Source: an uncultured Planctomycetia bacterium
Lineage (GTDB): Bacteria; Omnitrophota; Gorgyraeia; Tantalellales; Tantalellaceae
Length of the DNA stretch: 64,000 nt
Direction of reading: 5' to 3'
NCBI GenBank assembly: GCA_964527555.1
Contig: CAZGOG010000002.1
Coordinates: forward strand, 41,698 to 105,697
The notes beneath the pieces are model-generated. The model made no database searches. It was not told the origin of the DNA and was given only the letters and a program-made list of their open reading frames with translations. The number at the start of each line of letters is the position of its first letter. Within the stretch, counting starts at the first letter, position 1. Shown here in pieces: positions 1 through 64,000 of this stretch. Position numbers and translations under genes: made by a program.

Positions 1-200
1 CAATATCTCGATAAAGGCTCTTTCTCTCATGCGCTGTGTGAGTTTCTTGGAGTCATCTATCCTCTCGTTAAAAGAGGCGTCGCGTATGACAACGGCAGCG
101 GCGACCACGGGTCCGGCCAAGGGGCCCCTGCCGGCTTCGTCGATCCCGGCTATACGTTTAAACCCCGCCCACTCTGCCTTCCTCTCGTAAAAAAAAGTGT
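1..200 (-). CDS. rnhB: Ribonuclease HII (N-terminal part; gene continues beyond window start)
   Basis: Minus-strand translation of ~1..160 gives ...[54 protein letters not shown], the canonical RNase HII N-terminal catalytic motif ([10 protein letters not shown]). Position downstream of rplS matches common trmD-rplS-rnhB synteny. Start codon is uncertain: there is no in-frame ATG, a possible TTG near 234 would overlap the rplS 3' end. Not in the ORF track because it runs off the window. Confidence 0.6.
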
Positions 201-208
201 CAATACTA

Positions 209-571
209 TTACTCTGACTCTTTTCTCTGGACAACTTTCTCCCTGACTTTAGTGGCTTTTTTGCCTTTTTTGCCCCTTAAGTAATACAGTTTTGCGCGCC
301 TGACTTTACCTTTTTTCCTCACCACGATCTTATCGATAAGCGGTGAATGCATCGGGAAAACACGTTCTACTCCTTCGCCGTAAGAAATGCGTCTTACCGT
401 AAAAGACTGCCGGAGCCCTCCGCCTTTCTTGCCTATAACGATACCGCTGAACAGCTGAACGCGCAGCTTGTTTTCTTCTTTGACCTTGAAATAAACATCG
501 ACATTGTCGCCTATGGCGAAGGCCGGCAACTCTCTCTTGTGTTTATTTTCAAGGGTCTCTATCTTGTTCAT
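209..571 (-). CDS. rplS: 50S ribosomal protein L19
   Basis: ORF 209..613 trimmed to the internal Met ([13 protein letters not shown]...), which aligns with the L19 N-terminus. A strong SD (aaaaaggaggagagta) lies immediately upstream of that ATG. The L19 core [16 protein letters not shown] is present. Confidence 0.9.
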
Positions 572-599
572 TACTCTCCTCCTTTTTATCTGTATACGG

Positions 600-1298
600 C
601 TAATTTTCCACAAGTTTCTTTTTTATTAGATCAGGTCTCCTCTTCATGGTTCTTGAGAGCGCTTGACGTTTCTTCCATTCGTCGATTTTTTTAGGGTCCC
701 CGCTTAAAAGCACCTCGGGCACACGCATCTTCTTATACTCTGCCGGACGCGTATACTGAGGGTATTCCAAAGTGCCCCTTTCAAAAGATTCATCGAGAAG
801 GCACCCTTCGTCCCCCAAGACGCCAGGGATGAGTCTGATAATCGCGTCGCATAGGACCATCGCTGGCACTTCACCGCATGTCAGTACATAGTCCCCGATA
901 GAGATTTCCATGTCCACCAAAGAGCGTATCCTCTCGTCAAACCCTTCGTAATGCCCGCATATCAGAATTATATGTTCAAGCGAAGAAAGCATCTTTGCGG
1001 TCCTCTGCGTGAACTTGCCGCCCTGCGGGGTAATAAGCACCACCACCGGCTCTATACCGCGGGCCGCTTTTTTCTTAAGGTCCCTAAGCGCTTTATCCAC
1101 CGGCTCGACCTTCATGATCATGCCCGGTCCGCCGCCGTAAGGTTTATCGTCAACCGTCCGGTGCCGGTCACTCGTCCACTCGCGGAGATTATGCATATGG
1201 ATTTCGGCCAGGCGCTTTTCCTGCGCGATCCTCACCATGGACTCCTTGAAGACGCCCGTAAACATCCCCGGGAAAAGTGTCAGAATATCTATACGCAT
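600..1298 (-). CDS. trmD: tRNA (guanine37-N1)-methyltransferase
   Basis: 232 aa. [13 protein letters not shown]... is the SPOUT TrmD N-terminus. Lies in the conserved rpsP-(rimM)-trmD-rplS arrangement. Confidence 0.9.
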
Positions 1299-1334
1299 CG
1301 ATCCACCTGGTTTTTTAAGTGCTACTTAAATTAT

Positions 1335-1574
1335 TTATATCTCAAGCCTCTTGAGAATACTTTTTACCGTGCTAGAGGGTTTTGCCCCGTTTTTTATCCA
1401 ATATTCGACACGTTCCCTGTCGAGAGTGACTTCATTCTTGTCCTTTTTCGGGTCATAAAGTCCCAGCTCTTCTAAAGCCTTCCCATCCCGTTTTTTCGAT
1501 TTCGTCATGGCGACAATACGGTAAAAAGGGTTTTTCTTGGTGCCGAACATCTTCAGTCTAAGAACAACTGCCAT
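1335..1574 (-). CDS. rpsP: 30S ribosomal protein S16
   Basis: 79 aa. MAVVLRLKMFGTKKNPFYRIV matches the S16 N-terminus. SD aggagg precedes the ATG. Confidence 0.9.
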   Translation of the reverse strand: MAVVLRLKMFGTKKNPFYRIVAMTKSKKRDGKALEELGLYDPKKDKNEVTLDRERVEYWIKNGAKPSSTVKSILKRLEI

Positions 1575-1615
1575 TGGTCCTCCTTTTCGAGGCGCGTTAT
1601 TTAAACGCGCGCCTT

Positions 1616-2881
1616 TTATTCTTTCACTCTTTTGACTTTCGCGCCTACCGCTGAAAGCTTCCGTTCGATATGCTCATAACCCCTGTCGAGGTGATAAATC
1701 CTTGAGATTTCTGTGCGGCCCTCCGCCACCAGTCCCGCCAGGACCAACGCGGCAGAAGCCCTCAGATCCGAAGCCATAACCGGTGCCCCGCTGAGGCGTT
1801 TAACGCCCCTTATGATCGCGGTGGAACCTTCCAGTATGATATCCGCGCCCATCCTGTTAAGCTCGCTTATGTGGATGAATCTTTCCGGATATATCTTCTC
1901 AGTAATAACACTTATGCCGCTGCAAAGGGTAAAAAGACTCATCATCTGCGCCTGAAGATCCGTCGGGAAGCCCGGATACGTCAGGGTCGTGACATCCGTG
2001 GGCAGGATCTTGCCGGTCTTTCTGTATACTTCGACCCCTCCGGGGCGTTCCTCGACCATGCCGCCGGAATCCTCCAGCTTATCAATAAGCGCAAGATTAT
2101 GCGCCAGATCCGCATTCTCGAGGAAGAGCCTGCTTCCCGTCAAGACGGCCGCTATCATGTAAGTACCCGATTCGATCCTGTCGGGGATGACCGTGTGGCG
2201 AGCCCCCTCAAGGCGCTTAACACCGCGCACTCTGAGTGTAGGAGTGCCGGCGCCCTCTATGTCCGCCCCCATCTTACGCAAGAAGTTCACCAGGTCCGTG
2301 ATCTCCGGTTCACACGCGGCATCTTCTATCACGCTCTGGCCTTCGGCCAGGACCGCTGCCATAAGCGTATTGGCCGTGGCAAGCACGCTTGAGCCGAAAT
2401 GCCCGCCCAGGTATATCCGCGCGCCTTTTAGTTTTTTGGCGCTGGCGACTATATATCCCTCTTCAATGCGTATATCCGCACCCAGTGCACGCAGACCCTT
2501 AAGATGCAGGTCAATGGGCCTGGGCCCTATTACGCATCCTCCCGGAAAAGAGACCTTGGCCTCTTTATACCTTGCAAGAAGCGGCCCCAGAACCGCTATA
2601 GAAGCGCGCATGGTGCTCACCAGCTCATATGCGGCGGTAACGTTCTTGACCTCACCCGGAGATATCCTTACTCCGCTGTTTTCTTTTTTTATGCCGCGGC
2701 CGAACTCCCCGAGGAGTTTTATCATGGTGGAAACGTCTTTTAGGTCCGGCACGTTTGAGATACTGCACTCCTCATCGGTAAGCAGGGTCGCCGCCAGGAT
2801 CGGCAGGCAAGCGTTTTTCGCCCCGCTTATGCGTACGGTACCGGTAAGTTTCCTCCCGCCCTCAATGATAAGCTTATCCAT
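1616..2881 (-). CDS. murA: UDP-N-acetylglucosamine 1-carboxyvinyltransferase
   Basis: 421 aa. MDKLIIEGGRKLTGTVRISGAKNACLPILAATLL is the MurA/EPT-family N-terminus, and length is appropriate. Confidence 0.9.
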   Translation of the reverse strand: MDKLIIEGGRKLTGTVRISGAKNACLPILAATLLTDEECSISNVPDLKDVSTMIKLLGEFGRGIKKENSGVRISPGEVKNVTAAYELVSTMRASIAVLGPLLARYKEAKVSFPGGCVIGPRPIDLHLKGLRALGADIRIEEGYIVASAKKLKGARIYLGGHFGSSVLATANTLMAAVLAEGQSVIEDAACEPEITDLVNFLRKMGADIEGAGTPTLRVRGVKRLEGARHTVIPDRIESGTYMIAAVLTGSRLFLENADLAHNLALIDKLEDSGGMVEERPGGVEVYRKTGKILPTDVTTLTYPGFPTDLQAQMMSLFTLCSGISVITEKIYPERFIHISELNRMGADIILEGSTAIIRGVKRLSGAPVMASDLRASAALVLAGLVAEGRTEISRIYHLDRGYEHIERKLSAVGAKVKRVKE

Positions 2882-3551
2882 TCTTCCACCCCGTAATGAC
2901 GCGTTCGTATCCCGCCTGGTCCCTGAAACCGGCGATATTCTTAAAACCGTTGTCGTAAAAACCTTTTTTCACCTTCTCCGCCTGGTCGTATCCTATCTCG
3001 AGGGCAAGGAATCCCCCCGTCTTAAGGAACAGCGGGCTTTCCCGCAGGAGAATATCAAGATAATCCATGCCTTCTTCCCCGGCATAAAGAGCTATTTTGG
3101 GCTCCGCTTTGACCCAGGCGTCAAGGCCATCGTAATCCTTGTCTGAGACGTAGGGCGGGTTCGAGACGACACAGTCAAAAGAGTTTTCCCGTTTTCCTCT
3201 AAACGCCGAAAACATGTCCGAGACCACAAGTTCAACGTTTCCGACGCAATCAAAACGTTTTAAATTCTCCCCAGCCACGCTCAAAGCTTCATCTGAGACG
3301 TCCGAAGCGATTATACGGCATCTTTTCAAAAGTTTCGTAAGACCCAGCGGGATGATCCCGCTTCCGGTGCCCACATCAATTATGAAAGGCTCGCTAAAGG
3401 CCGCTTTCCGGCACAGTTCTGACGCGGCAGTTACCAAAAGTTCCGTCTCGGGGCGCGGTATGAGCACCCTCTCATCCACCGCAACTTCCATGTCCATGAA
3501 AGAAGCCTTACCCTCTTCATACTGTACCGGCACTTTGTCGGAATAGTCCAT
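2874..3551 (-). CDS. prmC: Release factor glutamine N5-methyltransferase (PrmC/HemK), N-terminally short form
   Basis: 225 aa. Contains VLIPRPETE, the DVGTGSGIIPL SAM motif and the NPPY catalytic motif. Sits directly downstream of prfA as in the conserved prfA-prmC operon. Only ~28 aa precede the VLIPRPETE block. Confidence 0.85.
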   Translation of the reverse strand: MDYSDKVPVQYEEGKASFMDMEVAVDERVLIPRPETELLVTAASELCRKAAFSEPFIIDVGTGSGIIPLGLTKLLKRCRIIASDVSDEALSVAGENLKRFDCVGNVELVVSDMFSAFRGKRENSFDCVVSNPPYVSDKDYDGLDAWVKAEPKIALYAGEEGMDYLDILLRESPLFLKTGGFLALEIGYDQAEKVKKGFYDNGFKNIAGFRDQAGYERVITGWKNG

Positions 3552-3561
3552 AAAAGTTTTT

Positions 3562-4644
3562 TTAGCTCGCCCCTATCTTCAGTTTTCTATCCTCTTCTTC
3601 AAGAGCTTCTATTATCCTGTCAAGCTCTCCGCACTCAAGGATATTCGAAAGATCATGTATCGTCAGGTTGATACGGTGATCGGTTATCCGGTTCTCCGGA
3701 AAATTATAAGTCCTTATCTTCTCGGACCTGTCCCCGCTGCCGACCTGCTTTTTCCTGGCGCTGGAGATCGCTTTTCTTTGTTCTTCCTGCTTCTTCTCAA
3801 GTATGCGCGCTTTAAGCACCCGCATCGCCTTGGCTTTATTCTTGTGCTGGCTTCTTTCGTCCTGGCAGCTTACTACAACGCCGGTAGGCATATGAGTTAT
3901 GCGCACAGCCGAATCCGTAACGTTCACATGCTGCCCGCCGGCTCCGCTCGCACGGTAAACGTCTATCTTGAGGTCCTGCGGGTTTATCTCGACTTCCACG
4001 TCTTCCGCTTCCGGCAGGACCGCGACGGTAGCGGCTGAAGTGTGCACTCTTCCGCTTGCCTCGGTCTCGGGTACACGCTGCACCCTGTGAGTACCCATCT
4101 CGAATCTCAGGAACTTGAAGACCCGCTCGCCTTCCACGGAAAAAATGATCTCTTTTATGCCGCCGCGTTCCGTTTCGCTCAAACTCATTATCGAACTTTT
4201 CCAGCCCTTTTTATCGATATATTTCGCGTACATCCTATAGAGATCACCGGCAAAAAGCGCCGCTTCCACGCCGCCGGTACCGGCCCTTATCTCCATGATG
4301 ACGTTACGGCTGTATTCTGCCTCATCGCAAGAAAAAAGCATGTCCTCAAGTTCCTTTTTTTTCGCATCTATCGCCTCAAGGACGCTGTCGAGCTCTTTCT
4401 CAGCCAAGAGGGCATATTCGCTTGTCTTTTCTTCCTCCGCGATCATCTTATCCAGCTCTTCTTTTTCTTTTAGAAGAGCAAGATACTTGTCGTACTTTGC
4501 GACGATCTCTTTCAGCTCGGCGTATTCTTTGGCCTTCTCTTTGTACTTCTGGCGGTTGGATAAGAGTTCCGGCGAAGAAAGCTCCTTCTCCAGGATCATG
4601 TATTCTTCTTTCTTCTTCTTAAGTCCCTCAAACATTTTTTCCAT
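3562..4644 (-). CDS. prfA: Peptide chain release factor 1
   Basis: 360 aa. GGQHVN motif with SAVRITHMPTGVVV. Class-I release factor, RF1 by synteny with prmC. Confidence 0.9.
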   Translation of the reverse strand: MEKMFEGLKKKKEEYMILEKELSSPELLSNRQKYKEKAKEYAELKEIVAKYDKYLALLKEKEELDKMIAEEEKTSEYALLAEKELDSVLEAIDAKKKELEDMLFSCDEAEYSRNVIMEIRAGTGGVEAALFAGDLYRMYAKYIDKKGWKSSIMSLSETERGGIKEIIFSVEGERVFKFLRFEMGTHRVQRVPETEASGRVHTSAATVAVLPEAEDVEVEINPQDLKIDVYRASGAGGQHVNVTDSAVRITHMPTGVVVSCQDERSQHKNKAKAMRVLKARILEKKQEEQRKAISSARKKQVGSGDRSEKIRTYNFPENRITDHRINLTIHDLSNILECGELDRIIEALEEEDRKLKIGAS

Positions 4645-4792
4645 AGCGCACTGATAAAATAAAGCATTATAAGCGAATAGTCGTTAGCCCATAGTACCTG
4701 GCTCATTCCCCAGCCAAGCGCTATAACTAACGACTAATATATTCCGCGAAAGTTTATTTTTCCTTCCAAATCACTTGCAACGATTTTTCTCT

Positions 4793-5104
4793 TTAAGTTT
4801 CACTGGGCTCTTCGGGCGTTTTCTCTTCCGGAGTCTTGGAGACTTCTTCCCGGGCTTTTGGAGACTCTTCCTTCCGGCTGGCAGCTTTTTTCCCTTTTTC
4901 CTTCTCGGCCTTTTCATACCGTTTCTGGAAGCGTTCCACCCTGCCCGCAGAGTCAACTAGCTTTTGCTTGCCGGTATAAAAAGGATGGCATTTTGAGCAT
5001 ATTTCAACATGTATGTTCTCTTTTGTTGAACGCGTATGCACAGTATTGCCGCATGCACAGACAATGGTAGTTTCCTTATATTCAGGATGTATACCTTTCT
5101 TCAC
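4793..5104 (-). CDS. rpmE: 50S ribosomal protein L31 (Zn-ribbon type) with K/E-rich C-terminal tail
   Basis: 103 aa. [27 protein letters not shown]...[13 protein letters not shown] is L31 with CxC...CxxC. About 35 extra lysine/glutamate-rich residues at the C-terminus. GTG start with SD aagggggttagaaGTG. Confidence 0.85.
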
Positions 5105-5274
5105 TTCTAACCCCCTTTATAAATATATTATTCTTATACAGTTATAAACAAGAGTAAATATTTTACTAAAATTTCAATAAATATCAAGTATTAATTATGA
5201 CCCGAAGGAATATCGCGTCTTTTAGGGGAAAATCCCCGACTCATACGTACTCGGTAAGGCTTTACAGAAAAAAA

Positions 5275-6555
5275 CTAGCTTTTACCCATATTCTGAAGGA
5301 ATTCCTTGTTCGTCTTGGATTTACCCAGACGGTCCAGAAGCAGTTGCATCGCTTCCACAGAATCAAGATCGCTTAGAGCCTTGCGCATAAGCCATATTTT
5401 CTTGAGTTCGTCTTCTTCGACAAGCAGCTCTTCTTTTCGCGTATTCGAGCGCTTTATGTCTATCGCCGGATAGATCCTGCGCTGGAAAAGGTTCCTGTCA
5501 AGCTGGATCTCCATGTTGCCGGTACCCTTGAACTCTTCGAATATGACCTCGTCCATGCGGCTGCCGGTATCGACCAAAGCGGTGGCGATTATCGTGAGGC
5601 TCCCCCCCTCCTCCACGTTACGCGCTGAACCGAAGAAACGTTTGGGCTTATGAAGGGCGTTTGCGTCCACTCCGCCGGAAAGTATCTTGCCCGAATGCGG
5701 CACGACGGTATTATACGCACGCGCCAGGCGCGTTATCGAATCAAGCAGTATGACAACGTCGTATTTGTGTTCCACAAGCCGTTTTGCTTTTTTAAGCACC
5801 ATCTCGGCGACCTGGGTATGCCGCTGCGCCTGTTCATCAAAAGTCGAAGCCACCACTTCCGCCTTTACCGAACGCTGCATGTCGGTAACCTCTTCCGGGC
5901 GCTCATCGATAAGCAGTATTATGAGCTTGACCTCGGGATAGTTTGTCGTGATGCTGTTGGCGAACTTCTGAAGGAAGACCGTCTTGCCGCTATAGGGAGG
6001 CGCGACTATCATCCCCCTTTGCCCTTTACCCACGGGTGTAAGAAGATCCATCACGCGCATGGATATCTCCTTGGGGTCCGTCTCCAGGGCAAAACGTTCG
6101 TCAGGGTACAGCGGCGTCAGGTTCTCGAAAAGTATCTTGTTCTTCGTGACCTCCGGGTTCTCAAAGTTCACAGCCTCTACCTTTAAAAGGGCAAAATAGC
6201 GTTCACCCTCTTTCGGGGGACGGATCTGGCCGCTAACCGTATCACCCGTCTTAAGATTAAACCGGCGTATCTGCGAGGGTGAGACGTAGATGTCGTCCGG
6301 GCACGGCAGGTAACTGTAATCGGGACTTCTTAAAAACCCGAATCCGTCCTCCAGCACCTCGAGCACACCTTCCCCGTATGCCAGGCCGTCTTTCTCGATC
6401 TTCGCCTGCAGGATCTTAAAAATAAGATCGTGCTTCTTCATGCCGCTCATACCGTTGATCTTAAGCGTCTTGGCAAGCTCCGTAAGCTCGGCGATCTTCA
6501 TGTTCTTCAGTTTTACGATGTCTAGCTCTTTCTCTCTTTTTGCACGTTTTTCCAT
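5275..6555 (-). CDS. rho: Transcription termination factor Rho
   Basis: 426 aa. N-terminal [16 protein letters not shown] (Rho_N), RNA-binding cold-shock-like domain, RecA-type ATPase with Walker A (APPYSGKT). The start may be the internal Met at ~6501 rather than 6555 (the latter overlaps coaE by 34 nt). Confidence 0.9.
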
Positions 6556-7121
6556 ATCTCTTCGACTCCTTTTTTTATTTTTTCTAGACCACTATCGTTA
6601 TCTATGACATAATCGGCGAATTTTGCTTTCTCGCTAAGAGGCAGCTGCTCTTCTATAATACGCTTAGCCTCCTCGCTTGAGATCCCCCGATTCTTTGCCC
6701 TTTTTATCTGAGTGCCCGCAGAACTTCTCACGACAACCACGATGTCCACATAATCATGCAAGTTCGTTTCAACCAGCAGCGGCGCATCGATGACAACCAC
6801 GGGACTATTCGACCCGGCGGTTTCTTCCTTGATCCGGCGGATGATCTCAGGATGCATTATGCCGGAAAGCTTCTTTAGTTTTTCTTTGTCTGAGAAAACC
6901 TTCCCGGCAAGTTTCTTTCTGTCTATTTTGCTTCCGGTGAGGATCTCCCTGCCGAATAGATCCAGGACTTTTGCGATTATCCGCTCATCTTCCTCCAAAA
7001 GCTTATGAGCGATGCCGTCAGCGTCTATCTTAAAAGCGCCTTTGGATGCGAACATATCGCTTGCGGTAGTCTTGCCCGTGGCCAGGGCCCCCGTTACTCC
7101 GATGATTATTTTTTTCTTCAT
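6522..7121 (-). CDS. coaE: Dephospho-CoA kinase
   Basis: 199 aa. [20 protein letters not shown]-loop at the N-terminus, typical CoaE size. Confidence 0.85.
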
Positions 7122-7132
7122 ACCAGGTCTCC

Positions 7133-9769
7133 CTACAGCGCCACTTCTTCCAGGTCCAGCCAGTTCCTGCCCGCCTCAACATCCACTTTAAGAGGGACCT
7201 TAAGCTCGATAACGCCTTCCATGAGTCTTTTCACTTTTTCGCTGGCTTCTTCCAGCATCTCTAGAGGCAGCTTAAAGACAAGCTCATCGTGCACCTGTAT
7301 GATCGTTTTCACTCCGGAAGCCTTAAACTCCTTATCGCAAGCTATCATCGCAAGTTTTATGAGATCCGCCGCCGAACCCTGCACGGGCGTGTTGACCGCG
7401 ACTCTTTCGGCAAAACCTTTTACGTGTTCGTTTGAGGCGTTTATCTCAGGGATATACCTTCTCCTTTTTAATAGCGTCGTGACAAAACCTTTTTTCCTGG
7501 CGGAAGCGATCGTCTTCGTTATAAAAGACTTCACCCCGCTGTATCGTTTGAAATAAGCGTCGATGAAGCCTTGCGCTTCTTCGGCGCTTATGCCTAAGTC
7601 TTTTGCCAGGCCGAAAGCGCTCATGCCGTAAGCTATCCCGAAATTAACCGTCTTGGCCACCGAACGCATCTTATCGGTCACTTCCGCAAGCTTACAGCCG
7701 TATATCTCACTCGCGGTTGAGCGGTGCACATCCTCTCCTTTTTTAAAAGCCGATATCAAACGCTTGTCATCCGCCAGGTGCGCCAGAATCCTGAGCTCCA
7801 CCTGGGAATAGTCCGCCGCAAGAAGCACCATGCCTTTCCCGCCGGGTATAAACGCGCGCCTGACCTCTTTGCCCAGTTTCGTTTTTATGGGGATATTCTG
7901 CAGGTTCGGCTCGCTCGAGGAAAGCCTGCCCGTTGCGGTGACCGCCTGGTTGAAATGGGCATGCAGCGTGTGAGTGCCCTCATCCACCAGGTTCAGTATC
8001 GAATCATAATAAGTGCTTTTAAGTTTGCTTATCTCGCGGTACTCCAGAAGCACCGCGGGCAGTTCATGCACTTCCGTCAGCCGGCGGAGAACCGACTCAT
8101 CGGTCGAGGCGCCCGTCTTTGTCTTTTTCGTCACGGCAAGGCCCAGTTTCTCATACAGAATGACCTGGAGCTGCTTGGGTGAATTTATATTGAATTCTTC
8201 TCCGGCAAGTTTATATATCCGTGAGGATATTTCCTCCAGCTCTTTCTCCATGGCTTTGGAGCGCGTCTCGAGGTACTTGATGTCGATGCCCACGCCTTCA
8301 GCCTCCATATCGGCAAGGATACCGGCAAGCGGCATCTCGACGTCCCTGAAAAGAGGTTTGAGATGCTTCTCGTCAAGCTGCGGCTCTAACACGTTATACA
8401 GTCTCTCTATTATATCGCTTCTTTCACACGCATGAAGGGCTTCTTTGACGCCTGAGAAGTCCATCTCGGCCTGGCCGCTCGCGCCCCAGCCGACTGCCCC
8501 GGTATCCTCCGAAAGGCTGTATCCAAGCTGACGCATCGCTATCGATTCCAGGTCGTATTTCCCGCGCGAGGGATCGATAAGGTAATCGGCTATCATCACG
8601 TCGAACGAGACGCCTTTAATATCGATACCGCGCTTGCGTAAAGCGAGTATATCGTTTTTTATGTCATGCCCCCTCTTCTGGAGGGTATCATCTTCAAGAA
8701 CGCCTTTAATTATAGGCAGGAGTTCTTTGTTCATCGGGATAAAGTAAGCTAACCTCTCATCGCAGGAAAACGCAATCCCGTTTATGTCGGAGTCCGCGAA
8801 AGAGACGCTCATCGAAACCTTCTTACCCCTCGACATCTCTTTTACGGCTTCTTCTACTTCTTTGGGTTTCTTTTTTACGGCGTATTTAGTCTCCTCCCTC
8901 TCTATAGTAGAGATCTCCTTTAAAAGCTTCTGGAACTCGAATTCCTTAAAGAGTTCCTTCAGGCGGTCCGTATCGGCTTCGCCTAAATGCGCCTCATCGA
9001 TATCCATATCCACATCCACTTCCATGTCCAGCTGTGCGAGCTGGCGGCTGAGCTCTGCCATCTCTTTGCCTTCGATGAGTTTTTTCTTTGTCGCTTCTGA
9101 AGCGATTCTATCGACATTCTCATAAACACCCTTAAGCGAACCGTACTCTTGGATAAGTTTGGCAGCGGTGACCTTGCCGATACCTTTCACCCCGGGTATA
9201 TTATCGGTCGTATCCCCTATAAGAGCCATAAGGTCTACCATCTTAGAGGGAGAGACCCCGTACTTCTCCTCGACGCTTTTCGCGTCATACAGTTTATCAC
9301 CCATCGGGTGCGGCGAAAGAACCTTGGTCTTTTCATCCACGAGCTGCAGGGCGTCTTTATCCCCGGTGACTATCGTCACCAGAAAACCCTTCTTCTTAGC
9401 CTCTTTGGTCAAAGTCGCGATAATATCATCCGCTTCATACCCCTCTTTCTCGCATACGGGGATCCTGTACGCTTCGACCAGCTCTTTGATCCTGGGGATC
9501 TGGCTGATAAGGTCGTCCGGCATCACCGGACGGTGCACCTTGTACTCTTTATACTTTTTATGCCTGACTGTCGGCCCTTTCACGTCAAAAGCTACGGCCA
9601 GCATGTCGGGTTGATATTCCCGGATAAGCTTACGCAATATGTTTAAAAAACCGTATATCGCATTGGTGGGCATGCCCTTGGAGGTACTCAGCTCGCGTAT
9701 AGCGTAGTACGCCCGATAGCAAAGCGAATGTCCGTCTACAAGGTAAATATTTTTACTTTTCTTGCTCAT
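7133..9769 (-). CDS. polA: DNA polymerase I (5'-3' exonuclease + 3'-5' exonuclease + polymerase domains)
   Basis: 878 aa. N-terminal 5'-nuclease (YLVDGHSLCYRAYYA), a central 3'-5' exo-like region, and family-A polymerase motifs (DYSQVELRILAHL, VHDELVF). Confidence 0.95.
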   Translation of the reverse strand: MSKKSKNIYLVDGHSLCYRAYYAIRELSTSKGMPTNAIYGFLNILRKLIREYQPDMLAVAFDVKGPTVRHKKYKEYKVHRPVMPDDLISQIPRIKELVEAYRIPVCEKEGYEADDIIATLTKEAKKKGFLVTIVTGDKDALQLVDEKTKVLSPHPMGDKLYDAKSVEEKYGVSPSKMVDLMALIGDTTDNIPGVKGIGKVTAAKLIQEYGSLKGVYENVDRIASEATKKKLIEGKEMAELSRQLAQLDMEVDVDMDIDEAHLGEADTDRLKELFKEFEFQKLLKEISTIEREETKYAVKKKPKEVEEAVKEMSRGKKVSMSVSFADSDINGIAFSCDERLAYFIPMNKELLPIIKGVLEDDTLQKRGHDIKNDILALRKRGIDIKGVSFDVMIADYLIDPSRGKYDLESIAMRQLGYSLSEDTGAVGWGASGQAEMDFSGVKEALHACERSDIIERLYNVLEPQLDEKHLKPLFRDVEMPLAGILADMEAEGVGIDIKYLETRSKAMEKELEEISSRIYKLAGEEFNINSPKQLQVILYEKLGLAVTKKTKTGASTDESVLRRLTEVHELPAVLLEYREISKLKSTYYDSILNLVDEGTHTLHAHFNQAVTATGRLSSSEPNLQNIPIKTKLGKEVRRAFIPGGKGMVLLAADYSQVELRILAHLADDKRLISAFKKGEDVHRSTASEIYGCKLAEVTDKMRSVAKTVNFGIAYGMSAFGLAKDLGISAEEAQGFIDAYFKRYSGVKSFITKTIASARKKGFVTTLLKRRRYIPEINASNEHVKGFAERVAVNTPVQGSAADLIKLAMIACDKEFKASGVKTIIQVHDELVFKLPLEMLEEASEKVKRLMEGVIELKVPLKVDVEAGRNWLDLEEVAL

Positions 9770-10034
9770 GCGTTAATCGGAATAATAAATGGCCGGCCTT
9801 TTCGAGTAGCTTTAAAGGGAATGGGAATATGCATTTCTTTCTATGGCTATAAAATAAACATACAATCCGAGTATACTTTTGCGTTTTGTGTAAGGAAATA
9901 CTTTTGGCGAGTTTTATAATCCTCTTTATTATAATATTTTCTAATATTATGTCAAGCAAACTTTAAAGAAATAACACGAAACTCCATGGCCCCTTAAAAG
10001 CAGCTCTAAAAAGGCCCCTAAAAGAGGCGCATGA

Positions 10035-10400
10035 TTAGAAACGAAAAATCACAATCAAAAGCAGCGCAATAAGCACCGCTGAAACCACATAGAAATCACT
10101 GAAGTAGAAAAAATCGGCAATCTTGTCGATGAAGGTGTCCCTCGACCTCTTCGTGTCCATCACTTCAAGCCGCTCTTTGGGGCGCTTAGGCGTCTGGACG
10201 ACAGGCGCTTTATCCTTGCTGCTGATACGGGAATCTATTTCTGAGCGTATGGCGTCGATCTGATCCCGCCTGAAACGCAAAAGCTCTCCGCCGAGCTTGT
10301 ACGCTACGATCACTTTCCTCTCGACAAGGTCGATTATTTTCTCTTCACTGATCCCTAAATAGTCGGACAGCTCCTGTAAAGTAAGCAGCTTCTCGGGCAT
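10035..10400 (-). CDS. Excisionase-family (HTH_17-like) DNA-binding protein with C-terminal transmembrane anchor
   Basis: 121 aa. N-terminal LTLQELSDYLGISEEKIIDLVERKVIVAYKLGGELLRFRRDQIDAI resembles excisionase/MerR-superfamily HTH. C-terminal FYFSDFYVVSAVLIALLLIVIF is a hydrophobic helix. Family assignment from motif memory only. Confidence 0.55.
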   Translation of the reverse strand: MPEKLLTLQELSDYLGISEEKIIDLVERKVIVAYKLGGELLRFRRDQIDAIRSEIDSRISSKDKAPVVQTPKRPKERLEVMDTKRSRDTFIDKIADFFYFSDFYVVSAVLIALLLIVIFRF

Positions 10401-10401
10401 A

Positions 10402-10962
10402 TTACGCCTTTACTTTGCCGTCCGCCACCCACTGGTCCACCTTGGACCTTTCAAACATCCATTCGCCGCCGTTCCTGGTGCCCGGAAGCATGCCGTTATT
10501 GACCCACTCGTTTACCTTGTGTGATTCGACTTCCAGGTATTCAGCAAGCTGATTTGCCGTCATCCAGTCACCCCTGGATGCGGAACCCGCGGATGGGTTC
10601 ATACCCTTCATGCGCAGCTGCCCGTTTATAAAAGCACCTTCCGATATGGAAATCCTGGGCGTTTCGACATCACCGTTAAGTTTTGCGCTTGCATCCAGCT
10701 TCAAAGTTTTGGTGGCCTTTATGTTGCCGTTTACAACGCCTGCGATCGAGATGGTCTCGCCGGTTATATCCGCTTTTATGTCGGCTTTCTCCCCGATCAT
10801 GAGAACACCCTTGGCATCCAGCTTACCCTCGAATCTGCCGCTTATCCTCAAGTTTACAGGATCATCGAAACGCAAGGTACCCTGCATGGTGGCGTTTACG
10901 TCCAGCACCTTCTCTTCTGGCTTACTCTGTACTACTACTTCTTCAGGTTTCCGTTTTCTCAT
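10402..10962 (-). CDS. Bactofilin (DUF583 polymer-forming domain) fused to C-terminal excisionase-type HTH
   Basis: 186 aa. Residues ~25-125 (LRISGRFEGKLDAKGVLMIGEKADIKADITGETISIAGVVNGNIKA...ETPRISISEGAFINGQLRM) match the bactofilin beta-helical repeat pattern. C-terminal WMTANQLAEYLEVESHKVNEWVNNGMLPGTRNGGEWMFERSKVDQWV resembles the HTH of the downstream gene 10035..10400. Confidence 0.6.
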   Translation of the reverse strand: MRKRKPEEVVVQSKPEEKVLDVNATMQGTLRFDDPVNLRISGRFEGKLDAKGVLMIGEKADIKADITGETISIAGVVNGNIKATKTLKLDASAKLNGDVETPRISISEGAFINGQLRMKGMNPSAGSASRGDWMTANQLAEYLEVESHKVNEWVNNGMLPGTRNGGEWMFERSKVDQWVADGKVKA

Positions 10963-11005
10963 CGCGCCCTCCTTTTTCTCTTAAAAAGTTCATTTGTCTT
11001 TTCTA

Positions 11006-11665
11006 TCATCCCCATTTTACGCGTTCTACTCCCGCTAAAGACGAAATCTCAGAAACGATGTCTTTTTCATAAATACGCGGGACTAAAAGATCGAAAGCAA
11101 AATCTTCCTTAGTCCTGGTATCGTCCTTCTCGGACGAGACCCTTTTTATCCTGCCACCGCAAGACTCAATGGCATTCTTTATATCATCGGCGCTAGTACC
11201 CATATTGACGCTCATCCTGATGAGGAGTTTCTTGCCGCGCCGTTTGAGCGCCATCCGCTCTTCCAGCCGCGAAAGAATAAGGACTACAAGCACTACACCG
11301 GTGGCAATCCCGGCCGCTTCATACATACCGGCGCCCACAGCCAGCCCGATCGCGGAGACCGCCCATATACTCGCGGCGGTCGTCAGGCCCCTGACAGAGG
11401 CACCATACCTTATTATAGCACCTGCTCCCAAAAATCCAATACCTGTTACGACCCCGGCGGCTATCCTCGAAGGGTCGGCTTCACCTATATCCCCGTAACT
11501 GGCGGCGATCAGTATAGAAGTTATCATAAAAAGAGTCGACCCCACACAGACCAGTATATGAGTCCTGAGCCCCGCGGCGCAGCCGTGTATCTCGCGTTCC
11601 ATACCGATAATCGCGCTTAGAACCGCCGATATCACCAGTCTCAGAAAAATGATCGCACTTGGCAT
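11006..11665 (-). CDS. mgtC: MgtC/SapB-family membrane protein
   Basis: 219 aa. N-terminal multi-TM region with GMEREIHGCAAGLRTHILVCVGSTLFM (MgtC signature) plus a C-terminal ACT-like soluble domain. Confidence 0.8.
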   Translation of the reverse strand: MPSAIIFLRLVISAVLSAIIGMEREIHGCAAGLRTHILVCVGSTLFMITSILIAASYGDIGEADPSRIAAGVVTGIGFLGAGAIIRYGASVRGLTTAASIWAVSAIGLAVGAGMYEAAGIATGVVLVVLILSRLEERMALKRRGKKLLIRMSVNMGTSADDIKNAIESCGGRIKRVSSEKDDTRTKEDFAFDLLVPRIYEKDIVSEISSLAGVERVKWG

Positions 11666-11694
11666 ACCCTTCCTCCTTCTTTAACTTGCCCTTT

Positions 11695-12705
11695 CTAGAA
11701 CGAGCCTGCTTTAGCGTTTAAAAAAAGATCTGACTCCTCTCCGCCGGTGAAAAGTTTTTCGCCCAGTATCGCGATCATCGCCGCGTTATCAGTGCAGTAT
11801 TCTTTTTTGGGAAGATAAAGCTCTATACCTTCGCGTTTTTTAAGCGCCAGGAGTCTCGCTCTGAGAGCTCCGTTACTCGTGACTCCGCCTCCCACAGCAA
11901 GCCTTTTAACCTTCGCAAAACGCATGGCTCTTAAGATCTTCTCCTCGATCACGTCTATGACAGCCTGCTGGAAAGAAAAAGAGATCCTGTCCTTCTCTCT
12001 TTCGGTCTTTTCCGAATCCTTCCAGTAATACATGACAGCAGTCTTAAGCCCGCTGAAACTGAAATCAAGGTCCGTTTCATCCTTAAGAAGGGCCCTCGGG
12101 AAATCTATAACGCCTTCTCCGGTAAACCTGGAAGCCCTTTCCTCCACGATAGGCCCGCCCGGGTATCCCAGATCAAGCATCTTGGCTACTTTATCAAAAG
12201 CCTCGCCCACCGCGTCGTCTTTCGTCCTACCTATAATATCAAATTTTTTCAAAGAATGGCAGATATATATGCTGGTGTGCCCGCCGGAGACCACCACACC
12301 CACAAAAGGGAATTTCCCCTTCAACTCACCGAGAGCCTCTCCTCCAAGAAAACAGGATAGAATATGACCGTAGAGGTGGTTCACGCCGATTATGGGCACC
12401 CGCCTTGCAAAACTGATCGCCTTGGCAAAAGCTATGCCTACAAGGAGGGATCCAGGCAGGCCCGGACCCTCGGTAACCGCCACCAGGTTAATATCTTCCG
12501 TGCATACCTTCGCGTCCTTCAAAGCTTTTTCCATGACTGAAAAAATATATTCGGCATGGAACCGCGAGGCTATTTCGGGGACAACTCCGCCGTAGTCCGA
12601 ATGAAGATGAACGCTTGAAGATACTTCGCTGGAAAGCACCCTGCCGTCTTCCACCACGGCTACCGCTGTCTCGTCACAGGAAGTCTCAATACCAAGAGTT
12701 TTCAT
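11695..12705 (-). CDS. tsaD: tRNA N6-adenosine threonylcarbamoyltransferase
   Basis: 336 aa. MKTLGIETSCDETAVAVV and GVVPEIASRFH, metal-binding HxxH region. Kae1/YgjD family. Confidence 0.9.
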   Translation of the reverse strand: MKTLGIETSCDETAVAVVEDGRVLSSEVSSSVHLHSDYGGVVPEIASRFHAEYIFSVMEKALKDAKVCTEDINLVAVTEGPGLPGSLLVGIAFAKAISFARRVPIIGVNHLYGHILSCFLGGEALGELKGKFPFVGVVVSGGHTSIYICHSLKKFDIIGRTKDDAVGEAFDKVAKMLDLGYPGGPIVEERASRFTGEGVIDFPRALLKDETDLDFSFSGLKTAVMYYWKDSEKTEREKDRISFSFQQAVIDVIEEKILRAMRFAKVKRLAVGGGVTSNGALRARLLALKKREGIELYLPKKEYCTDNAAMIAILGEKLFTGGEESDLFLNAKAGSF

Positions 12706-12718
12706 CTTTTTTAATCTT

Positions 12719-13573
12719 CTACTCTCTGTAATTTATTATTTCAGATAAACTGGCAAAATATATACCGCGCTCCTTCATGCCGGGGACGACTTCTTTAAGG
12801 ATACTGATCGTCAAGCTGCGGTCATGACCGATCCCGAGGGCTTTGCCCTTGACTGAAGCAATTCTTTCCAGCTCCTTAAGCTGCCCTTTTATATATTCTC
12901 CGTCGCTTCTATTATCGATAAATATATCCCGTCTGACATAGGGCACCTCCAGCTCTCGGGCGATATCCTCGCACACCGACTCTTCCGTCGTAAAAGAATC
13001 CAGGAAAAACGCATCTCTTTCCTTAAGGTCCTCCAGGACAAGTTCCATGAGATGCGCATCTTTAGTCGCTTTTGAACCCATATGGTTAGACACCCCTATA
13101 GCCGCCGGCACTGAGCGAAAATCATTGGCGATGATGTCCTTAACAAGCCCCTCATCCATTGCACAGCTGATAGTATCCTCTTCCAGGTACGGGGTCTCCC
13201 CTTCCGGCTCCATGGGTAGATGCAAAATGACTTCTGTACCGTTTTCTCTAGCGAAAGAGCATACCGCCCCGGCATAAGGCGTGTTCGGAAGCACCGCGAC
13301 CGTTATGCTTGCGTCTACCTCTTTGAGCGCATCCAGGTTTTTCTTGGAATATCCGAAATCATCCAGCACGATGACAACCGTGGACCTCGCACGAGACTCT
13401 TCAGGCAAGCTTTCCTCGGGCACTTCGGGATGCGAAAGAGGCGCACTCAGCGGAACTTCCTTTTCTGTGACAATCTTTCCCGCTTCTCTGGAGCGGAAGT
13501 TAATCAGCAAGACAACGCCCGCCGCCAGGACAAGCGCTATTACTAGTGCAAATCGGCGACTCACTATTCCCAC
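12719..13573 (-). CDS. Divergent polysaccharide deacetylase (YibQ family)
   Basis: 284 aa. Signal/TM N-terminus followed by VVIVLDDFGYS...HLPMEPEG...SNHMGSKAT, characteristic of the YibQ/DUF610 family. Confidence 0.75.
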   Translation of the reverse strand: MGIVSRRFALVIALVLAAGVVLLINFRSREAGKIVTEKEVPLSAPLSHPEVPEESLPEESRARSTVVIVLDDFGYSKKNLDALKEVDASITVAVLPNTPYAGAVCSFARENGTEVILHLPMEPEGETPYLEEDTISCAMDEGLVKDIIANDFRSVPAAIGVSNHMGSKATKDAHLMELVLEDLKERDAFFLDSFTTEESVCEDIARELEVPYVRRDIFIDNRSDGEYIKGQLKELERIASVKGKALGIGHDRSLTISILKEVVPGMKERGIYFASLSEIINYRE

Positions 13574-13594
13574 TTTCTAAAGCCAGACAACATC

Positions 13595-14923
13595 TTAGTC
13601 CGATTTTTTCTGCTGGACGGTCGCCCCTTCGGCCGAATCAGAGGCTCTATATTCCTCAAAAACCCTTATCCCCTTAAGGATACTTACTGCCGCCTGTATC
13701 TGGTTGTCGTACTCTTTGGCTTTCTCTTCGCTCTTCTCTTTTTTGGGCTTTTCGACCTTCGCGAAAATGCCGGTTTTCTTTTCTTCCTTCTCTTCCTTCT
13801 CTTCTTTCACTTCGGGCTCGTTTGCTTTGACCCTTTTCACGCATACGTCCGGATCGACACCTTTATCCATTATATTCTTACCCGAAGGAGTAAAATAAGC
13901 CGCGGTCGTAAGACGTAAGGCTGATTTGTCTTCAAGCGGGATCACTGTCTGTACGGAAGCTTTGCCGAACGTGGTCACCCCCAGCATTAAAGCGCGCCTG
14001 TTGTCTTTCAGCGCACCCGCCAGAATCTCCGCGGCACTGGCGGAACCCTTGTTGACTAAGACGACAATATCCATATCGTCGAAATCGGGTTCCTTCTTTG
14101 ATTTAAAATCTATCCTCTTCTTGGGGTCGCGCCCTTCCGTATAGACTATCATGTCGCCCTGCTTGAGGAAAAGATCCGCCACTTCCACGCCGGCGTCAAG
14201 AAGCCCCCCGGGATTGTTGCGGATATCTATAATAAGACTTTTTGCCCCTTCCTTGCGGAGTTTCTTTATGGTTTCTCTTAAGTCTTTCGCGGTTCTTTCC
14301 TGGAACTCGATAAGTCTGACGTAACCTATATCCTCTTCGATGACTTCCGCGTCCTTAATGCTTTTAACCTTGATAATGGCGCGCGTTATCTTAAAATCCA
14401 GCATCTCTTCGGTCTCTTCGCGGACAACGGTTATAGTAACAGCCGTACCCGCCTCGCCTCGGAGTTTCCCGACTGCCTCGTCCAGCGTCATATCCCGTGT
14501 GACTTCATCGTCTATTTTTACGATCCTGTCGCCCGCTTCCACCCCCGCCTCATATGCGGGCGTGTCTTCCATCGGCGCAATAACGGTAAGCACTCCGTCG
14601 CGCATGCCTACCTCTATACCGAGTCCGCCAAACTCGCCTTTCGTCTCTTCCGTGATCTCCTTGAAGCTTTCAGGATCCAGAAACTGGCTATAACCGTCGA
14701 GTGTCTTCATCATCCCTTTTATAGCGCCGTACACCAGGTCCTTGACCTTTACCGGTTTCACGTAATCGGTGCTTATAAGGGTTATGGAATCGGCGAGAAG
14801 CTGCACCTGTCTGAAGAGTTCCTTGCCATTGTCGATGATGTCGCCTTCCTCCGCGCGGCTTATAAAGACAGAGAAAACCATAACTGACGCCAGTATCACT
14901 CCAACAAAAAATTTAACTTTCAT
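13595..14923 (-). CDS. ctpA: Carboxyl-terminal processing protease (S41 family, PDZ domain)
   Basis: 442 aa. Signal peptide, PDZ (GGLGIEVGMRDGVLTVIAPMEDTPAYEAGVEAGDRIVKIDD), S41 catalytic region (LIIDIRNNPGGLL ... GSASAAEILAGAL), and a K/E-rich C-terminal tail. Confidence 0.85.
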   Translation of the reverse strand: MKVKFFVGVILASVMVFSVFISRAEEGDIIDNGKELFRQVQLLADSITLISTDYVKPVKVKDLVYGAIKGMMKTLDGYSQFLDPESFKEITEETKGEFGGLGIEVGMRDGVLTVIAPMEDTPAYEAGVEAGDRIVKIDDEVTRDMTLDEAVGKLRGEAGTAVTITVVREETEEMLDFKITRAIIKVKSIKDAEVIEEDIGYVRLIEFQERTAKDLRETIKKLRKEGAKSLIIDIRNNPGGLLDAGVEVADLFLKQGDMIVYTEGRDPKKRIDFKSKKEPDFDDMDIVVLVNKGSASAAEILAGALKDNRRALMLGVTTFGKASVQTVIPLEDKSALRLTTAAYFTPSGKNIMDKGVDPDVCVKRVKANEPEVKEEKEEKEEKKTGIFAKVEKPKKEKSEEKAKEYDNQIQAAVSILKGIRVFEEYRASDSAEGATVQQKKSD

Positions 14924-14953
14924 AAAATTATCTCCCCCTGTATTTTTATCCTC

Positions 14954-16393
14954 TTATGCTTCAAGTCTTTTTCTGAGCATCTCTCCGGCAAGTTTCGGGT
15001 TTGCTTTGCCTTTGGTCTTCTTCATCACCTGCCCCACAAGAAAAGCCAGAGCGTTAGCCTTACCGCCTCTAAAATCATTCGCACCCTTTTCGTTCTCTTT
15101 GATCACTTCATCGACTGCGCTATTAAGCGCTCCTTCGTCGGAGACCTGCTCAAGAGCCTTTTCCCTGACGATCACACCGGGAGCCTTGCCGGTCTCGATG
15201 GAGGCGGTCAGCACCTCTTTGCCCGAAAGCCCGCTTATAACACCGCTATCGACCATCTTTATCAGCTCCGCCAGGTCATGCGCGCTGATGCCGAGCGCCT
15301 TTACGCCGGCACTGCGTTCCTTGATATGCCGCATTATCTCGCCCTTTATCCAGTTGCATACGACCTGGGGTTTATTAAAATGCCCTAAGGTCTCCTCGTA
15401 AAAATCCGCTATATCCCTCTCGGAAACAAGCGCCTCTACGTCTTTCGCGGATAACTTGTACGTTTCACTGAAGCGCTTCTGCTTCTTTTGCGGGCCTTCC
15501 GGCATGCTTGCGCGCACTTCTTCCACTAAAGAGGCGCTTACCTCGAAAGGGACGAGATCCGGCTCCGGAAAATACCGGTAATCCTGGGCTTCTTCTTTCC
15601 TCCTCATCGAAAGCGTAACCATCTTCTTTTCGTCCCAGAGACGCGTCTCCTGGATTATTTCTTCGCCGCTATCAAGCGCCTCCCGCTGGCGCTCCTGTTC
15701 AAAGCCAAGAGCGTCCCTCACAGCTTTAAAGGAGTTCAGGTTCTTTATCTCCACTTTGCTGCCGAACTTTTTCTCGCCCTTTTTCCTGAGCGAGATATTG
15801 GCATCGCATCTTAAACTGCCTTCCTCCATATTGCAATCCGATACGTCCAGGTACTTTATTATCTGCTTTATCGTGGTTAGATATGTATACGCCTCTTCCG
15901 GAGTGCGTAAGTCCGGTTCCGAGACGATCTCAAGCAGCGGCGTGCCCGTACGGTTCAGGTCCACATAACTAAACGGCGCTCTCTCGTCATGAATAAGCTT
16001 GCCCGCATCCTCCTCCATATGCGCGCGCGTAATCCCTATGTCTTTCAACCCGCCATCTTCAGCGGTTATCGTAACTTTGCCGTTATACGCGAGCGGCATG
16101 TCGTACTGGCTTATCTGATAGTTCTTGGGCAGGTCCGGATAATAATAGTTTTTCCGGTCGAATTTGACCGTTTTCTGGATGTCACAATCGAGCGCGATCG
16201 CGACTTTTATCGCGTACTCGAAAGCTTTCCTGTTAAGAACGGGAAGCACCCCCGGCAGGCCCAGGCACACGGGGCAAACCTCTGTATTAGGCTCCGCGCC
16301 GAAGATGAGGCTGCATCCGCAAAAAGCCTTAGTCTTTGTCGAAAGCTGCAGGTGCACTTCAAGTCCTATTACTGTCTCGTATTTTCCGTTCAT
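14954..16393 (-). CDS. gatB: Asp-tRNA(Asn)/Glu-tRNA(Gln) amidotransferase subunit B
   Basis: 479 aa. YETVIGLEVHLQLSTKTKAFCGC N-terminus plus C-terminal GatB/YqeY domain. Sits in a gatC-gatA-gatB operon. Confidence 0.95.
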   Translation of the reverse strand: MNGKYETVIGLEVHLQLSTKTKAFCGCSLIFGAEPNTEVCPVCLGLPGVLPVLNRKAFEYAIKVAIALDCDIQKTVKFDRKNYYYPDLPKNYQISQYDMPLAYNGKVTITAEDGGLKDIGITRAHMEEDAGKLIHDERAPFSYVDLNRTGTPLLEIVSEPDLRTPEEAYTYLTTIKQIIKYLDVSDCNMEEGSLRCDANISLRKKGEKKFGSKVEIKNLNSFKAVRDALGFEQERQREALDSGEEIIQETRLWDEKKMVTLSMRRKEEAQDYRYFPEPDLVPFEVSASLVEEVRASMPEGPQKKQKRFSETYKLSAKDVEALVSERDIADFYEETLGHFNKPQVVCNWIKGEIMRHIKERSAGVKALGISAHDLAELIKMVDSGVISGLSGKEVLTASIETGKAPGVIVREKALEQVSDEGALNSAVDEVIKENEKGANDFRGGKANALAFLVGQVMKKTKGKANPKLAGEMLRKRLEA

Positions 16394-16398
16394 CTCAT

Positions 16399-17859
16399 CT
16401 AACCGCTTTTCTTCTGGCCCGAAAACATCTTATGATGGTCGGTTGCCCTTTCAAAGGCATGTGCCGCTTTTATAAGTGTCTCTTCATTAAAGGGTGAAGC
16501 CATAAGCTGCAGGCCCACCGGAAGATCGTTCTCGCCCATACCGCAGGGTATGGAGACAGCGGGAAGCCCCGCAAGGTTTGCCGGTATGGTAAAAATGTCT
16601 GAAAGGTACATCTTAAGCGGATCGTCCGTCCTCTCTCCGATCTTAAAAGCAGTCGTCGGCGAGGTAGGCGTCAGTATACAGTCGCAGGATTTAAACGCTT
16701 CACGGAAATCATCCGAGATCTTGGTGCGGACTTTCTGCGCCTTGAGGTAATACTCTTCATAATAGCCGCTGCTTAAAGAATACGTCCCCAGAAGTATCCT
16801 TCTTTTAGCCTCCTCTCCGAAACCCTCGTTCCTCGTGGCGATATACATCTCTATGAGACTGACGGCTTTACCGGACCTGTAGCCGTAATGCACGCCGTCA
16901 TACCGTGCGAGATTGGAACTGGCTTCGGCTGGAGCTATGATGTAATAACAGCTTACCGCGTATTTTGTATGCGGAAGGGATATACGGGTCGTCCTGGCGC
17001 CGAGCTTTTTAAAAACGTCAATAGCCCCGTCAATGCGGCTTTTCACGCCCGCATCTATACCCGGAGGAAAATACTCGCTTGGTATACCGATCGTAAGACC
17101 CTTTATATCCTTGTTGAGGCTCTCCGTATAGCGTGGAACGCTTCTGTTAACGGAGGTTGAATCTTTTTCGTCATAGCCGGATATGACTTCAAGGATAGAC
17201 GCGCAGTCAGAGACGTTGCGTGTTATCGGCCCTATCTGGTCGAGACTGGAAGCAAACGCGATCAAACCATAACGTGAGACGCGGCCGTAAGTGGGCTTAA
17301 GCCCTACAACGCCGCACATGGAAGCGGGCTGCCTGATCGAGCCTCCCGTGTCAGATCCCAGTGCCGCCACCACCTCACCCGCCGCAACAGCCGCCGCCGA
17401 ACCGCCGCTGGAGCCGCCCGGGATGCGCCCGGTATCCCACGGGTTGTGTGTAGGCCCGTAATAAGAAGTCTCACAGGAAGAGCCGAAAGCAAACTCGTCC
17501 ATATTGGCCCCGCCGATTATAAGCGCCTTTTCCTTTTCCAGTTTTTCGATAACTGTCGCGTTGTACGGCGGACGAAAGCCCTCAAGCACATGCGAAGCGC
17601 ACGTGGTAAGCTCCCCTTTTATGCAGATATTGTTCTTGATAGCTATGGGGACGCCCCGGAGTAAACCCCGGCGGCCGGCTTTATCGAGATTTTGCGCCCG
17701 CTTTATAACGTTTTTGGAGTCAAGACAGGCAAAAGCCTTGATTTTCTTGTCGATAACGGCGATCCTGTCCGTTAAAGCGCGCGCAGTATCAGCCAGCGGC
17801 TCTTTGCGTTCTTCCAGCCATCTTTTAAAATCGCTTATGCTTGAAGATATATCTTCCAT
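16399..17859 (-). CDS. gatA: Glutamyl-tRNA(Gln) amidotransferase subunit A
   Basis: 486 aa. Amidase signature [15 protein letters not shown]. Adjacent to gatC and gatB. Confidence 0.95.
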
Positions 17860-17860
17860 A

Positions 17861-18178
17861 TCAGGCGTCTTCTATTATCTTGGGGACTTTAAAGAAACCG
17901 TCTTTCCTTGCAGGCGCATTGCTCAGGGCTTCTTCCGTCGGAAGAGGCTCTGCCGGTTCGTCTTCACGGAATACGTTTTTCATGGACGTAAGAACATGTG
18001 TAGTCGGAAGGGTGCCTTCGGTGTCGACTTCGCCCAGCTGCGCTATATACTCCAGGATCTGCGAAAGCTGCCCCCTGAACTTCACAAGGTCTTCTTCCTT
18101 GAGGCTCAGGCGCGCAAGTCTTGCAACGTACCTGACGAGATCCTCTGTGATCGCTGTTTTTTTGTCGGCGTGCTCCAT
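17861..18178 (-). CDS. gatC: Glutamyl-tRNA(Gln) amidotransferase subunit C
   Basis: 105 aa. LARLSLKEEDL ... typical GatC, immediately upstream of gatA. Confidence 0.85.
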   Translation of the reverse strand: MEHADKKTAITEDLVRYVARLARLSLKEEDLVKFRGQLSQILEYIAQLGEVDTEGTLPTTHVLTSMKNVFREDEPAEPLPTEEALSNAPARKDGFFKVPKIIEDA

Positions 18179-18234
18179 ATTGCCATTACCCTAACATAAT
18201 AATAAATGAAAGTCAATATTACATATATGCTAAA

Positions 18235-19092
18235 TCATGCTTTTCGCCCCGCGAAACGCTCACCTGCCGCATCAGAAACCCTGGCGTAATCCTCCAGAGA
18301 AAGTGATTCCGCGCGGCTTGCCGGATCGATACCGCAGCTCTCGAACAATCTTATCCAGTCGTCTCTTGTCATCGAGGCGAAATCTCCCTGCGAAAGGGGG
18401 TTGACGGCTTTTTTCCTTCTTTGGGAAAAAGCCTTGCGCACGATCCTGAACATGAGAGCCTCATCCGTGACTTTTACGCTTGGCTCACTCAGCACCTTAA
18501 GCTCAACTAGATGCGAGTCTACCCGGGGTCTGGGATAAAAGGAGTTCTTCTTGATCCTAAAGAGTTTTTTCACCTCCATATAAAACTGGACAAAGCAGCT
18601 TATGGACCCGTAAACGCGGCTGCCGCTGGAAGAAGCTATCCGTTCGGCAAGTTCCTCCTGTATCACCAGATAAACCGCATCGATACATTTCCTCTGGCGG
18701 ATCATCTTCTCGATCACGGGAGTTGATATGTAGTACGGGATGTTCCCGAAAACCGTCAAAGCCCCGCTATCTTTCGCCAGAGCGCATATATCGACATCCA
18801 GGATGCTCGCTTCGATAAGCGTTATATCCTTCTCTCTAAAGCGTTCAGCCATTATCCCGCATATTCGCCTGTCCTTCTCAACCGCAAAGAGCTTCCCGCA
18901 CATGGCGGCAAGCTCGAACGACATGACGCCGAAACCCGCTCCTATCTCGAGGACTCTCTTTGAAGAGTCGACGCAAAGCGCCTTTAAGATATTGTCTCTT
19001 ACGTTTTTATCGATCAGAAAGTTCTGGCCCAGTTTCTTGTTGGGACGGAAATCTTCCTCTCGCCATAACGCTTTAAGTTCTTTTAAGTCCAT
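18235..19092 (-). CDS. rsmA: 16S rRNA (adenine1518/1519-N6)-dimethyltransferase
   Basis: ORF 18235..19122 trimmed to the internal Met (MDLKELKALW...). The first 10 codons of the long ORF lie inside repeat copy A. KKLGQNFLID and EIGAGFGVMS motifs (KsgA/RsmA). Confidence 0.85.
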   Translation of the reverse strand: MDLKELKALWREEDFRPNKKLGQNFLIDKNVRDNILKALCVDSSKRVLEIGAGFGVMSFELAAMCGKLFAVEKDRRICGIMAERFREKDITLIEASILDVDICALAKDSGALTVFGNIPYYISTPVIEKMIRQRKCIDAVYLVIQEELAERIASSSGSRVYGSISCFVQFYMEVKKLFRIKKNSFYPRPRVDSHLVELKVLSEPSVKVTDEALMFRIVRKAFSQRRKKAVNPLSQGDFASMTRDDWIRLFESCGIDPASRAESLSLEDYARVSDAAGERFAGRKA

Positions 19093-19110
19093 GTTTAGAT
19101 TGTCTTTAAC

Positions 19111-19233
19111 GTGAAGCTCCATGGGCTAACGCCCATGGCATCCACAGTTTCAGTCTTTCCGTCAAGCGGAATCCTGCACCGAAGGCCATTCATCCACGCC
19201 CTTACGGGCGTGGCCTTCCGGTGCATGGGCAAA
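19111..19233 (+). repeat. 123-bp structured interspersed repeat, copy A (orientation gtgaagctcc...catgggcaaa)
   Basis: Read directly. Near-identical to 43978..44100 and to the reverse complement of 39128..39250 and 53179..53301. Contains hairpin ccatgggc-taac-gcccatgg and a nested hairpin tgcaccgaaggcc[attcatcc acgccc-ttac-gggcgtgg]ggccttccggtgca. Confidence 0.9.
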
Positions 19234-20238
19234 AAGAGCCCGTGCGGCAAGTTTGATGGCCTGCTTCATAGAACCGGCCCTTGCGATACCCTTGCCGGCT
19301 ATATCAAAAGCAGTGCCGTGATCTGGTGAGGTCCTCACATGCCCCAGTCCCAGTGTCATATTGACACCGGTATCAAAATCCACCATCTTAAAAGGCGCAA
19401 GACACTGGTCATGGTACATGGAAACAACGATATCGATTTTTTTCTCTCTCGCTTTATGAAAGATCACATCCGCCGATATGGGGCCCTGGATATTTTTATA
19501 GACAGCTTTAGCCTTCTCGACCGCCGGCAGTATCATATCGATTTCCTCGGTGCCTATCTTCCCCCCTTCGCCGCAATGCGGATTTAAGGCAGAGACGCCT
19601 ATTACCGCATCCTCCTTGCCGCATATGATCTTGCGGTTTTCAACAACCTGTTTAAGAGTCTCCACGATAAGATCCACACTCAGACTGGAGGCGACTGCCT
19701 TTAAGGGAATGTGGCGCGTTACCGGAGCGACGCATAAAGTCTCTCCGGCAAGGACCATGGTAACGTGCGCAGCGGAATACGCTTCCTGGAGATACTCGGT
19801 ATGCCCTATAAAGCCCGGTTTGATCCTGGCCGTCCTCTCCTTGCTGAGGGGCGCGGTAACCAGTGCTGCGCCCGCCCCGCTTGAAGCCTGCATCAGAGTA
19901 ACGGCGCTGGCCAGCGCATCAAGCGCCTTACGGGCGCCCTCCTCGCTGGGAGTACCCGGAACGGTATTTTTTAAAGGAGTGGTGGGATCAATTATGTTTA
20001 CAGCTTCTTCATCTAAAAGGATCTTTCCGGAGGCGTTGTCATGATGCACCTTGATATTGCCCTCATACACACCGGCTGCGGCCCTTTCCATGACGCCGGA
20101 GTCCCCCACAATGACAAAAACGGCAAGCCCTTTGATTTCGGGGCTTGCCATCGCCTTCATGATCACTTCCGGGCCTATGCCGGAAGGATCTCCCATAGTT
20201 ATAAAAATCTGCGGTTTACTTGTAGGAGATATACGCAT
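19162..20238 (-). CDS. pdxA: 4-hydroxythreonine-4-phosphate dehydrogenase
   Basis: 358 aa. FITMGDPSGIGPEV N-terminus and PdxA family fold. The last ~23 codons and the stop are encoded by repeat copy A. Confidence 0.85.
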   Translation of the reverse strand: MRISPTSKPQIFITMGDPSGIGPEVIMKAMASPEIKGLAVFVIVGDSGVMERAAAGVYEGNIKVHHDNASGKILLDEEAVNIIDPTTPLKNTVPGTPSEEGARKALDALASAVTLMQASSGAGAALVTAPLSKERTARIKPGFIGHTEYLQEAYSAAHVTMVLAGETLCVAPVTRHIPLKAVASSLSVDLIVETLKQVVENRKIICGKEDAVIGVSALNPHCGEGGKIGTEEIDMILPAVEKAKAVYKNIQGPISADVIFHKAREKKIDIVVSMYHDQCLAPFKMVDFDTGVNMTLGLGHVRTSPDHGTAFDIAGKGIARAGSMKQAIKLAARALFAHAPEGHARKGVDEWPSVQDSA

Positions 20239-21181
20239 TCTTTCGTTTTTCTTCGATCCACTTGTAAAGGTTCTCCGAGAACTTACGCATATATATCTGT
20301 TCCTTCAGAAAATCGCTGACCTCTTCATATTTCAAGGGACGCTCCTTTTGGATCTCTTCCACCAAAAATATATGATAGCCTATAGGCGTCTCGACTACAC
20401 CCGAAAGCCCGCCCTCTTTCAGCGAAAAGACAGCTTCGTCTATCTCCGGGAGCATGTTCCCGGCTATTATGTACCCCATATCCCCCCCGTCACTGGCATA
20501 GGGACCTTCGGAACGCTCGATCGCCAGGGAAGCGAAATCTTTGCCGCTATTAAGCTCCTTAAGCACTTCGTCTATCTTTTTGCGGCTGTCATCTTCCGAG
20601 CCCGTTCTCTTGCGTATCATGATCCCGCGGACCCTCACCCTTTCGGGGGCCAAAAGCTTGTCCTTGTTTTTCTCATAAAGATCCCGCGTCTCGCCCGGAG
20701 AAATGACGATCTTTGACGCGACTTCTTTCTCGACTAGTTTCTGAGCCAGGGCCTGTTCGCGAAGTTCACGTTCAAACTCCGTCAAGTTAGTGCCTTTTGC
20801 GCTCAACGACTGCAGGAACTCATCTTCACTGGCATAATATGACTTTATCTTATCCATGTCGCTCTGGAATTTTTTCTCGTCTATCTGCACTTTCGCCTGC
20901 TTCGCAAGACTCACCACAAGTTTAGAGCTTACCATCTGCTCAAGCAGGCCTTTTTTGACCGTCTCTAGCTTCTCTTTTAAGTCCTCGCCCTCGAAGCTGG
21001 CCTCGTACTCCTTTTTAATGGGTATATAGAGCCTGTCGAATTCACGCTGCGTTACGACCTCATCGTTGACCACAACAAGCACCTTGTCTACAACAGCCGC
21101 ATGAGAATTTATGCTTGATAAAGCGAGAGACACGCCTATCATCGCAAAAAATAAAACCTTCAGTCTCCTTACACAGTTCAT
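20216..21181 (-). CDS. surA: SurA-like periplasmic chaperone / parvulin-type peptidyl-prolyl isomerase
   Basis: 321 aa. Signal peptide, SurA N-domain (DKVLVVVNDEVVTQREFDR), one parvulin domain (RVRGIMIRK...GDMGYI...PIGYHIFLVEE). Immediately upstream of pdxA-ksgA as in E. coli surA-pdxA-ksgA. Confidence 0.8.
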   Translation of the reverse strand: MNCVRRLKVLFFAMIGVSLALSSINSHAAVVDKVLVVVNDEVVTQREFDRLYIPIKKEYEASFEGEDLKEKLETVKKGLLEQMVSSKLVVSLAKQAKVQIDEKKFQSDMDKIKSYYASEDEFLQSLSAKGTNLTEFERELREQALAQKLVEKEVASKIVISPGETRDLYEKNKDKLLAPERVRVRGIMIRKRTGSEDDSRKKIDEVLKELNSGKDFASLAIERSEGPYASDGGDMGYIIAGNMLPEIDEAVFSLKEGGLSGVVETPIGYHIFLVEEIQKERPLKYEEVSDFLKEQIYMRKFSENLYKWIEEKRKNAYISYK

Positions 21182-21193
21182 AATATATCCCCC

Positions 21194-22090
21194 TTAAACT
21201 TCTTCTTCCGTTTCATCCTTTTCCGTTTCAACCGGCTTCTCTTCTTCCTTGACGGATAGCGCCTCTTCGTTTATCTCGATAACAGTCTCTTTGCGAAGCC
21301 TGGTGAGTAGATCGTTGAAAAGCTGGCGCCTCTTTATGGCCCTTAGCTGCGATTTTATGTTTTCGTCCACCTCGTCTATCGGCCTTAACTGCGGCTGCCG
21401 CCGGTCAGTAAGTTTTATTATATGATACCCGAGTTTCGTCTTTACGACTCCGCTGATCTGGTCTATTTCAAGAGCCGAACAGGCGTTCTCGAATTCCGGC
21501 ATGAGCTGCCCTTTGGGAAAATACCCGATGTCCCCGGCTCTCTGGGCGGTGGGGTCTACTGATTTCGCTCTTGCCATATCCTCGAAACTCGCGCCTGCCT
21601 GGATCTCTTTAAGCACTTCATCGGCATTATCCTGTGACAAGAGGAGTATATGCGAGACCCTCATGATCTCGGGGGTCATGTATTTATCTTTGTTGCTTTC
21701 GTAAAACTCCACGATATCATCGTCGGTTATGACAACGGCATCATCCACCTCGCCCTTCAGAAACCTTGCGATGAGGATCTTTTTGCGGGCCTGTTCTATA
21801 ACCTCCTGGACTTCTTTCTCCTTATCGATATTTTTGCGGAGAGCCTCCTGGTAAAGGAGCGTGTCGTTTATGAGTTCCTGCAGGAACTCATCTTTCCTGT
21901 TCTTGACGATGTCCTGGTACTTTCCCGGGAGTTTTTCGATCATCCTGTTGAAATCCCGTATGGTGATCTTCACCTCTCCCACCGAAGCTATGACATCTTC
22001 CTTCTTCGGCGTTTTGGAACAGCCGAAAAGGCCCATCACCAGGAAAACCGCTAATAGAACGAAAATGGTGCTATTTTTGTTTTTTCTCAT
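21194..22090 (-). CDS. PpiC/parvulin-type peptidyl-prolyl isomerase lipoprotein (PrsA/SurA-like)
   Basis: 298 aa. Lipoprotein signal (LFGCSK), parvulin domain (MRVSHILL...GDIGYFPKGQLMPEFE...KLGYHIIKL). Second SurA-like paralog in tandem. Confidence 0.75.
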   Translation of the reverse strand: MRKNKNSTIFVLLAVFLVMGLFGCSKTPKKEDVIASVGEVKITIRDFNRMIEKLPGKYQDIVKNRKDEFLQELINDTLLYQEALRKNIDKEKEVQEVIEQARKKILIARFLKGEVDDAVVITDDDIVEFYESNKDKYMTPEIMRVSHILLLSQDNADEVLKEIQAGASFEDMARAKSVDPTAQRAGDIGYFPKGQLMPEFENACSALEIDQISGVVKTKLGYHIIKLTDRRQPQLRPIDEVDENIKSQLRAIKRRQLFNDLLTRLRKETVIEINEEALSVKEEEKPVETEKDETEEEV

Positions 22091-22150
22091 GATTATTCCG
22101 CTTTCTTATGTGCTAAATCATTAATATAATAGCAAAATAGCACTTCCTCT

Positions 22151-24055
22151 TCAAGAGTTTTCACTTCCCCTTAGTTTATCGATCTCCAGTTTAAGCAGAC
22201 GGCAATAGAGGTCAAAGCCTACCTGGTCTATGAACCCGCTCTGCTGGAAACCCAATATATTACCGGCACCCCTCATCTCAAGGTCCCTCATGGCGATCTT
22301 GAATCCCGAACCCAGCTCCTGGTATTTCTTTATCGCGCTTAAACGCTGCTGCACTTCATGGGTAAGGCTTGAGAAGTCCCGTACCACCAGATACGCGTAA
22401 GCCTTACGGTCAAACCTGCCGATCCTGCCCCTCAGCTGATAGAGATCCGCCAAACCGAACCGGTCCGCATCATTTATGATCATGGTGTTGGCGTTCGGGA
22501 TGTCTATCCCGGATTCGATGATCGTGGTGCATACCAGTACGTCCACTTCCGCCCTGATAAATTTAAGCATTGTCTTCTCGAGTGTCTTCGAACTCATCTG
22601 CCCGTGCGCCACCAGAAGACGCGCACTTGGCGCGAGCTTCTTGACTTTGGAGGCGATCCTTTCTATGGTCTCAACCCTGTTATGGACATAATACACCTGG
22701 CCGCCCCTGGCCAGTTCTTTCTCTATGGCGCCGGAGATCTCTTTTTCGTCATACTCCATAACTCTGGTATCGACAGGCATCCTTTCCAGGGGAGGAGTCT
22801 CGATCACCGATATATCCTTCCCCCCCATAAGCGCAAGGTACAGTGTCCTGGGTATGGGAGTGGCCGTGAGCGTGAGTATATCGACGTTCACGCGCATCCT
22901 TTTAAGCTTATCCTTGTGTTTTACGCCGAACCTCTGCTCTTCATCGATAATTAAGAGGCCCATATCCTTAAACTTCACGTCGCTGGAAAGCAGGCGATGC
23001 GTGCCGATAACTATATCGACTTTCCCCTCCTCCAGGTCCCTGAGTATCGTGTTCTGCTCTTTCTGCGTACGGAACCGGTTAAGCATCTGGATGTTTATGG
23101 GAAAATCCCTGAGGCGTCTGGTAAAGGTGTTGGTGTGCTGCTCCGCAAGGATCGTCGTCGGAACGAGTATGGCCACCTGTTTATTGTCGATGACCGCCTT
23201 GAACGCAGCGCGCAAGGCGACTTCAGTCTTGCCGTAGCCCACATCGCCCGAGAGAAGCCGGTCCATGGGGCGCGGCCTTTCCATGTCGCACTTAACGTCC
23301 TCCGTCGCTTTCAGCTGGTCGGGTGTCTCCTTATAGGGAAACGCCTCCTCGACCTCTTTCTGCCAGTCGCTATCCTTGGAGAAAACAAAACCGGGCGCGC
23401 TTTCCCTCTTCGCCTGCAGACTCAATAGATCCCGTGCCACCAGCGCGGCCCCCCTGGTGGCGTTTTTCTTGGCCGCTTCCCATCCCTTGCCTTTAAGGCT
23501 GCTTAAGCCGGGTAGCTTCCGGTGAAACGAGATGTACCTTTGCAGTTTGTGGAGGTCGCCGCTTTCAACATAAAGCTTATCCCCGCCTTTATATTCAAGA
23601 ACAAAATAATCCCCGAAGCTCCCTCCCCGGCGCATCCTCTGCATGCCGAGGTACTTGCCTATGCCGTAATCAAGGTGCACTACAAAGTCGCCCGGCTCTA
23701 TATCGACGAAGGAGTCTATCGGCTGCTCGCCCAACTCCACCCGGCCTGCGCGTTTTGACACCTTCGTGCGTCTTAATATGCCGAGCGGCAGTATTATGAC
23801 TCCTCTATGACTGGTGATCGTCTTGAAGGAAACTAGGTCTATGCTCTTTATCGACCGCACCACGCTTCCGGAGATATCTATACGGACCGGATACTCGAAA
23901 GTCACGGGATAGATTATAAGAGTCTCGCCCACCAGGGTATAATCCCCGCACGCTGAGATCCTACGGCACCGCGAATAGCCGTACCGCTCCAGCGTTTTAA
24001 GCGTCTCCTCCGCACTGGCTTTCTCGCCTGTATATAATTTGAGGGAATCAAACAT
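22151..24055 (-). CDS. mfd: Truncated transcription-repair coupling factor homologue (Mfd RID + translocase domains only)
   Basis: 634 aa. RNAP-interacting domain (DFVVHLDYGIGKYLGMQRM), SF2 helicase motifs (LLSGDVGYGKTEVALRAA, DEEQRFG, TLTATPIPRTL, TRG-like). Lacks the ~450-aa N-terminal UvrB-homology module and the C-terminal D7. Only 34 nt separate it from argS. Confidence 0.8.
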   Translation of the reverse strand: MFDSLKLYTGEKASAEETLKTLERYGYSRCRRISACGDYTLVGETLIIYPVTFEYPVRIDISGSVVRSIKSIDLVSFKTITSHRGVIILPLGILRRTKVSKRAGRVELGEQPIDSFVDIEPGDFVVHLDYGIGKYLGMQRMRRGGSFGDYFVLEYKGGDKLYVESGDLHKLQRYISFHRKLPGLSSLKGKGWEAAKKNATRGAALVARDLLSLQAKRESAPGFVFSKDSDWQKEVEEAFPYKETPDQLKATEDVKCDMERPRPMDRLLSGDVGYGKTEVALRAAFKAVIDNKQVAILVPTTILAEQHTNTFTRRLRDFPINIQMLNRFRTQKEQNTILRDLEEGKVDIVIGTHRLLSSDVKFKDMGLLIIDEEQRFGVKHKDKLKRMRVNVDILTLTATPIPRTLYLALMGGKDISVIETPPLERMPVDTRVMEYDEKEISGAIEKELARGGQVYYVHNRVETIERIASKVKKLAPSARLLVAHGQMSSKTLEKTMLKFIRAEVDVLVCTTIIESGIDIPNANTMIINDADRFGLADLYQLRGRIGRFDRKAYAYLVVRDFSSLTHEVQQRLSAIKKYQELGSGFKIAMRDLEMRGAGNILGFQQSGFIDQVGFDLYCRLLKLEIDKLRGSENS

Positions 24056-24088
24056 GGTCTATTCATCCGGAGAAAGAGCTCCGCCCTC

Positions 24089-25783
24089 TTACATCTTCTC
24101 AGGCAGAGTTATATTCAAAAGACCTAACCCGTTCGCCAGGACCGTACGAACGCATTCGACAAGAAATAGCCTCGCCTTTGTCAGCGCAATATCGTCCGAG
24201 ACTACCCTGCATTCGGTATAAAAAGAGTGAAAGAGGCGCGCCAGATCGTTGAGATAGACTATCAGCCTGTTAGGCTCAAGCGCGTCTGCGCTTGCCTTCA
24301 CCGCAAAAGGAAACTCCCCGAGTTTACGCATAAGGGTTCTTTCCTCTTTTGTTTTCAAGAGGTCCAGCCGTTTCTTCCGAAAAAGGAGCTTAAGCGCCTT
24401 TTTGCGGCTGAACTTCTTTATGCTGCAGATCCTTGCATGAGCGTACTGGATGTAATAGACGGGGTTGTCCGTAGATTCTTTCTTGGCAAGATCTATGTCA
24501 AAATCCAGGTGGCTGTCAAGCCTTCTGGAAAGGAAAAAGAACCGTGTGACATCCTTGCCTATTTCATCGATAAGTTCTCTTAAGCTTATAAATTCCCCCT
24601 TACGCGTGGACATGGAAAGGGACTCACCCCCTCGCATGAGGGTGACGAGCTGCACTATTAATATTTCAAGGCTTCCGGCATCGTGACCCAGCGCCTGGAC
24701 AGCGGCTTTCATCCTGCCGATATAACCGTGATGGTCCGGGCCCAGGAGGTCTATGAGTTTCCAGTGATGACGGCGGTACTTGTCAAGATGATAAGCTATA
24801 TCGGGCGCCAGGTACGTATAAGAGCCGTCACTTTTTCTGACGACCCTGTCTTTATCGTCACCGAAACGGGTGGAAGCAAACCATTTTGCCCCGCCGTCTT
24901 CATAGATATAGCCGCCTTTATCGAGCACTCCAAGAGCCTGCTCCACTTCTTTGCGCCCCTCTATATCCGCCTGGCTGGTCCAGGTATCAAATTTGACTCC
25001 GAAATCATCCAGGTCTTTCGTTATGAGATGCATCATGTATTTGACAGCATAATCCCGGAAAAAGTTCCCTTCTTTTTCTGGTTTTTCAAGAAGCGCGCTG
25101 CCCCTCTTCTCTTTTATCTCTCTTGCGATATCGGTAATATACTCGCCCATGTACCCGTCCGGCGGCATCTCCTCTTCTCGCCCGCAGAGATTACGGTACC
25201 GCACCTCGACGGACTTACCGAGAAGCATGATCTGGCGGCCCACATCATTAAGGTAATACTCACAGGTGACTTTATAGCCGTCAAAACGCAGTATACGCGC
25301 CAGGGCGTCGCCTATGGCGGCCTGGCGGCCATGCGCGATAGTAAGGGGTCCCGTGGGGTTGGCGCTTACGAATTCGAGGTTTATGTGCCTTGAGCGGCCG
25401 TCATCTGACCGGCCGAAATCGTCCTTTTCTTCTTCGATAGCTAAAAGAAGCTTCTTGTAATACTCGTCGGAAAACCGGAAATTTATGAACCCGCCTTTAA
25501 CCTCTATATCGCCTATCAAAGCGGATAGATGACTCTTCTCGAGCTCCTCCCGAAGGATAGCTGTGATCCTGGAGGCAACTTCAGCCGGGGCTTTGCGCAC
25601 CAGCGAGGCCAGACGCATCGCCACATTACTGGTCAGATCCCCGTGTTTGGCATCACGGGTAAGCTCCAGAAACACCCCTATATCTTCCGGGAAAGGCGCA
25701 TCGGGCAGGTTTTCGCAGAAATACTTTTTTGAGGATTTTAAGAGGGCTTCCGTTATTTTTTTTGAGACGTCTTTTCCAAGCAT
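24089..25783 (-). CDS. argS: Arginine--tRNA ligase
   Basis: 564 aa. N-terminal Arg_tRNA_synt_N, HIGH-like HGDLTSNVAM region, DALR anticodon-binding domain at the C-terminus. Confidence 0.9.
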   Translation of the reverse strand: MLGKDVSKKITEALLKSSKKYFCENLPDAPFPEDIGVFLELTRDAKHGDLTSNVAMRLASLVRKAPAEVASRITAILREELEKSHLSALIGDIEVKGGFINFRFSDEYYKKLLLAIEEEKDDFGRSDDGRSRHINLEFVSANPTGPLTIAHGRQAAIGDALARILRFDGYKVTCEYYLNDVGRQIMLLGKSVEVRYRNLCGREEEMPPDGYMGEYITDIAREIKEKRGSALLEKPEKEGNFFRDYAVKYMMHLITKDLDDFGVKFDTWTSQADIEGRKEVEQALGVLDKGGYIYEDGGAKWFASTRFGDDKDRVVRKSDGSYTYLAPDIAYHLDKYRRHHWKLIDLLGPDHHGYIGRMKAAVQALGHDAGSLEILIVQLVTLMRGGESLSMSTRKGEFISLRELIDEIGKDVTRFFFLSRRLDSHLDFDIDLAKKESTDNPVYYIQYAHARICSIKKFSRKKALKLLFRKKRLDLLKTKEERTLMRKLGEFPFAVKASADALEPNRLIVYLNDLARLFHSFYTECRVVSDDIALTKARLFLVECVRTVLANGLGLLNITLPEKM

Positions 25784-26136
25784 TTATCGTCAAACCGTTC
25801 TACAGGAACATCCGACCAGAGCCGTTCCAGTCCGTAAAAATCCCTGATCTCTTTATTAAAAACATGGACTACGACATCGTCGTAGTCCAAAAGAACCCAA
25901 TACGGGTTTCGTCTTCCCTCCACATGCAGGGGAAGAATATGCGTTTTTGACAGTTTTTCCTGAATTGCTCTGGAAATGGCACCTATCCTGCGGGAAGAAC
26001 TTGCTGAGACCAGGACAAACCAGTCAAAGATGCTGGAGAGGCCGCGCATATCCATAAGGATTATATCCTCTCCTTTTTTCTCAGCCGCAAGATGTGCTAT
26101 TAATCTCGCTTTATCCAGCGCTGTTATCTTTTTCAC
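25753..26136 (-). CDS. rsfS: Ribosomal silencing factor RsfS (Iojap)
   Basis: 127 aa. IILMDMRGLSSIFDWFVLVSASS ... DYDDVVVHVF, the RsfS/Iojap signature. Same operon as nadD. Confidence 0.85.
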   Translation of the reverse strand: MKKITALDKARLIAHLAAEKKGEDIILMDMRGLSSIFDWFVLVSASSSRRIGAISRAIQEKLSKTHILPLHVEGRRNPYWVLLDYDDVVVHVFNKEIRDFYGLERLWSDVPVERFDDKCLEKTSQKK

Positions 26137-26217
26137 CGATAATCGTGTTGAAAGTTAAAGTGTTCCTTTGATATCAAAATAAACGTTTTTTAAAAACACG
26201 TCTGCTGAAGATGCGCA

Positions 26218-26361
26218 CTATTTGCCGAGGATCCTGTACATGCCTGTACCGCAATCCGGGCATTTGCCTTTCACAGCTTTTCTGCCGTTCTTCATAGTGA
26301 CTTCTTTGGCGTCTTTCATCTCTTTCTTAGCCTTACATTTTACGCAGTAACCCTGTGCCAT
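26218..26361 (-). CDS. Small C4 zinc-ribbon protein (47 aa; DUF5679-like)
   Basis: Not in the ORF track (<60 aa). Minus-strand ATG at 26361, stop at 26218. Translation MAQGYCVKCKAKKEMKDAKEVTMKNGRKAVKGKCPDCGTGMYRILGK (CxxC...CxxC). Strong SD aaggaggtg 6 nt upstream. I recall this pattern from memory as a conserved small-protein family; the name DUF5679 is uncertain. Confidence 0.7.
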   Translation of the reverse strand: MAQGYCVKCKAKKEMKDAKEVTMKNGRKAVKGKCPDCGTGMYRILGK

Positions 26362-26457
26362 GAGTAACACCTCCTTAGATTTTAACAAAAAAATTCAACG
26401 AACCAAGTTTATCATAATGAAGCTGATATTTCAAGCTCATATATATTATATTAATTA

Positions 26458-27033
26458 TCATTCCCTGTAAAGACCCTTTTTCCGTATATAGCTGACCACT
26501 TTATCCGGGACAAGATAATCTATGGGCTGGCGGTTATGTATACGTTCCCTTATATTAGAAGAAGAGACCTCTATATTAGGTATAACTATCCTGTGTATGA
26601 GCCCCTCATACGCGCTTTCCTCACCCCACCCGGGACGGGTCGCAACGACAAAAGTGGAAAGTTTAAGGATCTCATCGGGATCCTTCCACATGGAAAGGCT
26701 TTCCGCCGAGTCGGCGCCGCTGAGAAAGAAAAGTTCCGCTCCCTCATTATACTTTTCCTTAAAATACTTTATCGTGTTGACCGAGTATGACTTAACTTCG
26801 GAATCCACCTCATATGTCGAGACCTCAAACCTGTCGTCGCCTTCCAGGGCGAGCCGGACCATGTTGACCCTGTCCGCGACGGTGGCATCGCCCTCTATTT
26901 GTTTATGCGGGGGCATATACGCCGGGATAAAATACACCTTATCCAGAGCTAAATGGTGCCAGCATTCCTGCGCCAGTACCATGTGCCCCAGATGTATAGG
27001 ATTAAATGTACCGCCAAGCAGGCCTATCCTCAT
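26458..27033 (-). CDS. nadD: Nicotinate-nucleotide adenylyltransferase
   Basis: 191 aa. GLLGGTFNPIHLGH (HxGH nucleotidyltransferase motif). Conserved obg-proB-proA-nadD-rsfS order. Confidence 0.9.
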   Translation of the reverse strand: MRIGLLGGTFNPIHLGHMVLAQECWHHLALDKVYFIPAYMPPHKQIEGDATVADRVNMVRLALEGDDRFEVSTYEVDSEVKSYSVNTIKYFKEKYNEGAELFFLSGADSAESLSMWKDPDEILKLSTFVVATRPGWGEESAYEGLIHRIVIPNIEVSSSNIRERIHNRQPIDYLVPDKVVSYIRKKGLYRE

Positions 27034-27061
27034 ATATCCCCTCTCTTATCCTTATATCCGG

Positions 27062-28321
27062 TCAGGTCCTTATTTGACCGGCGCCATGAACGATATACTT
27101 GTATGTGCAAAGCTCTTCCAACCCCATGGGTCCGCGAGCATGGAGTTTGTCTGTGGAGATGCCGATCTCGGCGCCTTTACCGAATTCGCCGCCATCGGTG
27201 AACCTGGTCGAAGCGTTGACGTACACGGCAGCGGAATCCACGTGCTTGGTGAACTCTTTTGCGCTAGAAGCGTTTTCTGTCACAATCGCATCGGAATGGT
27301 TTGACCCGAACTTTGTTATATGGCTGATCGCCTCCTGCAGGGAGTCAACGACCCTGATATTAAGCACAAGGTCGAGCCATTCCGTGGCAAAATCTTCTTC
27401 TGTGGCTTCCTGGACGCCATCACCGAGAATATGGCGGCTTTCGGAGCAGCCCTTAAGCTGCACTCCCGCTTCTTTGAGCCTTTCGGCAATACGCGGCAGA
27501 AACTCCCTGGCTATCTTTTCATGCACGAGCATGGTCTCCATGGCGTTGCATACACCGGGTCTCTGAACCTTTGCGTTATACGAGATCTCTTCCGCCATCG
27601 CAAGATCAGCATCCGCGTCGACGTATACGTGACAGATGCCTTTGTAATGCTTGATCACCGGTACCTGGCTTTTTTCGACGACCTCACGGATCAATGACTC
27701 TCCCCCGCGCGGCATAATGAGATCGATACCGCCTGTTGATTTAAGCATCTCCTCCACCAGCTGGCGGCTGGTGTCTTCTATGAGGATGAACGCGCCTTCA
27801 TCTAAACGGCATTTTGCCGAGGCTTCTTTCAACGCCGCATAAATGGCTTTATTCGAGTTTATCGCCTCACTCCCGCCGCGCAGTATCACGGAGTTGCCTG
27901 ACTTAAGGCAAAGCGCGACACAATCGGCTGTTACGTTGGGACGCGCCTCATAGATTATGCCGATGACGCCTATAGGAACGCGCACCTTCTCGATGATAAG
28001 ACCGTTGGGCCTCTCTCTCTTCTCGAGGACTTCACCTACGGGGTCCTGGAGTTTGGAGACGTCCCGCATCATCTTGCACATGCCGTCTATTCTTTTATCA
28101 TCCATCTTCAGCCTGTCGAGAAAGGCCTTGTTCCTGCCCTTCTCCTCGGCGTTCTTTAAATCTATGGCGTTGGCTTTCTTTATGCCGGCTCTTGACCTGT
28201 CCAGGCTTTCAGCCATGGCGAGAAGTACCTTGTTCTTATCCTTGGTCTTCATGACAGCCAGACTCGCCGCGCCCCTCTTCGCTTTCGAGGTGATATCTTT
28301 CATTATGGTTTTACTGTCCAT
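27062..28321 (-). CDS. proA: Gamma-glutamyl phosphate reductase
   Basis: 419 aa. Aldehyde dehydrogenase fold with catalytic Cys region (NAS TRFTDGGEFG), adjacent to proB. Confidence 0.9.
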   Translation of the reverse strand: MDSKTIMKDITSKAKRGAASLAVMKTKDKNKVLLAMAESLDRSRAGIKKANAIDLKNAEEKGRNKAFLDRLKMDDKRIDGMCKMMRDVSKLQDPVGEVLEKRERPNGLIIEKVRVPIGVIGIIYEARPNVTADCVALCLKSGNSVILRGGSEAINSNKAIYAALKEASAKCRLDEGAFILIEDTSRQLVEEMLKSTGGIDLIMPRGGESLIREVVEKSQVPVIKHYKGICHVYVDADADLAMAEEISYNAKVQRPGVCNAMETMLVHEKIAREFLPRIAERLKEAGVQLKGCSESRHILGDGVQEATEEDFATEWLDLVLNIRVVDSLQEAISHITKFGSNHSDAIVTENASSAKEFTKHVDSAAVYVNASTRFTDGGEFGKGAEIGISTDKLHARGPMGLEELCTYKYIVHGAGQIRT

Positions 28322-28361
28322 ATTTCTTTACCTTTTTTAAAAAAGTCGTTTTCTTCCTCTA

Positions 28362-29465
28362 CTAAAGGACCACGAGGTTGTCCCTGTGTACCACCTCATC
28401 GTAATCCTTATAGCCGAGTATGCTTTCTATCTGCTCGGACTTATGCCCCTTGATTTTCTCTATTTCCTCGGATGAATAATTCGAAAGCCCCCTTGCTATA
28501 ACTTCCCCGTCATCGCTTACGATATCCACCACGTCACCGTCAGTGAACCTGCCTGATATATCGATAATACCGCTGGGTAAGAGACTTTTATTCTTGGCGA
28601 TGAGCGCTTTCTCCGCCCCTTCGTCTATCCTGATCGATCCCTTGGACTTGAGGCTGAAAGCTATCCACCTCTTGCGGGCCTTCATGGTGACTTCTGAAGC
28701 TTTGAAGCGCGTACCTACTTCTTTGCCGTCGGCAATATCGGTGATTACGCTCTCTTTTCTGCCGTAGGCGATAACGCATTCTATCCCGCTTGACGCGGCG
28801 TTCTTCGCGGCCTCAAGTTTAGTTATCATGCCCCCGGTGCTTTCATCGCATCCTTTGCCCCGGCAAAGCCCTTTCAGTTTCCCTATATCTTTTGCTATAT
28901 CTTCGACTCTGCTGATTAATCCGCCTTCTCGCCCGAGGAGCCCTTCCACATCGGTAAGGATTATCAAGATGTCGGAATCGGCAAGGTCAGCCACCAGGCT
29001 TGAAAGGCGATCGTTATCCCCGCACTTTATCTCCTCCGTCGAAACCGAATCGTTCTCATTGATGATAGGGACCGCGCCGAGTTTTACGAGTTCATTAAGT
29101 GTATATCTTATGTTAAGGAACCTCCTGCGGTCATTAAAGTCTTCCTGGGTAAGCAGTATCTGGCCGGCGACATAACTTCTCTTGTTGAAATATTCGTTAT
29201 AAACGTCCATGAGGTGGTTCTGGCCGACGCTTGCTGCGGCCTGAAGCTCTGCAAGAGACCTCTCTCTTTTATTCAGCTTAAGTAACCCCAGTCCCGCGCC
29301 TATAGCGCCTGAAGAGACCACGATCACCTCGAAGTGCTTGTCTTTTAGATCGGATATCTGATCCGCCAGGCTCTTGATAACCGCCTCATCGAGTCTGTTA
29401 TTCTCGCCGGTAACGACTTTAGTGCCGACCTTAATCGTTATTCTCTTCAGGTGCTTCTTTGACAT
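28362..29465 (-). CDS. proB: Glutamate 5-kinase (with PUA domain)
   Basis: 367 aa. Amino-acid kinase fold (ITIKVGTKVVT, VVSSGAIGAG), C-terminal PUA. Confidence 0.9.
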   Translation of the reverse strand: MSKKHLKRITIKVGTKVVTGENNRLDEAVIKSLADQISDLKDKHFEVIVVSSGAIGAGLGLLKLNKRERSLAELQAAASVGQNHLMDVYNEYFNKRSYVAGQILLTQEDFNDRRRFLNIRYTLNELVKLGAVPIINENDSVSTEEIKCGDNDRLSSLVADLADSDILIILTDVEGLLGREGGLISRVEDIAKDIGKLKGLCRGKGCDESTGGMITKLEAAKNAASSGIECVIAYGRKESVITDIADGKEVGTRFKASEVTMKARKRWIAFSLKSKGSIRIDEGAEKALIAKNKSLLPSGIIDISGRFTDGDVVDIVSDDGEVIARGLSNYSSEEIEKIKGHKSEQIESILGYKDYDEVVHRDNLVVL

Positions 29466-30420
29466 CTTTTATCTTCCTGTATATTGCCCCGACCAGTTCC
29501 CTCACGCCTTCCCCGGTAAGAGCGGAGATCGCCCACACCTTTTCTTTTTGCCCGGCGGAAAACTTCTCAAGGTTCTCCTTCGCCCCGGGCATATCCATCT
29601 TGTTCGCGACTATTATACGCGGTTTATTATACACGTCTTCACTATAGGCATAAAGTTCTTTTTCTAATCTTGCATAATTTTCATCTGGATGAGTCCCATC
29701 CACCGGCACCATATCCACAATATGCACCAGAACGCTGGTTCTTTCGATGTGACGCAGAAACCTGTCCCCGAGTCCCTTCCCCGCATGCGCGCCTTCGATG
29801 AGGCCCGGCATATCCGCGGCCACAAAGGTATTCTCATGGAAACTCACCACCCCCAGCTGGGGCGTGCGTGTCGTAAAAGGGTACGCAGCTACCCGCGAAT
29901 GACATTTTGATATGCGTGAGATAAGCGTTGATTTACCGGCATTGGGCAGGCCTATTATCCCGGCGTCAGCGACCAGCTTAAGTTCCAGGATAAGAGTTTT
30001 CGCTTCACCGGGGGCGCCCGGCTCGGCCTCTCTCTTCTTGGCGCTGCCTATGCCGCCCGCTCCGCCCCTGGCTACAATAACCCTCTCGCCTATAGCGTCA
30101 AGATCCCTTACAACCATGTCCGTCCCGGCGTCTATTACGATAGTGCCCACGGGGACCTTTATAACACAGTCCTTCCCGCGCCTGCCGAACTTCTTGTTCG
30201 AACCGCCGCACACGCCTGCGCCGCCGGAATGATGTTGTTTGTATTTTAGATCAAGAAGAGTATGCAGGTTGGGGCTGCTTTCGATGATTACGTCGCCGCC
30301 GGCTCCGCCGTCACCGCCGTCAGGGATGCCCTTTCGGTGAAAGATATCCTTGAATAAACTCTGGCAACCGTCCCCTCCCTTGCCGCCGGAGACGTAGATC
30401 TTTGCATGGTCAATAAGCAT
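29431..30420 (-). CDS. obg: GTPase Obg
   Basis: 329 aa. Obg fold glycine-rich N-domain (KIYVSGGKGGDGCQS...GGDGGAGGDV), G-domain motifs (GLPNAGKST, DMPGLIEGA, NKMD). Confidence 0.9.
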   Translation of the reverse strand: MLIDHAKIYVSGGKGGDGCQSLFKDIFHRKGIPDGGDGGAGGDVIIESSPNLHTLLDLKYKQHHSGGAGVCGGSNKKFGRRGKDCVIKVPVGTIVIDAGTDMVVRDLDAIGERVIVARGGAGGIGSAKKREAEPGAPGEAKTLILELKLVADAGIIGLPNAGKSTLISRISKCHSRVAAYPFTTRTPQLGVVSFHENTFVAADMPGLIEGAHAGKGLGDRFLRHIERTSVLVHIVDMVPVDGTHPDENYARLEKELYAYSEDVYNKPRIIVANKMDMPGAKENLEKFSAGQKEKVWAISALTGEGVRELVGAIYRKIKDVKEAPEENND

Positions 30421-30421
30421 C

Positions 30422-30664
30422 TCATTCGGGGATTATACTTACAACCCGGCTCGCAGAAAACGAAACAACACCCGTGCGCCTGGCAAAAAGAGTGTCATCG
30501 CTGCCCCTGCCCACGTTCATACCGGGCTTATAGCGGGTGCCCCTCTGTCTGATGATTATACTGCCGGCGCTTACGCACTCGCCGCCGGATATTTTAACAC
30601 CGAGTCTTTGAGAATTCGAATCGCGTCCGTTGCGCGAAGAACCTTGTCCTTTTTTATGTGCCAT
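30422..30664 (-). CDS. rpmA: 50S ribosomal protein L27
   Basis: 80 aa. [24 protein letters not shown] is the L27 N-terminus. Confidence 0.9.
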
Positions 30665-30718
30665 GACTGGTAACTCCTTTTCTTCTCCAGGCCCTGATCT
30701 CGGGGCCGATTATTTTAT

Positions 30719-31093
30719 TTATGCTTTCTTGGGTTTGGTTTCCGCCTTCTTGGCTTTCTCTTCAGCGGGTTTAACCCCTTCCGCAAAATGTATCTCTTTC
30801 ACCTTAAGATCCGTCAGGTCCTGCCTGTGGCCTTTTTTCGACTGTGAGCTTTTCCTGTCCCTGTATTTAAACGCGATCACTTTTTTCCCTCTTTTGTCCC
30901 CCACGATCGCACATTCGACAAAAGCGTCTTTCACGTAAGGCTCTCCCACAAAATAAGAAGCGCCTTTCCTGCCGAAGAGGACCTTATCCACCTTAAGCGT
31001 CTTAGCTTTCTGCCCGGCTATGCGGTTAACTGAAAAAATAGTACCTTTCTCAACCAGTACCTGCGTGCCTTTAAGTTCGATTACCGCGTACAT
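30719..31093 (-). CDS. rplU: 50S ribosomal protein L21 (with short K/A/E-rich C-terminal tail)
   Basis: 124 aa. MYAVIELKGTQVLVEKG is the L21 N-terminus. rplU-rpmA-obg operon. Confidence 0.9.
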   Translation of the reverse strand: MYAVIELKGTQVLVEKGTIFSVNRIAGQKAKTLKVDKVLFGRKGASYFVGEPYVKDAFVECAIVGDKRGKKVIAFKYRDRKSSQSKKGHRQDLTDLKVKEIHFAEGVKPAEEKAKKAETKPKKA

Positions 31094-31208
31094 GTTTTCT
31101 CCTAATAGTTTATAACTTGTTTAAAAACAATAGCTTATATGACAAATAAACAAAATTCTTTAAAAAAGAGTAGAATAATAGTACCAGATAGGACCTTGAT
31201 TGTCAAGA

Positions 31209-32360
31209 CTAATTAGGTTTGGGTGGGTTCCAGCTTATGATATCGACATCTTGTTGAAGCCCCGGCGCATAAATCTCAGGATCTTTATATGCATATTTAA
31301 CGACAGTCGTCACATTCCAGAAGGTTATATCCCTTTCAGCTATCATACATCCCTCTATATCAATAGTAGCTCCCGCTGTCCCGGTAGTAAGGTCCCTCCT
31401 GGCATGCACGATAGCTCCTTCTGTTGTGAGATTGCCGTGAACCGTAATATCACCGTTCGTCCCTTTTGCATAAATGATGTTTATAATGCCGCTTTTTATG
31501 GTCTGTATCAGGCTTCCACTTATTTTAATATCGTCTGCGATAAGAGAGCCGTTAAGCACACATGTGCCGCTTATAGTGACGTTACCGTCTACGTAAGCAT
31601 ACCCGCTGGAAGGTGAAATGCTTCCGGTAAAAGTCTGGTTACTGCTGTAGTAGTCACCGGCATCAATCGCTTTTTGTTTCCACTCGGCCAAATCCCCCTG
31701 AGTGATCCAATCAACACCCACAAGGGGAAGAAACGGCGCGCCTTCTGTAACTGTGGCGGCGTCATTATTCACGCCATTGATCCATATGAAAGCATCTGCA
31801 CTATCGGATTGGTTGTGTTTTGAGCCTTCCAGCACCACACCAACAGCCGCGACTTCTCCGTTTACGCGGACGATTCCGTTATTCAAGGACTTGAGCTCTA
31901 CGTCGCTGTTAGAGTGTATGTCCCCTGTCACCTCTACCAATGAAGCGCTGCCCGTGGCACGAAGTTTAAGGCTGTTGTATGCCGTATACATCTTGTTTAA
32001 CGGTGAGTCTACAGCACCGCTGATCTCAGCCGTTACCGTCCTTGAAACCGGCCCCACAGTCCCCACTGAAGTCAAAAGGATCCTCGAACCCACCTGAGAG
32101 TACGTCACGACGTAGCCACCCGTATCCATAGTCTCTGAAACGACGGTGCTTCCGCTTAAACCGTTGGCCCTGATCTCAGCCAGCGCGTGGTTTATCCCCG
32201 CTTCAGCCATGTTCCTTGCCTGCTCCATGGTCTTTGCCCGGCCTATTAGCTCCATGTCCTGTTTTATGATATCGACGAAAAATATCGTAGTTATGGACAT
32301 TAAGAGCACGAAACCCAGTACCACGATAAGCACCATGCCTTTTTTGTTCCCGATATTCAT
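31209..32360 (-). CDS. PilX-like type IV pilus assembly/minor-pilin-associated protein with beta-helix-like C-terminal region
   Basis: ORF 31209..32381 trimmed to MNIGNKKGMVLIVVLGFVLLMS. N-terminus matches the PilX_N pattern (G-[MV]-x-L-[IV]-x-x-L hydrophobic helix then MEQARNMAEAGINHALAEI). C-terminal half has repeated G/N/T-rich beta-strand segments (DITVHGNLTTEGAIVHARRDLTTGTAGATIDIEG). Confidence 0.65.
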   Translation of the reverse strand: MNIGNKKGMVLIVVLGFVLLMSITTIFFVDIIKQDMELIGRAKTMEQARNMAEAGINHALAEIRANGLSGSTVVSETMDTGGYVVTYSQVGSRILLTSVGTVGPVSRTVTAEISGAVDSPLNKMYTAYNSLKLRATGSASLVEVTGDIHSNSDVELKSLNNGIVRVNGEVAAVGVVLEGSKHNQSDSADAFIWINGVNNDAATVTEGAPFLPLVGVDWITQGDLAEWKQKAIDAGDYYSSNQTFTGSISPSSGYAYVDGNVTISGTCVLNGSLIADDIKISGSLIQTIKSGIINIIYAKGTNGDITVHGNLTTEGAIVHARRDLTTGTAGATIDIEGCMIAERDITFWNVTTVVKYAYKDPEIYAPGLQQDVDIISWNPPKPN

Positions 32361-32393
32361 CCGGCTAATCTCGCTTTTCATATCACACCGCCT

Positions 32394-34679
32394 CTATTTG
32401 CCCGTATTCCTGGGCTCGACCTCGATCGTATTCTCTTTATGGAGTAACCTGCCGTGAAAATCCATACTGACGCCGATACCGATCGTCAAAGCTTTAATAA
32501 GATCCTCGCCGTCGATTGTGACTCTCACCTGTCCGTAATCGTCCTTCTTGGCGATGTCGCCCGTGATCTGGCATACTGTTTCATCGCCGGGCCAGTTTAC
32601 TTCAACATCGTCTATCCAGAGTGAAGTATACCCCGCAATGTAGGGCTCGCCTGCACTAGCCGGGAACTCATACACATTCATCATAGTTACCTGGCTATTA
32701 ATATAATTCTCATAGCTCAAGGTCGAAGAATCAACCCTCCAGTAAAGGGTAGTAGCCAGTTCCCCCTTGAACTGAAAATACCGGCCTGAACCTATTCCCA
32801 GGCTGCTGGGATTCGTAGTGCTGCCGGTTATAGAGTCCCAGTCTGTCGCCCCTGTCATGAATCTGTCACTGGAAGAACGCGCCTTCATGCGCACTTCGGT
32901 GCCCGAAGGACTGTCTTCAGACCACTTTATCTGGTTATACGAGGGGCTTGCTAACGCCGTATCGTATATCTGAGATTCCACGCTGCCTGATTTCTGGGCA
33001 ACGTCAACTTCTGTAACGGCATAGATCATGTTTGTGGTGCCGTCATAAAGAGACCATACCGGCGTCCCCGAAGCGGACGGAAGATCTCCCGTCGTCAGGT
33101 AATATGAATGATCCATGGTCGCACCGCCCTCCCAGTACCTGACATCGTCATCACCCGGATTAAAGGACCATCCTGAAGGCCAGATTAAAAACGGATCATC
33201 CAGCTGCGGCACATAGAATGTTATAAGGTAATCCGCCTCGTCCCCCGCTGAATCCTCCAAAGCCAGCGGGAAGCAGACCCATTCGCTCCAGACTTGACCG
33301 CCGCTGGGGATATAGGCATAAGTCACGGTATCGGTGGAATCGCCGTCACCATCCATATCATAAGCGTCCTGGAAATAAAGCCTCTGGTGACGGTGATAGT
33401 CTTCTACAGGTAACCCCGACGTAGACTGGTTCGCAAGGCCGACATACTCATCTGCGCTTTTATCTCTTCTTGTTATATACGCAGCCTCTATTTTAAAGGG
33501 ATTATCCTCGGGCGCGGTAAACTTGCACCTTAAAAGATAGCCCCTCACGGGATCTGCCGTGGTCGTGCCGGAATTGTCTATCTTATCATGGTGTAAAACC
33601 GTACGGATTGTTATGGGATAAGCCGGAAGGTTCCCGTCATCGCCGTCTATCTCAGTATCCTCGGTCTCAGATGCGGCTGACCAGACTATATCCTCGTCTC
33701 CACCCACGCGGTCCGAGGGAAGTTCCAGCTTCATACGCATCTCTTCCCCATAAATAAAAACGTTATCCGGGCTTGCGCCCGAAAAAGCGGAATCTCTCAC
33801 AAGATCGTAAGAGTCGGTAAACTCGAGATAGTCGCCTGCGCCCGCAGCGTCATATTCCAGGAAATTACTGTTTCTCCATTCGTTGTCATAAACTCTGGTA
33901 ATACCGGCGCCGCTTGAATCTATCGAACCAGCCGGGGCAAAAGAGGAGTTGTAATACTCCGCTTCCCGGTAACTGCCCGAAGGCATTATCCTGATATTGT
34001 CTATGCCGAAAGCGTAACCGGTCGAATCGGGATTGAGGTCCTCGGCAGTAAAGCGTATGTCATGACTTCCAGCGTCAAGCGTTGTGTACCCGAAGACGAC
34101 GTTACTCACTTTAACGGGATCGCTGCTTTCATCATAAAAATCCACCAAACCGGCCAGCTGTGAGATCTCAAGATAATCCAGGTTTTCCCTTATGAGATCC
34201 GAATATATGTCGGCGGTGATGTCGCCGGAAAGAACACTTTCAAGCTGAGCGTACCTTTCATCCTCGGTAAGCGTACTGTCCCATGAATCGATAACGCTTC
34301 TTCTGAGATGCTTTTTACCGTCTTCCTCGACTATGTGGTATATGATGGTCTTATCCCAAGCGATCTTGCCATCGGTAATAGTTAAAAAACCGTTAGTATC
34401 AACATCGGCTGACGGCAGGCTCATCGCGGTATATGTGACTTCGCCTTCCGGATAAAACGTCATATAAGTGGCGCTTGAAAGACGCACTTCGTTCCTTATC
34501 GTCTCAAGAGCTTTTAAAAGGTCTATCCTGAGAAGCGTGTTACTCCTTTCCCCCGTCCATACTTTCTGGGCAAACGTCCACGTCGAGATCATAGCCGCCA
34601 CCACCAGAACAGCTATAATTATCATGATCAGCACTTCCGTTAAGGTAAACCCTCTTTTATCCCGGAGCATCCTTCTCAT
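32394..34679 (-). CDS. Giant (761 aa) prepilin-type protein: class III signal peptide + large acidic extracellular domain
   Basis: N-terminus MRRMLRDKRG|FTLTEVLIMIIIAVLVVAAMIS is a canonical prepilin peptidase motif (G/FTLxE plus hydrophobic helix). The remainder (~730 aa) is D/E/S/T/Y-rich with no motif I recognise. Sits between the PilX-like and PilV-like genes. Confidence 0.75.
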   Translation of the reverse strand: MRRMLRDKRGFTLTEVLIMIIIAVLVVAAMISTWTFAQKVWTGERSNTLLRIDLLKALETIRNEVRLSSATYMTFYPEGEVTYTAMSLPSADVDTNGFLTITDGKIAWDKTIIYHIVEEDGKKHLRRSVIDSWDSTLTEDERYAQLESVLSGDITADIYSDLIRENLDYLEISQLAGLVDFYDESSDPVKVSNVVFGYTTLDAGSHDIRFTAEDLNPDSTGYAFGIDNIRIMPSGSYREAEYYNSSFAPAGSIDSSGAGITRVYDNEWRNSNFLEYDAAGAGDYLEFTDSYDLVRDSAFSGASPDNVFIYGEEMRMKLELPSDRVGGDEDIVWSAASETEDTEIDGDDGNLPAYPITIRTVLHHDKIDNSGTTTADPVRGYLLRCKFTAPEDNPFKIEAAYITRRDKSADEYVGLANQSTSGLPVEDYHRHQRLYFQDAYDMDGDGDSTDTVTYAYIPSGGQVWSEWVCFPLALEDSAGDEADYLITFYVPQLDDPFLIWPSGWSFNPGDDDVRYWEGGATMDHSYYLTTGDLPSASGTPVWSLYDGTTNMIYAVTEVDVAQKSGSVESQIYDTALASPSYNQIKWSEDSPSGTEVRMKARSSSDRFMTGATDWDSITGSTTNPSSLGIGSGRYFQFKGELATTLYWRVDSSTLSYENYINSQVTMMNVYEFPASAGEPYIAGYTSLWIDDVEVNWPGDETVCQITGDIAKKDDYGQVRVTIDGEDLIKALTIGIGVSMDFHGRLLHKENTIEVEPRNTGK

Positions 34680-34704
34680 AATCGCCTCTTATTTTTGTTG
34701 CGTT

Positions 34705-35118
34705 TTATATATCGGCAAACACCGTCTCCATGGTAATAGGATGACCCGCCGGGGAAGCTTCGTCGGCCCTGTCGACACTCACTTTAACCGTTACGAGATC
34801 GGAAAAACCGTTAAAATTTTGTGTAACCGCAGTCGTGCGGAAAAAATCCACCTCTCCATCGCCGTCTATATCTATGGGGACATCGATCTCAGGGGCTGTG
34901 TAAGGTATATTGGCAAAATCAAATTTTTTAAGTGTGTCTATACGTGCCTGGGCCAGGATAGAAGCGGTATAGATCTCATCTGAGCGGCTGATAAGGATCG
35001 CTCCCTGCGTAATCGCGGTAAGCACAGCTATCGCAATAAGCGCCACTATCATGATGGATATGATCACTTCTACAAGCGTCATCCCCCGGGAATCTTTAAA
35101 CAAATTCCTCATAATCAC
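34705..35118 (-). CDS. Minor (pseudo)pilin, PilV/GspI-like
   Basis: 137 aa. MIMRNLFKDSRG|MTLVEVIISIMIVALIAIAVL prepilin motif, small globular domain. Confidence 0.75.
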   Translation of the reverse strand: MIMRNLFKDSRGMTLVEVIISIMIVALIAIAVLTAITQGAILISRSDEIYTASILAQARIDTLKKFDFANIPYTAPEIDVPIDIDGDGEVDFFRTTAVTQNFNGFSDLVTVKVSVDRADEASPAGHPITMETVFADI

Positions 35119-35241
35119 CTGTTCTTTCCTGAAAACCGGCTATAAAACTAACTGTATACCCCTATTTAAAGTATACCTTACTATAATTCAATAACCAGCT
35201 TTTTGATATATTCAAAAAAAAGAAGTCAGTTCAACCGATTT

Positions 35242-36804
35242 TTAACGCTCCTCTACCACAATATCCTCAATATGGAGCGTATGATCCTCTTTAAGGTCTA
35301 TCTTGCACCTGTATTTGCGCTGTATATCGCTTAACATCACGGCCTGATCCGAAACTAAAGCCTCGTTAATATCGGGGTGTACCGTCACGCTTACATGTTT
35401 TATCCTCTTCTCGCTTTTTACAAGCGCGTTATCTATTTGCCGGACCACTTCGATCGCTATAGTCTCAACGCTTTTAATCATGCCTTTACCTCCGCAATAA
35501 GGGCATTCTATATGCGAGGAGCTTTCCAGGCTCTTACGCATCCTTTGCCTGGTCATCTCCACTATCCCGAACTGGGATATCGCCCTCAGGCTTATGCGCG
35601 CCTTATCATCGCGGAGCTTCTCCTGGAGGAGGTTAAAGATGTTCTCGCGGTGGTTCTTATCCTCCATATCGATAAAGTCTATGATGATGATGCCGCCTAT
35701 ATCTCTCAGCATGAGCTGCTTCGGTATTTCTTCCGCTGCCTCCATATTCGTCTTATACGCGGTCTCCTCCAGGCTTCTTCTCCCGACGAAGCTGCCCGTA
35801 TTGACATCGATTACCACGACGCCTTCGGTCTGCTCGATAACAAGATACCCGCCGCTTTTGAGCGAGACTTTCCTTTCAAAGATCTCATCTACCTTCTTGT
35901 CAAGATTGTATTTCTGAAAAAGAGGCATGCGCCCGGTGTACAGTTTCACTTTCTTCCGGAGTGACGGCATGAAGGCCTTGAGGAACTTGATGATCCTGGC
36001 ATACTCCTCCTTCGAGTCGACGATGAGGCTTGAGACGTCTTCGGTGAAAATGTCCCTTATCATGCGAAGGACTATCCCGTATTCCTCATATACGCAAACG
36101 GGAGGCGCCTGTCTTTCGGCTCTTGCTTTCACCCTCGCCCATAGGTTCATCAGGTACCTGATCTCGGAACGGAACTCCTCCTCACTCCTGCCGGCTGCTA
36201 CAGTCCTTACGATGCAGCCCACCTCGTCACGGAACCCCAATTTATCCAAAATGTCGCGTATCCTCTTGCGTTCCGCCGGGTCAAGTATGCGCCGGGATAT
36301 GCCTATTGTCTTGTCATAGGGGGTTATCACCAGATACCTTCCCGGAAGGCTTATATACGTGGTAAGACGCGGCCCCTTGGTGCCGATCGCTTCTTTCACG
36401 ACCTGTACCATGAGCTCTTCGCCCTTCTTTAAAATGTTCTGTATTTTCGCGGGGCCGAATTTTTTCCTGGGTTTTATAGCCGGCTCGTCCTCGTCCGCCA
36501 GGATCTCTTTGAGTATGGAACTTTTGTCCAAAACGTCGCTCACGTGGAGAAACCCGTTTTTCTCAAGTCCTACATCCACGAAGGCCGCTTCTATCCCCGG
36601 GAGGATGGAACTTACCCGCCCCTTGTAGATGCTGCCGGCATACTGCCCACGGCCCTTTCGTGCCATGAAAAAATCCACCATATTGCCGCCCTCAAGGATC
36701 GCGGCACGCTTCTCAATGGGGCCGACATTGATCAGTATCTGTTTTTCGGTCTTCACTTCGGCTTTATGTCTATGTCTTTTTGCCATCATAAAATGTCCTT
36801 TCAC
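35242..36804 (-). CDS. rng: Ribonuclease G/E family endoribonuclease
   Basis: 520 aa. S1 domain (ILINVGPIEKRAAILEGG...GSIYKGRVSSILPGIEAAFVDVG), RNase E/G catalytic core (DFIDMED), Zn-link CPYCGGKG. Confidence 0.9.
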   Translation of the reverse strand: MKGHFMMAKRHRHKAEVKTEKQILINVGPIEKRAAILEGGNMVDFFMARKGRGQYAGSIYKGRVSSILPGIEAAFVDVGLEKNGFLHVSDVLDKSSILKEILADEDEPAIKPRKKFGPAKIQNILKKGEELMVQVVKEAIGTKGPRLTTYISLPGRYLVITPYDKTIGISRRILDPAERKRIRDILDKLGFRDEVGCIVRTVAAGRSEEEFRSEIRYLMNLWARVKARAERQAPPVCVYEEYGIVLRMIRDIFTEDVSSLIVDSKEEYARIIKFLKAFMPSLRKKVKLYTGRMPLFQKYNLDKKVDEIFERKVSLKSGGYLVIEQTEGVVVIDVNTGSFVGRRSLEETAYKTNMEAAEEIPKQLMLRDIGGIIIIDFIDMEDKNHRENIFNLLQEKLRDDKARISLRAISQFGIVEMTRQRMRKSLESSSHIECPYCGGKGMIKSVETIAIEVVRQIDNALVKSEKRIKHVSVTVHPDINEALVSDQAVMLSDIQRKYRCKIDLKEDHTLHIEDIVVEER

Positions 36805-36817
36805 ATTTATATTTGTA

Positions 36818-37117
36818 TCACTTGGCTTCTCTGACTTCCAGGATCCTTACGCCTTCCGGAAGTTCCCGGTTGAGAGCCTCTTTAATCTCAAGGTGAGGCC
36901 GCTCAGTAAGCCAGAAACTCATCTCTTCCCTGTCGCTCTGGCAGCCAAGCTTGAGAGCCTTCGGCATACTTATCTTTACGTGTGGTGAAAAGCCTTCCGT
37001 CAAAACAAAGGCCAGTCCCGTACGGCGGATGGCCCTGCGAATAAGAGTCATGAGGTCCAGATGCGAAATATAGACCATATCACCCTTCTTCTCAAAGACA
37101 GCATCGTATCTTATCAT
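36818..37117 (-). CDS. DUF2344/TIGR03936-like protein (radical-SAM-linked, rng-associated)
   Basis: ORF 36818..37198 trimmed to MIRYDAVFEKKGDMVYISHLDLMTLIRRAIRRTGLAFVLTEGFSPHVKISMPKAL... The YISHLDL...R..R...P...S.GF.P..KIS pattern and position immediately upstream of rng match the radical SAM (TIGR03960) - DUF2344 - rng module, recalled from memory. Confidence 0.55.
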   Translation of the reverse strand: MIRYDAVFEKKGDMVYISHLDLMTLIRRAIRRTGLAFVLTEGFSPHVKISMPKALKLGCQSDREEMSFWLTERPHLEIKEALNRELPEGVRILEVREAK

Positions 37118-37402
37118 GATCTTATACCGGCTTTCCCTCACATCAAAGCTAAAGAGACAGGCATAAAAGAAAACTACTATTCTCTCGGCAGCCTGCAAAG
37201 TAATAAAGCTTAGCGTCTTCTGTGAACGCTTCTTTCTAGGGGGAGGGGTGATTGAAAAAATATAAAGCCTATTAAGTCAAGACGTCTCGCGAAACACATG
37301 CTAACTATAAAAACCTTTTATCATCTTCGCCTTTTGAAAAGCCAGTCTTGTCTTCTGCCCTCTACCCTCGTCTGCCGGCGATAAACTTCTGCCCCTTAAG
37401 CG

Positions 37403-39166
37403 CTACTTCTTCTTCCTGAAATCCAGCCAGGGCGCGTATTCCCTCTTGGGCTGCACCGCTTCGGTGTTTCCTACAGGAACTTCTACCTGTTTCTGGGTGG
37501 TTTTCAGCTTCCCCGTCATAAGCACGGGGGCTGTTTCGGTTTCCTCGGCGCTTTCTTTCTGCGTTATGTATTTATCAAAGTGCGGCTGGGTCTCGGAATC
37601 AGCGATGGAATCCATGGCGTCTTTCACCAGGTGCACCGTGACGAAAAATACGATCTCAGTTCTTCGGATTTCTTCGGATTCGTATTTGAAAAGACTTCCC
37701 AGAACCGGTATGCCACCCAAAAGGTCGCCCAGTATCGGGAGTTTATTATCCTCTGTCACCAGCTCTTTCCGTATAAGCCCCCCCAGGAAAATCGTGTCTC
37801 CGTCTCTCACCCTTATGATCGTGTTAGCCTCCCTGGAATTAAACGTAAGGGCCACTGTTCCCTGCTGGGCCGCTCCGGCAAGCGTGAGCACGCTAAAGCC
37901 TTCGTTATTAGAGACTTCCGGCAGGAGATTGACGGAGATGTCCCCTTCTTCGTTGACATGGGGGATCACCACGAGCTTCACGCCGACTTCCCTGGCATCC
38001 TCTATATCTTCAAATTGAACGGTAACGGTCGTGGAGGTATCTGTACTCTGCAGCGCCTCCTGCAGCATTATTTTCTGGATTACCTTTATAGTGGCTCTTT
38101 GATTATTCAATGTCGTTATACGGGGACTTGAAAGTATCTCGGAATCGCCCCTCTGGTCTATAAGCGCCAGAGTCGCGGTAAAGGTACTAAAGTCCAGGTA
38201 ACCATACGTGAACAGATCCGTGCCGGCGAGAGCCTGGGCAACCGCGGGGATACCTGTATCCGTAATCCAGGGAAAAGTTGGAGCAAATCCTCTTCCTCCT
38301 GTCGAAGGATAATACTTCTCATCCGGCGCACCGTTTAAAAACGGCAAGGTCCCGTCGTTTTTAAAGGGAAAGGTGATCGGCTTTTTAGCCCCGGCAGCCG
38401 TTATTACCGCGTTCCAATCCACGCCGAAACGTTCGTCCTCGTTTAAGAGGATCTCGACAACTTTCGCATCAAGTATGATCTGGGGGGTCTTCTTGTCGAT
38501 CTTGCTTATCATCGTTTTGATGTCGCTTATGCGCGCGGGTATCGCCGTTATCACTATGGAATTAACGCTTGAGATATATGTGGCTTTTTCGCCCTGCCTG
38601 GGGTTAAGGATTGAGTTGATCGCCGTCATCAGCTGGTTGATGCTTTCTTCCTTCTGCTCTACAAGCACCTCTTCATTGCCTTCTTCCGTTTTGGTCAGCT
38701 CAATATCACGTATGAGGTGATTTAAGGGTATGACCTCTGTCACGGGCTCTTCCGCGTGAAGCTGTCCTTTGGGTATGACCCTTATGATGTCGCCCTCGCG
38801 TGAATAGACGTATCCGTAGTTTCTTGTCACGATGTCAAGTGCCACTTCCCAGGGTTTGTTCCTTAGACGCATGGTGACCAGGCCCTCGACTCCGGGAGAC
38901 GGGATTATATCGACCCCGCTTACCTCGGAAAGGTAATGAAGGACTGTCTTTATATCCACATCCTTGAAATTGACAGTCACGTTCCCGGCTTCGGCCAAAG
39001 GCTGGCCTATATCCTCTTTGACCGGGGATGTTTGGGCAGCACCCGCAGGTGAAACATTCACCTGGGCATATGAATCCACTATTAGCAGCGAATTCATAAA
39101 TAAAATCGCAACAACTGGCGCAAGAACTTTTACCCATGCACCAGAAGGCCACGCCCGTAAGGGCAT
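37403..39166 (-). CDS. pilQ: Type IV pilus secretin PilQ
   Basis: Secretin N-domains (VTVNFKDVDIKTVLHYLSEVSGVDII) and a C-terminal secretin domain (GDTIFLGGLIRKELVTEDNKLPILGDLLGGIPVLGSLFKYESEEIRRTEIVFFVTVHLV). The long ORF starts at 39271 inside repeat copy B. The plausible start is an ATG at 39166 (MPLRAWPSGAWVKVLAPVVAILF... signal-like), also inside the repeat. Start uncertain. Confidence 0.85.
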   Translation of the reverse strand: MPLRAWPSGAWVKVLAPVVAILFMNSLLIVDSYAQVNVSPAGAAQTSPVKEDIGQPLAEAGNVTVNFKDVDIKTVLHYLSEVSGVDIIPSPGVEGLVTMRLRNKPWEVALDIVTRNYGYVYSREGDIIRVIPKGQLHAEEPVTEVIPLNHLIRDIELTKTEEGNEEVLVEQKEESINQLMTAINSILNPRQGEKATYISSVNSIVITAIPARISDIKTMISKIDKKTPQIILDAKVVEILLNEDERFGVDWNAVITAAGAKKPITFPFKNDGTLPFLNGAPDEKYYPSTGGRGFAPTFPWITDTGIPAVAQALAGTDLFTYGYLDFSTFTATLALIDQRGDSEILSSPRITTLNNQRATIKVIQKIMLQEALQSTDTSTTVTVQFEDIEDAREVGVKLVVIPHVNEEGDISVNLLPEVSNNEGFSVLTLAGAAQQGTVALTFNSREANTIIRVRDGDTIFLGGLIRKELVTEDNKLPILGDLLGGIPVLGSLFKYESEEIRRTEIVFFVTVHLVKDAMDSIADSETQPHFDKYITQKESAEETETAPVLMTGKLKTTQKQVEVPVGNTEAVQPKREYAPWLDFRKKK

Positions 39167-39250
39167 GGATGAATGGCCTTCGGTGCAGGATTCCGCTTGA
39201 CGGAACCCTGAAACTGTGGATGCCATGGGCGTTAGCCCATGGAGCTTCAC
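39128..39250 (-). repeat. 123-bp structured interspersed repeat, copy B (reverse-complement orientation)
   Basis: The reverse complement of 39128..39250 aligns end-to-end with copy A, with only a few transitions and a 1-nt indel. Lies between pilP and pilQ and overlaps the pilQ 5' end. Confidence 0.9.
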
Positions 39251-39310
39251 TATTCGACTAAATTTTTTCATGTTCCCCCCCCATTACGAATTTAAAAACC
39301 GTACTTCTTT

Positions 39311-39691
39311 CTATTCCTCATAAAGTTTTATTTCATGCTCGTCTTCATCTATTTTTATTTTCACAACATTGGCATCTATCGACTCGACTGTAAGTACGCC
39401 GATACTGTCGCCTTCGGTCATAAACTCGCCGTTAATGATGGCGCTCCTTTTTCCGGCGGGATCGATAACAATCCCCTGAAGCACGACATCGTCTACGGTA
39501 AGCACTCCCCTGGCACCGCCCCGCGTTCCATCCTGCGGGACGCCGATTAAAGGCACGAAGGGGTCCCTGCGTCCAAGCGATTTATATTCGAATGCAGAAG
39601 CCTCATCCGGCAGCAAGCCCGCAATAGCCATAACGAGACTCACCGCCAGCAGAAACGTATATGCTCCGCTATTTCTTTTCATCATCTCCAA
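39311..39691 (-). CDS. pilP: Type IV pilus assembly protein PilP (pilotin-like lipoprotein)
   Basis: 126 aa. Signal peptide, RRDPFVPL motif, short beta domain. Follows pilO in a pilMNOPQ operon. Confidence 0.75.
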   Translation of the reverse strand: MEMMKRNSGAYTFLLAVSLVMAIAGLLPDEASAFEYKSLGRRDPFVPLIGVPQDGTRGGARGVLTVDDVVLQGIVIDPAGKRSAIINGEFMTEGDSIGVLTVESIDANVVKIKIDEDEHEIKLYEE

Positions 39692-40280
39692 CCGCCACGT
39701 AGGCTTTTAAGACTATTTTCACGTTATGAGACCTGGGATATTTGCTGTCGTATTGCACCGAGAGGTCCTGGATCTCAACGAACCTTTCCCCCTGCTCGAG
39801 TTTGTTGATAAAATAACCCAGCTGATGATATCCGCTCTTCGCGGTTATAACTATAGGCATTTCGCGAAAATACCTGGCGGTCTCCTCGTCTAACCCCTTG
39901 GTGGAAAACTCCTGGGGGGTGACGCTTAGTATCTTCACGTTCGATTCCTTGGCCATGGCAGCCAGACCTTCCAAAAATTTGGGTATTTCTTTTTCGACTG
40001 GAAGCTGTTTGGCATACCGGGTCTGTTCTTCCCGTAGAACGTTTAATCTCTCTGTCATCTCATCCAGACGTTTTTCCCGGCTTTCAACAAGATTTATCCT
40101 GTCTTTAAGATCCTTGACCATCCTGGAAACCTCAGAAAGACTGTTAAACGTCGGCAGGATGAGAAATGTAAGGTAAAGCACCACGATGATAACCGCGCCG
40201 CCCACAGTGACATACAGTTTCTTCTGCTCGTCCTCGAAAAACTCTTTTATCTTGTCTTGCTGCGTATTAAAATCGATCAT
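39669..40280 (-). CDS. pilO: Type IV pilus assembly protein PilO
   Basis: 203 aa. Single N-terminal TM, coiled coil, C-terminal PilO-type domain. Operon position between pilN and pilP. Confidence 0.75.
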   Translation of the reverse strand: MIDFNTQQDKIKEFFEDEQKKLYVTVGGAVIIVVLYLTFLILPTFNSLSEVSRMVKDLKDRINLVESREKRLDEMTERLNVLREEQTRYAKQLPVEKEIPKFLEGLAAMAKESNVKILSVTPQEFSTKGLDEETARYFREMPIVITAKSGYHQLGYFINKLEQGERFVEIQDLSVQYDSKYPRSHNVKIVLKAYVAVGDDEKK

Positions 40281-40945
40281 TTCTTCAGAAGGTCCTCTCC
40301 GATTTTCTCGTCGCTTTTAAACCCTATAGGCCCGAAACGGCAGTTAAGGTTGAACATCATCACTTCTTCCTCGCTGATCTTAAGGTTCCGCATGTTTTTA
40401 AGTTCGATCTCCTCGAAATAGCTGGAGAACTCCATGTTCTTTTTGAGACTGTTGATAAACCTGGCGACTGTAGCCGTCGCTTCTTCGCTCTTGCCAAGAG
40501 CATACCCGTTAAGATTAAGCCAGACAGGGAGATCGCTTATCACTATCTTTTTGTCTTTCTCATCCCGGAAACTCAGCTCAAAGTTTGAGAGCCAAATGTT
40601 CGGTATTATCGACTGGTTGAGACCGCTGAGGAGCATGGACCAGTCCAGATCGGGTTTGGCGATCTTTTTTACCGCGGCTATCCTTCTTTCAAGGTTGTTT
40701 ATTTCTCTGGCAAGGCGTTCCGTTCTTTCACGCTGCGGTTTCATCTGGTTCCATTTCTCTTCCAGCACCCCGTACTCTTTCCTGTTACTGCCGACCACCA
40801 GCAGCATAAGAACATGCACGGCGATCAGGACTGCTATTACGCCTAAAGCCGCCGGTAACGCCGGCAGTGTCGGCAGCTTGGGCATCTGTATCTGCCTTCT
40901 CTTCTTTCTCCTCAGATCCTTGGGCAGCAAATTAAGCTCTATCAT
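40277..40945 (-). CDS. pilN: Type IV pilus assembly protein PilN
   Basis: ORF 40277..40984 trimmed to MIELNLLPKDLRRKK... (conserved PilN INLLP N-terminus). Single TM, coiled coil. Confidence 0.8.
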   Translation of the reverse strand: MIELNLLPKDLRRKKRRQIQMPKLPTLPALPAALGVIAVLIAVHVLMLLVVGSNRKEYGVLEEKWNQMKPQRERTERLAREINNLERRIAAVKKIAKPDLDWSMLLSGLNQSIIPNIWLSNFELSFRDEKDKKIVISDLPVWLNLNGYALGKSEEATATVARFINSLKKNMEFSSYFEEIELKNMRNLKISEEEVMMFNLNCRFGPIGFKSDEKIGEDLLKK

Positions 40946-40961
40946 GATAAAATATTTTAGT

Positions 40962-41984
40962 TTACTTGATCCCTCTAAGCGCAAGTCCTATCCCGACAGC
41001 AAGCTGGCATGAAACCGGTTTTATCTTTTCGGCTGAAATGTTCTCGGATATCTTTAGACCTTTAAGCGGATCCCATTTCTTTACTTCAGTGGCGAGTCTT
41101 TCACCCAGGTGATCAAGCACCCCCTCCTGGCGGACCATCCCGCCGGAACAATAAATGTCGCTGATTCCCTTATTGTACCTGTTTTCAAAATATCCGAAAG
41201 ACAGTTGTACCTCCTTGATAAGATCATCAAGGATAGATGCGGCAGCCTGTTTTACAGCCTCTTTATTCCCGCCTTCATGGCCTAAAATGTACTCGTTTGC
41301 CTTTTCTATCGGAATAGACATATTCCGGCAGATGGCCTTGATGACATCCTTACCCCCAATCTGCACCTGCCTCATAAAGCAAGGCATCTCGCCGATCGAT
41401 ATCAATATATCGGTCTCGGAATGCCCGAGGTCCAAAAGGACATTACCCTTATCCTCGGCAAAAGTATTGGATTCAAGGAAGACATTGAACATCGCAAAAG
41501 AAGCGATATCCATTATGTTCACTATGATATCCATGCCCTCGAACATTTTTACCAGGTGTGCGATAGGCTCGCGTTTTGCGGCGGCCAAAAGGACCTTCAT
41601 GCGCCCCGCCTCTTCAGCATCGCCCAAAATAATAGAGTCGAGAACGACCTCTTTTATGCTGAAAGGAATGTACTTCTCAGCTTCAAAGGCAAGGGCGTTA
41701 GCCAGCTGTTCTTTGGTCATTTTGGGAAGGTCTATGAACCGCACGATCACGTCAGGCCCGGATATGGAGAGGTTGATTTCTTCCGGGTGAAAACCGATTT
41801 CTTTAAGGGCTTCTTCTATAAAACGCTGTGTTTCATAGCTTTTGGCATCGGGGGGGATATTTTTTATGCTAAAGGCAGAAAGCGTTTTACCATCAGAACT
41901 TTTCTCGAGGGAAACGGCCTTTATGGAATAACTTCCAATATCCAAGCCGACTGATTTTTCTGATGCACTTCCGATTTTTACCAT
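40962..41984 (-). CDS. pilM: Type IV pilus assembly protein PilM (actin-like ATPase fold)
   Basis: 340 aa. VGLDIGSYSIKAV (actin/FtsA-like phosphate-1 motif), PilM length, heads the pilMNOPQ operon. Confidence 0.85.
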   Translation of the reverse strand: MVKIGSASEKSVGLDIGSYSIKAVSLEKSSDGKTLSAFSIKNIPPDAKSYETQRFIEEALKEIGFHPEEINLSISGPDVIVRFIDLPKMTKEQLANALAFEAEKYIPFSIKEVVLDSIILGDAEEAGRMKVLLAAAKREPIAHLVKMFEGMDIIVNIMDIASFAMFNVFLESNTFAEDKGNVLLDLGHSETDILISIGEMPCFMRQVQIGGKDVIKAICRNMSIPIEKANEYILGHEGGNKEAVKQAAASILDDLIKEVQLSFGYFENRYNKGISDIYCSGGMVRQEGVLDHLGERLATEVKKWDPLKGLKISENISAEKIKPVSCQLAVGIGLALRGIK

Positions 41985-42107
41985 ATATTAAGAGTTAAAA
42001 AGTTAGAATTTATATAGAGATTATCTAATATATTTATCCAAAGACTATCATACCAACCTGCCATTGTCAAGCTGGAGGTATATATAATCTATACTCTAAG
42101 TAATCCT

Positions 42108-43976
42108 CTATGGTTTACTTTTCCCCTCCGATATGATCTTTCGCATAAGTTCGGCCGGTTTTTTAAAACCGGGGTCGCACATGATTGCTTTTTGAAGATA
42201 CATCTTTGCCTGTTTTTCTTCTCCCCCCGCGAGAAAAACCTCCCCAAGATTATAAAAAGCAAGCGGCCTCTCGGGATAAAGTTTTGCGGCTTCCAGATAA
42301 TAAGTCGCTGCCTCAGGCAGATACCCCATACGGCTATATGCGGTGCCAAGATTGATAAGGGCATTGTAATCGTACGGCTTGATCCTGTATGCTCTTTTAG
42401 ACACTTCGAGAGCTTTTTCATCTTCCCCGCTCTCCGAATAGATGGCACCAAGAATAAGAAGCGCTTCAGAGTGCCTGGGGCTCATCTCAAGCACTTTCTC
42501 CAAATAGTTTATTGCGGCTGTCTTATCACCCCGCTTAAGCTCCACCAAAGCCATCCCCACATATGCGTCAAAATTATCGGGGTCGATAGCAAGCACTGTT
42601 TTAAAATCGCGTTCAGCTTCATCCGCCGCTCCCGAAGCAAGCTGCCACCTTCCTCTTAAATAAAGCGCTGCCGCATCGCCGGGCCGGGTCTCTACATAAG
42701 AGTCCATCTCATCCAAAGCCTTCTGGTTTATTTTACCTTTTTTGGATGATACGGCTTTGTAGAACATGGCTGAATCATCTTCTTTTGAAAAAGAAAGTAC
42801 TCGGCCGCTTAAAGATTCGCTCGTCTGCCAGTATTTAGTCTGGGCTATCGTTATGCTCGCAAGGGTGGCAACGATAACAAGAACGCCTCCGGCAATAAGA
42901 TATTTTGACGGCTTTCCTCTTCTTTCATAAACTTCAGTAAGCGAAACTGACACAAAAAGAAATGCCCCGTAGCTGGGAAGGTAGAGCCAGTGTTCCGCGA
43001 ACACTTTGAGGCCAGCCGCCACAAAAAGAAAAGGAACAAGACTTATAAGAAAAAACCCCAATGAAAATACCAGGAGGCGTCTTGAGCCTTTCAGATAAAA
43101 AACGAGGAAGATGATTATGGCGAGAGACGCGATCACGAGGGGGTCCGCCTGTTGTAAAAAAGTGCCTGCCCTTCTCACATGAAGAGCCGCGGGAAAAATC
43201 ACCAGGAGAAAAAACTCTTTAACTATCTCGAAATATTTAGCTGATGCCTCCTCGAAACCAGCAAGCTTTATAACGGTGTGATACCTCCCCCCGAAAAAGA
43301 GGTAATGCGCCAGCGCATATACCCCGCAAAGAAGAAAAGCCGGCACCTGACTTGTCATCCTCTTTTCTCTGAGAACTAATATGCTCATCAAAAGAAGCAG
43401 AAACGGAAAAATAAGCGCCGTTTCCTTTGAAAGAAGCGCAAGCGCCAGAGAAAAAACGCTTGCGGCAAGAAAGATCGGTTTTTTTAATTCTACGTATCTC
43501 ACGTAAAAAATCATGTACAGAAATCCGAACAAAAAGAAAAGCAGGTCCGCCCTGCTGGAGATATATGCTACTACTCCGACATAGGCGGGGTGGATTATAA
43601 ATAAAAGAGAAGCAAGCAATGCCGGCGCCTTCTTGCGCGCAAGCTCCAGCGTCAAATAAAAAACTAATAGACCGTTAAAAAAATGTAGAAGGATACCTGT
43701 AATATGAAACCCCAACGGATTCATCCCCCACAGCCGGTAATCCAAAGCGTAAGTGAGCATCTGCACGGGCCGGTAATAGATAGAGTATATGAAACTGGAG
43801 TTTATTACATCCTGCTTGAATACCTGAAAGGACGCTAAAGACGCGCGAATCTGGGGGTTTTCAAGAACTATGAACTTATCGTCCCACACAAAACCGGCAC
43901 CAGTGACATTGCCGTACGAGACCGCTGTTGCGGTAAGAAGAAGTAACGCTATAAGAATATTTTTACGTGTCAGCAT
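42108..43976 (-). CDS. Multi-pass membrane protein with GT39/PMT-like (DUF1736/TMTC-like) N-terminal region and C-terminal TPR repeats
   Basis: ORF 42108..44099 trimmed to the ATG at 43976, immediately after repeat copy C. The longer TTG-initiated ORF would translate the repeat. N-terminal motif GFVWDDKFIVLENPQI plus ~11 TM helices, then 6-8 TPR units (AAALYLRGRWQLASGAADEAERDFKTVLAIDPDNFDAYVGMAL...). Confidence 0.7.
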   Translation of the reverse strand: MLTRKNILIALLLLTATAVSYGNVTGAGFVWDDKFIVLENPQIRASLASFQVFKQDVINSSFIYSIYYRPVQMLTYALDYRLWGMNPLGFHITGILLHFFNGLLVFYLTLELARKKAPALLASLLFIIHPAYVGVVAYISSRADLLFFLFGFLYMIFYVRYVELKKPIFLAASVFSLALALLSKETALIFPFLLLLMSILVLREKRMTSQVPAFLLCGVYALAHYLFFGGRYHTVIKLAGFEEASAKYFEIVKEFFLLVIFPAALHVRRAGTFLQQADPLVIASLAIIIFLVFYLKGSRRLLVFSLGFFLISLVPFLFVAAGLKVFAEHWLYLPSYGAFLFVSVSLTEVYERRGKPSKYLIAGGVLVIVATLASITIAQTKYWQTSESLSGRVLSFSKEDDSAMFYKAVSSKKGKINQKALDEMDSYVETRPGDAAALYLRGRWQLASGAADEAERDFKTVLAIDPDNFDAYVGMALVELKRGDKTAAINYLEKVLEMSPRHSEALLILGAIYSESGEDEKALEVSKRAYRIKPYDYNALINLGTAYSRMGYLPEAATYYLEAAKLYPERPLAFYNLGEVFLAGGEEKQAKMYLQKAIMCDPGFKKPAELMRKIISEGKSKP

Positions 43977-43977
43977 A

Positions 43978-44100
43978 GTGAAGCTCCATGGGCTAACGCC
44001 CATGGCATCCACAGTTTCAGTTTTTCCGTCAAGCGGAACCCTGTACCGAAGGCCATTCATCCACGCCCATAAGGGCGTGGCCTTCTGGTGTATGGGCAAA
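43978..44100 (+). repeat. 123-bp structured interspersed repeat, copy C
   Basis: Same orientation as copy A with ~10 substitutions, mostly C>T transitions that convert G-C pairs into G-U wobbles in the nested hairpins. Lies between pilA1 3' end and the TMTC-like gene start. Confidence 0.9.
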
Positions 44101-44156
44101 TACTATGTGCAAGAGCGGGGTTTATCAAAATACCATGTTCTGGACAGCTGGACCAA

Positions 44157-44495
44157 TCAGGGTAGTTTATGCCGGTCACCGTCTTCGTTCGGACACTTTA
44201 CGATTATACTGGGGGTGCCGATAATGTAATTGGCTCCGTCAGAGGGACAGGTAGGTGTTGACTTAATATAGTCCGGGACAAGGTCACTCATCGTGGGATT
44301 AGTGTCATTATCAATGTAAAAGATCGCTTTAGCGGCTTCTATCTGCCTTAGATTCGCGATGCATCCCCTGTTCTGAGCTTCCCTGCGGGCTCTGACTATG
44401 TTAGGAATGGCAATGGCCGCAAGCAGGCCTATTATCCCTATGATTATCATCATCTCGACAAGTGTAAAACCTTTTTTCCCCAATGTTTTCTCCAT
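44157..44495 (-). CDS. pilA: Type IV major pilin paralog 1
   Basis: ORF 44157..44531 trimmed to MEKTLGKKG|FTLVEMMIIIGIIGLLAAIAIPN (class III signal peptide, start choice uncertain). C-terminal D-region with two Cys pairs (CIANL...TCPSDG...CPNEDGDRHKLP). Confidence 0.8.
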   Translation of the reverse strand: MEKTLGKKGFTLVEMMIIIGIIGLLAAIAIPNIVRARREAQNRGCIANLRQIEAAKAIFYIDNDTNPTMSDLVPDYIKSTPTCPSDGANYIIGTPSIIVKCPNEDGDRHKLP

Positions 44496-44643
44496 TCGAT
44501 TTATCATAAAACCGTTTAAACGAAGACACATATTAAGAATAAGTTAACTTAAGTTTAGTATACCTTAATATGATAAAAAAGCAAATCAAGTACGAAATTT
44601 TGATAATAGCGGATTCGAAGAGTAAAAAGGTTAGAATAAAAAA

Positions 44644-44674
44644 GAAGAGGGCGATTTTTAAATCGCCCTCTTCT
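44644..44674 (-). terminator. Rho-independent terminator downstream of pilA2
   Basis: Minus-strand reading: GAAGAGGGCGAT-ttaaaa-ATCGCCCTCTTC hairpin (11-12 bp GC-rich stem) followed directly by CTTTTTTATT. Located 30 nt after the pilA2 stop. Confidence 0.75.
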
Positions 44675-44703
44675 CTAGATCTCACGCTTGCTGGAACGAA
44701 CCT

Positions 44704-45051
44704 TTACGGTAATTTGTGCTTATCACCGTCTTCGTTCGGGCATGTCGGAGGCGTATTAAGAGCATTGACATTGTAATCAGACCCGTCAGTAGGACAAGTC
44801 GGTGTCGATTTGATATAATCAGGCACCAGATCCCCTATGTCGGGAGTCCCCGTATTGCCATCCAAGGCCCATAACGTTTTAGCGCCGTCTATCTGCTTTA
44901 AGTTAGCGATACAGGCTTTGTTCTGGGCGGCTTCACGAGCCTTTATAAAGTTTGGTATGGCAATAGCAGCCAATAAACCTATAATTGCGACAACGATCAT
45001 GATCTCAACAAGTGTGAAACCTCCTTTACCCAAATATTTTCTCATCTTCAT
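44704..45051 (-). CDS. pilA: Type IV major pilin paralog 2
   Basis: ORF 44704..45099 trimmed to MKMRKYLGKGG|FTLVEIMIVVAIIGLLAAIAIPN. SD aaggaggtg 7 nt upstream of this ATG. C-terminus (DLVPDYIKSTPTCPTDG...CPNEDGDKHKLP) is nearly identical to paralog 1, a tandem duplicate. Confidence 0.85.
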   Translation of the reverse strand: MKMRKYLGKGGFTLVEIMIVVAIIGLLAAIAIPNFIKAREAAQNKACIANLKQIDGAKTLWALDGNTGTPDIGDLVPDYIKSTPTCPTDGSDYNVNALNTPPTCPNEDGDKHKLP

Positions 45052-45270
45052 ATCTCTCACCTCCTTCCTTTTACAGTCTCGAGGGCGGACTAATTGCACC
45101 GCTCTACTTTAAAGTATACCTTCATATCTTATCTAAAGCAACCTACCTCCAGAAAACTATGTTTCTAAATCTACATTCACCTAAAGTATGCATTCCGAGT
45201 ATTAATTTTGTATTAATTTAAAATTAATTTTGTGTTAAAAACCGCGCTTTTATGCCGCAATCCTAGCGGA

Positions 45271-46491
45271 TTAAAACTCGATTAACGTCCCCATCTTGAA
45301 TATGGGCAGAAACATAGAGATAACAATACCCCCTATGATCACACCCAGAAATACTATAACAAAAGGCTCGATTAAGCTGGTGAGGCTGTCAACTGTAGAA
45401 CTGACCTGGTCATCATAAAAATCCGCTATTTTAGAAAGCATCTTTTCCAGCTCGCCGCTTTTCTCGCCTACGGATATCATGCGGGTGACAAGCGGCGGGA
45501 ATATCCCGCTTTTCTCCATGGGGGTTGCGATGCTTTCCCCTTCCTTGACGCTCTCTTTTACCGCGTAAACCGATCTTTCGACGACCACATTACCGGCGGT
45601 TTTAGCGACGATCTCAAGCGCAGAAAGTATCGGAACACCGCTTCTGACAAGAGTGCTGAGCGTACGGCTAAACTTACTGATAGCGACTTTCTTGAACAGG
45701 GGGCCGAATACGGGCAGCTTCAGTTTCAGGCCGTCAAATGCCAGTCTCCCCTGCGCCGTGTTAATGTACCACTTAACACCGGAACCTACGCCGATAACTC
45801 CTATTGCGAGCAGCCAGAAAGAACTTCGCACTATGTCGCTTACGTTTATCAGAAACTGTGTAGGTCCCGGCAGTTCCGCGCCAAAACCGGAAAACATGTC
45901 TTTAAAAACGGGTATGACCCTCAGGATCAATACAAATGTTATTACCAGAGCCAGAAAAGAAACAACGGCGGGATACACCATCGCCGATCTTATCTTTCTT
46001 TGAAGGGAATGCGTCTTCTCCATATACGTGGCGACCCTTTCCAGAACCTCATCCAGCATACCGCTTGATTCGCCTGCTTTTACCATGTTCACAAAAAATT
46101 CAGAAAAAACAGAACTGTGTTTTGCCATGGCATCCGAAAGACTGGCCCCGGTATTGACAGAGTCACGTACGTCCAATATCACTTTCTTAAAACGGGCATG
46201 CGCTACCTGATCACCCATCGTATCAAGCGCATTGACGATGGTGATCCCCGCCCCTGTCATGGTCGCCATCTGTCTTACAAATATGACAAGTTCATCCATG
46301 GGCACTTTTCTTCTACTGGAAGACATTAAAGAAGAGATGATTGATTCCCTCTTTTTGAGCTCATCTATTCTTATCATGAGCATATCTCTGCTGCGGATTA
46401 CTTCGATGGCGGATTTCTTGTCAGGCGCTTCCAGATCACCCCTCATGGTACGCCCTTCCTTGTTCTTTGCTACATATGCGAATTTTGGCAT
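45271..46491 (-). CDS. pilC: Type IV pilus inner-membrane platform protein PilC (GspF family)
   Basis: 406 aa. Two GspF-type repeats (MATMTGAGITIVNALDTM ... LSTLVRSGVPILSALEI), 3 TM segments. Confidence 0.9.
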   Translation of the reverse strand: MPKFAYVAKNKEGRTMRGDLEAPDKKSAIEVIRSRDMLMIRIDELKKRESIISSLMSSSRRKVPMDELVIFVRQMATMTGAGITIVNALDTMGDQVAHARFKKVILDVRDSVNTGASLSDAMAKHSSVFSEFFVNMVKAGESSGMLDEVLERVATYMEKTHSLQRKIRSAMVYPAVVSFLALVITFVLILRVIPVFKDMFSGFGAELPGPTQFLINVSDIVRSSFWLLAIGVIGVGSGVKWYINTAQGRLAFDGLKLKLPVFGPLFKKVAISKFSRTLSTLVRSGVPILSALEIVAKTAGNVVVERSVYAVKESVKEGESIATPMEKSGIFPPLVTRMISVGEKSGELEKMLSKIADFYDDQVSSTVDSLTSLIEPFVIVFLGVIIGGIVISMFLPIFKMGTLIEF

Positions 46492-46541
46492 GACTGTCCT
46501 TCCATATTCATTTTAAAAGATCACTTACCACGCGCTTTCCA

Positions 46542-48254
46542 TCAAGTAACTCTCAAAACTTCCTCTAAAGTGGTCCATCCCTTGATAAACTTCATCATCG
46601 CATTATCACGCAAAGTCCTCGTGCCTTTTGTCCTCAAATACTCCCTTATCTCGCCTTCGGAAGCCTTTTTATCTATCATCTTTTTTATCCGGTCATCTAT
46701 AAGAAGCGTCTCGAGTGTCCCAAGCCTGCCGCTGTAACCCGTGCCGCTGCACCTCGGACACCCTCTTCCCTTATAGAACTTACCCACACCCCGGGCTTCG
46801 GGATACTTTTTATGCATTTCGTCTATCATCTTTGCCGGTATCTCCGCTTCGACCTTGCAATGCGGGCATATCCTTCTAAGAAGTCTCTGGGCACATGCCA
46901 TGATGAGACTCGCCCCGACAAGGAAGGGTTCAATACCCATATTCTCAAGACGCGTGATCGCCCCGACCGCATCGTTCGTATGCAGGGTGCTTAAGACCAT
47001 CTGCCCTGTAAGCGAAGCTTTGATGGCTATATCCGCGGTCTCAAAATCTCTTATCTCTCCCACCAGGATAACATCCGGGCTCTGGCGCAGTATCGCCCTC
47101 AAGCCGCTGGCGAAGTCCAGTCCTATTTCAGGCCGGGCTGCTATCTGGGTTATGCCGGCAACCTGGTACTCAACGGGATCCTCCACAGTGATTATGTTCC
47201 GCTCGGGAGTATTCATCTCGTTAAGCACCGAATAAAGCGTGGTGGATTTACCGCTGCCGGTGGGGCCTGTGACCAGTATTATCCCAAAGGGCCTCGAAAG
47301 CGCTTCCTTGAAATCAGCCAGAGGTTCCGGCAAAAACCCGAGAGACTCAAGCCCAAGAGAGAGACTCCCCTTGTCAAGCGCCCTCAAGACTATCTTATTG
47401 CCGAAACTTATGGGAAGCACGGAAACGCGGAAATCTATGTCTCTTTTCTCAAGTTTTATGCGGAACCTTCCGTCCTGCGGCACCCTCGTCTCCGTGATGT
47501 CAAGAGTAGACATTATTTTCAGACGCGCTATTATCGCGTTCTGGTTCTTCTTCGGCAGGTCGAAAACGCTGTGAAGCTGTCCGTCAATGCGATAGCGGAT
47601 CCTGAGCGATTTTTCCTGAGGTTCAATATGGATATCACTGGCTCTTTTCTTGATCGCCTCGCTTATTATAAGATCGACCATCTTGACAATGGGCGCCGCC
47701 GTACTTTCTCTGGTTATCTCCCTTACGTCAAGGCCTTCCTCCCTTTTAACAACTTCTACGTCAGATCCGCCTGCCTCCTCGTCCATGATGGTGGAGATGT
47801 CGACCTCTTCTTCAACCTCATAAAAGGCGCGCAGGACCTCCTGAAGCTCCTTACGGGTGGCCAGAGTCAGTTCCACGTCACAGCCCGTTACGGTCTTGAC
47901 ATCGTCTATCGCATAAACGTCAGTAGGGTCAGAGACAATAAGCGTCATATCCTTGCCGATCTTGGACAGTGGCACTACAGAATGACGCCGGGCCACTTTC
48001 TCCGGCACCAGGCTCATCGTATCATCATCCAATACAACTCTTGAAATATCTATAGGGGGGATATTTAATTCACCGCTTAACGTTATTAAAAGATCGTGGT
48101 CTGAGACGGCTCCGCTTTCGGAAAGCGCTTTTATTATGTCGCTTCTGTTTTTCCTCTTGAGCTCGTTATCGAGCTTGTTCCGCGTCTCTTCGTCTATCAG
48201 CCCATTGTCCCGCAAGGCTTTCAGTATCCTGTCTTTTATTAGAAGTTGTGTCAT
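46542..48254 (-). CDS. pilB: Type IV pilus extension ATPase PilB (GspE family) with N-terminal MshEN/T2SSE_N domain
   Basis: 570 aa. Walker A GPTGSGKSTTLY, Asp box, His box, tetracysteine CPHCK...CPRCSGTGYSGR. N-terminal GSPII_E_N-type domain. Confidence 0.85.
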   Translation of the reverse strand: MTQLLIKDRILKALRDNGLIDEETRNKLDNELKRKNRSDIIKALSESGAVSDHDLLITLSGELNIPPIDISRVVLDDDTMSLVPEKVARRHSVVPLSKIGKDMTLIVSDPTDVYAIDDVKTVTGCDVELTLATRKELQEVLRAFYEVEEEVDISTIMDEEAGGSDVEVVKREEGLDVREITRESTAAPIVKMVDLIISEAIKKRASDIHIEPQEKSLRIRYRIDGQLHSVFDLPKKNQNAIIARLKIMSTLDITETRVPQDGRFRIKLEKRDIDFRVSVLPISFGNKIVLRALDKGSLSLGLESLGFLPEPLADFKEALSRPFGIILVTGPTGSGKSTTLYSVLNEMNTPERNIITVEDPVEYQVAGITQIAARPEIGLDFASGLRAILRQSPDVILVGEIRDFETADIAIKASLTGQMVLSTLHTNDAVGAITRLENMGIEPFLVGASLIMACAQRLLRRICPHCKVEAEIPAKMIDEMHKKYPEARGVGKFYKGRGCPRCSGTGYSGRLGTLETLLIDDRIKKMIDKKASEGEIREYLRTKGTRTLRDNAMMKFIKGWTTLEEVLRVT

Positions 48255-48261
48255 CTTACAA

Positions 48262-49998
48262 TCATCCTGTCTCTTTGTCTCCGAGAGTTATGCGCAAGAC
48301 ATCCTCAAGAGAAGCAACACCGTCGATCACGTTTTCTATGCCGTTTTCCCTCAGTGTAGTCATCCCGTCACACCTGGCGGCTTTTTCTATATCAGCCGCA
48401 TCGGCTTCTTTAAATATAAGATCCTTTATCGCGGGGGTCAGTATAAGACATTCTATGATACCGAGTCTGCCCTGATATCCGGAATTTGCGCATCTTTTGC
48501 ATCCCTTAGGACGATAGATCTTCATGGGAGATGAGTCCCTGTCAAGAAGGCCGTATTTCTCGGCAACCTCTTTCGGCGGAAAATACTCTTCCTTGCATTC
48601 GGGACATAACTTTCTCAGAAGTCTCTGCGCCGCTATAAGTTCCACGGAAGCCGCAATAAGGAAAGGTTCTACTCCCATATTTATCATCCTCACGATCGCC
48701 CCGCTTGCGGTATTGGTATGGAGAGTGCTTAAGACAAGGTGCCCGGTAAGCGCGGACTTGATCGCGACGTCCAAGGTATCGAAATCCCTTATCTCACCCA
48801 CCATGATAACATCCGGGTCCTGTCTTAAAATCGAACGCAGAGACCCCGCAAAAGTAAGCCCTATATCCTCTTTTATTGAAACCTGGTTAATACCTTTAAG
48901 CTCGTATTCTACGGGGTCTTCCACGGTGATCAGGTTCTTTTTCGGATCGTCCACATGCTTAAGTATGGAATACAAGGTCGTGGTCTTCCCGCAGCCGGTA
49001 GGCCCGCAGACAAGGATCATTCCGTGAGGCCTTTCGCTGGCGGTGCGTATCTTCTCTTTATCCTTTTCTTTGAAACCCAAAACATCCAGGTCTATCTTGG
49101 CATACTGCCGATCGAGTATTCTAAGGGCGGCTTTCTCGCCGTAGCTTGAGGGTACTATGGAGACCCTGAAGTCTATCTTTCTGCCTTCGACTTTTATCCT
49201 GAACCTGCCGTCCTGGGGCAGGCGCCTTTCAGCGATATCAAGGTTAGACATGACTTTAATGCGCGATATTATCGGCTGGTGGAACTTCTTGCTGGGCGCG
49301 TATCGTTCAAATAACGTGCCGTCTATACGGTAACGCACTCTGGACTTGTTCTCCATCGGCTCTATCAAAACATCGCTGGAACGCTCCTTGACGGCCTTGC
49401 TTAATATCGTGTTGGTAAGCTTGACCACAGGCGCTTCTTCCGTTATCTTAAGTAGATCTATCGAGGAGAGATCCTCTTCCTCGCCGGAGACCATCTGCAT
49501 CTGAGAGCTTTCTATGTCGTCCACTATGGCGCTTATCTCTTCGTCCGCCGACTTTTCGTAATACTGCCGGAGAGCATCTTTCATCTCATCTTCAGCGGCA
49601 ATAACGGGGCTGACATTGAGCTTGGTCATGATCTTGATGTCATCGAGCACGAATATGTTCAGAGGATCGACCATGGCAACCGTAAGCTGCTTGCCTATAC
49701 GCGAAATCGGCAGTATCCCTTCCTCAAGCGCGGTCTTCTTGGGTATAAGCGCGAGCACCTCATCCTCGATTTTAAGACTGGAAAGCTTAACCGGAGGGAA
49801 TCCCAGTTCTTCACTCAAGGCCGTTAAAAGGTCATCCCTTGACAGCGCATGCATTTCGACCAGCGTATCGCCTATATTGCCCCCTTTTTTCGTACAGGCT
49901 TCCTCCGCCTTTTTAAGGTCCTCTTTGGTGATAAGTCCCTTCTTAAGGAGAAGGTCACAAATCTTTTTAGTAAGTGAAAGCGGCATCTTTACCAGCAC
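48262..49998 (-). CDS. Second PilB/GspE-family secretion ATPase paralog with N-terminal MshEN-like domain
   Basis: 578 aa. Walker A GPTGCGKTTTLY, CPECK...CKRCANSGYQGR, N-terminal T2SSE_N-like domain. In tandem with pilB. Confidence 0.8.
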   Translation of the reverse strand: MLVKMPLSLTKKICDLLLKKGLITKEDLKKAEEACTKKGGNIGDTLVEMHALSRDDLLTALSEELGFPPVKLSSLKIEDEVLALIPKKTALEEGILPISRIGKQLTVAMVDPLNIFVLDDIKIMTKLNVSPVIAAEDEMKDALRQYYEKSADEEISAIVDDIESSQMQMVSGEEEDLSSIDLLKITEEAPVVKLTNTILSKAVKERSSDVLIEPMENKSRVRYRIDGTLFERYAPSKKFHQPIISRIKVMSNLDIAERRLPQDGRFRIKVEGRKIDFRVSIVPSSYGEKAALRILDRQYAKIDLDVLGFKEKDKEKIRTASERPHGMILVCGPTGCGKTTTLYSILKHVDDPKKNLITVEDPVEYELKGINQVSIKEDIGLTFAGSLRSILRQDPDVIMVGEIRDFDTLDVAIKSALTGHLVLSTLHTNTASGAIVRMINMGVEPFLIAASVELIAAQRLLRKLCPECKEEYFPPKEVAEKYGLLDRDSSPMKIYRPKGCKRCANSGYQGRLGIIECLILTPAIKDLIFKEADAADIEKAARCDGMTTLRENGIENVIDGVASLEDVLRITLGDKETG

Positions 49999-50001
49999 CC
50001 C

Positions 50002-50460
50002 TTAATTTATTTCTTTGGATTGTTTGTAGAGCCTGTTCAAAGCTTCCGATATAGACGTAACGGTACTTATGAAGACCTGGACCTTTCTTTTTGTGAGCAT
50101 CGCAAGATCCTCGATAGCTTTTTCGTTAAGCGGGTTCGACATCGCAACCGTAAGGATGTTTCCCATACAATCGATGGGGACTATACTGTACTGTCTGGCG
50201 ACGTTCTCCGGCACGATATCGGCCATCTCTTTTTTAAGTTCGTAATTTTCCAGAGGAAGATAAGGAAACCCGTACTGAACGGTAAGCGCCTGAACTATAT
50301 CCCGCTCGTTCGCATACCCCAGTTTAACCAGTATCTCGCCCAAAAGCCCCCCCTCGCTTCTCTGGAAGTCAAGCGCTCTCTGAAGCTGGTCCGTGGAAAT
50401 GACCTCGTTACGCACCAGTATCTCTCCTAATTTTTCTCCTACACGTTTTTCAGGCGTCAC
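50002..50460 (-). CDS. Standalone MshEN (T2SSE_N) domain protein, putative c-di-GMP receptor
   Basis: 152 aa. Two copies of the MshEN c-di-GMP-binding motif, KLGEILVRNEVISTDQLQRALDFQ and LLGEILVKLGYANERDIVQALTVQ, followed by the second half of a GSPII_E_N fold (IVPENVARQYSIVPI...LTVAMSNPL). No ATPase domain. Confidence 0.7.
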   Translation of the reverse strand: MTPEKRVGEKLGEILVRNEVISTDQLQRALDFQRSEGGLLGEILVKLGYANERDIVQALTVQYGFPYLPLENYELKKEMADIVPENVARQYSIVPIDCMGNILTVAMSNPLNEKAIEDLAMLTKRKVQVFISTVTSISEALNRLYKQSKEIN

Positions 50461-50502
50461 TTTTCTCTCCTAACCATATGTGTTAACGTTGATAAAAACA
50501 GT

Positions 50503-51564
50503 TTATCCGATCACTTTAATCAGTTCCTCCACGTCGGATGACCTTGCAAGAGCGTTCTCTTTTGTTATCAGGCTTTTGGCATAAAGCTCAGCCAGAGCCT
50601 GGTTCATCGTCTTCATGCCCACCTTCTGGGACGTCTGGATAATGGAATATACCTGGTGCTCTTTACTGTCACGTATCATGCTTCTAACGGCAGTGTTGGT
50701 CACCAGGACCTCAGTTGCCAGGACCATGCCCGGCTTATCTTTGCGGGGCAATAGCTGCTGCGAGAGGATACCGAGCAGCACAAACGCAAGCTGTGCCCTG
50801 ACCTGCCTTTGCTGATGTGATGGAAAGACGTCTACCATACGGTTTATCGACTGGGTGGCATCTGAAGTGTGCAGGGTCCCCAGCACAAGGTGTCCGGTGT
50901 CGGCAATGATAAGCGCCTCCTGTATGGTCTCCAGGTCCCGCATCTCTCCCACCAGTATAACATCCGGGTCCTGCCGGAGCACAAACCTGAGTGCATTCCT
51001 GAAAGAGTAGGTATCTTCGAGTATCTGCCTCTGATCGATAACGGCCTTTTTGTTCTTATGGACAAATTCGATCGGGTCTTCAACCGTCACGATATGACAG
51101 TTACGTTTGGAGTTGATCTCATCCACCATAGCCGCAAGGGTCGTCGTCTTGCCGCTGCCGGTAGCTCCGGTAACAAGGATAAGCCCCTTCTGATAAGTGC
51201 AGAATCTTTTTACCACCGCTTCGGGCAGGCCGCATTCGGCGATACTCATGATCTCGACAGGGATCAGCCTTATGGCGCAACCGACGCTGCCCCTCTGGAT
51301 GAAGGCATTACCCCTGTACCTGCCCACCTTCTCTATGGACAAGGAAAAATCAAGTTCCTTTTCCCTTTCAAACTTTTTTATCTGCTCTGCGTTTATGAGG
51401 CTGTACACAAAGTCTTTAGTCTGGTCCGGGGAACAAATCTTTTCATCCACCTCTACCAGCTCATTGTGGATGCGGTAATGCATGGGACTGTTGGCGCTGA
51501 TATGAAGATCCGATGCCTTCTTCCCGGGCATGGCCTCGAGTATCTTTCTGATATTATCCTTCAT
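50503..51564 (-). CDS. pilT: Twitching motility ATPase PilT
   Basis: 353 aa. Walker A GATGSGKTTTLAAM, PilT-specific AIRLIP and GMxTxxxxLxxL-type C-terminus, no N-terminal GSPII_E_N domain. Confidence 0.9.
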   Translation of the reverse strand: MKDNIRKILEAMPGKKASDLHISANSPMHYRIHNELVEVDEKICSPDQTKDFVYSLINAEQIKKFEREKELDFSLSIEKVGRYRGNAFIQRGSVGCAIRLIPVEIMSIAECGLPEAVVKRFCTYQKGLILVTGATGSGKTTTLAAMVDEINSKRNCHIVTVEDPIEFVHKNKKAVIDQRQILEDTYSFRNALRFVLRQDPDVILVGEMRDLETIQEALIIADTGHLVLGTLHTSDATQSINRMVDVFPSHQQRQVRAQLAFVLLGILSQQLLPRKDKPGMVLATEVLVTNTAVRSMIRDSKEHQVYSIIQTSQKVGMKTMNQALAELYAKSLITKENALARSSDVEELIKVIG

Positions 51565-51591
51565 CTTTTCCCCTTCGCTTAAAGATCTTTT

Positions 51592-53007
51592 TTACTCGCC
51601 TACTACTTTGTTCTTCCCCGCGGCTTTGGCTTTTTCCACATACTCACGGGCTCTGGCCATGATCTCTTTCGCGTTTACCCCGTCAATGGGATTTTCACTT
51701 ACGCCTATACTGACTGTGATCCTGTCGCCTGCCTCGCCGGAAAGCTGCATCTCTTCCACTCTCCTGCGTATCTCCTCCGCCATTTCAAGGCTTTCCCTTT
51801 TATTCTTCTCCGGTGAAAGTATCCCGAATTCAGCCTCTTCAGCTCTTGCGACCTTGCCGACTGGAGGAACGGCTCCGCTTAAGAGCGAACCCAATTTTTT
51901 AAGGACCTCTTCGCTCTTCGCCTTACCGTGACTTTTGGAGTACTGGTCAAAATCATCCACCTCTACCACCATCAGCGAACAGGGCCGCTGATAATAAACG
52001 GCCCTGTTGATCTCGTCTTCCAGGCGGTCTTCAAGATAACTGAGTGAATAAAGCCCGGTAACGGGGTCAACAACGTCTATGCTTTCCACTCTCCTGAAGG
52101 CCTGGGCGCTCTGATAGCCGAGGACTACTTCCTTCTCGAAGGCCCTTAAGGAGTCTATCTCCTCTTCATCGAACTCAAAATCTTTAGTGAAACTGCCGAG
52201 GAGGATGACCCCCACTATATCGGAAGCTACCTTCATGGGGAAAAGAAGGACATTCATATCATCCCCGAGGCTTTCTTTCATTTCTTTCTGCCAGAATTTA
52301 GCGGGCGGGCGCGAATCGATGAAAAGGTTATCGTGCTTAAGAAAATGTTTTTCCAGAGAAGGCATCTCTACCACCAGACTCGGAATATCAATATCCCTGC
52401 CGGAATCGTTATAGAAAGACTCCTGCGAGTATTTCCCGCCGGGCCCTTTTGTCAGGATAATGCAGAATCCCCCGTAAAGCTCGTTTGCCAATTTTTCCGA
52501 AGCGAAATCAGCGATTTCCTCAAAAGTCGCGCCGGAGGAGATCATATCGCCCAGTTTCATGAGGTTTGTAAGCGTGAGGACTTTTCTGTGGATACTGACG
52601 TTTAAAGCCGCGGTTTTTTTGCTGTATTCCTGCAGCTGCCCGATATAACCGCGGATCCTGCCCGTCATGGTGTTGACGGCGCTGGCTATATCTCCCAGCT
52701 CGCCCTCCTCCTGTGTCGGCACTCTGGCATCGTACTGGCCGCTGGCTATGACCTTCGTCTCAAAAGCAAGTTCTATGACGGGGCCTATCAGCTGCTTCGC
52801 GAGCAAAAATCCCGTCCAGGCAACCCACAGGGTAAATAGAATAATGGCGGTTACCTGAACCATGCTATCCGGAGAAACCGGAAAGATATATTGCGTGACA
52901 ACATACGCCATTATGAGAAGAGGGACGATCGACATGAGGGAAAAAGCTATTAAAAGTTTATATTGCAGTCCTTTTCTGCCGACAGACAGGCCCTTAAACG
53001 CTTTCAT
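51592..53007 (-). CDS. Membrane sensor protein with HAMP, GAF-like and degenerate GGDEF (EEAEF) domains
   Basis: 471 aa. Two N-terminal TM helices, HAMP (IASAVNTMTGRIRGYIGQLQ), central GAF-like region, C-terminal GGDEF fold (DPVTGLYS...VDDFDQYS...ITVSIGVS) in which the GG[DE]EF site reads ARAEEAEF. Upstream substrate-binding residues (N, D, GH, GD positions) are also substituted. Confidence 0.75.
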   Translation of the reverse strand: MKAFKGLSVGRKGLQYKLLIAFSLMSIVPLLIMAYVVTQYIFPVSPDSMVQVTAIILFTLWVAWTGFLLAKQLIGPVIELAFETKVIASGQYDARVPTQEEGELGDIASAVNTMTGRIRGYIGQLQEYSKKTAALNVSIHRKVLTLTNLMKLGDMISSGATFEEIADFASEKLANELYGGFCIILTKGPGGKYSQESFYNDSGRDIDIPSLVVEMPSLEKHFLKHDNLFIDSRPPAKFWQKEMKESLGDDMNVLLFPMKVASDIVGVILLGSFTKDFEFDEEEIDSLRAFEKEVVLGYQSAQAFRRVESIDVVDPVTGLYSLSYLEDRLEDEINRAVYYQRPCSLMVVEVDDFDQYSKSHGKAKSEEVLKKLGSLLSGAVPPVGKVARAEEAEFGILSPEKNKRESLEMAEEIRRRVEEMQLSGEAGDRITVSIGVSENPIDGVNAKEIMARAREYVEKAKAAGKNKVVGE

Positions 53008-53055
53008 GAGACACCTCCACGTATAAAATCTTATTTATAAGCGAATAACCTTCTT

Positions 53056-53075
53056 AGTGTAATTAATATTACACT
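53056..53075. promoter_or_regulatory. Palindromic candidate operator AGTGTAAT-taat-ATTACACT upstream of the degenerate-GGDEF gene
   Basis: Perfect 8-bp inverted repeat with a 4-bp spacer, ~50 bp upstream of the start at 53007, in an AT-rich promoter-like region. Confidence 0.4.
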
Positions 53076-53178
53076 ATGGATTTTTGAAAGTCAAAAAACG
53101 CTCTTTAAATTATACGAAATCCAGAAGATCAGAAAAATAAAGGGAAAACGTGAAGGACGCGAAAGACAACTAGCGGAA

Positions 53179-53301
53179 TTTACCCATGCACCAGAAGGCC
53201 GCGCCCGTAAGGGTGCGGATGAATGACCTTCGGTGCAGGATTCCGCTTGACGGAAAGACTGAAACTGTGGATGCCATGGGCGTTAGCCCATGGAGCTTCA
53301 C
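53179..53301 (-). repeat. 123-bp structured interspersed repeat, copy D (reverse-complement orientation)
   Basis: The reverse complement aligns with copy A over its full length. The inner stem carries a compensatory A-T to G-C change. Lies 10 nt downstream of the radical-SAM gene stop and upstream of the GGDEF gene. Confidence 0.9.
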
Positions 53302-53310
53302 CTGACGCAC

Positions 53311-55056
53311 TTATTCTTTAAGACCGCTTTTTATAAATTCTTCTTTAAGGCTGGATTTATCAAGTGCGATTTTTATATGGTCCCACGGCAGGACTTCATC
53401 CAATGAAAACGCGCGTGACGCATAATCGTAGATGTCTAGACCGTTTTCTTTAAAAGCTTCCTGCCATATGGAAAAGTTGAAAAAATCCCTCCATCCGTCC
53501 ATCTTGGCGCCTTTCTGCCATGCCGTTAAGATGACGTTTGCCAGGCGCCTGTCCCCTCTTGAGAGAGACGCTTCCACCAGGGATTGCTCCAGATCGTGGA
53601 ACTCGACCCGCACTTTCCTGGAAGACCCTTTAATGAGTTCGCTCCTTATTCCGGCAAGAGTCTCTATACTTTTCATGCCCGTCCACTGGAGCGGCGTGTG
53701 CGGTTTCGGAATAAAGGAATTTACGCTTACTTTTATCTCGGCGCCGCCTTTTGAGGTTTTTTTTCTTATATCGGAAAGCCTGCGGGCCAGTTTTATTATA
53801 TTCTGGGCCTCGTCACCGGATTCCCTGGGAAAACCTACCATGAAATATAATTTTAGCCGCCGCCACCCGTGCTGAAACGCCACAGAAGCGGATCGGCAAA
53901 GCACTTCAAGGTCTATGTTCTTTGCAAGCGCTTCTCTCATCACCTCGCTTGCGGCCTCCGGAGCAAAAGTAAGAGACGTCTTGCGTATAGCGGAGATCAT
54001 CTCGGGAAGATCATAAAAAGCTTCATCCACCCTCAGTGACGGCACGGATATGGCGACGCCTTTATCTTTAAAATCCTCGGTAAGAGACTTGACCACTTCC
54101 GGTAACTTCGGGTAATTCACGCTTGATAGAGACAAAAGTGCCAGGCGTTCATACCCGGTATATTTGTAAGTTTCGCGCGATATCCTTCTTATCTCGTGGG
54201 GCGTCCTGAGGCGCAAGGGCCCGTTAACGGCGCTCGCCTGGCAGAAACGGCAACGGTTGGGACACCCCCGCATGATCTCTATCGCCATCCTGTCATGCAC
54301 GATTCTAATGAAGGGCACTATCTGTTTGGCGGGATAATACGCCTGTCCAAGGTTTTTAACTACTGCCTTCTCGACTTTTTCCGGGACATCCTCTTCCAGC
54401 GGAGCTGTCCCCAAAAATCTCCCTTCGGAATAACGGGCTTTGTAAAGGGACGGGACGTACACCCCATCGAGCTTGGAAAGAGCTTTAAGCAGTTCTCTTC
54501 TTTTTTTGGTCTTGCTCCCGGCTTTTCTATACTCGTCGACGAAACGGGGAAGCGCTTCTTCCCCGTCACCGATTATGAAAGCGTCGATGAACTTACTCAT
54601 AGGCTCGGGATTGTACGCGGCTGTCCCTCCCGCTATAACCAAAGGTTCTTCATCCTTTCTCTTCTCCGACTCTACAGTCACTCCGCCCAGTTTAAGCATG
54701 CTCAAGACATTCGTATATGTAAGCTCATACGAAAGAGAAAAACCGATAATATCAAACCCGTTTATCGCCCTTCTTGTCTCCAGACTGAAGAGTTTGATGC
54801 CGCTTGAAGTAAGCTCTTGTTCCATATCATCCCACGGCATAAAAACCCTTTCGCACGCGATATCGTCGCTCTCGTTCAAAAGATGATACAGGATGCGCAG
54901 TCCCAGATAGCTCATGCCGACTTCATATGTATCCGGGTATGCCAGGACTACCGAAGTCCTGTCTTTACGGGGACTCTTACGTATGCTGTTAGTCTCCCCG
55001 CCTATATACCGGCCCGGTTTCTGGACTTTTTTGATTATGTCGCTGAATTTATCCAT
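53311..55056 (-). CDS. Radical SAM protein of the rng-associated family (TIGR03960-like; B12-binding-like N-domain + radical SAM core)
   Basis: 581 aa. CxxxCxxC motif in MRGCPNRCRFCQAS. N-terminal VVLAYPDTYEVGMSYLGLRILY region typical of this family. Family name recalled from memory. Confidence 0.7.
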   Translation of the reverse strand: MDKFSDIIKKVQKPGRYIGGETNSIRKSPRKDRTSVVLAYPDTYEVGMSYLGLRILYHLLNESDDIACERVFMPWDDMEQELTSSGIKLFSLETRRAINGFDIIGFSLSYELTYTNVLSMLKLGGVTVESEKRKDEEPLVIAGGTAAYNPEPMSKFIDAFIIGDGEEALPRFVDEYRKAGSKTKKRRELLKALSKLDGVYVPSLYKARYSEGRFLGTAPLEEDVPEKVEKAVVKNLGQAYYPAKQIVPFIRIVHDRMAIEIMRGCPNRCRFCQASAVNGPLRLRTPHEIRRISRETYKYTGYERLALLSLSSVNYPKLPEVVKSLTEDFKDKGVAISVPSLRVDEAFYDLPEMISAIRKTSLTFAPEAASEVMREALAKNIDLEVLCRSASVAFQHGWRRLKLYFMVGFPRESGDEAQNIIKLARRLSDIRKKTSKGGAEIKVSVNSFIPKPHTPLQWTGMKSIETLAGIRSELIKGSSRKVRVEFHDLEQSLVEASLSRGDRRLANVILTAWQKGAKMDGWRDFFNFSIWQEAFKENGLDIYDYASRAFSLDEVLPWDHIKIALDKSSLKEEFIKSGLKE

Positions 55057-55067
55057 GTTTTTTTGCT

Positions 55068-56192
55068 TTATCTATTTACCCTGCGGCTGATACTGAGAAG
55101 AAAACCCACGCTGATCAGAGAGGCTATGGTATTGGACCCGCCGTAACTTATAGCCGGCAGGGGCAGACCCACAACCGGCATAAGCCCGATCGTCATCGAG
55201 ATGTTGACAAAAACCTGGAAGGCGATGAGCGTCACTACGCCGCTGGCTATGGCCTTGCCGTAAATATCCTCGGCGCTAGATATTATCCTTATGCCGCGCG
55301 CTATGACGAGCGCGTATAACCCTATCAGGATCAATGCGCCGATAAAACCCCATTCTTCCCCGATAACCGAAAATATGAAATCCGTATGCCTCTCGGGAAG
55401 GAATTCCAGGTAGCTTTGAGTGCCGCTCAGCCAGCCTTTGCCGAAAATACCGCCGGAACCTATCGCTATCTTCGACTGGATTATCGTATAGCCGGCTCCC
55501 AGCGGGTCTAAATCGGGATTGAGAAAAACCATGAGGCGCGTCTTCTGGTAATCTTTCAAAAAGCTCCATAATATCGGAAGGCTAAGGAACCCCAGAGCTA
55601 TAGTCGAGAGGATATACCTGGCGCTTTCCCCGCATATAAAAAGCATGACCAAAAGTATCGGCAAGATCACCAGAGCCGTCCCCAGATCCGGCTGAAGGAA
55701 TATGAGTAGTACCGCCGGCATGACAAGGATAACCGCACCGATATAATTTTTAAGCGTCCCTATCCTCTCTCTTCTTTCCCCGAGAAAAGCCGCCAGCGCC
55801 AGGATCACCGTGATCTTCACGAACTCCGAAGGCTGCACGGAAAAAGGCCCCAGGTCTATCCAGCGGCGCGCACCGTACCTCTCACCTCCGAAAAGAAGCA
55901 GAAAAACAAGCGCTGCCAGGTTAAGGGCATACGCCAGATAAGCAAAATCCAGCATCTTCAGGTAATCCGCTCTGGATGTCATAAAAAGAAAGACAAGTCC
56001 CACCAAAACCCACATGCTCTGTTTTACCACCAGCGCGCTTGGAATGTTTTCTCCGTCCGCCCTATCCCACGTGGCCGAGTATACAAACACTATCCCGAGT
56101 AAAGCGATTAAAACAGCTCCGAGAAGCAGAACCCTGTCCATCCGCCCTCTTGCGGTTATTATCCTGTTAGTTCTAAACAAGTTATTAACCAT
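55068..56192 (-). CDS. rodA: SEDS-family peptidoglycan glycosyltransferase RodA
   Basis: 374 aa, 10-TM FtsW/RodA/SpoVE family. Adjacent to mrdA and mreBCD, hence RodA rather than FtsW. Confidence 0.85.
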   Translation of the reverse strand: MVNNLFRTNRIITARGRMDRVLLLGAVLIALLGIVFVYSATWDRADGENIPSALVVKQSMWVLVGLVFLFMTSRADYLKMLDFAYLAYALNLAALVFLLLFGGERYGARRWIDLGPFSVQPSEFVKITVILALAAFLGERRERIGTLKNYIGAVILVMPAVLLIFLQPDLGTALVILPILLVMLFICGESARYILSTIALGFLSLPILWSFLKDYQKTRLMVFLNPDLDPLGAGYTIIQSKIAIGSGGIFGKGWLSGTQSYLEFLPERHTDFIFSVIGEEWGFIGALILIGLYALVIARGIRIISSAEDIYGKAIASGVVTLIAFQVFVNISMTIGLMPVVGLPLPAISYGGSNTIASLISVGFLLSISRRVNR

Positions 56193-57909
56193 CTAAAAGC
56201 CCCATCTCTTTTGCTTTTTTGAAAACCTTGCTTGCTGTCTCGGCCGCGTAGTATCCGCCTTTACCGCCGTACTCGTCAAAAACTAAAACCGTTATTTTCG
56301 CGTCTTCATACGGGGCAAACCCCGCAAACCACCCGTGAGTCTTGTTCTTTGAGGTCTGGGCGGTCCCCGTCTTGCCGGCAACCGTGACATTACCCAGCTT
56401 CGCTTTCATCCCCGTTCCCCTGGGATCGTTTACGACCTTATTAAGACCCTCCCTTACGGCTTCGAGAGAATCATCAGATATCGCAAGATCCGTTTTCTCA
56501 ACCGTCTCCACGGGTATGTCCCCCACCCTGCTTACAAGATATGGTTTAACCAGGTACCCGCCGTTAGCAAAAACGGACATCATCCTGGCTATCTGGATGG
56601 GAGAGCATAAAAGGTACCCCTGCCCGATGGAATAATTTATCGTGTCACCCTGGTACCAGCTTTCATTAAAACGTTTTTTCTTCCAGGAGGGCGTCGGCAG
56701 CACCCCCGCATTTTCACCCGGAAGGTCTATCCCCGTAAGCGAACCAAGACCGAATTTCCCGGCGGATCTGGAGAGGCGTTCCACCCCGAGGAGCCGTCCC
56801 AAGTTAAAGAAATATACGTTGCATGAGTTCTTTATCCCGTCCTCAAGCGCCTGGAGGCCATGGCCGTCTTTCCTCCAGCAGTTGAATACTATGCGTCCCA
56901 AGGCAAAATAACCCGGACAGTTGAAAGAGGTCGCCTCAGTTATCACTCCCGTCTCAAGCGCGGCTGTTGCGGTTACAACTTTAAAAACCGAACCGGGAGG
57001 ATAAACTCCGGATATGGCCCTGTTAAGCAAAGGATAATTTTTGTCTTTTAAGAGGCTTGCCACTTCGCTCGCATTTGAGGAATCTATAAAGACAGACGGG
57101 TCGTAGGAAGGCGCGTTAGCCATGACAAGCACCGCTCCGGTATTCGGGTCCATGACTATGATAGATCCGCGTTTTTCCTTAAGAAGCCCGTCGCAAAATT
57201 CCTGAAGCTCGATGTCTATGGTGAGATATACGTCCCTGCCGCTACCGGGCTCCTTGAAACCCAAAGTCGAGACTTCACGCCCGAAGTGGTCGACCTCGAC
57301 CTGTTTACCTCCATGCGTGCCTCTAAGATAATCATCATAGTACTTCTCGATCCCGTCTCTTCCTACCATATCGTTTATTCTGTAACCGTAATGCTTAAGT
57401 TTGTCGAATTCCGAACGGTTTATAAAGCCCAGATATCCCAGGACATTCGACGCCGTCATCCCGCGCGTATACTCGCGTTTAGCGGATACCTCCAAAAGAA
57501 GCCCCGGATAATCCATCGCTATCTCTTCCAGGGGTATGGCCTTCTCTATGCCTATATCCCGGGCGACGCACGTAAGCGAATACGGCTGCTTCCTGCTTTT
57601 CATTACGTTCTCGCGAACAGTCTCTTTAGGAAGAGCCAGAACAGAACTTAGAACATTTATCAAAGAATCGACGTCTTTGATCTTGTTGTACAAAACGCAG
57701 GCATTAAACGAAAGGATGTCTTTGACTAAAACCTCTCCGCGTCTGTCAAAAATACAGCCGCGGGGCGCCATTAGGGGGACTATCTTAAGGCGGTTCTCTT
57801 CCGAGAGAAGCCTGTACCTCTCATGCATGGTGATCTGGATATACCCCAGACCCGTCAGGAGCATGAGAAGCGCAATGATGAGCACAAGCGCGAAAATTTT
57901 TGTTCTCAT
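56185..57909 (-). CDS. mrdA: Penicillin-binding protein 2 (elongasome transpeptidase)
   Basis: 574 aa. N-terminal TM, PBP dimerisation domain, transpeptidase motifs (SVFK = SxxK, SCN, KTGTA). mreBCD-mrdA-rodA synteny. Confidence 0.9.
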   Translation of the reverse strand: MRTKIFALVLIIALLMLLTGLGYIQITMHERYRLLSEENRLKIVPLMAPRGCIFDRRGEVLVKDILSFNACVLYNKIKDVDSLINVLSSVLALPKETVRENVMKSRKQPYSLTCVARDIGIEKAIPLEEIAMDYPGLLLEVSAKREYTRGMTASNVLGYLGFINRSEFDKLKHYGYRINDMVGRDGIEKYYDDYLRGTHGGKQVEVDHFGREVSTLGFKEPGSGRDVYLTIDIELQEFCDGLLKEKRGSIIVMDPNTGAVLVMANAPSYDPSVFIDSSNASEVASLLKDKNYPLLNRAISGVYPPGSVFKVVTATAALETGVITEATSFNCPGYFALGRIVFNCWRKDGHGLQALEDGIKNSCNVYFFNLGRLLGVERLSRSAGKFGLGSLTGIDLPGENAGVLPTPSWKKKRFNESWYQGDTINYSIGQGYLLCSPIQIARMMSVFANGGYLVKPYLVSRVGDIPVETVEKTDLAISDDSLEAVREGLNKVVNDPRGTGMKAKLGNVTVAGKTGTAQTSKNKTHGWFAGFAPYEDAKITVLVFDEYGGKGGYYAAETASKVFKKAKEMGLLDG

Positions 57910-57918
57910 GAGATTTTT

Positions 57919-58395
57919 CTATTCTTCTAAACGCAATAATCCCTTGACGGCAGCGTATGCAAACGGACAGATAAAAATAGTCGCGGCCATATGTCTCCAG
58001 TTAGCCGACACGGCAGAGGAAAAAGCTATATTGCTGTCGCCCGTAACGTTCAGATAAAACGTATGAGACCCCAACACTACAGCGAACGCGATCGTCGTAA
58101 TAAAAATCTGCGCGGCGGGATTCTGGCGGTAGAACATCTTGGCCAGCATCGAAGAGAGGGCTGAGACCGCCGGGAAAAGCAGAATATCTACGCCAAGCGT
58201 GCCGAGTGAAAAACATCCTCTTAAGAAACCCGCCACAAACGAGAAAACGATGCTTTCGCCTACCCTGCGGAAGATGCTCACGAAAACAACCATAAGCAGT
58301 ACGAGGTCGGGAAACCAGCTGAGCCGCATCATCAGGACAACCTGGGCTGCGACACCTAAGACTAAAAGGATATATAGAAAAAGACGTGTTTTCAT
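57919..58395 (-). CDS. mreD: Rod shape-determining protein MreD
   Basis: 158 aa polytopic membrane protein immediately downstream of mreC. Confidence 0.75.
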   Translation of the reverse strand: MKTRLFLYILLVLGVAAQVVLMMRLSWFPDLVLLMVVFVSIFRRVGESIVFSFVAGFLRGCFSLGTLGVDILLFPAVSALSSMLAKMFYRQNPAAQIFITTIAFAVVLGSHTFYLNVTGDSNIAFSSAVSANWRHMAATIFICPFAYAAVKGLLRLEE

Positions 58396-58458
58396 GCTGC
58401 AAAAAACCGTTTACATTTCAATCCAGTCCGTATCATTACCGGAGGCGCGGAATCCGAT

Positions 58459-59235
58459 CTATTTAATGCACAAAACTTCTTCCTGATCAAGAGAATTTGC
58501 GGAGGGTTTAATCAGCGCGCTTTTATAAAGTCCCGTTTTGCTTTTTTCGACGGCAACGATCCTTCCCACAGTTATCCCCTTCGGGAATACCCGGCTGTAG
58601 CTGGAGGTGACGACAACCGCGCCTTCTTTCACCTCGGCATCTATCGGTATATAAAGCATCCTGGCCATACCCCTGGAAGATCCCACCACGACACCGTTCG
58701 TCCGCATATCCTCAAGGGCTGCCCCGGTTTTGAAGCTGGGGTGAGTGAGAAGCATCACGCTGCTGGTCCTGTCGCCAGTGTCAACTACTTTACCAAGAAG
58801 ACCTTCCGCGGAACATACCGCGGAACCCTTCTCCACGCCGTCCAGGCTGCCCTTGTCTATCACAAACGACCCTACCCAGTCATTGGGGTCCCTGGCGATA
58901 ATCTCGGCGGAGATCGTTTCAAAACCTATTCTTTTTTTGAATTTCAGAAGTTCGCGGAGCCGTTCGTTCTCCTTCTTTATGTACATAAGCTGATCGCGTT
59001 CCAGAGAAAGCTCCGCTACCTTCTCGATCAAGGCTTTGTTCTGGCTGGCGAGCTCACTCTTGGAACGGATAGGCTGAGAAAGCTGCCGGAACCATTCCAC
59101 AGGAAAAGAAAGCACTTTAATAGAAATGTTTTTAGCGCTTTGGGAGACGGACGGGATGAAAATAAAAAGGGACACTAATGCAAGGAAGCATATGAGAAGT
59201 ATCCAGTATCTTTTTTTGGTGAAGAGTTTAAGCAC
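58459..59235 (-). CDS. mreC: Rod shape-determining protein MreC
   Basis: 258 aa. N-terminal TM, coiled coil, beta-rich periplasmic domain. Between mreB and mreD. Confidence 0.85.
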   Translation of the reverse strand: MLKLFTKKRYWILLICFLALVSLFIFIPSVSQSAKNISIKVLSFPVEWFRQLSQPIRSKSELASQNKALIEKVAELSLERDQLMYIKKENERLRELLKFKKRIGFETISAEIIARDPNDWVGSFVIDKGSLDGVEKGSAVCSAEGLLGKVVDTGDRTSSVMLLTHPSFKTGAALEDMRTNGVVVGSSRGMARMLYIPIDAEVKEGAVVVTSSYSRVFPKGITVGRIVAVEKSKTGLYKSALIKPSANSLDQEEVLCIK

Positions 59236-59251
59236 ATCAAACAGCTAACGC

Positions 59252-60313
59252 TTATTTCTGAAGTCTGGGCGCTACAGTCAGCCTCTTAAGGTATTTCAGC
59301 TCGCTTAATACCTTCCCCGTTCCCAGCGCCACAGCCGTTAAGGGATCATCCGCAAGATGAACAGGCAGGCCCGTCTCCTCGGAGACAAGTTTATCTAACC
59401 CTCTAAGAAGAGATCCGCCGCCGGCAAGTATAAGCCCTTTTTCTATGAGATCCGCGGAGAGCTCCGGAGGCGTCCTCTCCAGCGTTATCCTTACAGCTTC
59501 GATTATCTGGGCAATTGGCTCAGACAGAGCTTCACGGACTTCTTCGCTGGTTATGGTGATCATTTTGGGCAGTCCCGCGACAAGATCCCGGCCGCGCACT
59601 TCCATGGTGATCTCTTCCTCCATGGGATAACCGGACCCTATTCTTATCTTGATCTCCTCGGCGGTTCTTTCCCCTATCATAAGATTATATGTCCTTTTAA
59701 GGTAATTTATTATCGCCTCGTCCATCTCATCGCCGCCTATACGGATAGATTTTGAAAAAACGACGCCTGCTAAGGATATTACCGCCATCTCCGTGGTCCC
59801 GCCTCCTATATCTATCACCATGTTGCCCGAGGGTTCCTGTATGGGCAGGCCCACCCCGATGGAAGCTGCAACGGGTTCTTCCAGCATGTACACTTCTCTG
59901 GCTCCCGCATGAAGAGCGGAATCTTTAACGGCGCGTTTCTCGACTTCCGTGATACCCGAAGGAATGGCTATGACAACCCGCGGGCGGACCAGCCTGCGGG
60001 AATTGTGGACTTTCTTTATGAAGTACCTCAGCATACTTTCAGTTATATCGAAATCGGCGATGACACCGTCCCTCATGGGTCTGATGGCCACGATATTGCC
60101 GGGAGTCCTGCCGAGCATGCGTTTAGCTTCTTCTCCGACAGCCAATACGTTCGAAGTGCCGGCTTCGATCGCTACGACCGACGGCTCGCAAAGTACAATA
60201 CCCTCATTTTTTAAATATACAAGTGTGGAGGCAGTACCGAGGTCTATTCCCATATCGCTGGAGAATAAACCGAGGAAGTTATCGAAATATCTTGATAGTT
60301 TGTCGAATATCAT
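59252..60313 (-). CDS. mreB: Rod shape-determining protein MreB (actin homologue)
   Basis: 353 aa. [12 protein letters not shown] phosphate-1 motif, IDIGGGTTE phosphate-2 motif. The first ~14 codons may be upstream of the true start. Confidence 0.95.
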
Positions 60314-60485
60314 TTTTAGAGTGCGATTCCTTTTAGGTTAATAATATTATATAAACATTATAAAGAACACCCGACTTATTAAAACGTTAAGATAGTAACA
60401 AATAATAATATCTTTGTCAATTTCTTTTTATGTTTTTATTGCAGGGGTATTTATAATTTTGAGTACGTACTAAAAACCTTAAAGA

Positions 60486-61781
60486 TTACCCGGTTGTCTT
60501 CTCGAGGTCCTCTAAAAAGTGCGGATACGAAGTGTCCGCGCAGGATGTATCCCTGATAACGCAGGGTTTCCTGAAAGCCAAGGCTGCTATAGCCATGCTC
60601 ATGGCAATGCGGTGATCCCCGAAACTATCCAGATCCTCATTCTTTATGCTCTTCGCGCCTCCCTGTATCAAGAGGGCGCCCCTCTCTTCTTTAGCGTCCA
60701 GGCCCATACGCGAAAAGTTGTCCAAGACGCTCCTCACCCTGTCAGTCTCCTTCACCTTCAGTTCCTTTATTCCGCTAATCACGGTAACGCCCTCGGCCAT
60801 GCTGGAGGCGACCGCCAGGATGGGGATCTCGTCTATTAATAAGGGCACCTCTTCTTCGCCGATAGTGGCAGCTTTTAGCTTTGAATATTTTACTTCCACA
60901 TCACCCGCAGGCTCGAGACCATCACGCTTATCGAGTATTACAATAGAGCCGCCCATCCTCTTAAGAACATCGATAATACCGGTTCTGGTAGGATTTAACC
61001 CGACATTGCGCACAACAAGATGAGAGCCTTCGGTGATAAGCGCCCCTACAATAAAGAAAGCAGCGCTCGATATATCAGAGGGTATCTCTATATCCCTCGG
61101 GATAAGCCTGCATCCTCCCTCTATCCGGGTCAGGAGCCCTTTTCTTTCGATCGGTGCGCCAAAATATTCCAGCATCCGTTCGGTGTGATCTCTTGACTGA
61201 AAAGGTTCGGTAAGGGAAGTGGTGCCCGATGCATAGAGTCCCGCCGCAAGAACGCATGACTTCACCTGAGCGCTTGCGACAGGAGAGATATAATCTATCG
61301 GGGAAAGGGGGCTCTTCCTTCCCTTTATCTCTAAAGGAGCGTGACCCGCCTCTATTCCCAGCGACTTTATCTCTGCTCCCATACGTAAAAGCGGCTCGAT
61401 TATCCTTCCCATCGGGCGGCGTGAAAGAGATTCATCCCCGGTCAAAACGCTGGTAAAACTCTGCCCTGAAAGTATCCCCGCTATTATACGCATGGTCGTG
61501 CCGGAATTTCCCAGATAAAGCTCGCCTTCGGGGCTCTTAAGGCCCTTTAGTCCCTTGCCATGCACCGTGACCGCATCGGTTGAAGCCGTTATCTCTACGC
61601 CCATGGCACGAAAAGCCTCCAGAGTCCTCATACAGTCCTCACCAAAAAGAAAATTGCGTATAGTGCACTTTCCGTTTGCTATCGAACTGAACATTATGGC
61701 TCTATGCGAAATACTTTTATCGGCGGGTACGGTAAGCTCTCCCTTTAAAGTGCCTTTGATTTTTTTTATGTTCCAGTCCAT
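60486..61781 (-). CDS. aroA: 3-phosphoshikimate 1-carboxyvinyltransferase (EPSP synthase)
   Basis: 431 aa. LTVPADKSISHRAIMFSSIANG N-terminus and EPT-family fold. Confidence 0.9.
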   Translation of the reverse strand: MDWNIKKIKGTLKGELTVPADKSISHRAIMFSSIANGKCTIRNFLFGEDCMRTLEAFRAMGVEITASTDAVTVHGKGLKGLKSPEGELYLGNSGTTMRIIAGILSGQSFTSVLTGDESLSRRPMGRIIEPLLRMGAEIKSLGIEAGHAPLEIKGRKSPLSPIDYISPVASAQVKSCVLAAGLYASGTTSLTEPFQSRDHTERMLEYFGAPIERKGLLTRIEGGCRLIPRDIEIPSDISSAAFFIVGALITEGSHLVVRNVGLNPTRTGIIDVLKRMGGSIVILDKRDGLEPAGDVEVKYSKLKAATIGEEEVPLLIDEIPILAVASSMAEGVTVISGIKELKVKETDRVRSVLDNFSRMGLDAKEERGALLIQGGAKSIKNEDLDSFGDHRIAMSMAIAALAFRKPCVIRDTSCADTSYPHFLEDLEKTTG

Positions 61782-61809
61782 CTCTTCCGGCTCCTTGAAT
61801 TATCTTTGA

Positions 61810-62721
61810 CTACGCTTTATCGATCCCGGCAATAAACAGTTTGATGTCCTCTGGCACCGGTGCATGAAACTCCACATACCTGCCCGTATCGGGATGGGTG
61901 AAGCCCAGCATCTCCGCATGAAGCGCCTGTCGGTCTATTCCGCTATTTTCCCCGCCGTACTTGGCGTCTCCGAGGACGGGATGCCCCAGGTGTTTCATGT
62001 GCACACGTATCTGATGAGTCCTGCCCGTCTCCAGATCCAGTCTCACCAGTGTGGCATTTTTGAACCGGCGCACTACATGATAAATCGTACGCGCGCCCTT
62101 GCCTTCCGCATAGTTGATATCTATCTTTTTTCTGTCTACTACGTGTCTGGCCAAAGGCGCTTCGATGACCCCGTTATCCATCTGAAGACGCCCTTTTACC
62201 AGAGCTGTATAACTTTTTTTTACGGCCCGCTTCTGAAACTGTTTCGCAAGTGACCGGAGTGCACGCGCGCGCTTGGCGACTACCATGACGCCTGAAGTAT
62301 CCTTATCGAGGCGGTGAACGATACCGGGCCTGAGTTCATTATCCGTCTGGGGCAGTTTTCCGCAATGGTGAAGAAGCGCAGCTACCAAAGTTCCCTTCCT
62401 GTTCCCGGCAGCGGGATGGACGACCATACCGGCCGGTTTATTCACGACGATGAGCCATTCATCCTCATAAATTATATCTAACGGGATATCTTCCGGTTCG
62501 ATATCACTGGCCTCAGCCGGAAGCATTTTAATCACGACTTTATCGTCAGGCGAAGCGATATAACTGGCTTTGACTCTTCCGCCGTTGACAAGGACAAGCC
62601 CGCTATCTATCAGCATCTTTACGCAGGTACGCGAATATCCCTCTCCCAGCTTAAGCGCCAGGTATTTATCGATGCGCCCGGCGGCATCTTCCGCACTTAC
62701 TGTAAACTGTCGCTCCTCCAC
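61810..62721 (-). CDS. rluD: RluA-family 23S rRNA pseudouridine synthase (RluD-like, S4 domain)
   Basis: 303 aa. N-terminal S4 domain (GRIDKYLALKL...SRTCVKMLIDSGLVLVNG), catalytic HRLDKDTSGVMVVAK motif. Confidence 0.85.
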   Translation of the reverse strand: MEERQFTVSAEDAAGRIDKYLALKLGEGYSRTCVKMLIDSGLVLVNGGRVKASYIASPDDKVVIKMLPAEASDIEPEDIPLDIIYEDEWLIVVNKPAGMVVHPAAGNRKGTLVAALLHHCGKLPQTDNELRPGIVHRLDKDTSGVMVVAKRARALRSLAKQFQKRAVKKSYTALVKGRLQMDNGVIEAPLARHVVDRKKIDINYAEGKGARTIYHVVRRFKNATLVRLDLETGRTHQIRVHMKHLGHPVLGDAKYGGENSGIDRQALHAEMLGFTHPDTGRYVEFHAPVPEDIKLFIAGIDKA

Positions 62722-63470
62722 ATTTTCTCCGCTTTTCTGGAACGCACTTTCAATATAAAATACAGTACTGATGCTCCTGCGAACATGACCAGACTGATGA
62801 TCTGAGAAAGCTTCATGCCGAAAACAAACATGTAGATATCGCCCCTGGTAAAATCCATAAAAAACCTGAAGACGGAGTACAGGATCATGTAAGCGCAGAA
62901 AATATACCCGTCAAAAGGACGCTTCCCCCTCATCTCGATAAGAAGTACAAAAATGAGAAGAAGAATAAAGCTCGAATAGATCTGCGTCGGTATCCTCGTG
63001 ACAGGTTCATACGGGAACGTGACTAAAAGGCCGCTCTCAGCTACCCGTCCGTAACAGCAGCCGTTCAAGAAACACCCTATCCGGCCCAAAGACTGGGCTA
63101 AGGCTATGTACGGAGCCACAAGATCCGCGGCTTTTAAAAAAGGAATTTTTTTTGCGCGTGCCCATAAAATACCTGCGATCACCGCCATCACAAAAGCGCC
63201 CTGGTAAGCCAGTCCCCCCTCATAAAACATGAAAGCTCTAAGCGGGTATTCCAGATAATACCTGTAGTTGATGATCACGAATAAAAGCCTGCCGCCTACC
63301 AGGCCCCCTGCGAGTATCGCGATCATGCAGTCGAACATCTTCTCCGGAGCTATACCGAACTTTCTGGAGTCCTTAAGTATAAGTATAGTAGAAAGCAAAA
63401 AACCTATGGCCACAAAAAGACCATAGGAATAAATAGTGACCGGTCCCGCCTGAAAGATTATCCTGTGCAT
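62697..63470 (-). CDS. lgt: Prolipoprotein diacylglyceryl transferase
   Basis: 257 aa. YGLFVAIGFLL N-terminus and Lgt signature region (GRIGCFLNGCCYGR). Confidence 0.9.
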   Translation of the reverse strand: MHRIIFQAGPVTIYSYGLFVAIGFLLSTILILKDSRKFGIAPEKMFDCMIAILAGGLVGGRLLFVIINYRYYLEYPLRAFMFYEGGLAYQGAFVMAVIAGILWARAKKIPFLKAADLVAPYIALAQSLGRIGCFLNGCCYGRVAESGLLVTFPYEPVTRIPTQIYSSFILLLIFVLLIEMRGKRPFDGYIFCAYMILYSVFRFFMDFTRGDIYMFVFGMKLSQIISLVMFAGASVLYFILKVRSRKAEKMWRSDSLQ

Positions 63471-63476
63471 TATCTC

Positions 63477-63965
63477 TTATCCTACCCTTTTGACCCTGGC
63501 TGCCCTGAGTATGGCCCACGCCAGCATAAACGCACCTATCGTGATGAAACTGTCGGCAAGATTAAAAACAGGCCATATCCTAAAATCCAAAAAGTCCACC
63601 ACGTATCCCAAACGCACTCTGTCGATAAGATTGCCTAAAGTACCCCCCATTATGAAACAAAGCGCGACTTTCTCTACAGCGTTTAATATCCGGTCTTTCT
63701 GCAACAAAAAATAATTTATGACAGCTATTGCAAAGATAGAGACTATGATGAATAAATAGCTGTGGCGTCCGAGCATCCCGAAAGCGGCGCCGGTGTTATG
63801 TACAAGCGTTAGATGAAAGATGTCCCTGATTATCGGAATACTGGAACCCTGAAGAATATAATTCTGGATGCAGAGTTTCGATACTTGATCCAGAAACAAT
63901 ATGAAAGCTGCGATAAAATAACACAATGTTATCTGCCTGCGGATTTTTCCTCTTCCTCCTGGCAC
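63477..63965 (-). CDS. lspA: Lipoprotein signal peptidase II
   Basis: 162 aa. LDQVSK, NTGAAFGM, FNLADS motifs (LspA). The reading frame stays open upstream to the window edge (GTG start at 63965 is uncertain). Confidence 0.85.
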   Translation of the reverse strand: MPGGRGKIRRQITLCYFIAAFILFLDQVSKLCIQNYILQGSSIPIIRDIFHLTLVHNTGAAFGMLGRHSYLFIIVSIFAIAVINYFLLQKDRILNAVEKVALCFIMGGTLGNLIDRVRLGYVVDFLDFRIWPVFNLADSFITIGAFMLAWAILRAARVKRVG

Positions 63966-64000
63966 GGTATACAGCGCGTTGCCTGCGGCATAACCTTTAG

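Follow-up and report, generated by a model that had tools for sequence, protein, structure and literature searches.

pilQ in the 64,000-nt window (the whole stretch of DNA analyzed) carries copy B, a 117-nt copy of an abundant repeat, inserted in frame at the boundary of codons 7 and 8, where it splits the positively charged n-region of the signal peptide. Comparison with related loci established that the repeat was inserted, where exactly the insert begins and ends, which start is ancestral, and how the repeat family is built. The alignments place the original start codon of pilQ upstream of the repeat, not inside it. The whole account, namely that an IS608-like non-autonomous element inserted into the pilQ n-region with the frame kept and that the ancestral start is still used, is regarded here as reasonably probable.

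In-frame insertion in the pilQ gene

The longest pilQ ORF extends from 39271 to 37403 on the minus strand and encodes 622 aa including the 39 inserted residues. It reads through copy B without a single stop, just as an earlier note on this DNA had claimed, and all 9 alleles found in JGI and ENA assemblies have the whole ORF (37403..39271) intact. The product matched Pfam Secretin (6e-39) and STN (9e-10), and the orthologous loci keep the gene order pilM, pilN, pilO, pilP, then pilQ; both the domains and the gene order identified it as the type IV pilus secretin PilQ of a pilMNOPQ cluster. The surrounding pilM-N-O-P genes were intact, with Pfam matches to PilM_2 and PilO. The pilP-like gene of the ORF list (39311..39685, minus strand, 124 aa, stop TAG at 39313-39311) lies directly upstream of pilQ and occupies the slot between pilO and pilQ, as its counterpart does in the orthologous loci. 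It gave no Pfam match, and its orthologues matched T2SSB weakly.

The relative L052, whose PilQ is 81% identical, has an uninterrupted pilP-pilQ junction, MKKFNKLVKIVAPV, with the empty site CTTTAC/TAATTT at the matching position and neither terminal inverted repeats (TIR) nor a target-site duplication (TSD) at this site. Excision of window positions 39250-39134 produced the junction ...CGAATA/GTAAAAGTT (39251/39133), gave gap-free colinearity with L052 from the G-rich Shine-Dalgarno (SD) sequence through codon 40, and restored a normal 31-aa signal peptide, MKKFSRIVKVLAPVVAILFMNSLLIVDSYA/Q. The offset between the two PilQ proteins in BLASTP was 39 residues. The boundaries of the insert were set by this explicit excision and realignment, as the gap was misplaced in the MAFFT pairwise DNA alignment of the junction. 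The gap-free colinearity after excision indicates that ATG 39271 and its SD are ancestral and lie outside the repeat.

The inserted element proper, delimited by excision against L052, occupies 39134..39250 (minus strand; 117 nt, 39 codons) and encodes VKLHGLTPMASTVSGFRQAESCTEGHSSMPLRAWPSGAW; nhmmer aligned copy B to the repeat family over 39250-39129 (E=3.5e-42). By the empty-site comparison, bases 39133-39128 (GTAAAA) are pilQ sequence outside the insert, with the TTAC target on the opposite strand. The plus strand of the window is the transposon top strand of copy B. On it, the unduplicated TTAC (39130..39133), which reads GTAA in codons V47-K48 on the coding strand, stands directly 5' of the left end of the element (TTAC-CCATGCACC), and the top strand terminates in ...AGCTTCAC. 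[quoted passage not shown]

Start codons and signal peptide of the interrupted gene

The G-rich SD GGGGGGGG (39275..39282, minus strand) is located 3 nt upstream of ATG 39271, and G-rich SDs are found at the equivalent place in the relatives L041 (GGGGGAAG) and L052 (GGGGGAAA). Duplex energies computed against the anti-SD CACCUCCUU were -10.0 kcal/mol for ATG 39271, -2.6 for ATG 39166, and about 0 (0.3) for ATG 39097. Folding predicted partial pairing of the SD region of ATG 39271 (mean P(unpaired) 0.35). The ancestral start and codons 1-7, MKKFSRI (39251..39271, minus strand), are conserved, with MKKFNKL in L052 and MRKISRL in L041. The alignment of PilQ orthologues that had been proposed in the earlier note found the SD and the first codons kept in both relatives and copy B absent from L052, which contradicted the proposal that the element had donated the original start.

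The rest of the signal peptide (39065..39133, minus strand) begins with VK, continues with the h-region VLAPVVAILFMNSLLIV at 39127-39077, and closes with the c-region DSYA; cleavage is predicted between A69 (39067-39065) and Q70. Manual feature analysis found the traits of a Sec/SPase I signal, namely an h-region of 17 residues (peak Kyte-Doolittle 2.85), the c-region S-Y-A/Q, and a charged n-region. The A/Q junction is conserved among the orthologues, the signal peptides of which have an n-region of 9-13 aa with a charge of +4/+5, followed by a hydrophobic core of 17-21 aa and ending in A/Q. The n-region in the window would be 48 aa (+6) when counted from ATG 39271 and 13 aa (+3) from ATG 39166. 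The predicted product begins with MKKFSRIVKLHG in the former case and with MPLRAWPSG in the latter, and the predicted mature PilQ begins with QVNVSPAG.

A start downstream of the repeat, either a non-ATG codon, as the earlier note had suggested, or ATG 39097, which would leave the repeat entirely in the 5' UTR, has been effectively refuted and carries almost no weight. A gene caller did put a GTG start (VDAHSQ...) in L041, but this call was an artefact of a scaffold N-gap. The downstream candidates all lack an SD, and the n-region left to them ahead of a truncated hydrophobic core is no longer than 2 residues, compared with the 9-13 residues of the orthologues, and every orthologue including the empty-site L052 has a K/R-rich n-region upstream of the h-region. 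No well-supported start, which the earlier note had named as the finding that would refute it, was found downstream of 39128: ATG 39097 lacks an SD (0.3 kcal/mol) and leaves a 2-residue n-region.

The in-frame ATG inside the repeat reported in the earlier note was also found (39164..39166, minus strand), and it gives MPLRAWPSGAWVKVLAPVVAILF. The repeat family has ACG at this site and the ATG arose by C>T at 39165; translation from it would give MPLRAWPSGAWVK followed by the h-region, an orthologue-like signal peptide of 35 aa. It is possible, if doubtful, that this codon is now the functional start of pilQ, with the element donating the start codon and the n-region, as in the first option of the earlier note. 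The ATG is unique to copy B among the 27 distinct copies and fixed in all nine pilQ alleles, its 13-aa n-region with a charge of +3 was counted within the orthologue range, and among the 351 possible single substitutions only 4 give a new in-frame ATG, of which 39166 alone lies near the h-region. Against this stand the weak SD (-2.6 kcal/mol, spacing 10 nt) and the position of the codon in a stable hairpin stem, in which it is half-buried (P(unpaired) 0.42), while ribosomes from the strong upstream SD pass it in the same frame. The change itself is not very improbable because the family varies most in the three columns around this site, and it may be neutral since C>T at 39165 keeps a G-U pair on the mRNA. 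The private ACG>ATG change hints that the upstream start alone was perhaps insufficient, and ATG 39166 may supply a 35-residue signal peptide, either in addition or instead. An exaptation, in which the C>T change made ATG 39166 the functional start after the presequence had been stretched, leaving the start and the whole n-region transposon-derived, is considered rather unlikely. As a weaker addition, the copy retains its TTAC, guide and cleavage sequences, so the gene could switch between a long and a short presequence through precise excision.

The repeat family and its structure

The repeat family comprised 57 nhmmer matches and at least 27 distinct full copies in one metagenome set, which are mostly intergenic and may point either way with respect to their neighbouring genes. 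The other copies in the window (19111-19233, 43978-44100, and 53301-53179) showed 91-100% identity, far beyond chance. Many assembled contigs end within a copy. Three length classes (117, 118, and 119 nt) were seen among the 27 loci, with the short class limited to three of them (copy B, L009, and L018); only the 117-nt class is divisible by 3, and three of its six frames are stop-free.

Folding of the 141 nt spanning the element gave -65.4 kcal/mol with z=-6.0, in agreement with the earlier description of the element as structured. The folds contain a left-end subterminal hairpin (39149..39168; CCAUGCCC-UUAC-GGGCGUGG on the mRNA strand), a right-end subterminal hairpin (39223..39242; CCATGGGC-TAAC-GCCCATGG on the mRNA strand), and in addition a middle hairpin and a long-range stem. 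The middle hairpin (39186..39210; CAGGGTTCCG-TCAAG-CGGAATCCTG) is of the short variant that gives 117 nt instead of 118 or 119. A frame-restoring 1-nt deletion in copy B after insertion was rejected: the short middle hairpin is also present at L009 and L018, and therefore represents a pre-existing subclass rather than a later deletion.

A scan of GTDB genomes with a core 21-mer gave no match, and a second 21-mer detected one diverged relative, L044, which has a compensatory version of the left hairpin (CCACGGGC..GCCCGTGG). The diverged relative of the element lies in a Planctomycetales-labelled MAG. The scan of IMG/VR for the element gave no match. In the covariation test on 26 copies the family proved too uniform, with a single compensatory pair and -0.13 as the covariation term. 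The Rfam search, performed on the whole window at gathering thresholds and on the locus at E<=1, gave as its sole match an HCV stem-loop (E=0.03), which is not credible, and a promoter and terminator scan of 38900-39700 detected no signal within the element.

A non-mobile cis-regulatory or small-RNA module at gene boundaries, controlling mRNA stability or translation, would agree with the strong predicted structure (z=-6), the one hairpin with compensatory changes in the distant relative, and the tendency of the copies toward gene starts and ends. Such a module is nonetheless very improbable: the copies lie in both orientations with respect to the flanking genes and are devoid of an Rfam match or promoter and terminator signals, near-identical copies occur at unrelated loci where assemblies break, the site of copy B is empty in L052, the junctions are TTAC-specific, and covariation within the family is essentially nil. 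The copy distribution and the one empty site instead point to a mobile element.

Copies also affect other genes. In silico excision of 118 nt at the copy starting near 19k restored the PdxA C-terminus cleanly, the stop codon lying 2 nt ahead of the ksgA ATG. A GGAG at the element end stands 7 nt ahead of the start codon of the TPR gene (ATG at 43976). Other internal in-frame insertions were looked for by scanning every locus for open frames and by querying proteins with element-encoded peptides; the only results were spurious ORFs and two C-terminal fusions, in pdxA and in the TPR protein P0132.

Anatomy of the element ends

The left flank was TTAC in 25 of the 27 distinct copies and TTGC in the other 2, and the right end was ...TTCAC in all 27, with the last five bases of the terminal GGAGCTTCAC invariant. 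Hairpins stand near both ends in direct orientation (CCATGGGC-TAAC-GCCCATGG and CCACGCCC-TTAC-GGGCGTGG). No terminal inverted repeats were detected in the 27 copies, the ends GTGAAGC... and ...GCATGG not being inverted copies of each other, nor were target-site duplications, the flanks being unconserved and free of repeats. Excision restored the target both at copy B (117 nt, compared with L052) and at the 19k copy (118 nt), as expected for the IS200/IS605 family.

On the top strand, a putative guide AAGG stands 5' of the foot of the left-end hairpin, and GATG, complementary to TCAC by the IS608 rule, stands 5' of the right one. In IS608 structures, guide and cleavage sequences form a third pair, G4-C4. 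The combinations of GL AAGG with CL TTAC and GR GATG with CR TCAC satisfy this pair as well as G1-C2 and G2-C1. The latter two are the first pairs of the rule described for IS608 (PMC3201880). Applying the IS608 rule, the cleavage sites would be 15 nt from the left hairpin foot on its 5' side and 8 nt from the right foot on its 3' side; those of IS608 are 19 nt and 10 nt from the hairpin feet (PMC3201880). These ends suggest a transposition chemistry of the IS608 kind.

No Y1 (HUH) TnpA gene was detected by tblastn with IS200 and IS608 TnpA queries in the 375 kb of window and loci, and no full-length IS with these ends or split left-end/right-end matches were found in the same 375 kb. A weak TnpA match at L005 was rejected, as it lies inside a ribosomal protein S1 gene. 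Since neither a transposase nor a full-length IS was found in the 375 kb, the assignment to IS200/IS605 is one by end anatomy.

Other classes of repeats were considered as well. Classical MITEs derived from DDE elements are defined by terminal inverted repeats and target-site duplications; this class was rejected because neither was present in the 27 copies or at the empty site. A model with TA target duplication (Tc1/IS630-like) was also rejected, since just 4 of the 27 loci have a left flank ending in TA, and the empty site further favours a 117-nt insert without duplication. REP/REPIN sequences mobilised by RAYT have short hairpins, a GTAG-type head, typically inverted doublets, and an accompanying RAYT gene. 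In the present repeat, the end hairpins are direct and not inverted, the 5' GTGAAG is only loosely GTAG-like, and no Y1 gene was found in the 375 kb.

Persistence of the insertion

Copy B is best explained as a 117-nt non-autonomous mobile element, probably mobilised by single-strand transposition of the IS200/IS605 type (IS608-like), that inserted without target duplication 3' of TTAC, on the strand opposite to the coding strand, exactly between codons 7 and 8 of pilQ. The insertion split the ancestral Sec signal peptide within its n-region (MKKFSRI/VKVLAPVVAILFMNSLLIVDSYA/Q). Its persistence may be explained by three features: copy B is one of the few copies with a length divisible by three, its reading frame contains no stop, and the insert lies in the presequence cut off by signal peptidase. 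Because this presequence is removed, the mature secretin would be unchanged, and the insertion is probably tolerated owing to its location there. Most likely, translation still begins at the ancestral SD and ATG 39271, giving a presequence of 69 residues with a 48-residue n-region, and export with the extended presequence presumably still works, although an n-region of this length is far beyond the orthologue range. Functional long Sec signal sequences have been described (PMC2805444).

The insertion was present and the ORF intact in all nine alleles from several samples, with a sole indel that is in frame. The ratio of synonymous to nonsynonymous changes among the nine alleles was 18:1; the variant tracts mostly matched L052-like alleles, and the ratio is no proof of selection after the insertion because these tracts look recombinant or chimeric.

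Alternatively, the insertion might have crippled export, leaving pilQ non-functional or strongly down-regulated as a young pseudogene that has not yet acquired stops. The 48-residue n-region is atypical and includes two acidic residues, and strong RNA structure begins about 21 nt past the start codon. We consider such a loss improbable in view of the 622-codon ORF intact in nine of nine alleles, the in-frame nature of the only indel, the intact neighbouring pilM-N-O-P genes, and the existence of long Sec signal sequences; an in-frame, stop-free insertion is what purifying selection would leave.

Implications and comparison with known systems

The in-frame landing in the export signal of pilQ is a new example of the known reshaping of genes by small mobile elements. 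Mobile DNA can land safely in the cleaved signal peptide of an essential envelope gene, and a length filter, which passes only the 117-nt subclass, shapes which insertions survive. For annotation, the appropriate model is the ancestral start 39271 with a 39-codon insert: gene callers either take transposon sequence for the PilQ N-terminus or cut the gene short, which is what happened with the relative P0002, and signal-peptide predictors are likely to miss this secretin. Metagenome assemblies break at the element, which also takes the place of the C-termini of genes and is able to provide a ribosome-binding site. If ATG 39166 is a functional start, it would be an exaptation caught in the act in an essential outer-membrane secretin. 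The family also defines an IS608-like miniature element of Omnitrophota that is abundant and was not described before.

The repeat most resembles non-autonomous ('PATE'-type) elements of IS608/IS200/IS605, with which it shares the asymmetry, the direct end hairpins, the lack of terminal inverted repeats, the insertion 3' of a TTAC that is kept as a single copy, a right end of the form T-C-A-N (TCAC in the repeat, TCAA in IS608), and tetranucleotides 5' of the hairpin feet complementary to the cleavage sites. It differs in its unrelated sequence, in the extra middle hairpin and long-range stem, and in its host, an uncultured Omnitrophota lineage, and no TnpA/TnpB gene or full-length partner was found in the 375 kb.

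Correia elements (CREE/nemis) of Neisseria have terminal inverted repeats and a TA duplication, carry promoters together with an IHF site, and serve as substrates of RNase III. The present repeat has no TIRs, TA duplication or promoter signal; it is like them an abundant, structured repeat of 100-150 nt at gene boundaries that is co-transcribed and can supply expression signals, such as the GGAG before the TPR start.

As an intragenic small mobile repeat, copy B resembles the Rickettsia palindromic elements (RPEs), ERIC, BOX, and cyanobacterial MITEs. RPE-type short palindromic repeats occur in frame in genes and are translated as a tolerated extra peptide (PMC10969869). The likeness to RPEs is one of behaviour (in frame and translated), presumably with no relationship of sequence or lineage. 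Among about 27 loci of the present family, one is internal and in frame, and the pdxA and TPR gene C-termini are replaced; whereas RPEs lie in mature protein surfaces, copy B lies in a cleaved signal peptide with the mature protein unaffected.

Extended Sec signals, such as the long ones of autotransporters, also have a presequence of more than 50 residues in which an N-terminal extension precedes a classical n-h-c arrangement, and the Sec system still handles such presequences (PMC2805444). The pilQ extension has no similarity to these conserved, evolved domains and would be an accidental product of mobile DNA.

Insertion of the repeat into the pilQ signal peptide

The genes from pilM to the secretin formed one type IV pilus cluster, all on the minus strand, comprising pilM (41984-40962), an unassigned ORF in the pilN position (40984-40277), pilO (40280-39669), a pilP-like ORF (39685-39311) and the secretin ORF pilQ (39271-37403; 622 aa, Pfam Secretin 6e-39 plus STN). 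The top protein matches were all from Candidatus Omnitrophota. As the earlier note had described, the pilQ ORF was stop-free across repeat copy B, the repeat copy in its 5' region, and an ATG at 39166 lay within this copy in frame with pilQ.

The search with the PilP-like protein detected P0124, a 67% identical PilP on an 11-kb ENA contig, and the neighboring pilQ (locus L052) showed 81% identity to the window PilQ over 452 residues. Residue 8 of the L052 protein aligned with window residue 47, so that the two proteins were offset by exactly 39 residues. The L052 junction read ...CAGGGGGAAAA ATG AAA AAA TTC AAT AAA TTA GTA AAG ATA GTT GCA CCG..., translated as MKKFNKLVKIVAPVIAVVFMNSLVVVDSNA|QVNVSPTG, and in-silico deletion of window 39250-39134 (117 nt) gave MKKFSRIVKVLAPVVAILFMNSLLIVDSYA|QVNVSPAG, which was colinear with L052 without gaps from the Shine-Dalgarno (SD) sequence to codon 40. 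In a second relative (L041; 75% PilQ identity), a mis-joined scaffold with an N-gap, the pilP-side piece read GGGGGAAGAA ATG AGA AAA ATA AGT CGA CTG ATG AAA TTT TTT (MRKISRLMKFF) and the pilQ-side piece started again at PLLIIIFMNSLIVVDAHS|Q; its pilQ start and SD matched those at window 39271. Both relatives place the ancestral pilQ start at ATG 39271, with its G-run SD, outside the repeat, and the repeat is an in-frame insertion between pilQ codons 7 and 8, in the n-region of the signal peptide. The earlier interpretation of the 5' end held in part: the 5' end of the secretin gene is indeed entangled with a structured repeat, but the proposal that the element donated the start of the secretin failed for the ancestral start, as this SD and ATG are outside the repeat.

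In L041 (1-296, Ga0216261_1037329), a reverse-complemented pilP piece was joined to pilQ over a 10-N gap in the signal-peptide region, so that the gene caller truncated PilQ to the GTG-start 557-aa P0002. This junction was rejected as real biology.

The repeat family

The repeat of approximately 123 nt occurred four times in the window with 91-100% identity (nhmmer E about 1e-42), at 19111-19233 and 43978-44100 in one orientation and at 39250-39129 (copy B) and 53301-53179 in the other. A repeat 21-mer was found in 39 stretches of the JGI metagenomes Ga0180431-438, with zero matches in IMG/VR and in the GTDB species representatives. The nhmmer search gave 57 matches. Among them were 27 distinct full copies, whose loci were unrelated to one another, and the repeat is best read as a mobile element family. 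The copies lay in both orientations relative to the neighboring genes, mostly in intergenic regions abutting gene ends or starts, and contig assemblies often broke off within a copy.

Every copy, read on the other strand (the window plus strand for copy B), had the organization flank-TTAC / CCATGCACCAGAAGG-(CCACGCCC GTAA GGGCGTGG)-...-(CCATGGGC GTTA GCCCATGG)-AGCTTCAC / flank. The left flank was TTAC in 25 of the 27 copies and TTGC in two, and the right end ...TTCAC was invariant (27/27). On the element top strand, the empty site of L052 was CTTTAC/TAATTT, and the window had TTTTAC/(117 nt)/TATTCG. Beyond TTAC/TTGC, neither a conserved flank nor terminal inverted repeats nor a duplication was found among the 27 copies, and a classical MITE was rejected because inverted repeats and duplication were missing.

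The predicted fold (RNA or single-stranded DNA) was strong, with three hairpins and a long-range stem (-65.4 kcal/mol, z=-6). The sequences were too uniform to allow covariation statistics, and Rfam, promoter and terminator scans on the repeat gave no match or signal. The inserted DNA fell into three length classes (117, 118 and 119 nt) differing in the middle hairpin, which corresponded to columns 41-67 of the family alignment A2 (39210-39186 in copy B). Two perfectly paired versions of this hairpin existed, CAGTCTTTCCG…CGGAAAGACTG and CAGGGTTCCG…CGGAACCCTG, and the commonest form was their mismatched chimera, CAGTCTTTCCG…CGGAACCCTG, a pattern suggesting that subfamilies have exchanged sequence by recombination or gene conversion.

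At L015 (2605-2783 and 10961-11142) and L016 (6559-6740), the element existed as long variants. Within the third hairpin region these contained roughly 56-60 nt of additional sequence (…TTCTTCTTCGCTAAAGCTTCAAAGGAATAGTT…GGTGAAGCA…), perhaps a second small element that had inserted itself into the first. A diverged relative, L044 7424-7556 (CAYJUK010000080.1, a MAG labelled uncultured Planctomycetales), shared the family termini (GTGGAGC… …GGCCTTCTGGTGCATGGGTAAA) and differed in its internal hairpins, one of which was fully compensated (CCACGGGC-AG-GCCCGTGG), indicating that, among PVC-group bacteria, the family is not confined to the source organism. Separately, direct repeats D1 and D3 (46912-47095, 48650-48833 and 50926-50979; 54-184 nt, 72-80% identity, spacing 1.7-2.2 kb) appear to be conserved parts of paralogous genes arranged in tandem.

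Copies at other genes

The element at 19111-19228 occupied the last codons of pdxA (20238-19162), upstream of the ksgA start at 19091, and encoded the last 21 residues (HAPEGHARKGVDEWPSVQDSA) of the present 358-aa PdxA. In-silico deletion of its 118 nt restored a 341-aa PdxA ending ...ALFALKTI, whose TAA stop lies 2 nt upstream of the ksgA ATG, providing an independent check. The adjacent target was TTGC, not TTAC, which may have immobilised this copy. A second 3'-end fusion like that of pdxA was seen in L025/L026, where the C-terminus of the 139-aa TPR protein P0132 was replaced by an element peptide (…YLGDK|VKLHGLTPMASAVSVFPSSGTLHRRPFIHALTGVAFWCMGK|RRKQ…).

The element at 43978-44095 ended 1 nt before ATG 43976, the start of a TPR/PMT-like membrane protein of the 620-aa class (MLTRKNILIALLLL...). 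Its terminal GGAGCTTCAC placed GGAG 7 nt upstream of this ATG, so that the ribosome-binding site of the gene may now come from the element. A 663-aa ORF listed from TTG 44099 was dismissed as an artefact of read-through of the element.

Initiation codon and probable tolerance of the insertion

A start downstream of the repeat, which the earlier note had considered, is most improbable; ATG 39097 had an SD duplex of 0.3 kcal/mol and an n-region of 2 aa. The SD duplex and P(unpaired) of the ATG were -10.0 kcal/mol and 0.83 at 39271 (n-region 48 aa), and -2.6 kcal/mol and 0.42, in a hairpin stem, at 39166 (n-region 13 aa, +3). In the orthologues the n-region had 9-13 aa and a charge of +4/+5; by this standard 39166 would give a normal-looking n-region, and 39271 would not. 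The ATG at 39166 was also private to copy B (ACG, GCG, CCG or GCA in the other 26 copies), and only four of the 351 possible single substitutions created a new in-frame ATG, this being the only one near the h-region. This argument is weakened by the site being more variable than any other in the family, and by the change keeping a G-U pair in the RNA; on the active DNA strand of the transposon, the left hairpin acquired a C·A mismatch from it. Use of 39166 as the main functional start seems rather unlikely. Initiation mainly at 39271 is moderately favored; the ancestral SD and ATG would direct translation through the insert to give the 48-aa n-region.

The frame was kept only by the 117-nt class (3 of 27 loci), in which three of six frames, including that of pilQ, were stop-free. 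The insert lay upstream of the h-region, in the presequence ending at the conserved A|Q junction, and signal-peptidase cleavage should therefore yield an unchanged mature PilQ. Functional Sec signal sequences of great length are known (PMC2805444). Impairment of the pilQ gene is improbable; all nine pilQ alleles (JGI and ENA assemblies; three protein variants) carried the insertion with an intact ORF, and their sole indel was in frame. The synonymous excess of 18:1 was not independent evidence, because the variant tracts matched L052-like alleles and look recombinant. In L040 and L051, dense third-position differences from window 38390-37973 (in L040, 10 in 15 codons, codons 419-433) occurred in runs matching L052, a pattern indicating either lineage recombination or chimeric assembly of co-occurring strains.

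Comparison with known elements

New here are this Omnitrophota element family, its position within a signal peptide that is cleaved from a secretin, the clean proof from an empty site, and the candidate start-creating mutation at 39166. Neither a Y1 gene nor a full-length element was found in the 375 kb searched, so the element was filed as IS200/IS605-like by anatomy, not as a proven member, an assignment that we consider quite likely.

IS608 inserts 3' of TTAC, which is neither gained nor lost. Imperfect palindromes lie close to both of its ends, cleavage on the right is at TCAA, and each cleavage site is recognized by a guide tetranucleotide on the 5' side of the hairpin foot (PMC3201880). 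The TTAC flank, end hairpins and TCAC right end of the copies fit this pattern. The tetranucleotides 5' of their two hairpin feet were AAGG and GATG, and the IS608 rule (AAAG/TTAC) also pairs AAGG with TTAC and GATG with TCAC. The third pair of the guide/cleavage rule is known from IS608 structures. The distance from the cleavage site to the left hairpin foot was 15 nt, compared to 19 nt in IS608, and that from the right hairpin foot to the cleavage-site end 8 nt, compared to 10 nt. In mechanism the element resembles miniature IS200/IS605 derivatives, and in behavior the Rickettsia palindromic elements and other intragenic small repeats translated in frame (PMC10969869).

Follow-up and report, generated by a model that had tools for sequence, protein, structure and literature searches.

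An acknowledged and still open question is how PilB uses its N1/MshEN domain to couple c-di-GMP to pilus extension. Structures resolve this domain poorly, and ATPase rates do not simply change when the ligand binds. A locus from a Candidatus Omnitrophota genome, which encodes the phylum's conserved type IVa pilus (T4aP) motor operon, poses this question in a different form. Here, a 152-aa MshEN protein is encoded separately, beside two PilB-type ATPases that carry N-terminal domains of their own. Which of these proteins senses the ligand, and what would the free one do? Published surveys have highlighted the Omnitrophota pilus as a likely host-attachment organelle, leaving its regulation unmentioned.

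In the window, i.e., the whole stretch of 64,000 nucleotides that was analyzed, the cluster runs from a sensor with HAMP, GAF-like and dead GGDEF domains through PilT, the 152-aa MshEN protein, PilBb and PilBa to PilC, with all genes on the minus strand. Therefore, the sensor gene (51592..53007; 471 aa, HAMP and GGDEF domains) lies 5′ of pilT and heads the cluster as its first gene, and not downstream of pilT as the original prediction had placed it. It is followed by the genes for a PilT-type retraction ATPase of 353 aa (50503..51564; Pfam T2SSE), the standalone MshEN protein (50002..50460; Pfam PF05157), the T4aP extension ATPase PilBb (48262..49998; Pfam MshEN and T2SSE), and its 570-aa paralogue PilBa, a second extension ATPase (46542..48254; Pfam MshEN and T2SSE). 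These ORFs and their Pfam domains agree with the coordinates originally given. PilBb is listed as an ORF of 578 aa that opens with GTG, but translation probably begins at the ATG at 49986, for a product of 574 aa. The pilBb gene starts within a few bases of the mshEN gene. The 406-aa platform protein PilC (45271..46491; Pfam T2SSF, synteny) closes the tightly spaced run. A gene for a pilin whose N terminus carries a methylation motif (44704..45099, minus strand) lies 3′ of PilC, and a strong intrinsic terminator (44641-44676) comes after it.

A relative is encoded by 197 stretches of the species-genome collection, and 80 loci were fetched, each from an Omnitrophota species genome. The order sensor-pilT-mshEN-pilBb-pilBa-pilC is kept in essentially all 80 of them, with intergenic gaps mostly of 0 to 30 nt. 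Thus, the expectation that these genes form a compact module with pilT and two pilB genes holds phylum-wide, and so does the co-occurrence of a standalone MshEN with tandem pilB genes. The divergent locus variants show the same motif pattern as the main set. Since one lineage has no GGDEF domain and another no pilT in the cluster, neither is obligatory. Walker A, Walker B, the catalytic Glu and the His box of PilT are conserved among its 75 orthologues.

The standalone protein combines an N-terminal subdomain, predicted to have four helices and to bind c-di-GMP, with an alpha/beta subdomain of the T2SSE_N1 type. Pfam PF05157 matches residues 63-149 over 88 of its 90 profile positions (E = 5.5e-20), and phmmer searches against solved MshEN/GSPII domains retrieved PilF (1e-42), Geobacter PilB (8e-29), and Vibrio cholerae MshE (5HTL, 3e-13). 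The MshE alignment pairs residues 4-118 with residues 3-117 of the chain, at an offset of one and with zero net gap. Within it lie two 24-residue motifs separated by the five-residue spacer RSEGG. Motif I, KLGEILVRNEVISTDQLQRALDFQ (residues 10-33; 50362..50433, minus strand), is in gapless register with MshE R9-Q32, and the register stays gapless through motif II, LLGEILVKLGYANERDIVQALTVQ (residues 39-62; 50275..50346, minus strand). The paired residues (standalone/MshE) are K10/R9, L11/L10, G12/G11, L26/L25, L30/L29, and Q33/Q32 in motif I, and L39/R38, L40/L39, G41/G40, I55/L54, L59/L58, and Q62/Q61 in motif II. Against the consensus (R/K/L)LGxxhhxxGhhxxxxLxxxLxxQ, 10 of the 11 defined positions agree in motif I, and 9 of the 11 in motif II. 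The deviations are E19 for Gly, and Y49 and A50 for L/V/I; the other defined positions satisfy the L/I/V criterion, I55 standing where the consensus has Leu. Glu at position 10 of motif I is also found in Myxococcus PilB, which is reported to bind c-di-GMP.

Conservation follows the same positions. G12, G41, Q33, and Q62 are invariant in all 79 standalone family members, L39 is present in 78 of 79, and the positions of the Leu triads (L11, L26, L30, L40, I55, L59) are L/I/V in at least 90% of the family; the equivalent MshE residues L10, L25, L29, L39, L54, and L58 stack on the guanines. Position 1 of motif I varies (K35, Q23, T13, R5). In the N1-type subdomain, PENVARQY and MSNPLN are nearly invariant. 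The AF2 model places helices at residues 11-17, 23-36, 40-47, and 52-62. It is confident only in this four-helix part, where pLDDT is 82-91 as far as about residue 50 and drops to about 73 for residues 51-60; the rest, the C-terminal half included, is below 50. The protein was originally described as an isolated MshEN domain with well-formed c-di-GMP motifs; Pfam, phmmer, and the motif census all bear this out and indicate that the domain is complete. In the profile alignment, the Leu, Gly, and Gln contact positions are in place, and the first residues of the two motifs are Lys and Leu. Judged from these alignments, the protein lacks none of the residues with known c-di-GMP contacts, and all of them are conserved phylum-wide.

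The N-terminal domains of the two PilB proteins present a different picture. The original prediction assigned T2SSE_N/MshEN-type domains to both ATPases, and Pfam does match MshEN in both; the match, however, covers only the C-terminal alpha/beta subdomain, and the N-terminal c-di-GMP motifs are degenerate. These read KIC...C and NIG...E in PilBb, and RIL...L and DII...E in PilBa. Position 3 thus holds Cys or Leu in the first motif and Gly or Ile in the second, and neither protein has the terminal Gln. The substitutions at position 3 correspond to the MshE variants G11L and G40I, which abolish c-di-GMP binding, the backbone amides of these glycines being what binds the guanine. Across the Omnitrophota, the full set of two Gly and two Gln occurs in 79/79 standalone proteins, in 0/72 PilBb, and in 0/60 PilBa. 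The idea that the PilBs themselves sense c-di-GMP through MshEN is therefore not supported, and the same substitutions pattern holds in every orthologue examined.

The motors are otherwise well preserved. PilBa, 45% identical to PilBb, matches Pfam T2SSE at E = 1e-133 and PilBb at 1e-136, and both match Geobacter PilB structures at E values of 1e-153 to 1e-160. Walker A, Walker B, the catalytic Glu, and the Zn-binding Cys4 are kept in both and are invariant across orthologues, as is the His box of PilBb; in the His box of PilBa, the first His is replaced by Gln in 53 of 60 orthologues, the window copy included. By sequence, then, both paralogues are motors with an N1 domain and intact ATPase motifs that have lost the ligand-contact Gly and Gln.

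Signal sensing thus appears, from these motif patterns, to have shifted from the extension motors onto a separate subunit. We consider it probable that the 152-aa protein is a trans-acting c-di-GMP receptor of the pilus motor, and likely one of high affinity. Tight binding is suggested because the Lys/Leu signature at the first motif positions is common to this protein and GSPII-B of Thermus PilF. An open reading frame of this kind could also be an artefact, either what is left of the 5′ end of a third, decayed pilB, or part of a longer (MshEN)2-PilBb broken by a sequencing error or stop readthrough, and in the window it is indeed in frame with pilBb, one stop codon and a few bases away. This account has next to no chance of being correct. 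The 78 complete orthologues form separate genes of about 146-167 aa, with a random frame relative to pilBb (32/20/19), with TAA, TAG, and TGA all used as stops, and with RBS-like spacers; identical proteins recur on independent assemblies; and a mean pairwise identity of 58%, equal to that of the motor ATPases, indicates purifying selection.

The original prediction had offered the protein as a free receptor or as a decoy; in the latter role it would buffer c-di-GMP, in competition with the MshEN domains of both PilBs. Its intact motif does predict high affinity, and the protein is small, soluble, and, by gene spacing, co-expressed with the ATPases. Yet the decoy idea fails because the N-domains of both PilBs have degenerate Gly and Gln contact positions: neither has a competent site to compete with, and the loss mirrors substitutions that abolish MshE binding. 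Besides, a pure sponge would not need an N1-type subdomain as highly conserved as this one, and we regard this role as very improbable. The protein might alternatively be a ligand-independent assembly factor, such as a competitor or bridge for the docking of PilB N1 on PilM/PilC, in which the motif is kept for helix packing only. N1 (GSPII) domains are believed to make contact with the stator or platform, and enzymes of c-di-GMP turnover were not seen nearby: a search of the 64-kb window gave no diguanylate cyclase, phosphodiesterase, or PilZ gene, and about 1.2 Mb of orthologous flanks gave no additional GGDEF-domain ORF, an absence that also weighs against the receptor reading. The PilBs, however, keep the fold and its hydrophobic heptad pattern while substituting the ligand-contact Gly and Gln freely. 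Therefore, these residues are not needed for folding, and their invariance in all 79 free proteins points to ligand binding, which leaves a purely structural role rather unlikely. A further possibility is that the free protein acts on PilT, encoded just 5′ of it, as a trans c-di-GMP module for an ATPase lacking N1. The pilT-mshEN gap is mostly 0 to 30 nt, nearly all loci retain the two genes together, and c-di-GMP acting via MshE in V. cholerae shifts the balance between extension and retraction. Nevertheless, variants without a clustered pilT keep mshEN attached to both pilB genes, one locus has no pilT between sensor and mshEN, and all characterized N1 domains are parts of extension ATPases; we find regulation of retraction quite unlikely.

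The sensor at the head of the cluster has two TM helices, a HAMP domain, a coiled coil, a GAF-like region (about residues 162-309), and a GGDEF domain (residues 313-467). The GGDEF fold is clear (PF00990, E = 5.9e-27; Foldseek target-normalized TM of 0.84-0.90 and rmsd of about 2 Å against isolated GGDEF domains). Its signature, however, reads EEAEF in place of GG[DE]EF (residues 390-394; 51826..51840, minus strand). This position is hypervariable among orthologues (SGDEF, SGDTF, DFDEF, and others); a GGDEF motif is read by only 2 of 66, and these two also lack the substrate-binding residues. The DxD...K..N....D..GH region, which holds the substrate and metal residues of active cyclases, reads EVDDFDQYSKSHG in the window sensor, and the guanine-binding Asn and Asp are absent in all orthologues, those with GGDEF or SGDEF included. 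An RxxD I-site was sought five residues before the motif, where positions 381-384 are PPVG; the corresponding orthologue columns hold T/P/S and G/D, and Arg is absent. The proposal of a catalytically dead GGDEF without an I-site is thus upheld, and hundreds of database entries labeled "diguanylate cyclase" are almost certainly non-catalytic. The proposed TM-HAMP-GAF-GGDEF layout stands for TM, HAMP, and GGDEF. For GAF, Pfam returned zero matches in the window protein even at E values up to 10, and the assignment comes from orthologues at 34-38% identity that carry GAF (PF13185, PF01590, PF13492) and from fold matches: the AF2 model (pLDDT 82) aligns over 346-426 columns with the GAF-GGDEF proteins 4zmu and 5llw in Foldseek, whose matches include PAS-GAF-PHY-GGDEF proteins.

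A perfect inverted repeat, TAGTGTAAT-TAAT-ATTACACTA, lies at 53055..53076, 48-69 nt upstream of the sensor ATG. With arms of 9 nt, it is longer than originally noted. It is unique in the window and was matched 0 times in shuffles at up to three mismatches; sequence conservation was sought in orthologous upstream regions and was absent there. A sigma-70-like promoter candidate, TTGACT-17-TAATAT (53066..53094, minus strand), matches the consensus at 9 of 12 positions and remains a consensus-level call, with four such sites in 500 nt against 1.1 expected. Its -10 hexamer falls inside the palindrome, which may, from its sequence, be an operator.

Taken as the c-di-GMP receptor of the pilus machine, the free MshEN protein would bind its ligand tightly and act in trans, most likely as an N-terminal sensor subunit that can dissociate from PilBb. 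It could dock on the PilB hexamer or on the PilM/PilC platform through its N1-type subdomain and so license pilus extension or bias it against retraction; the partner (PilBb, PilBa, PilT, PilM/PilC, or the sensor) is inferred here from gene order only. Such a receptor would most plausibly have arisen by fission of an (MshEN)2-PilB or by duplication of a PilB N1 domain, and the covalently attached N1 domains of the PilBs would have lost ligand binding afterwards. The 152-aa protein is possibly, then, a split-off PilB N-domain; it is closer to the N1 of Geobacter PilB (102 bits) than to those of its neighbors (79 and 58 bits). The dead-GGDEF sensor would be a non-enzymatic input or scaffold protein, perhaps relaying a signal sensed by GAF or holding the receptor close to the base of the pilus.

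A more far-reaching version, which we put forward tentatively and hold to be possible though doubtful, is that sensing has moved phylum-wide from the ATPase to a dissociable MshEN subunit of very high affinity, which could be shared by two catalytically competent PilBs and possibly PilT. This subunit would serve as a ligand-gated selector of the motor that engages PilM/PilC, with the HAMP-GAF dead-GGDEF protein as its signal-dependent anchor. If true, the arrangement would amount to a soluble "clutch" in a pilus that is believed to mediate attachment to host or prey cells. The receptor reading as such provides a first concrete signaling hypothesis for the Omnitrophota T4aP. The locus offers what would be a natural "split" system, in which a soluble 152-aa protein predicted to be competent for sensing stands against motor-attached copies predicted to be blind to the ligand. 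Since the sensing domain is separate from the motor, binding, docking, and motor output could be studied separately with recombinant proteins, which matters because these organisms are uncultivated.

Parts of this arrangement are found in known systems. Pseudomonas aeruginosa PA3740 is listed among the c-di-GMP binders and has been linked to motility; it is likewise a free-standing MshEN-type protein without an ATPase (MshEN_N and a divergent T2SSE_N1). Compared by description only, its N1 is highly divergent and its source table names no pilB operon, whereas the N1 subdomain of the standalone protein is canonical and its gene sits between pilT and pilB. In Escherichia coli, the GGDEF protein DgcJ physically contacts the MshEN-domain protein NfrB, a precedent for a sensor-MshEN interaction; however, DgcJ is an active cyclase whose activity is required, unlike the dead GGDEF here, and the output of NfrB is a glycosyltransferase and not a pilus motor. 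CdgA of Bdellovibrio bacteriovorus (GVNEF) is a non-catalytic GGDEF protein at the T4P pole that serves as a hub or scaffold in a predator, and Omnitrophota have been proposed to be predators or parasites using T4aP. In contrast to the present sensor, which lacks RxxD, has a TM-HAMP-GAF architecture, and is likened to it by GGDEF fold only, CdgA is a reported c-di-GMP binder.

The FimX systems (FimX-PilZ-PilB in Xanthomonas, FimX-PilB in Pseudomonas) similarly pair a non-binding PilB with a separate c-di-GMP-binding partner and include a degenerate GGDEF domain; the N-domain of PilB PA4526 does not bind c-di-GMP. Their receptor, however, is the degenerate EAL of FimX, with or without a PilZ adaptor, instead of MshEN, and the degenerate GGDEF of the present cluster sits on a membrane HAMP-GAF protein without EAL. 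V. cholerae MshE (MshEN; PDB 5HTL) shares the two subdomains, the two 24-residue motifs, the 5-residue spacer, and the Leu/Gly/Gln contacts, but its MshEN is fused to the T2SSE ATPase, whereas here it is a separate polypeptide, and both of its motifs start with Arg where Lys and Leu are found here. Thermus thermophilus PilF, the best PDB match to the standalone protein (E = 1e-42), has in GSPII-B (PDB 8PDK and related entries) the same motif-start residues, Lys in motif I and Leu in motif II. This pair goes with a c-di-GMP KD of 6 nM, and the extended consensus (R/K/L)LG has been proposed. Moreover, in PilF too, a binding domain, GSPII-B, adjoins a degenerate, non-binding GSPII domain in one machine. 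[quoted passage not shown]

Judged by its sequence, the 152-aa protein encoded at 50002-50460 on the minus strand is a complete MshEN domain. Its sole Pfam match is MshEN (PF05157, E = 5.5e-20, residues 63-149). A phmmer comparison with PDB sequences returned Thermus PilF at 1e-42 (with several GSPII repeats aligned), Geobacter PilB N-domains at 8e-29 and 2e-27, Myxococcus PilB at 1e-23, and V. cholerae MshE 1-145 (5HTL) at 3e-13. In the MshE alignment, query residues 4-118 run against chain residues 3-117 at a constant offset of one, without net gap, and therefore the 5-residue spacer is preserved. The c-di-GMP contact residues of MshE have been defined by Wang et al. 2016. The corresponding residues of the 152-aa protein (MshE residues after the slash) are K10/R9, L11/L10, G12/G11, L26/L25, L30/L29, and Q33/Q32 in motif I, and L39/R38, L40/L39, G41/G40, I55/L54, L59/L58, and Q62/Q61 in motif II. 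The profile match, together with the presence of every key Gly, Gln, and Leu position in the alignment (I55 standing for L54), bears out the original prediction of an isolated MshEN domain with two well-formed motifs. Binding by MshE is abolished by G11L and by G40I, and its affinity falls more than 10-fold when a single Leu is changed to Ala.

Motif I of the 152-aa protein begins with Lys and motif II with Leu, where MshE has Arg in both. Exactly this pair is found in GSPII-B of Thermus PilF, which binds c-di-GMP at 6 nM, 83-fold tighter than MshEN. The work on GSPII-B led to an extended consensus, (R/K/L)LG..., and a hydrophobic first residue was suggested to predict very high affinity. Motif I deviates once, with Glu19 at the 'xxG' position; a Glu also occurs there in Myxococcus PilB, for which c-di-GMP binding has been reported. 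The AF2 model contains four confident helices (11-17, 23-36, 40-47, and 52-62), while its C-terminal half is unreliable because the alignment is shallow. Within the window, the ORF is in frame with pilBb. Stop-codon readthrough or an mshEN-pilBb fusion is nevertheless ruled out by a comparison of 71 loci, where mshEN and pilBb stand in random frame to each other (32/20/19) and the mshEN stop codon can be TAA, TAG, or TGA. By this comparison, the free MshEN is a separate polypeptide.

Its neighbors PilBb (48262-49998) and PilBa (46542-48254), both on the minus strand, are full-length MshEN+T2SSE ATPases by Pfam. The pair share 45% identity and match Geobacter PilB end to end (E = 1e-153 to 1e-160). 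Across 60-72 orthologues, there is virtually no variation in the ATPase motifs (Walker A, the catalytic Glu, Walker B, and the His box) or in the four cysteines that bind zinc. One position departs from this: in PilBa, the His box (TGH...LHTN) has Gln (Q418) in place of its first His in 53 of 60 orthologues, whereas all PilBb and PilT retain the His. The two paralogues may differ in catalytic properties or form mixed hexamers. The N-terminal MshEN-type domains originally predicted for both ATPases are present as Pfam matches; however, these span the C-terminal alpha/beta subdomain only, and the c-di-GMP motifs are degenerate. Alignment to Geobacter PilB and to the free protein gives KIC...C and NIG...E for PilBb, and RIL...L and DII...E for PilBa. 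The residues at motif position 3 correspond to the changes that abolish binding in MshE (G11L and G40I), and neither PilB has the terminal Gln. PilBa and PilBb therefore look like active motors whose N-domains are predicted to be blind to the ligand.

A search with the 152-aa protein in a database clustered at 90% identity gave 2,725 relatives at E ≤ 0.001. Nearly all of the best 120 were about 145-165 aa long and had 64-100% identity to the query, and wherever an organism was named, it was Candidatus Omnitrophota or a genus within that phylum. When one genome per species was scanned, 197 stretches encoded a relative; the best 80 were all from Omnitrophota, some mislabelled 'uncultured Planctomycetia'. 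We annotated the ORFs of these 80 loci against the window's proteins. The order mreBCD-PBP2-rodA-(rSAM)-sensor-pilT-mshEN-pilBb-pilBa-pilC-pilins recurs almost everywhere the contig reaches, so standalone MshEN co-occurs with tandem pilB near-universally in the best 80 of 197 loci. In the column statistics and motif census, both Gly and both Gln are present in 79/79 free proteins, 0/72 PilBb, and 0/60 PilBa. This invariance favors ligand binding over folding as its cause, because the PilB N-domains hold the fold and hydrophobic pattern without these residues. Across the same 50 species, MshEN has a mean pairwise identity of 58%, compared with 57% and 58% for the two PilBs; PilT reaches 63% and the sensor 40%. 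By this measure, the free protein is conserved as strongly as the motors. The pairing of a free MshEN with PilBs that appear ligand-blind thus seems to be phylum-wide, beyond one genome.

Divergent relatives appear to retain the core of the module. In L085 (5922-6800), an Omnitrophota locus of 35% GC, a TM-HAMP-GAF protein without GGDEF is followed by pilT-mshEN-pilB. L087, another Omnitrophota locus, reads REC-mshEN-pilB-pilB-pilC (7489-13051), with a REC protein in the sensor's place. In both of these variants with readable sequence, the free MshEN motifs are intact and the PilB motifs degenerate. On the contig of the database relative P0321 (ERZ27297570), the pilB pair is flanked by two free MshEN genes and pilT is absent. 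Among the named 145-160-aa standalone MshEN representatives checked, none came from outside Omnitrophota. Multi-repeat MshEN-only proteins were found outside the phylum, and neither their taxonomy nor their context was informative.

Every gene of the region is on the minus strand, and the originally predicted coordinates and gene list agree with the ORFs and Pfam matches. The sensor, a 471-aa HAMP + GGDEF protein (51592-53007), had been placed downstream of pilT; in minus-strand order, it is instead the first gene of the cluster. It is followed by a 353-aa PilT-type ATPase (50503-51564), mshEN, pilBb, pilBa, and pilC (45271-46491), with gaps of 27, 42, 15, 7, and 50 nt, where the 15-nt mshEN-pilBb gap assumes that pilBb starts at the ATG at 49986. 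Between the sensor gene and the first pilin gene, no convincing terminator was found ahead of the one at 44641-44676, which follows that pilin gene. Independent gene calls on the source contig (ERZ27256783:k141_1090046, 379,746 bp) agree with the window's genes. On the upstream side lie mreBCD, PBP2, and rodA, and directly 5′ of the sensor gene, here and in most loci, a B12-type radical SAM protein with a Radical_SAM_N2 domain (53311-55056, minus strand).

Past pilC lie two pilin genes, a TPR/PMT_2 membrane protein, and pilMNOPQ. The membrane protein (663 aa, multi-pass, 42108-44099, minus strand) has a weak PMT_2 (GT-C glycosyltransferase) match and C-terminal TPR repeats. Its position between the pilin genes and pilM is kept in many Omnitrophota loci, and it is a candidate pilin glycosyltransferase. 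Further along the same strand, a DUF2344 protein (36818-37198) adjoins the RNase G gene, and between this gene and obgE are two ORFs (31209-32381, 390 aa; 32394-34679, 761 aa) for which no Pfam family was found at E ≤ 1e-5.

A repeat of ~125 nt (GTGAAGCTCCATGGGCTAACGCCCATGGCATCCACAG...GGTGCATGGGYAAA) occurs in four copies with unrelated flanks, at 19116-19147(+), 39214-39245(-), 43983-44014(+), and 53265-53296(-); a full element is found at 53175-53302 on the minus strand. Of these, three lie between genes or at a gene's 5′ end, and the copy at 19116-19147 spans the start of ORF 18235-19122 and the gap before the ORF at 19162. The predicted RNA fold is stable (MFE -58 kcal/mol, z = -5.6), and an Rfam scan of the whole window gave no family at gathering score, for the repeat or elsewhere. 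It could represent a MITE/REP-like element or a family of small RNAs. In the longest pilQ ORF (37403-39271, minus strand), the N-terminal 20-60 residues are translated repeat, and therefore the true pilQ start is probably downstream of 39214.

The palindrome predicted as an operator 5′ of the sensor gene, TAGTGTAAT-N4-ATTACACTA (53055-53076), is present and occurs once within the window. It overlaps the -10 hexamer of TTGACT-17-TAATAT (53094-53066, minus strand), the sole reasonable minus-strand promoter-like site of that intergenic region. However, its sequence is absent from the orthologous upstream regions compared, many of which carry unrelated AT-rich inverted repeats 40-95 nt ahead of the ATG. 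Since the sequence differs across orthologues, a conserved operator cannot be claimed; an operator function of the palindrome is plausible but unproven.

The sensor's GGDEF domain was predicted to be catalytically dead and to lack an I-site, and the orthologues uphold this. The GG[DE]EF motif reads EEAEF in the window, and its positions are hypervariable among 66 orthologues (SGDEF, SGDTF, DFDEF, DHDEF, and others). GGDEF is found in 2/66, and in both of these the metal site's first Asp and the guanine-binding (GTP) Asn and Asp are missing. A column check found no RxxD I-site in any sensor orthologue. PEKNK (399-403), ENPIDG (438-443), C343, and R335 are invariant while the active site decays, which argues that the domain is selected for something non-catalytic. 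HAMP is recovered by Pfam, but GAF in the window protein gave no Pfam match even at E up to 10. Support for GAF comes from orthologues at 34-38% identity, where GAF, GAF_2, and GAF_3 match between HAMP and GGDEF, and from structure prediction. The AF2 model (pLDDT 82) has two TM helices with hardly any periplasmic loop, followed by HAMP, a coiled coil, an alpha/beta domain (162-309), and GGDEF. Foldseek aligned 346-426 columns of it with GAF-GGDEF and PAS-GAF-PHY-GGDEF cyclases (4zmu, 5llw). These results support a predicted TM-HAMP-GAF-GGDEF architecture. Public records name the sensor and its orthologues (P0126, P0134, P0135, and others) 'diguanylate cyclase'; as all orthologues examined have a destroyed active site, the label is very probably wrong, and the mis-annotation is probably systematic.

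The free protein would be the c-di-GMP receptor of the pilus machine, acting in trans. It was also originally proposed as a decoy competing with the ATPases for c-di-GMP; this idea is not supported, because the PilBs have no site to compete with. Competition between the free protein and PilB N1 for a docking site is possible. A receptor in trans may trace back to a PilB N1 domain that bound the ligand, through either fission of a tandem-domain PilB or duplication. This is suggested by the position of mshEN directly 5′ of pilBb and by bit scores of 102 to Geobacter PilB N1 vs 79 and 58 to the neighboring N1 domains, which place it nearer to canonical PilB N1 of other phyla. It is also suggested by known tandem (MshEN)2-4-PilB architectures, whose repeats include both binding and non-binding ones. 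If so derived, the free protein may continue to associate with the PilB hexamer or the PilM/PilC platform, docking through its N1-type subdomain; we infer this partner from gene order alone. As for the ligand's source, Pfam searches of the window revealed no cyclase, phosphodiesterase, or PilZ gene (30 further proteins were housekeeping only), and an HMM built for GGDEF detected no additional GGDEF ORF in the best 80 of 197 loci. We found nothing on cyclases in Omnitrophota in the literature or supplements, and the Omnitrophota papers make no mention of c-di-GMP. Conservation of the binding site is thus the single pointer that these cells would produce c-di-GMP.

The closest functional analogues are the Xanthomonas PilB-PilZ-FimX complex and the Pseudomonas FimX-PilB interaction, and Pseudomonas PilB (PA4526) itself does not bind c-di-GMP. 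A scaffold or anchor role for the sensor is reasonable by analogy with DgcJ-NfrB, where a GGDEF protein contacts an MshEN-domain protein, and with Bdellovibrio CdgA, a degenerate-GGDEF hub protein at the pilus pole. The system is relevant to the way in which the PilB N1 domain relays c-di-GMP, an open question, and recombinant proteins allow direct testing of the model. We infer all functional steps from sequence. The finding is not categorically new: MshEN domains, PilB N-domains that do not bind, degenerate GGDEF proteins, and at least one MshEN protein without an ATPase (PA3740) are already known. What appears to be undescribed is the division of labor between a seemingly ligand-competent free MshEN and two PilB paralogues predicted to be ligand-blind, and its apparent phylum-wide fixation alongside a HAMP-GAF sensor with a dead GGDEF.
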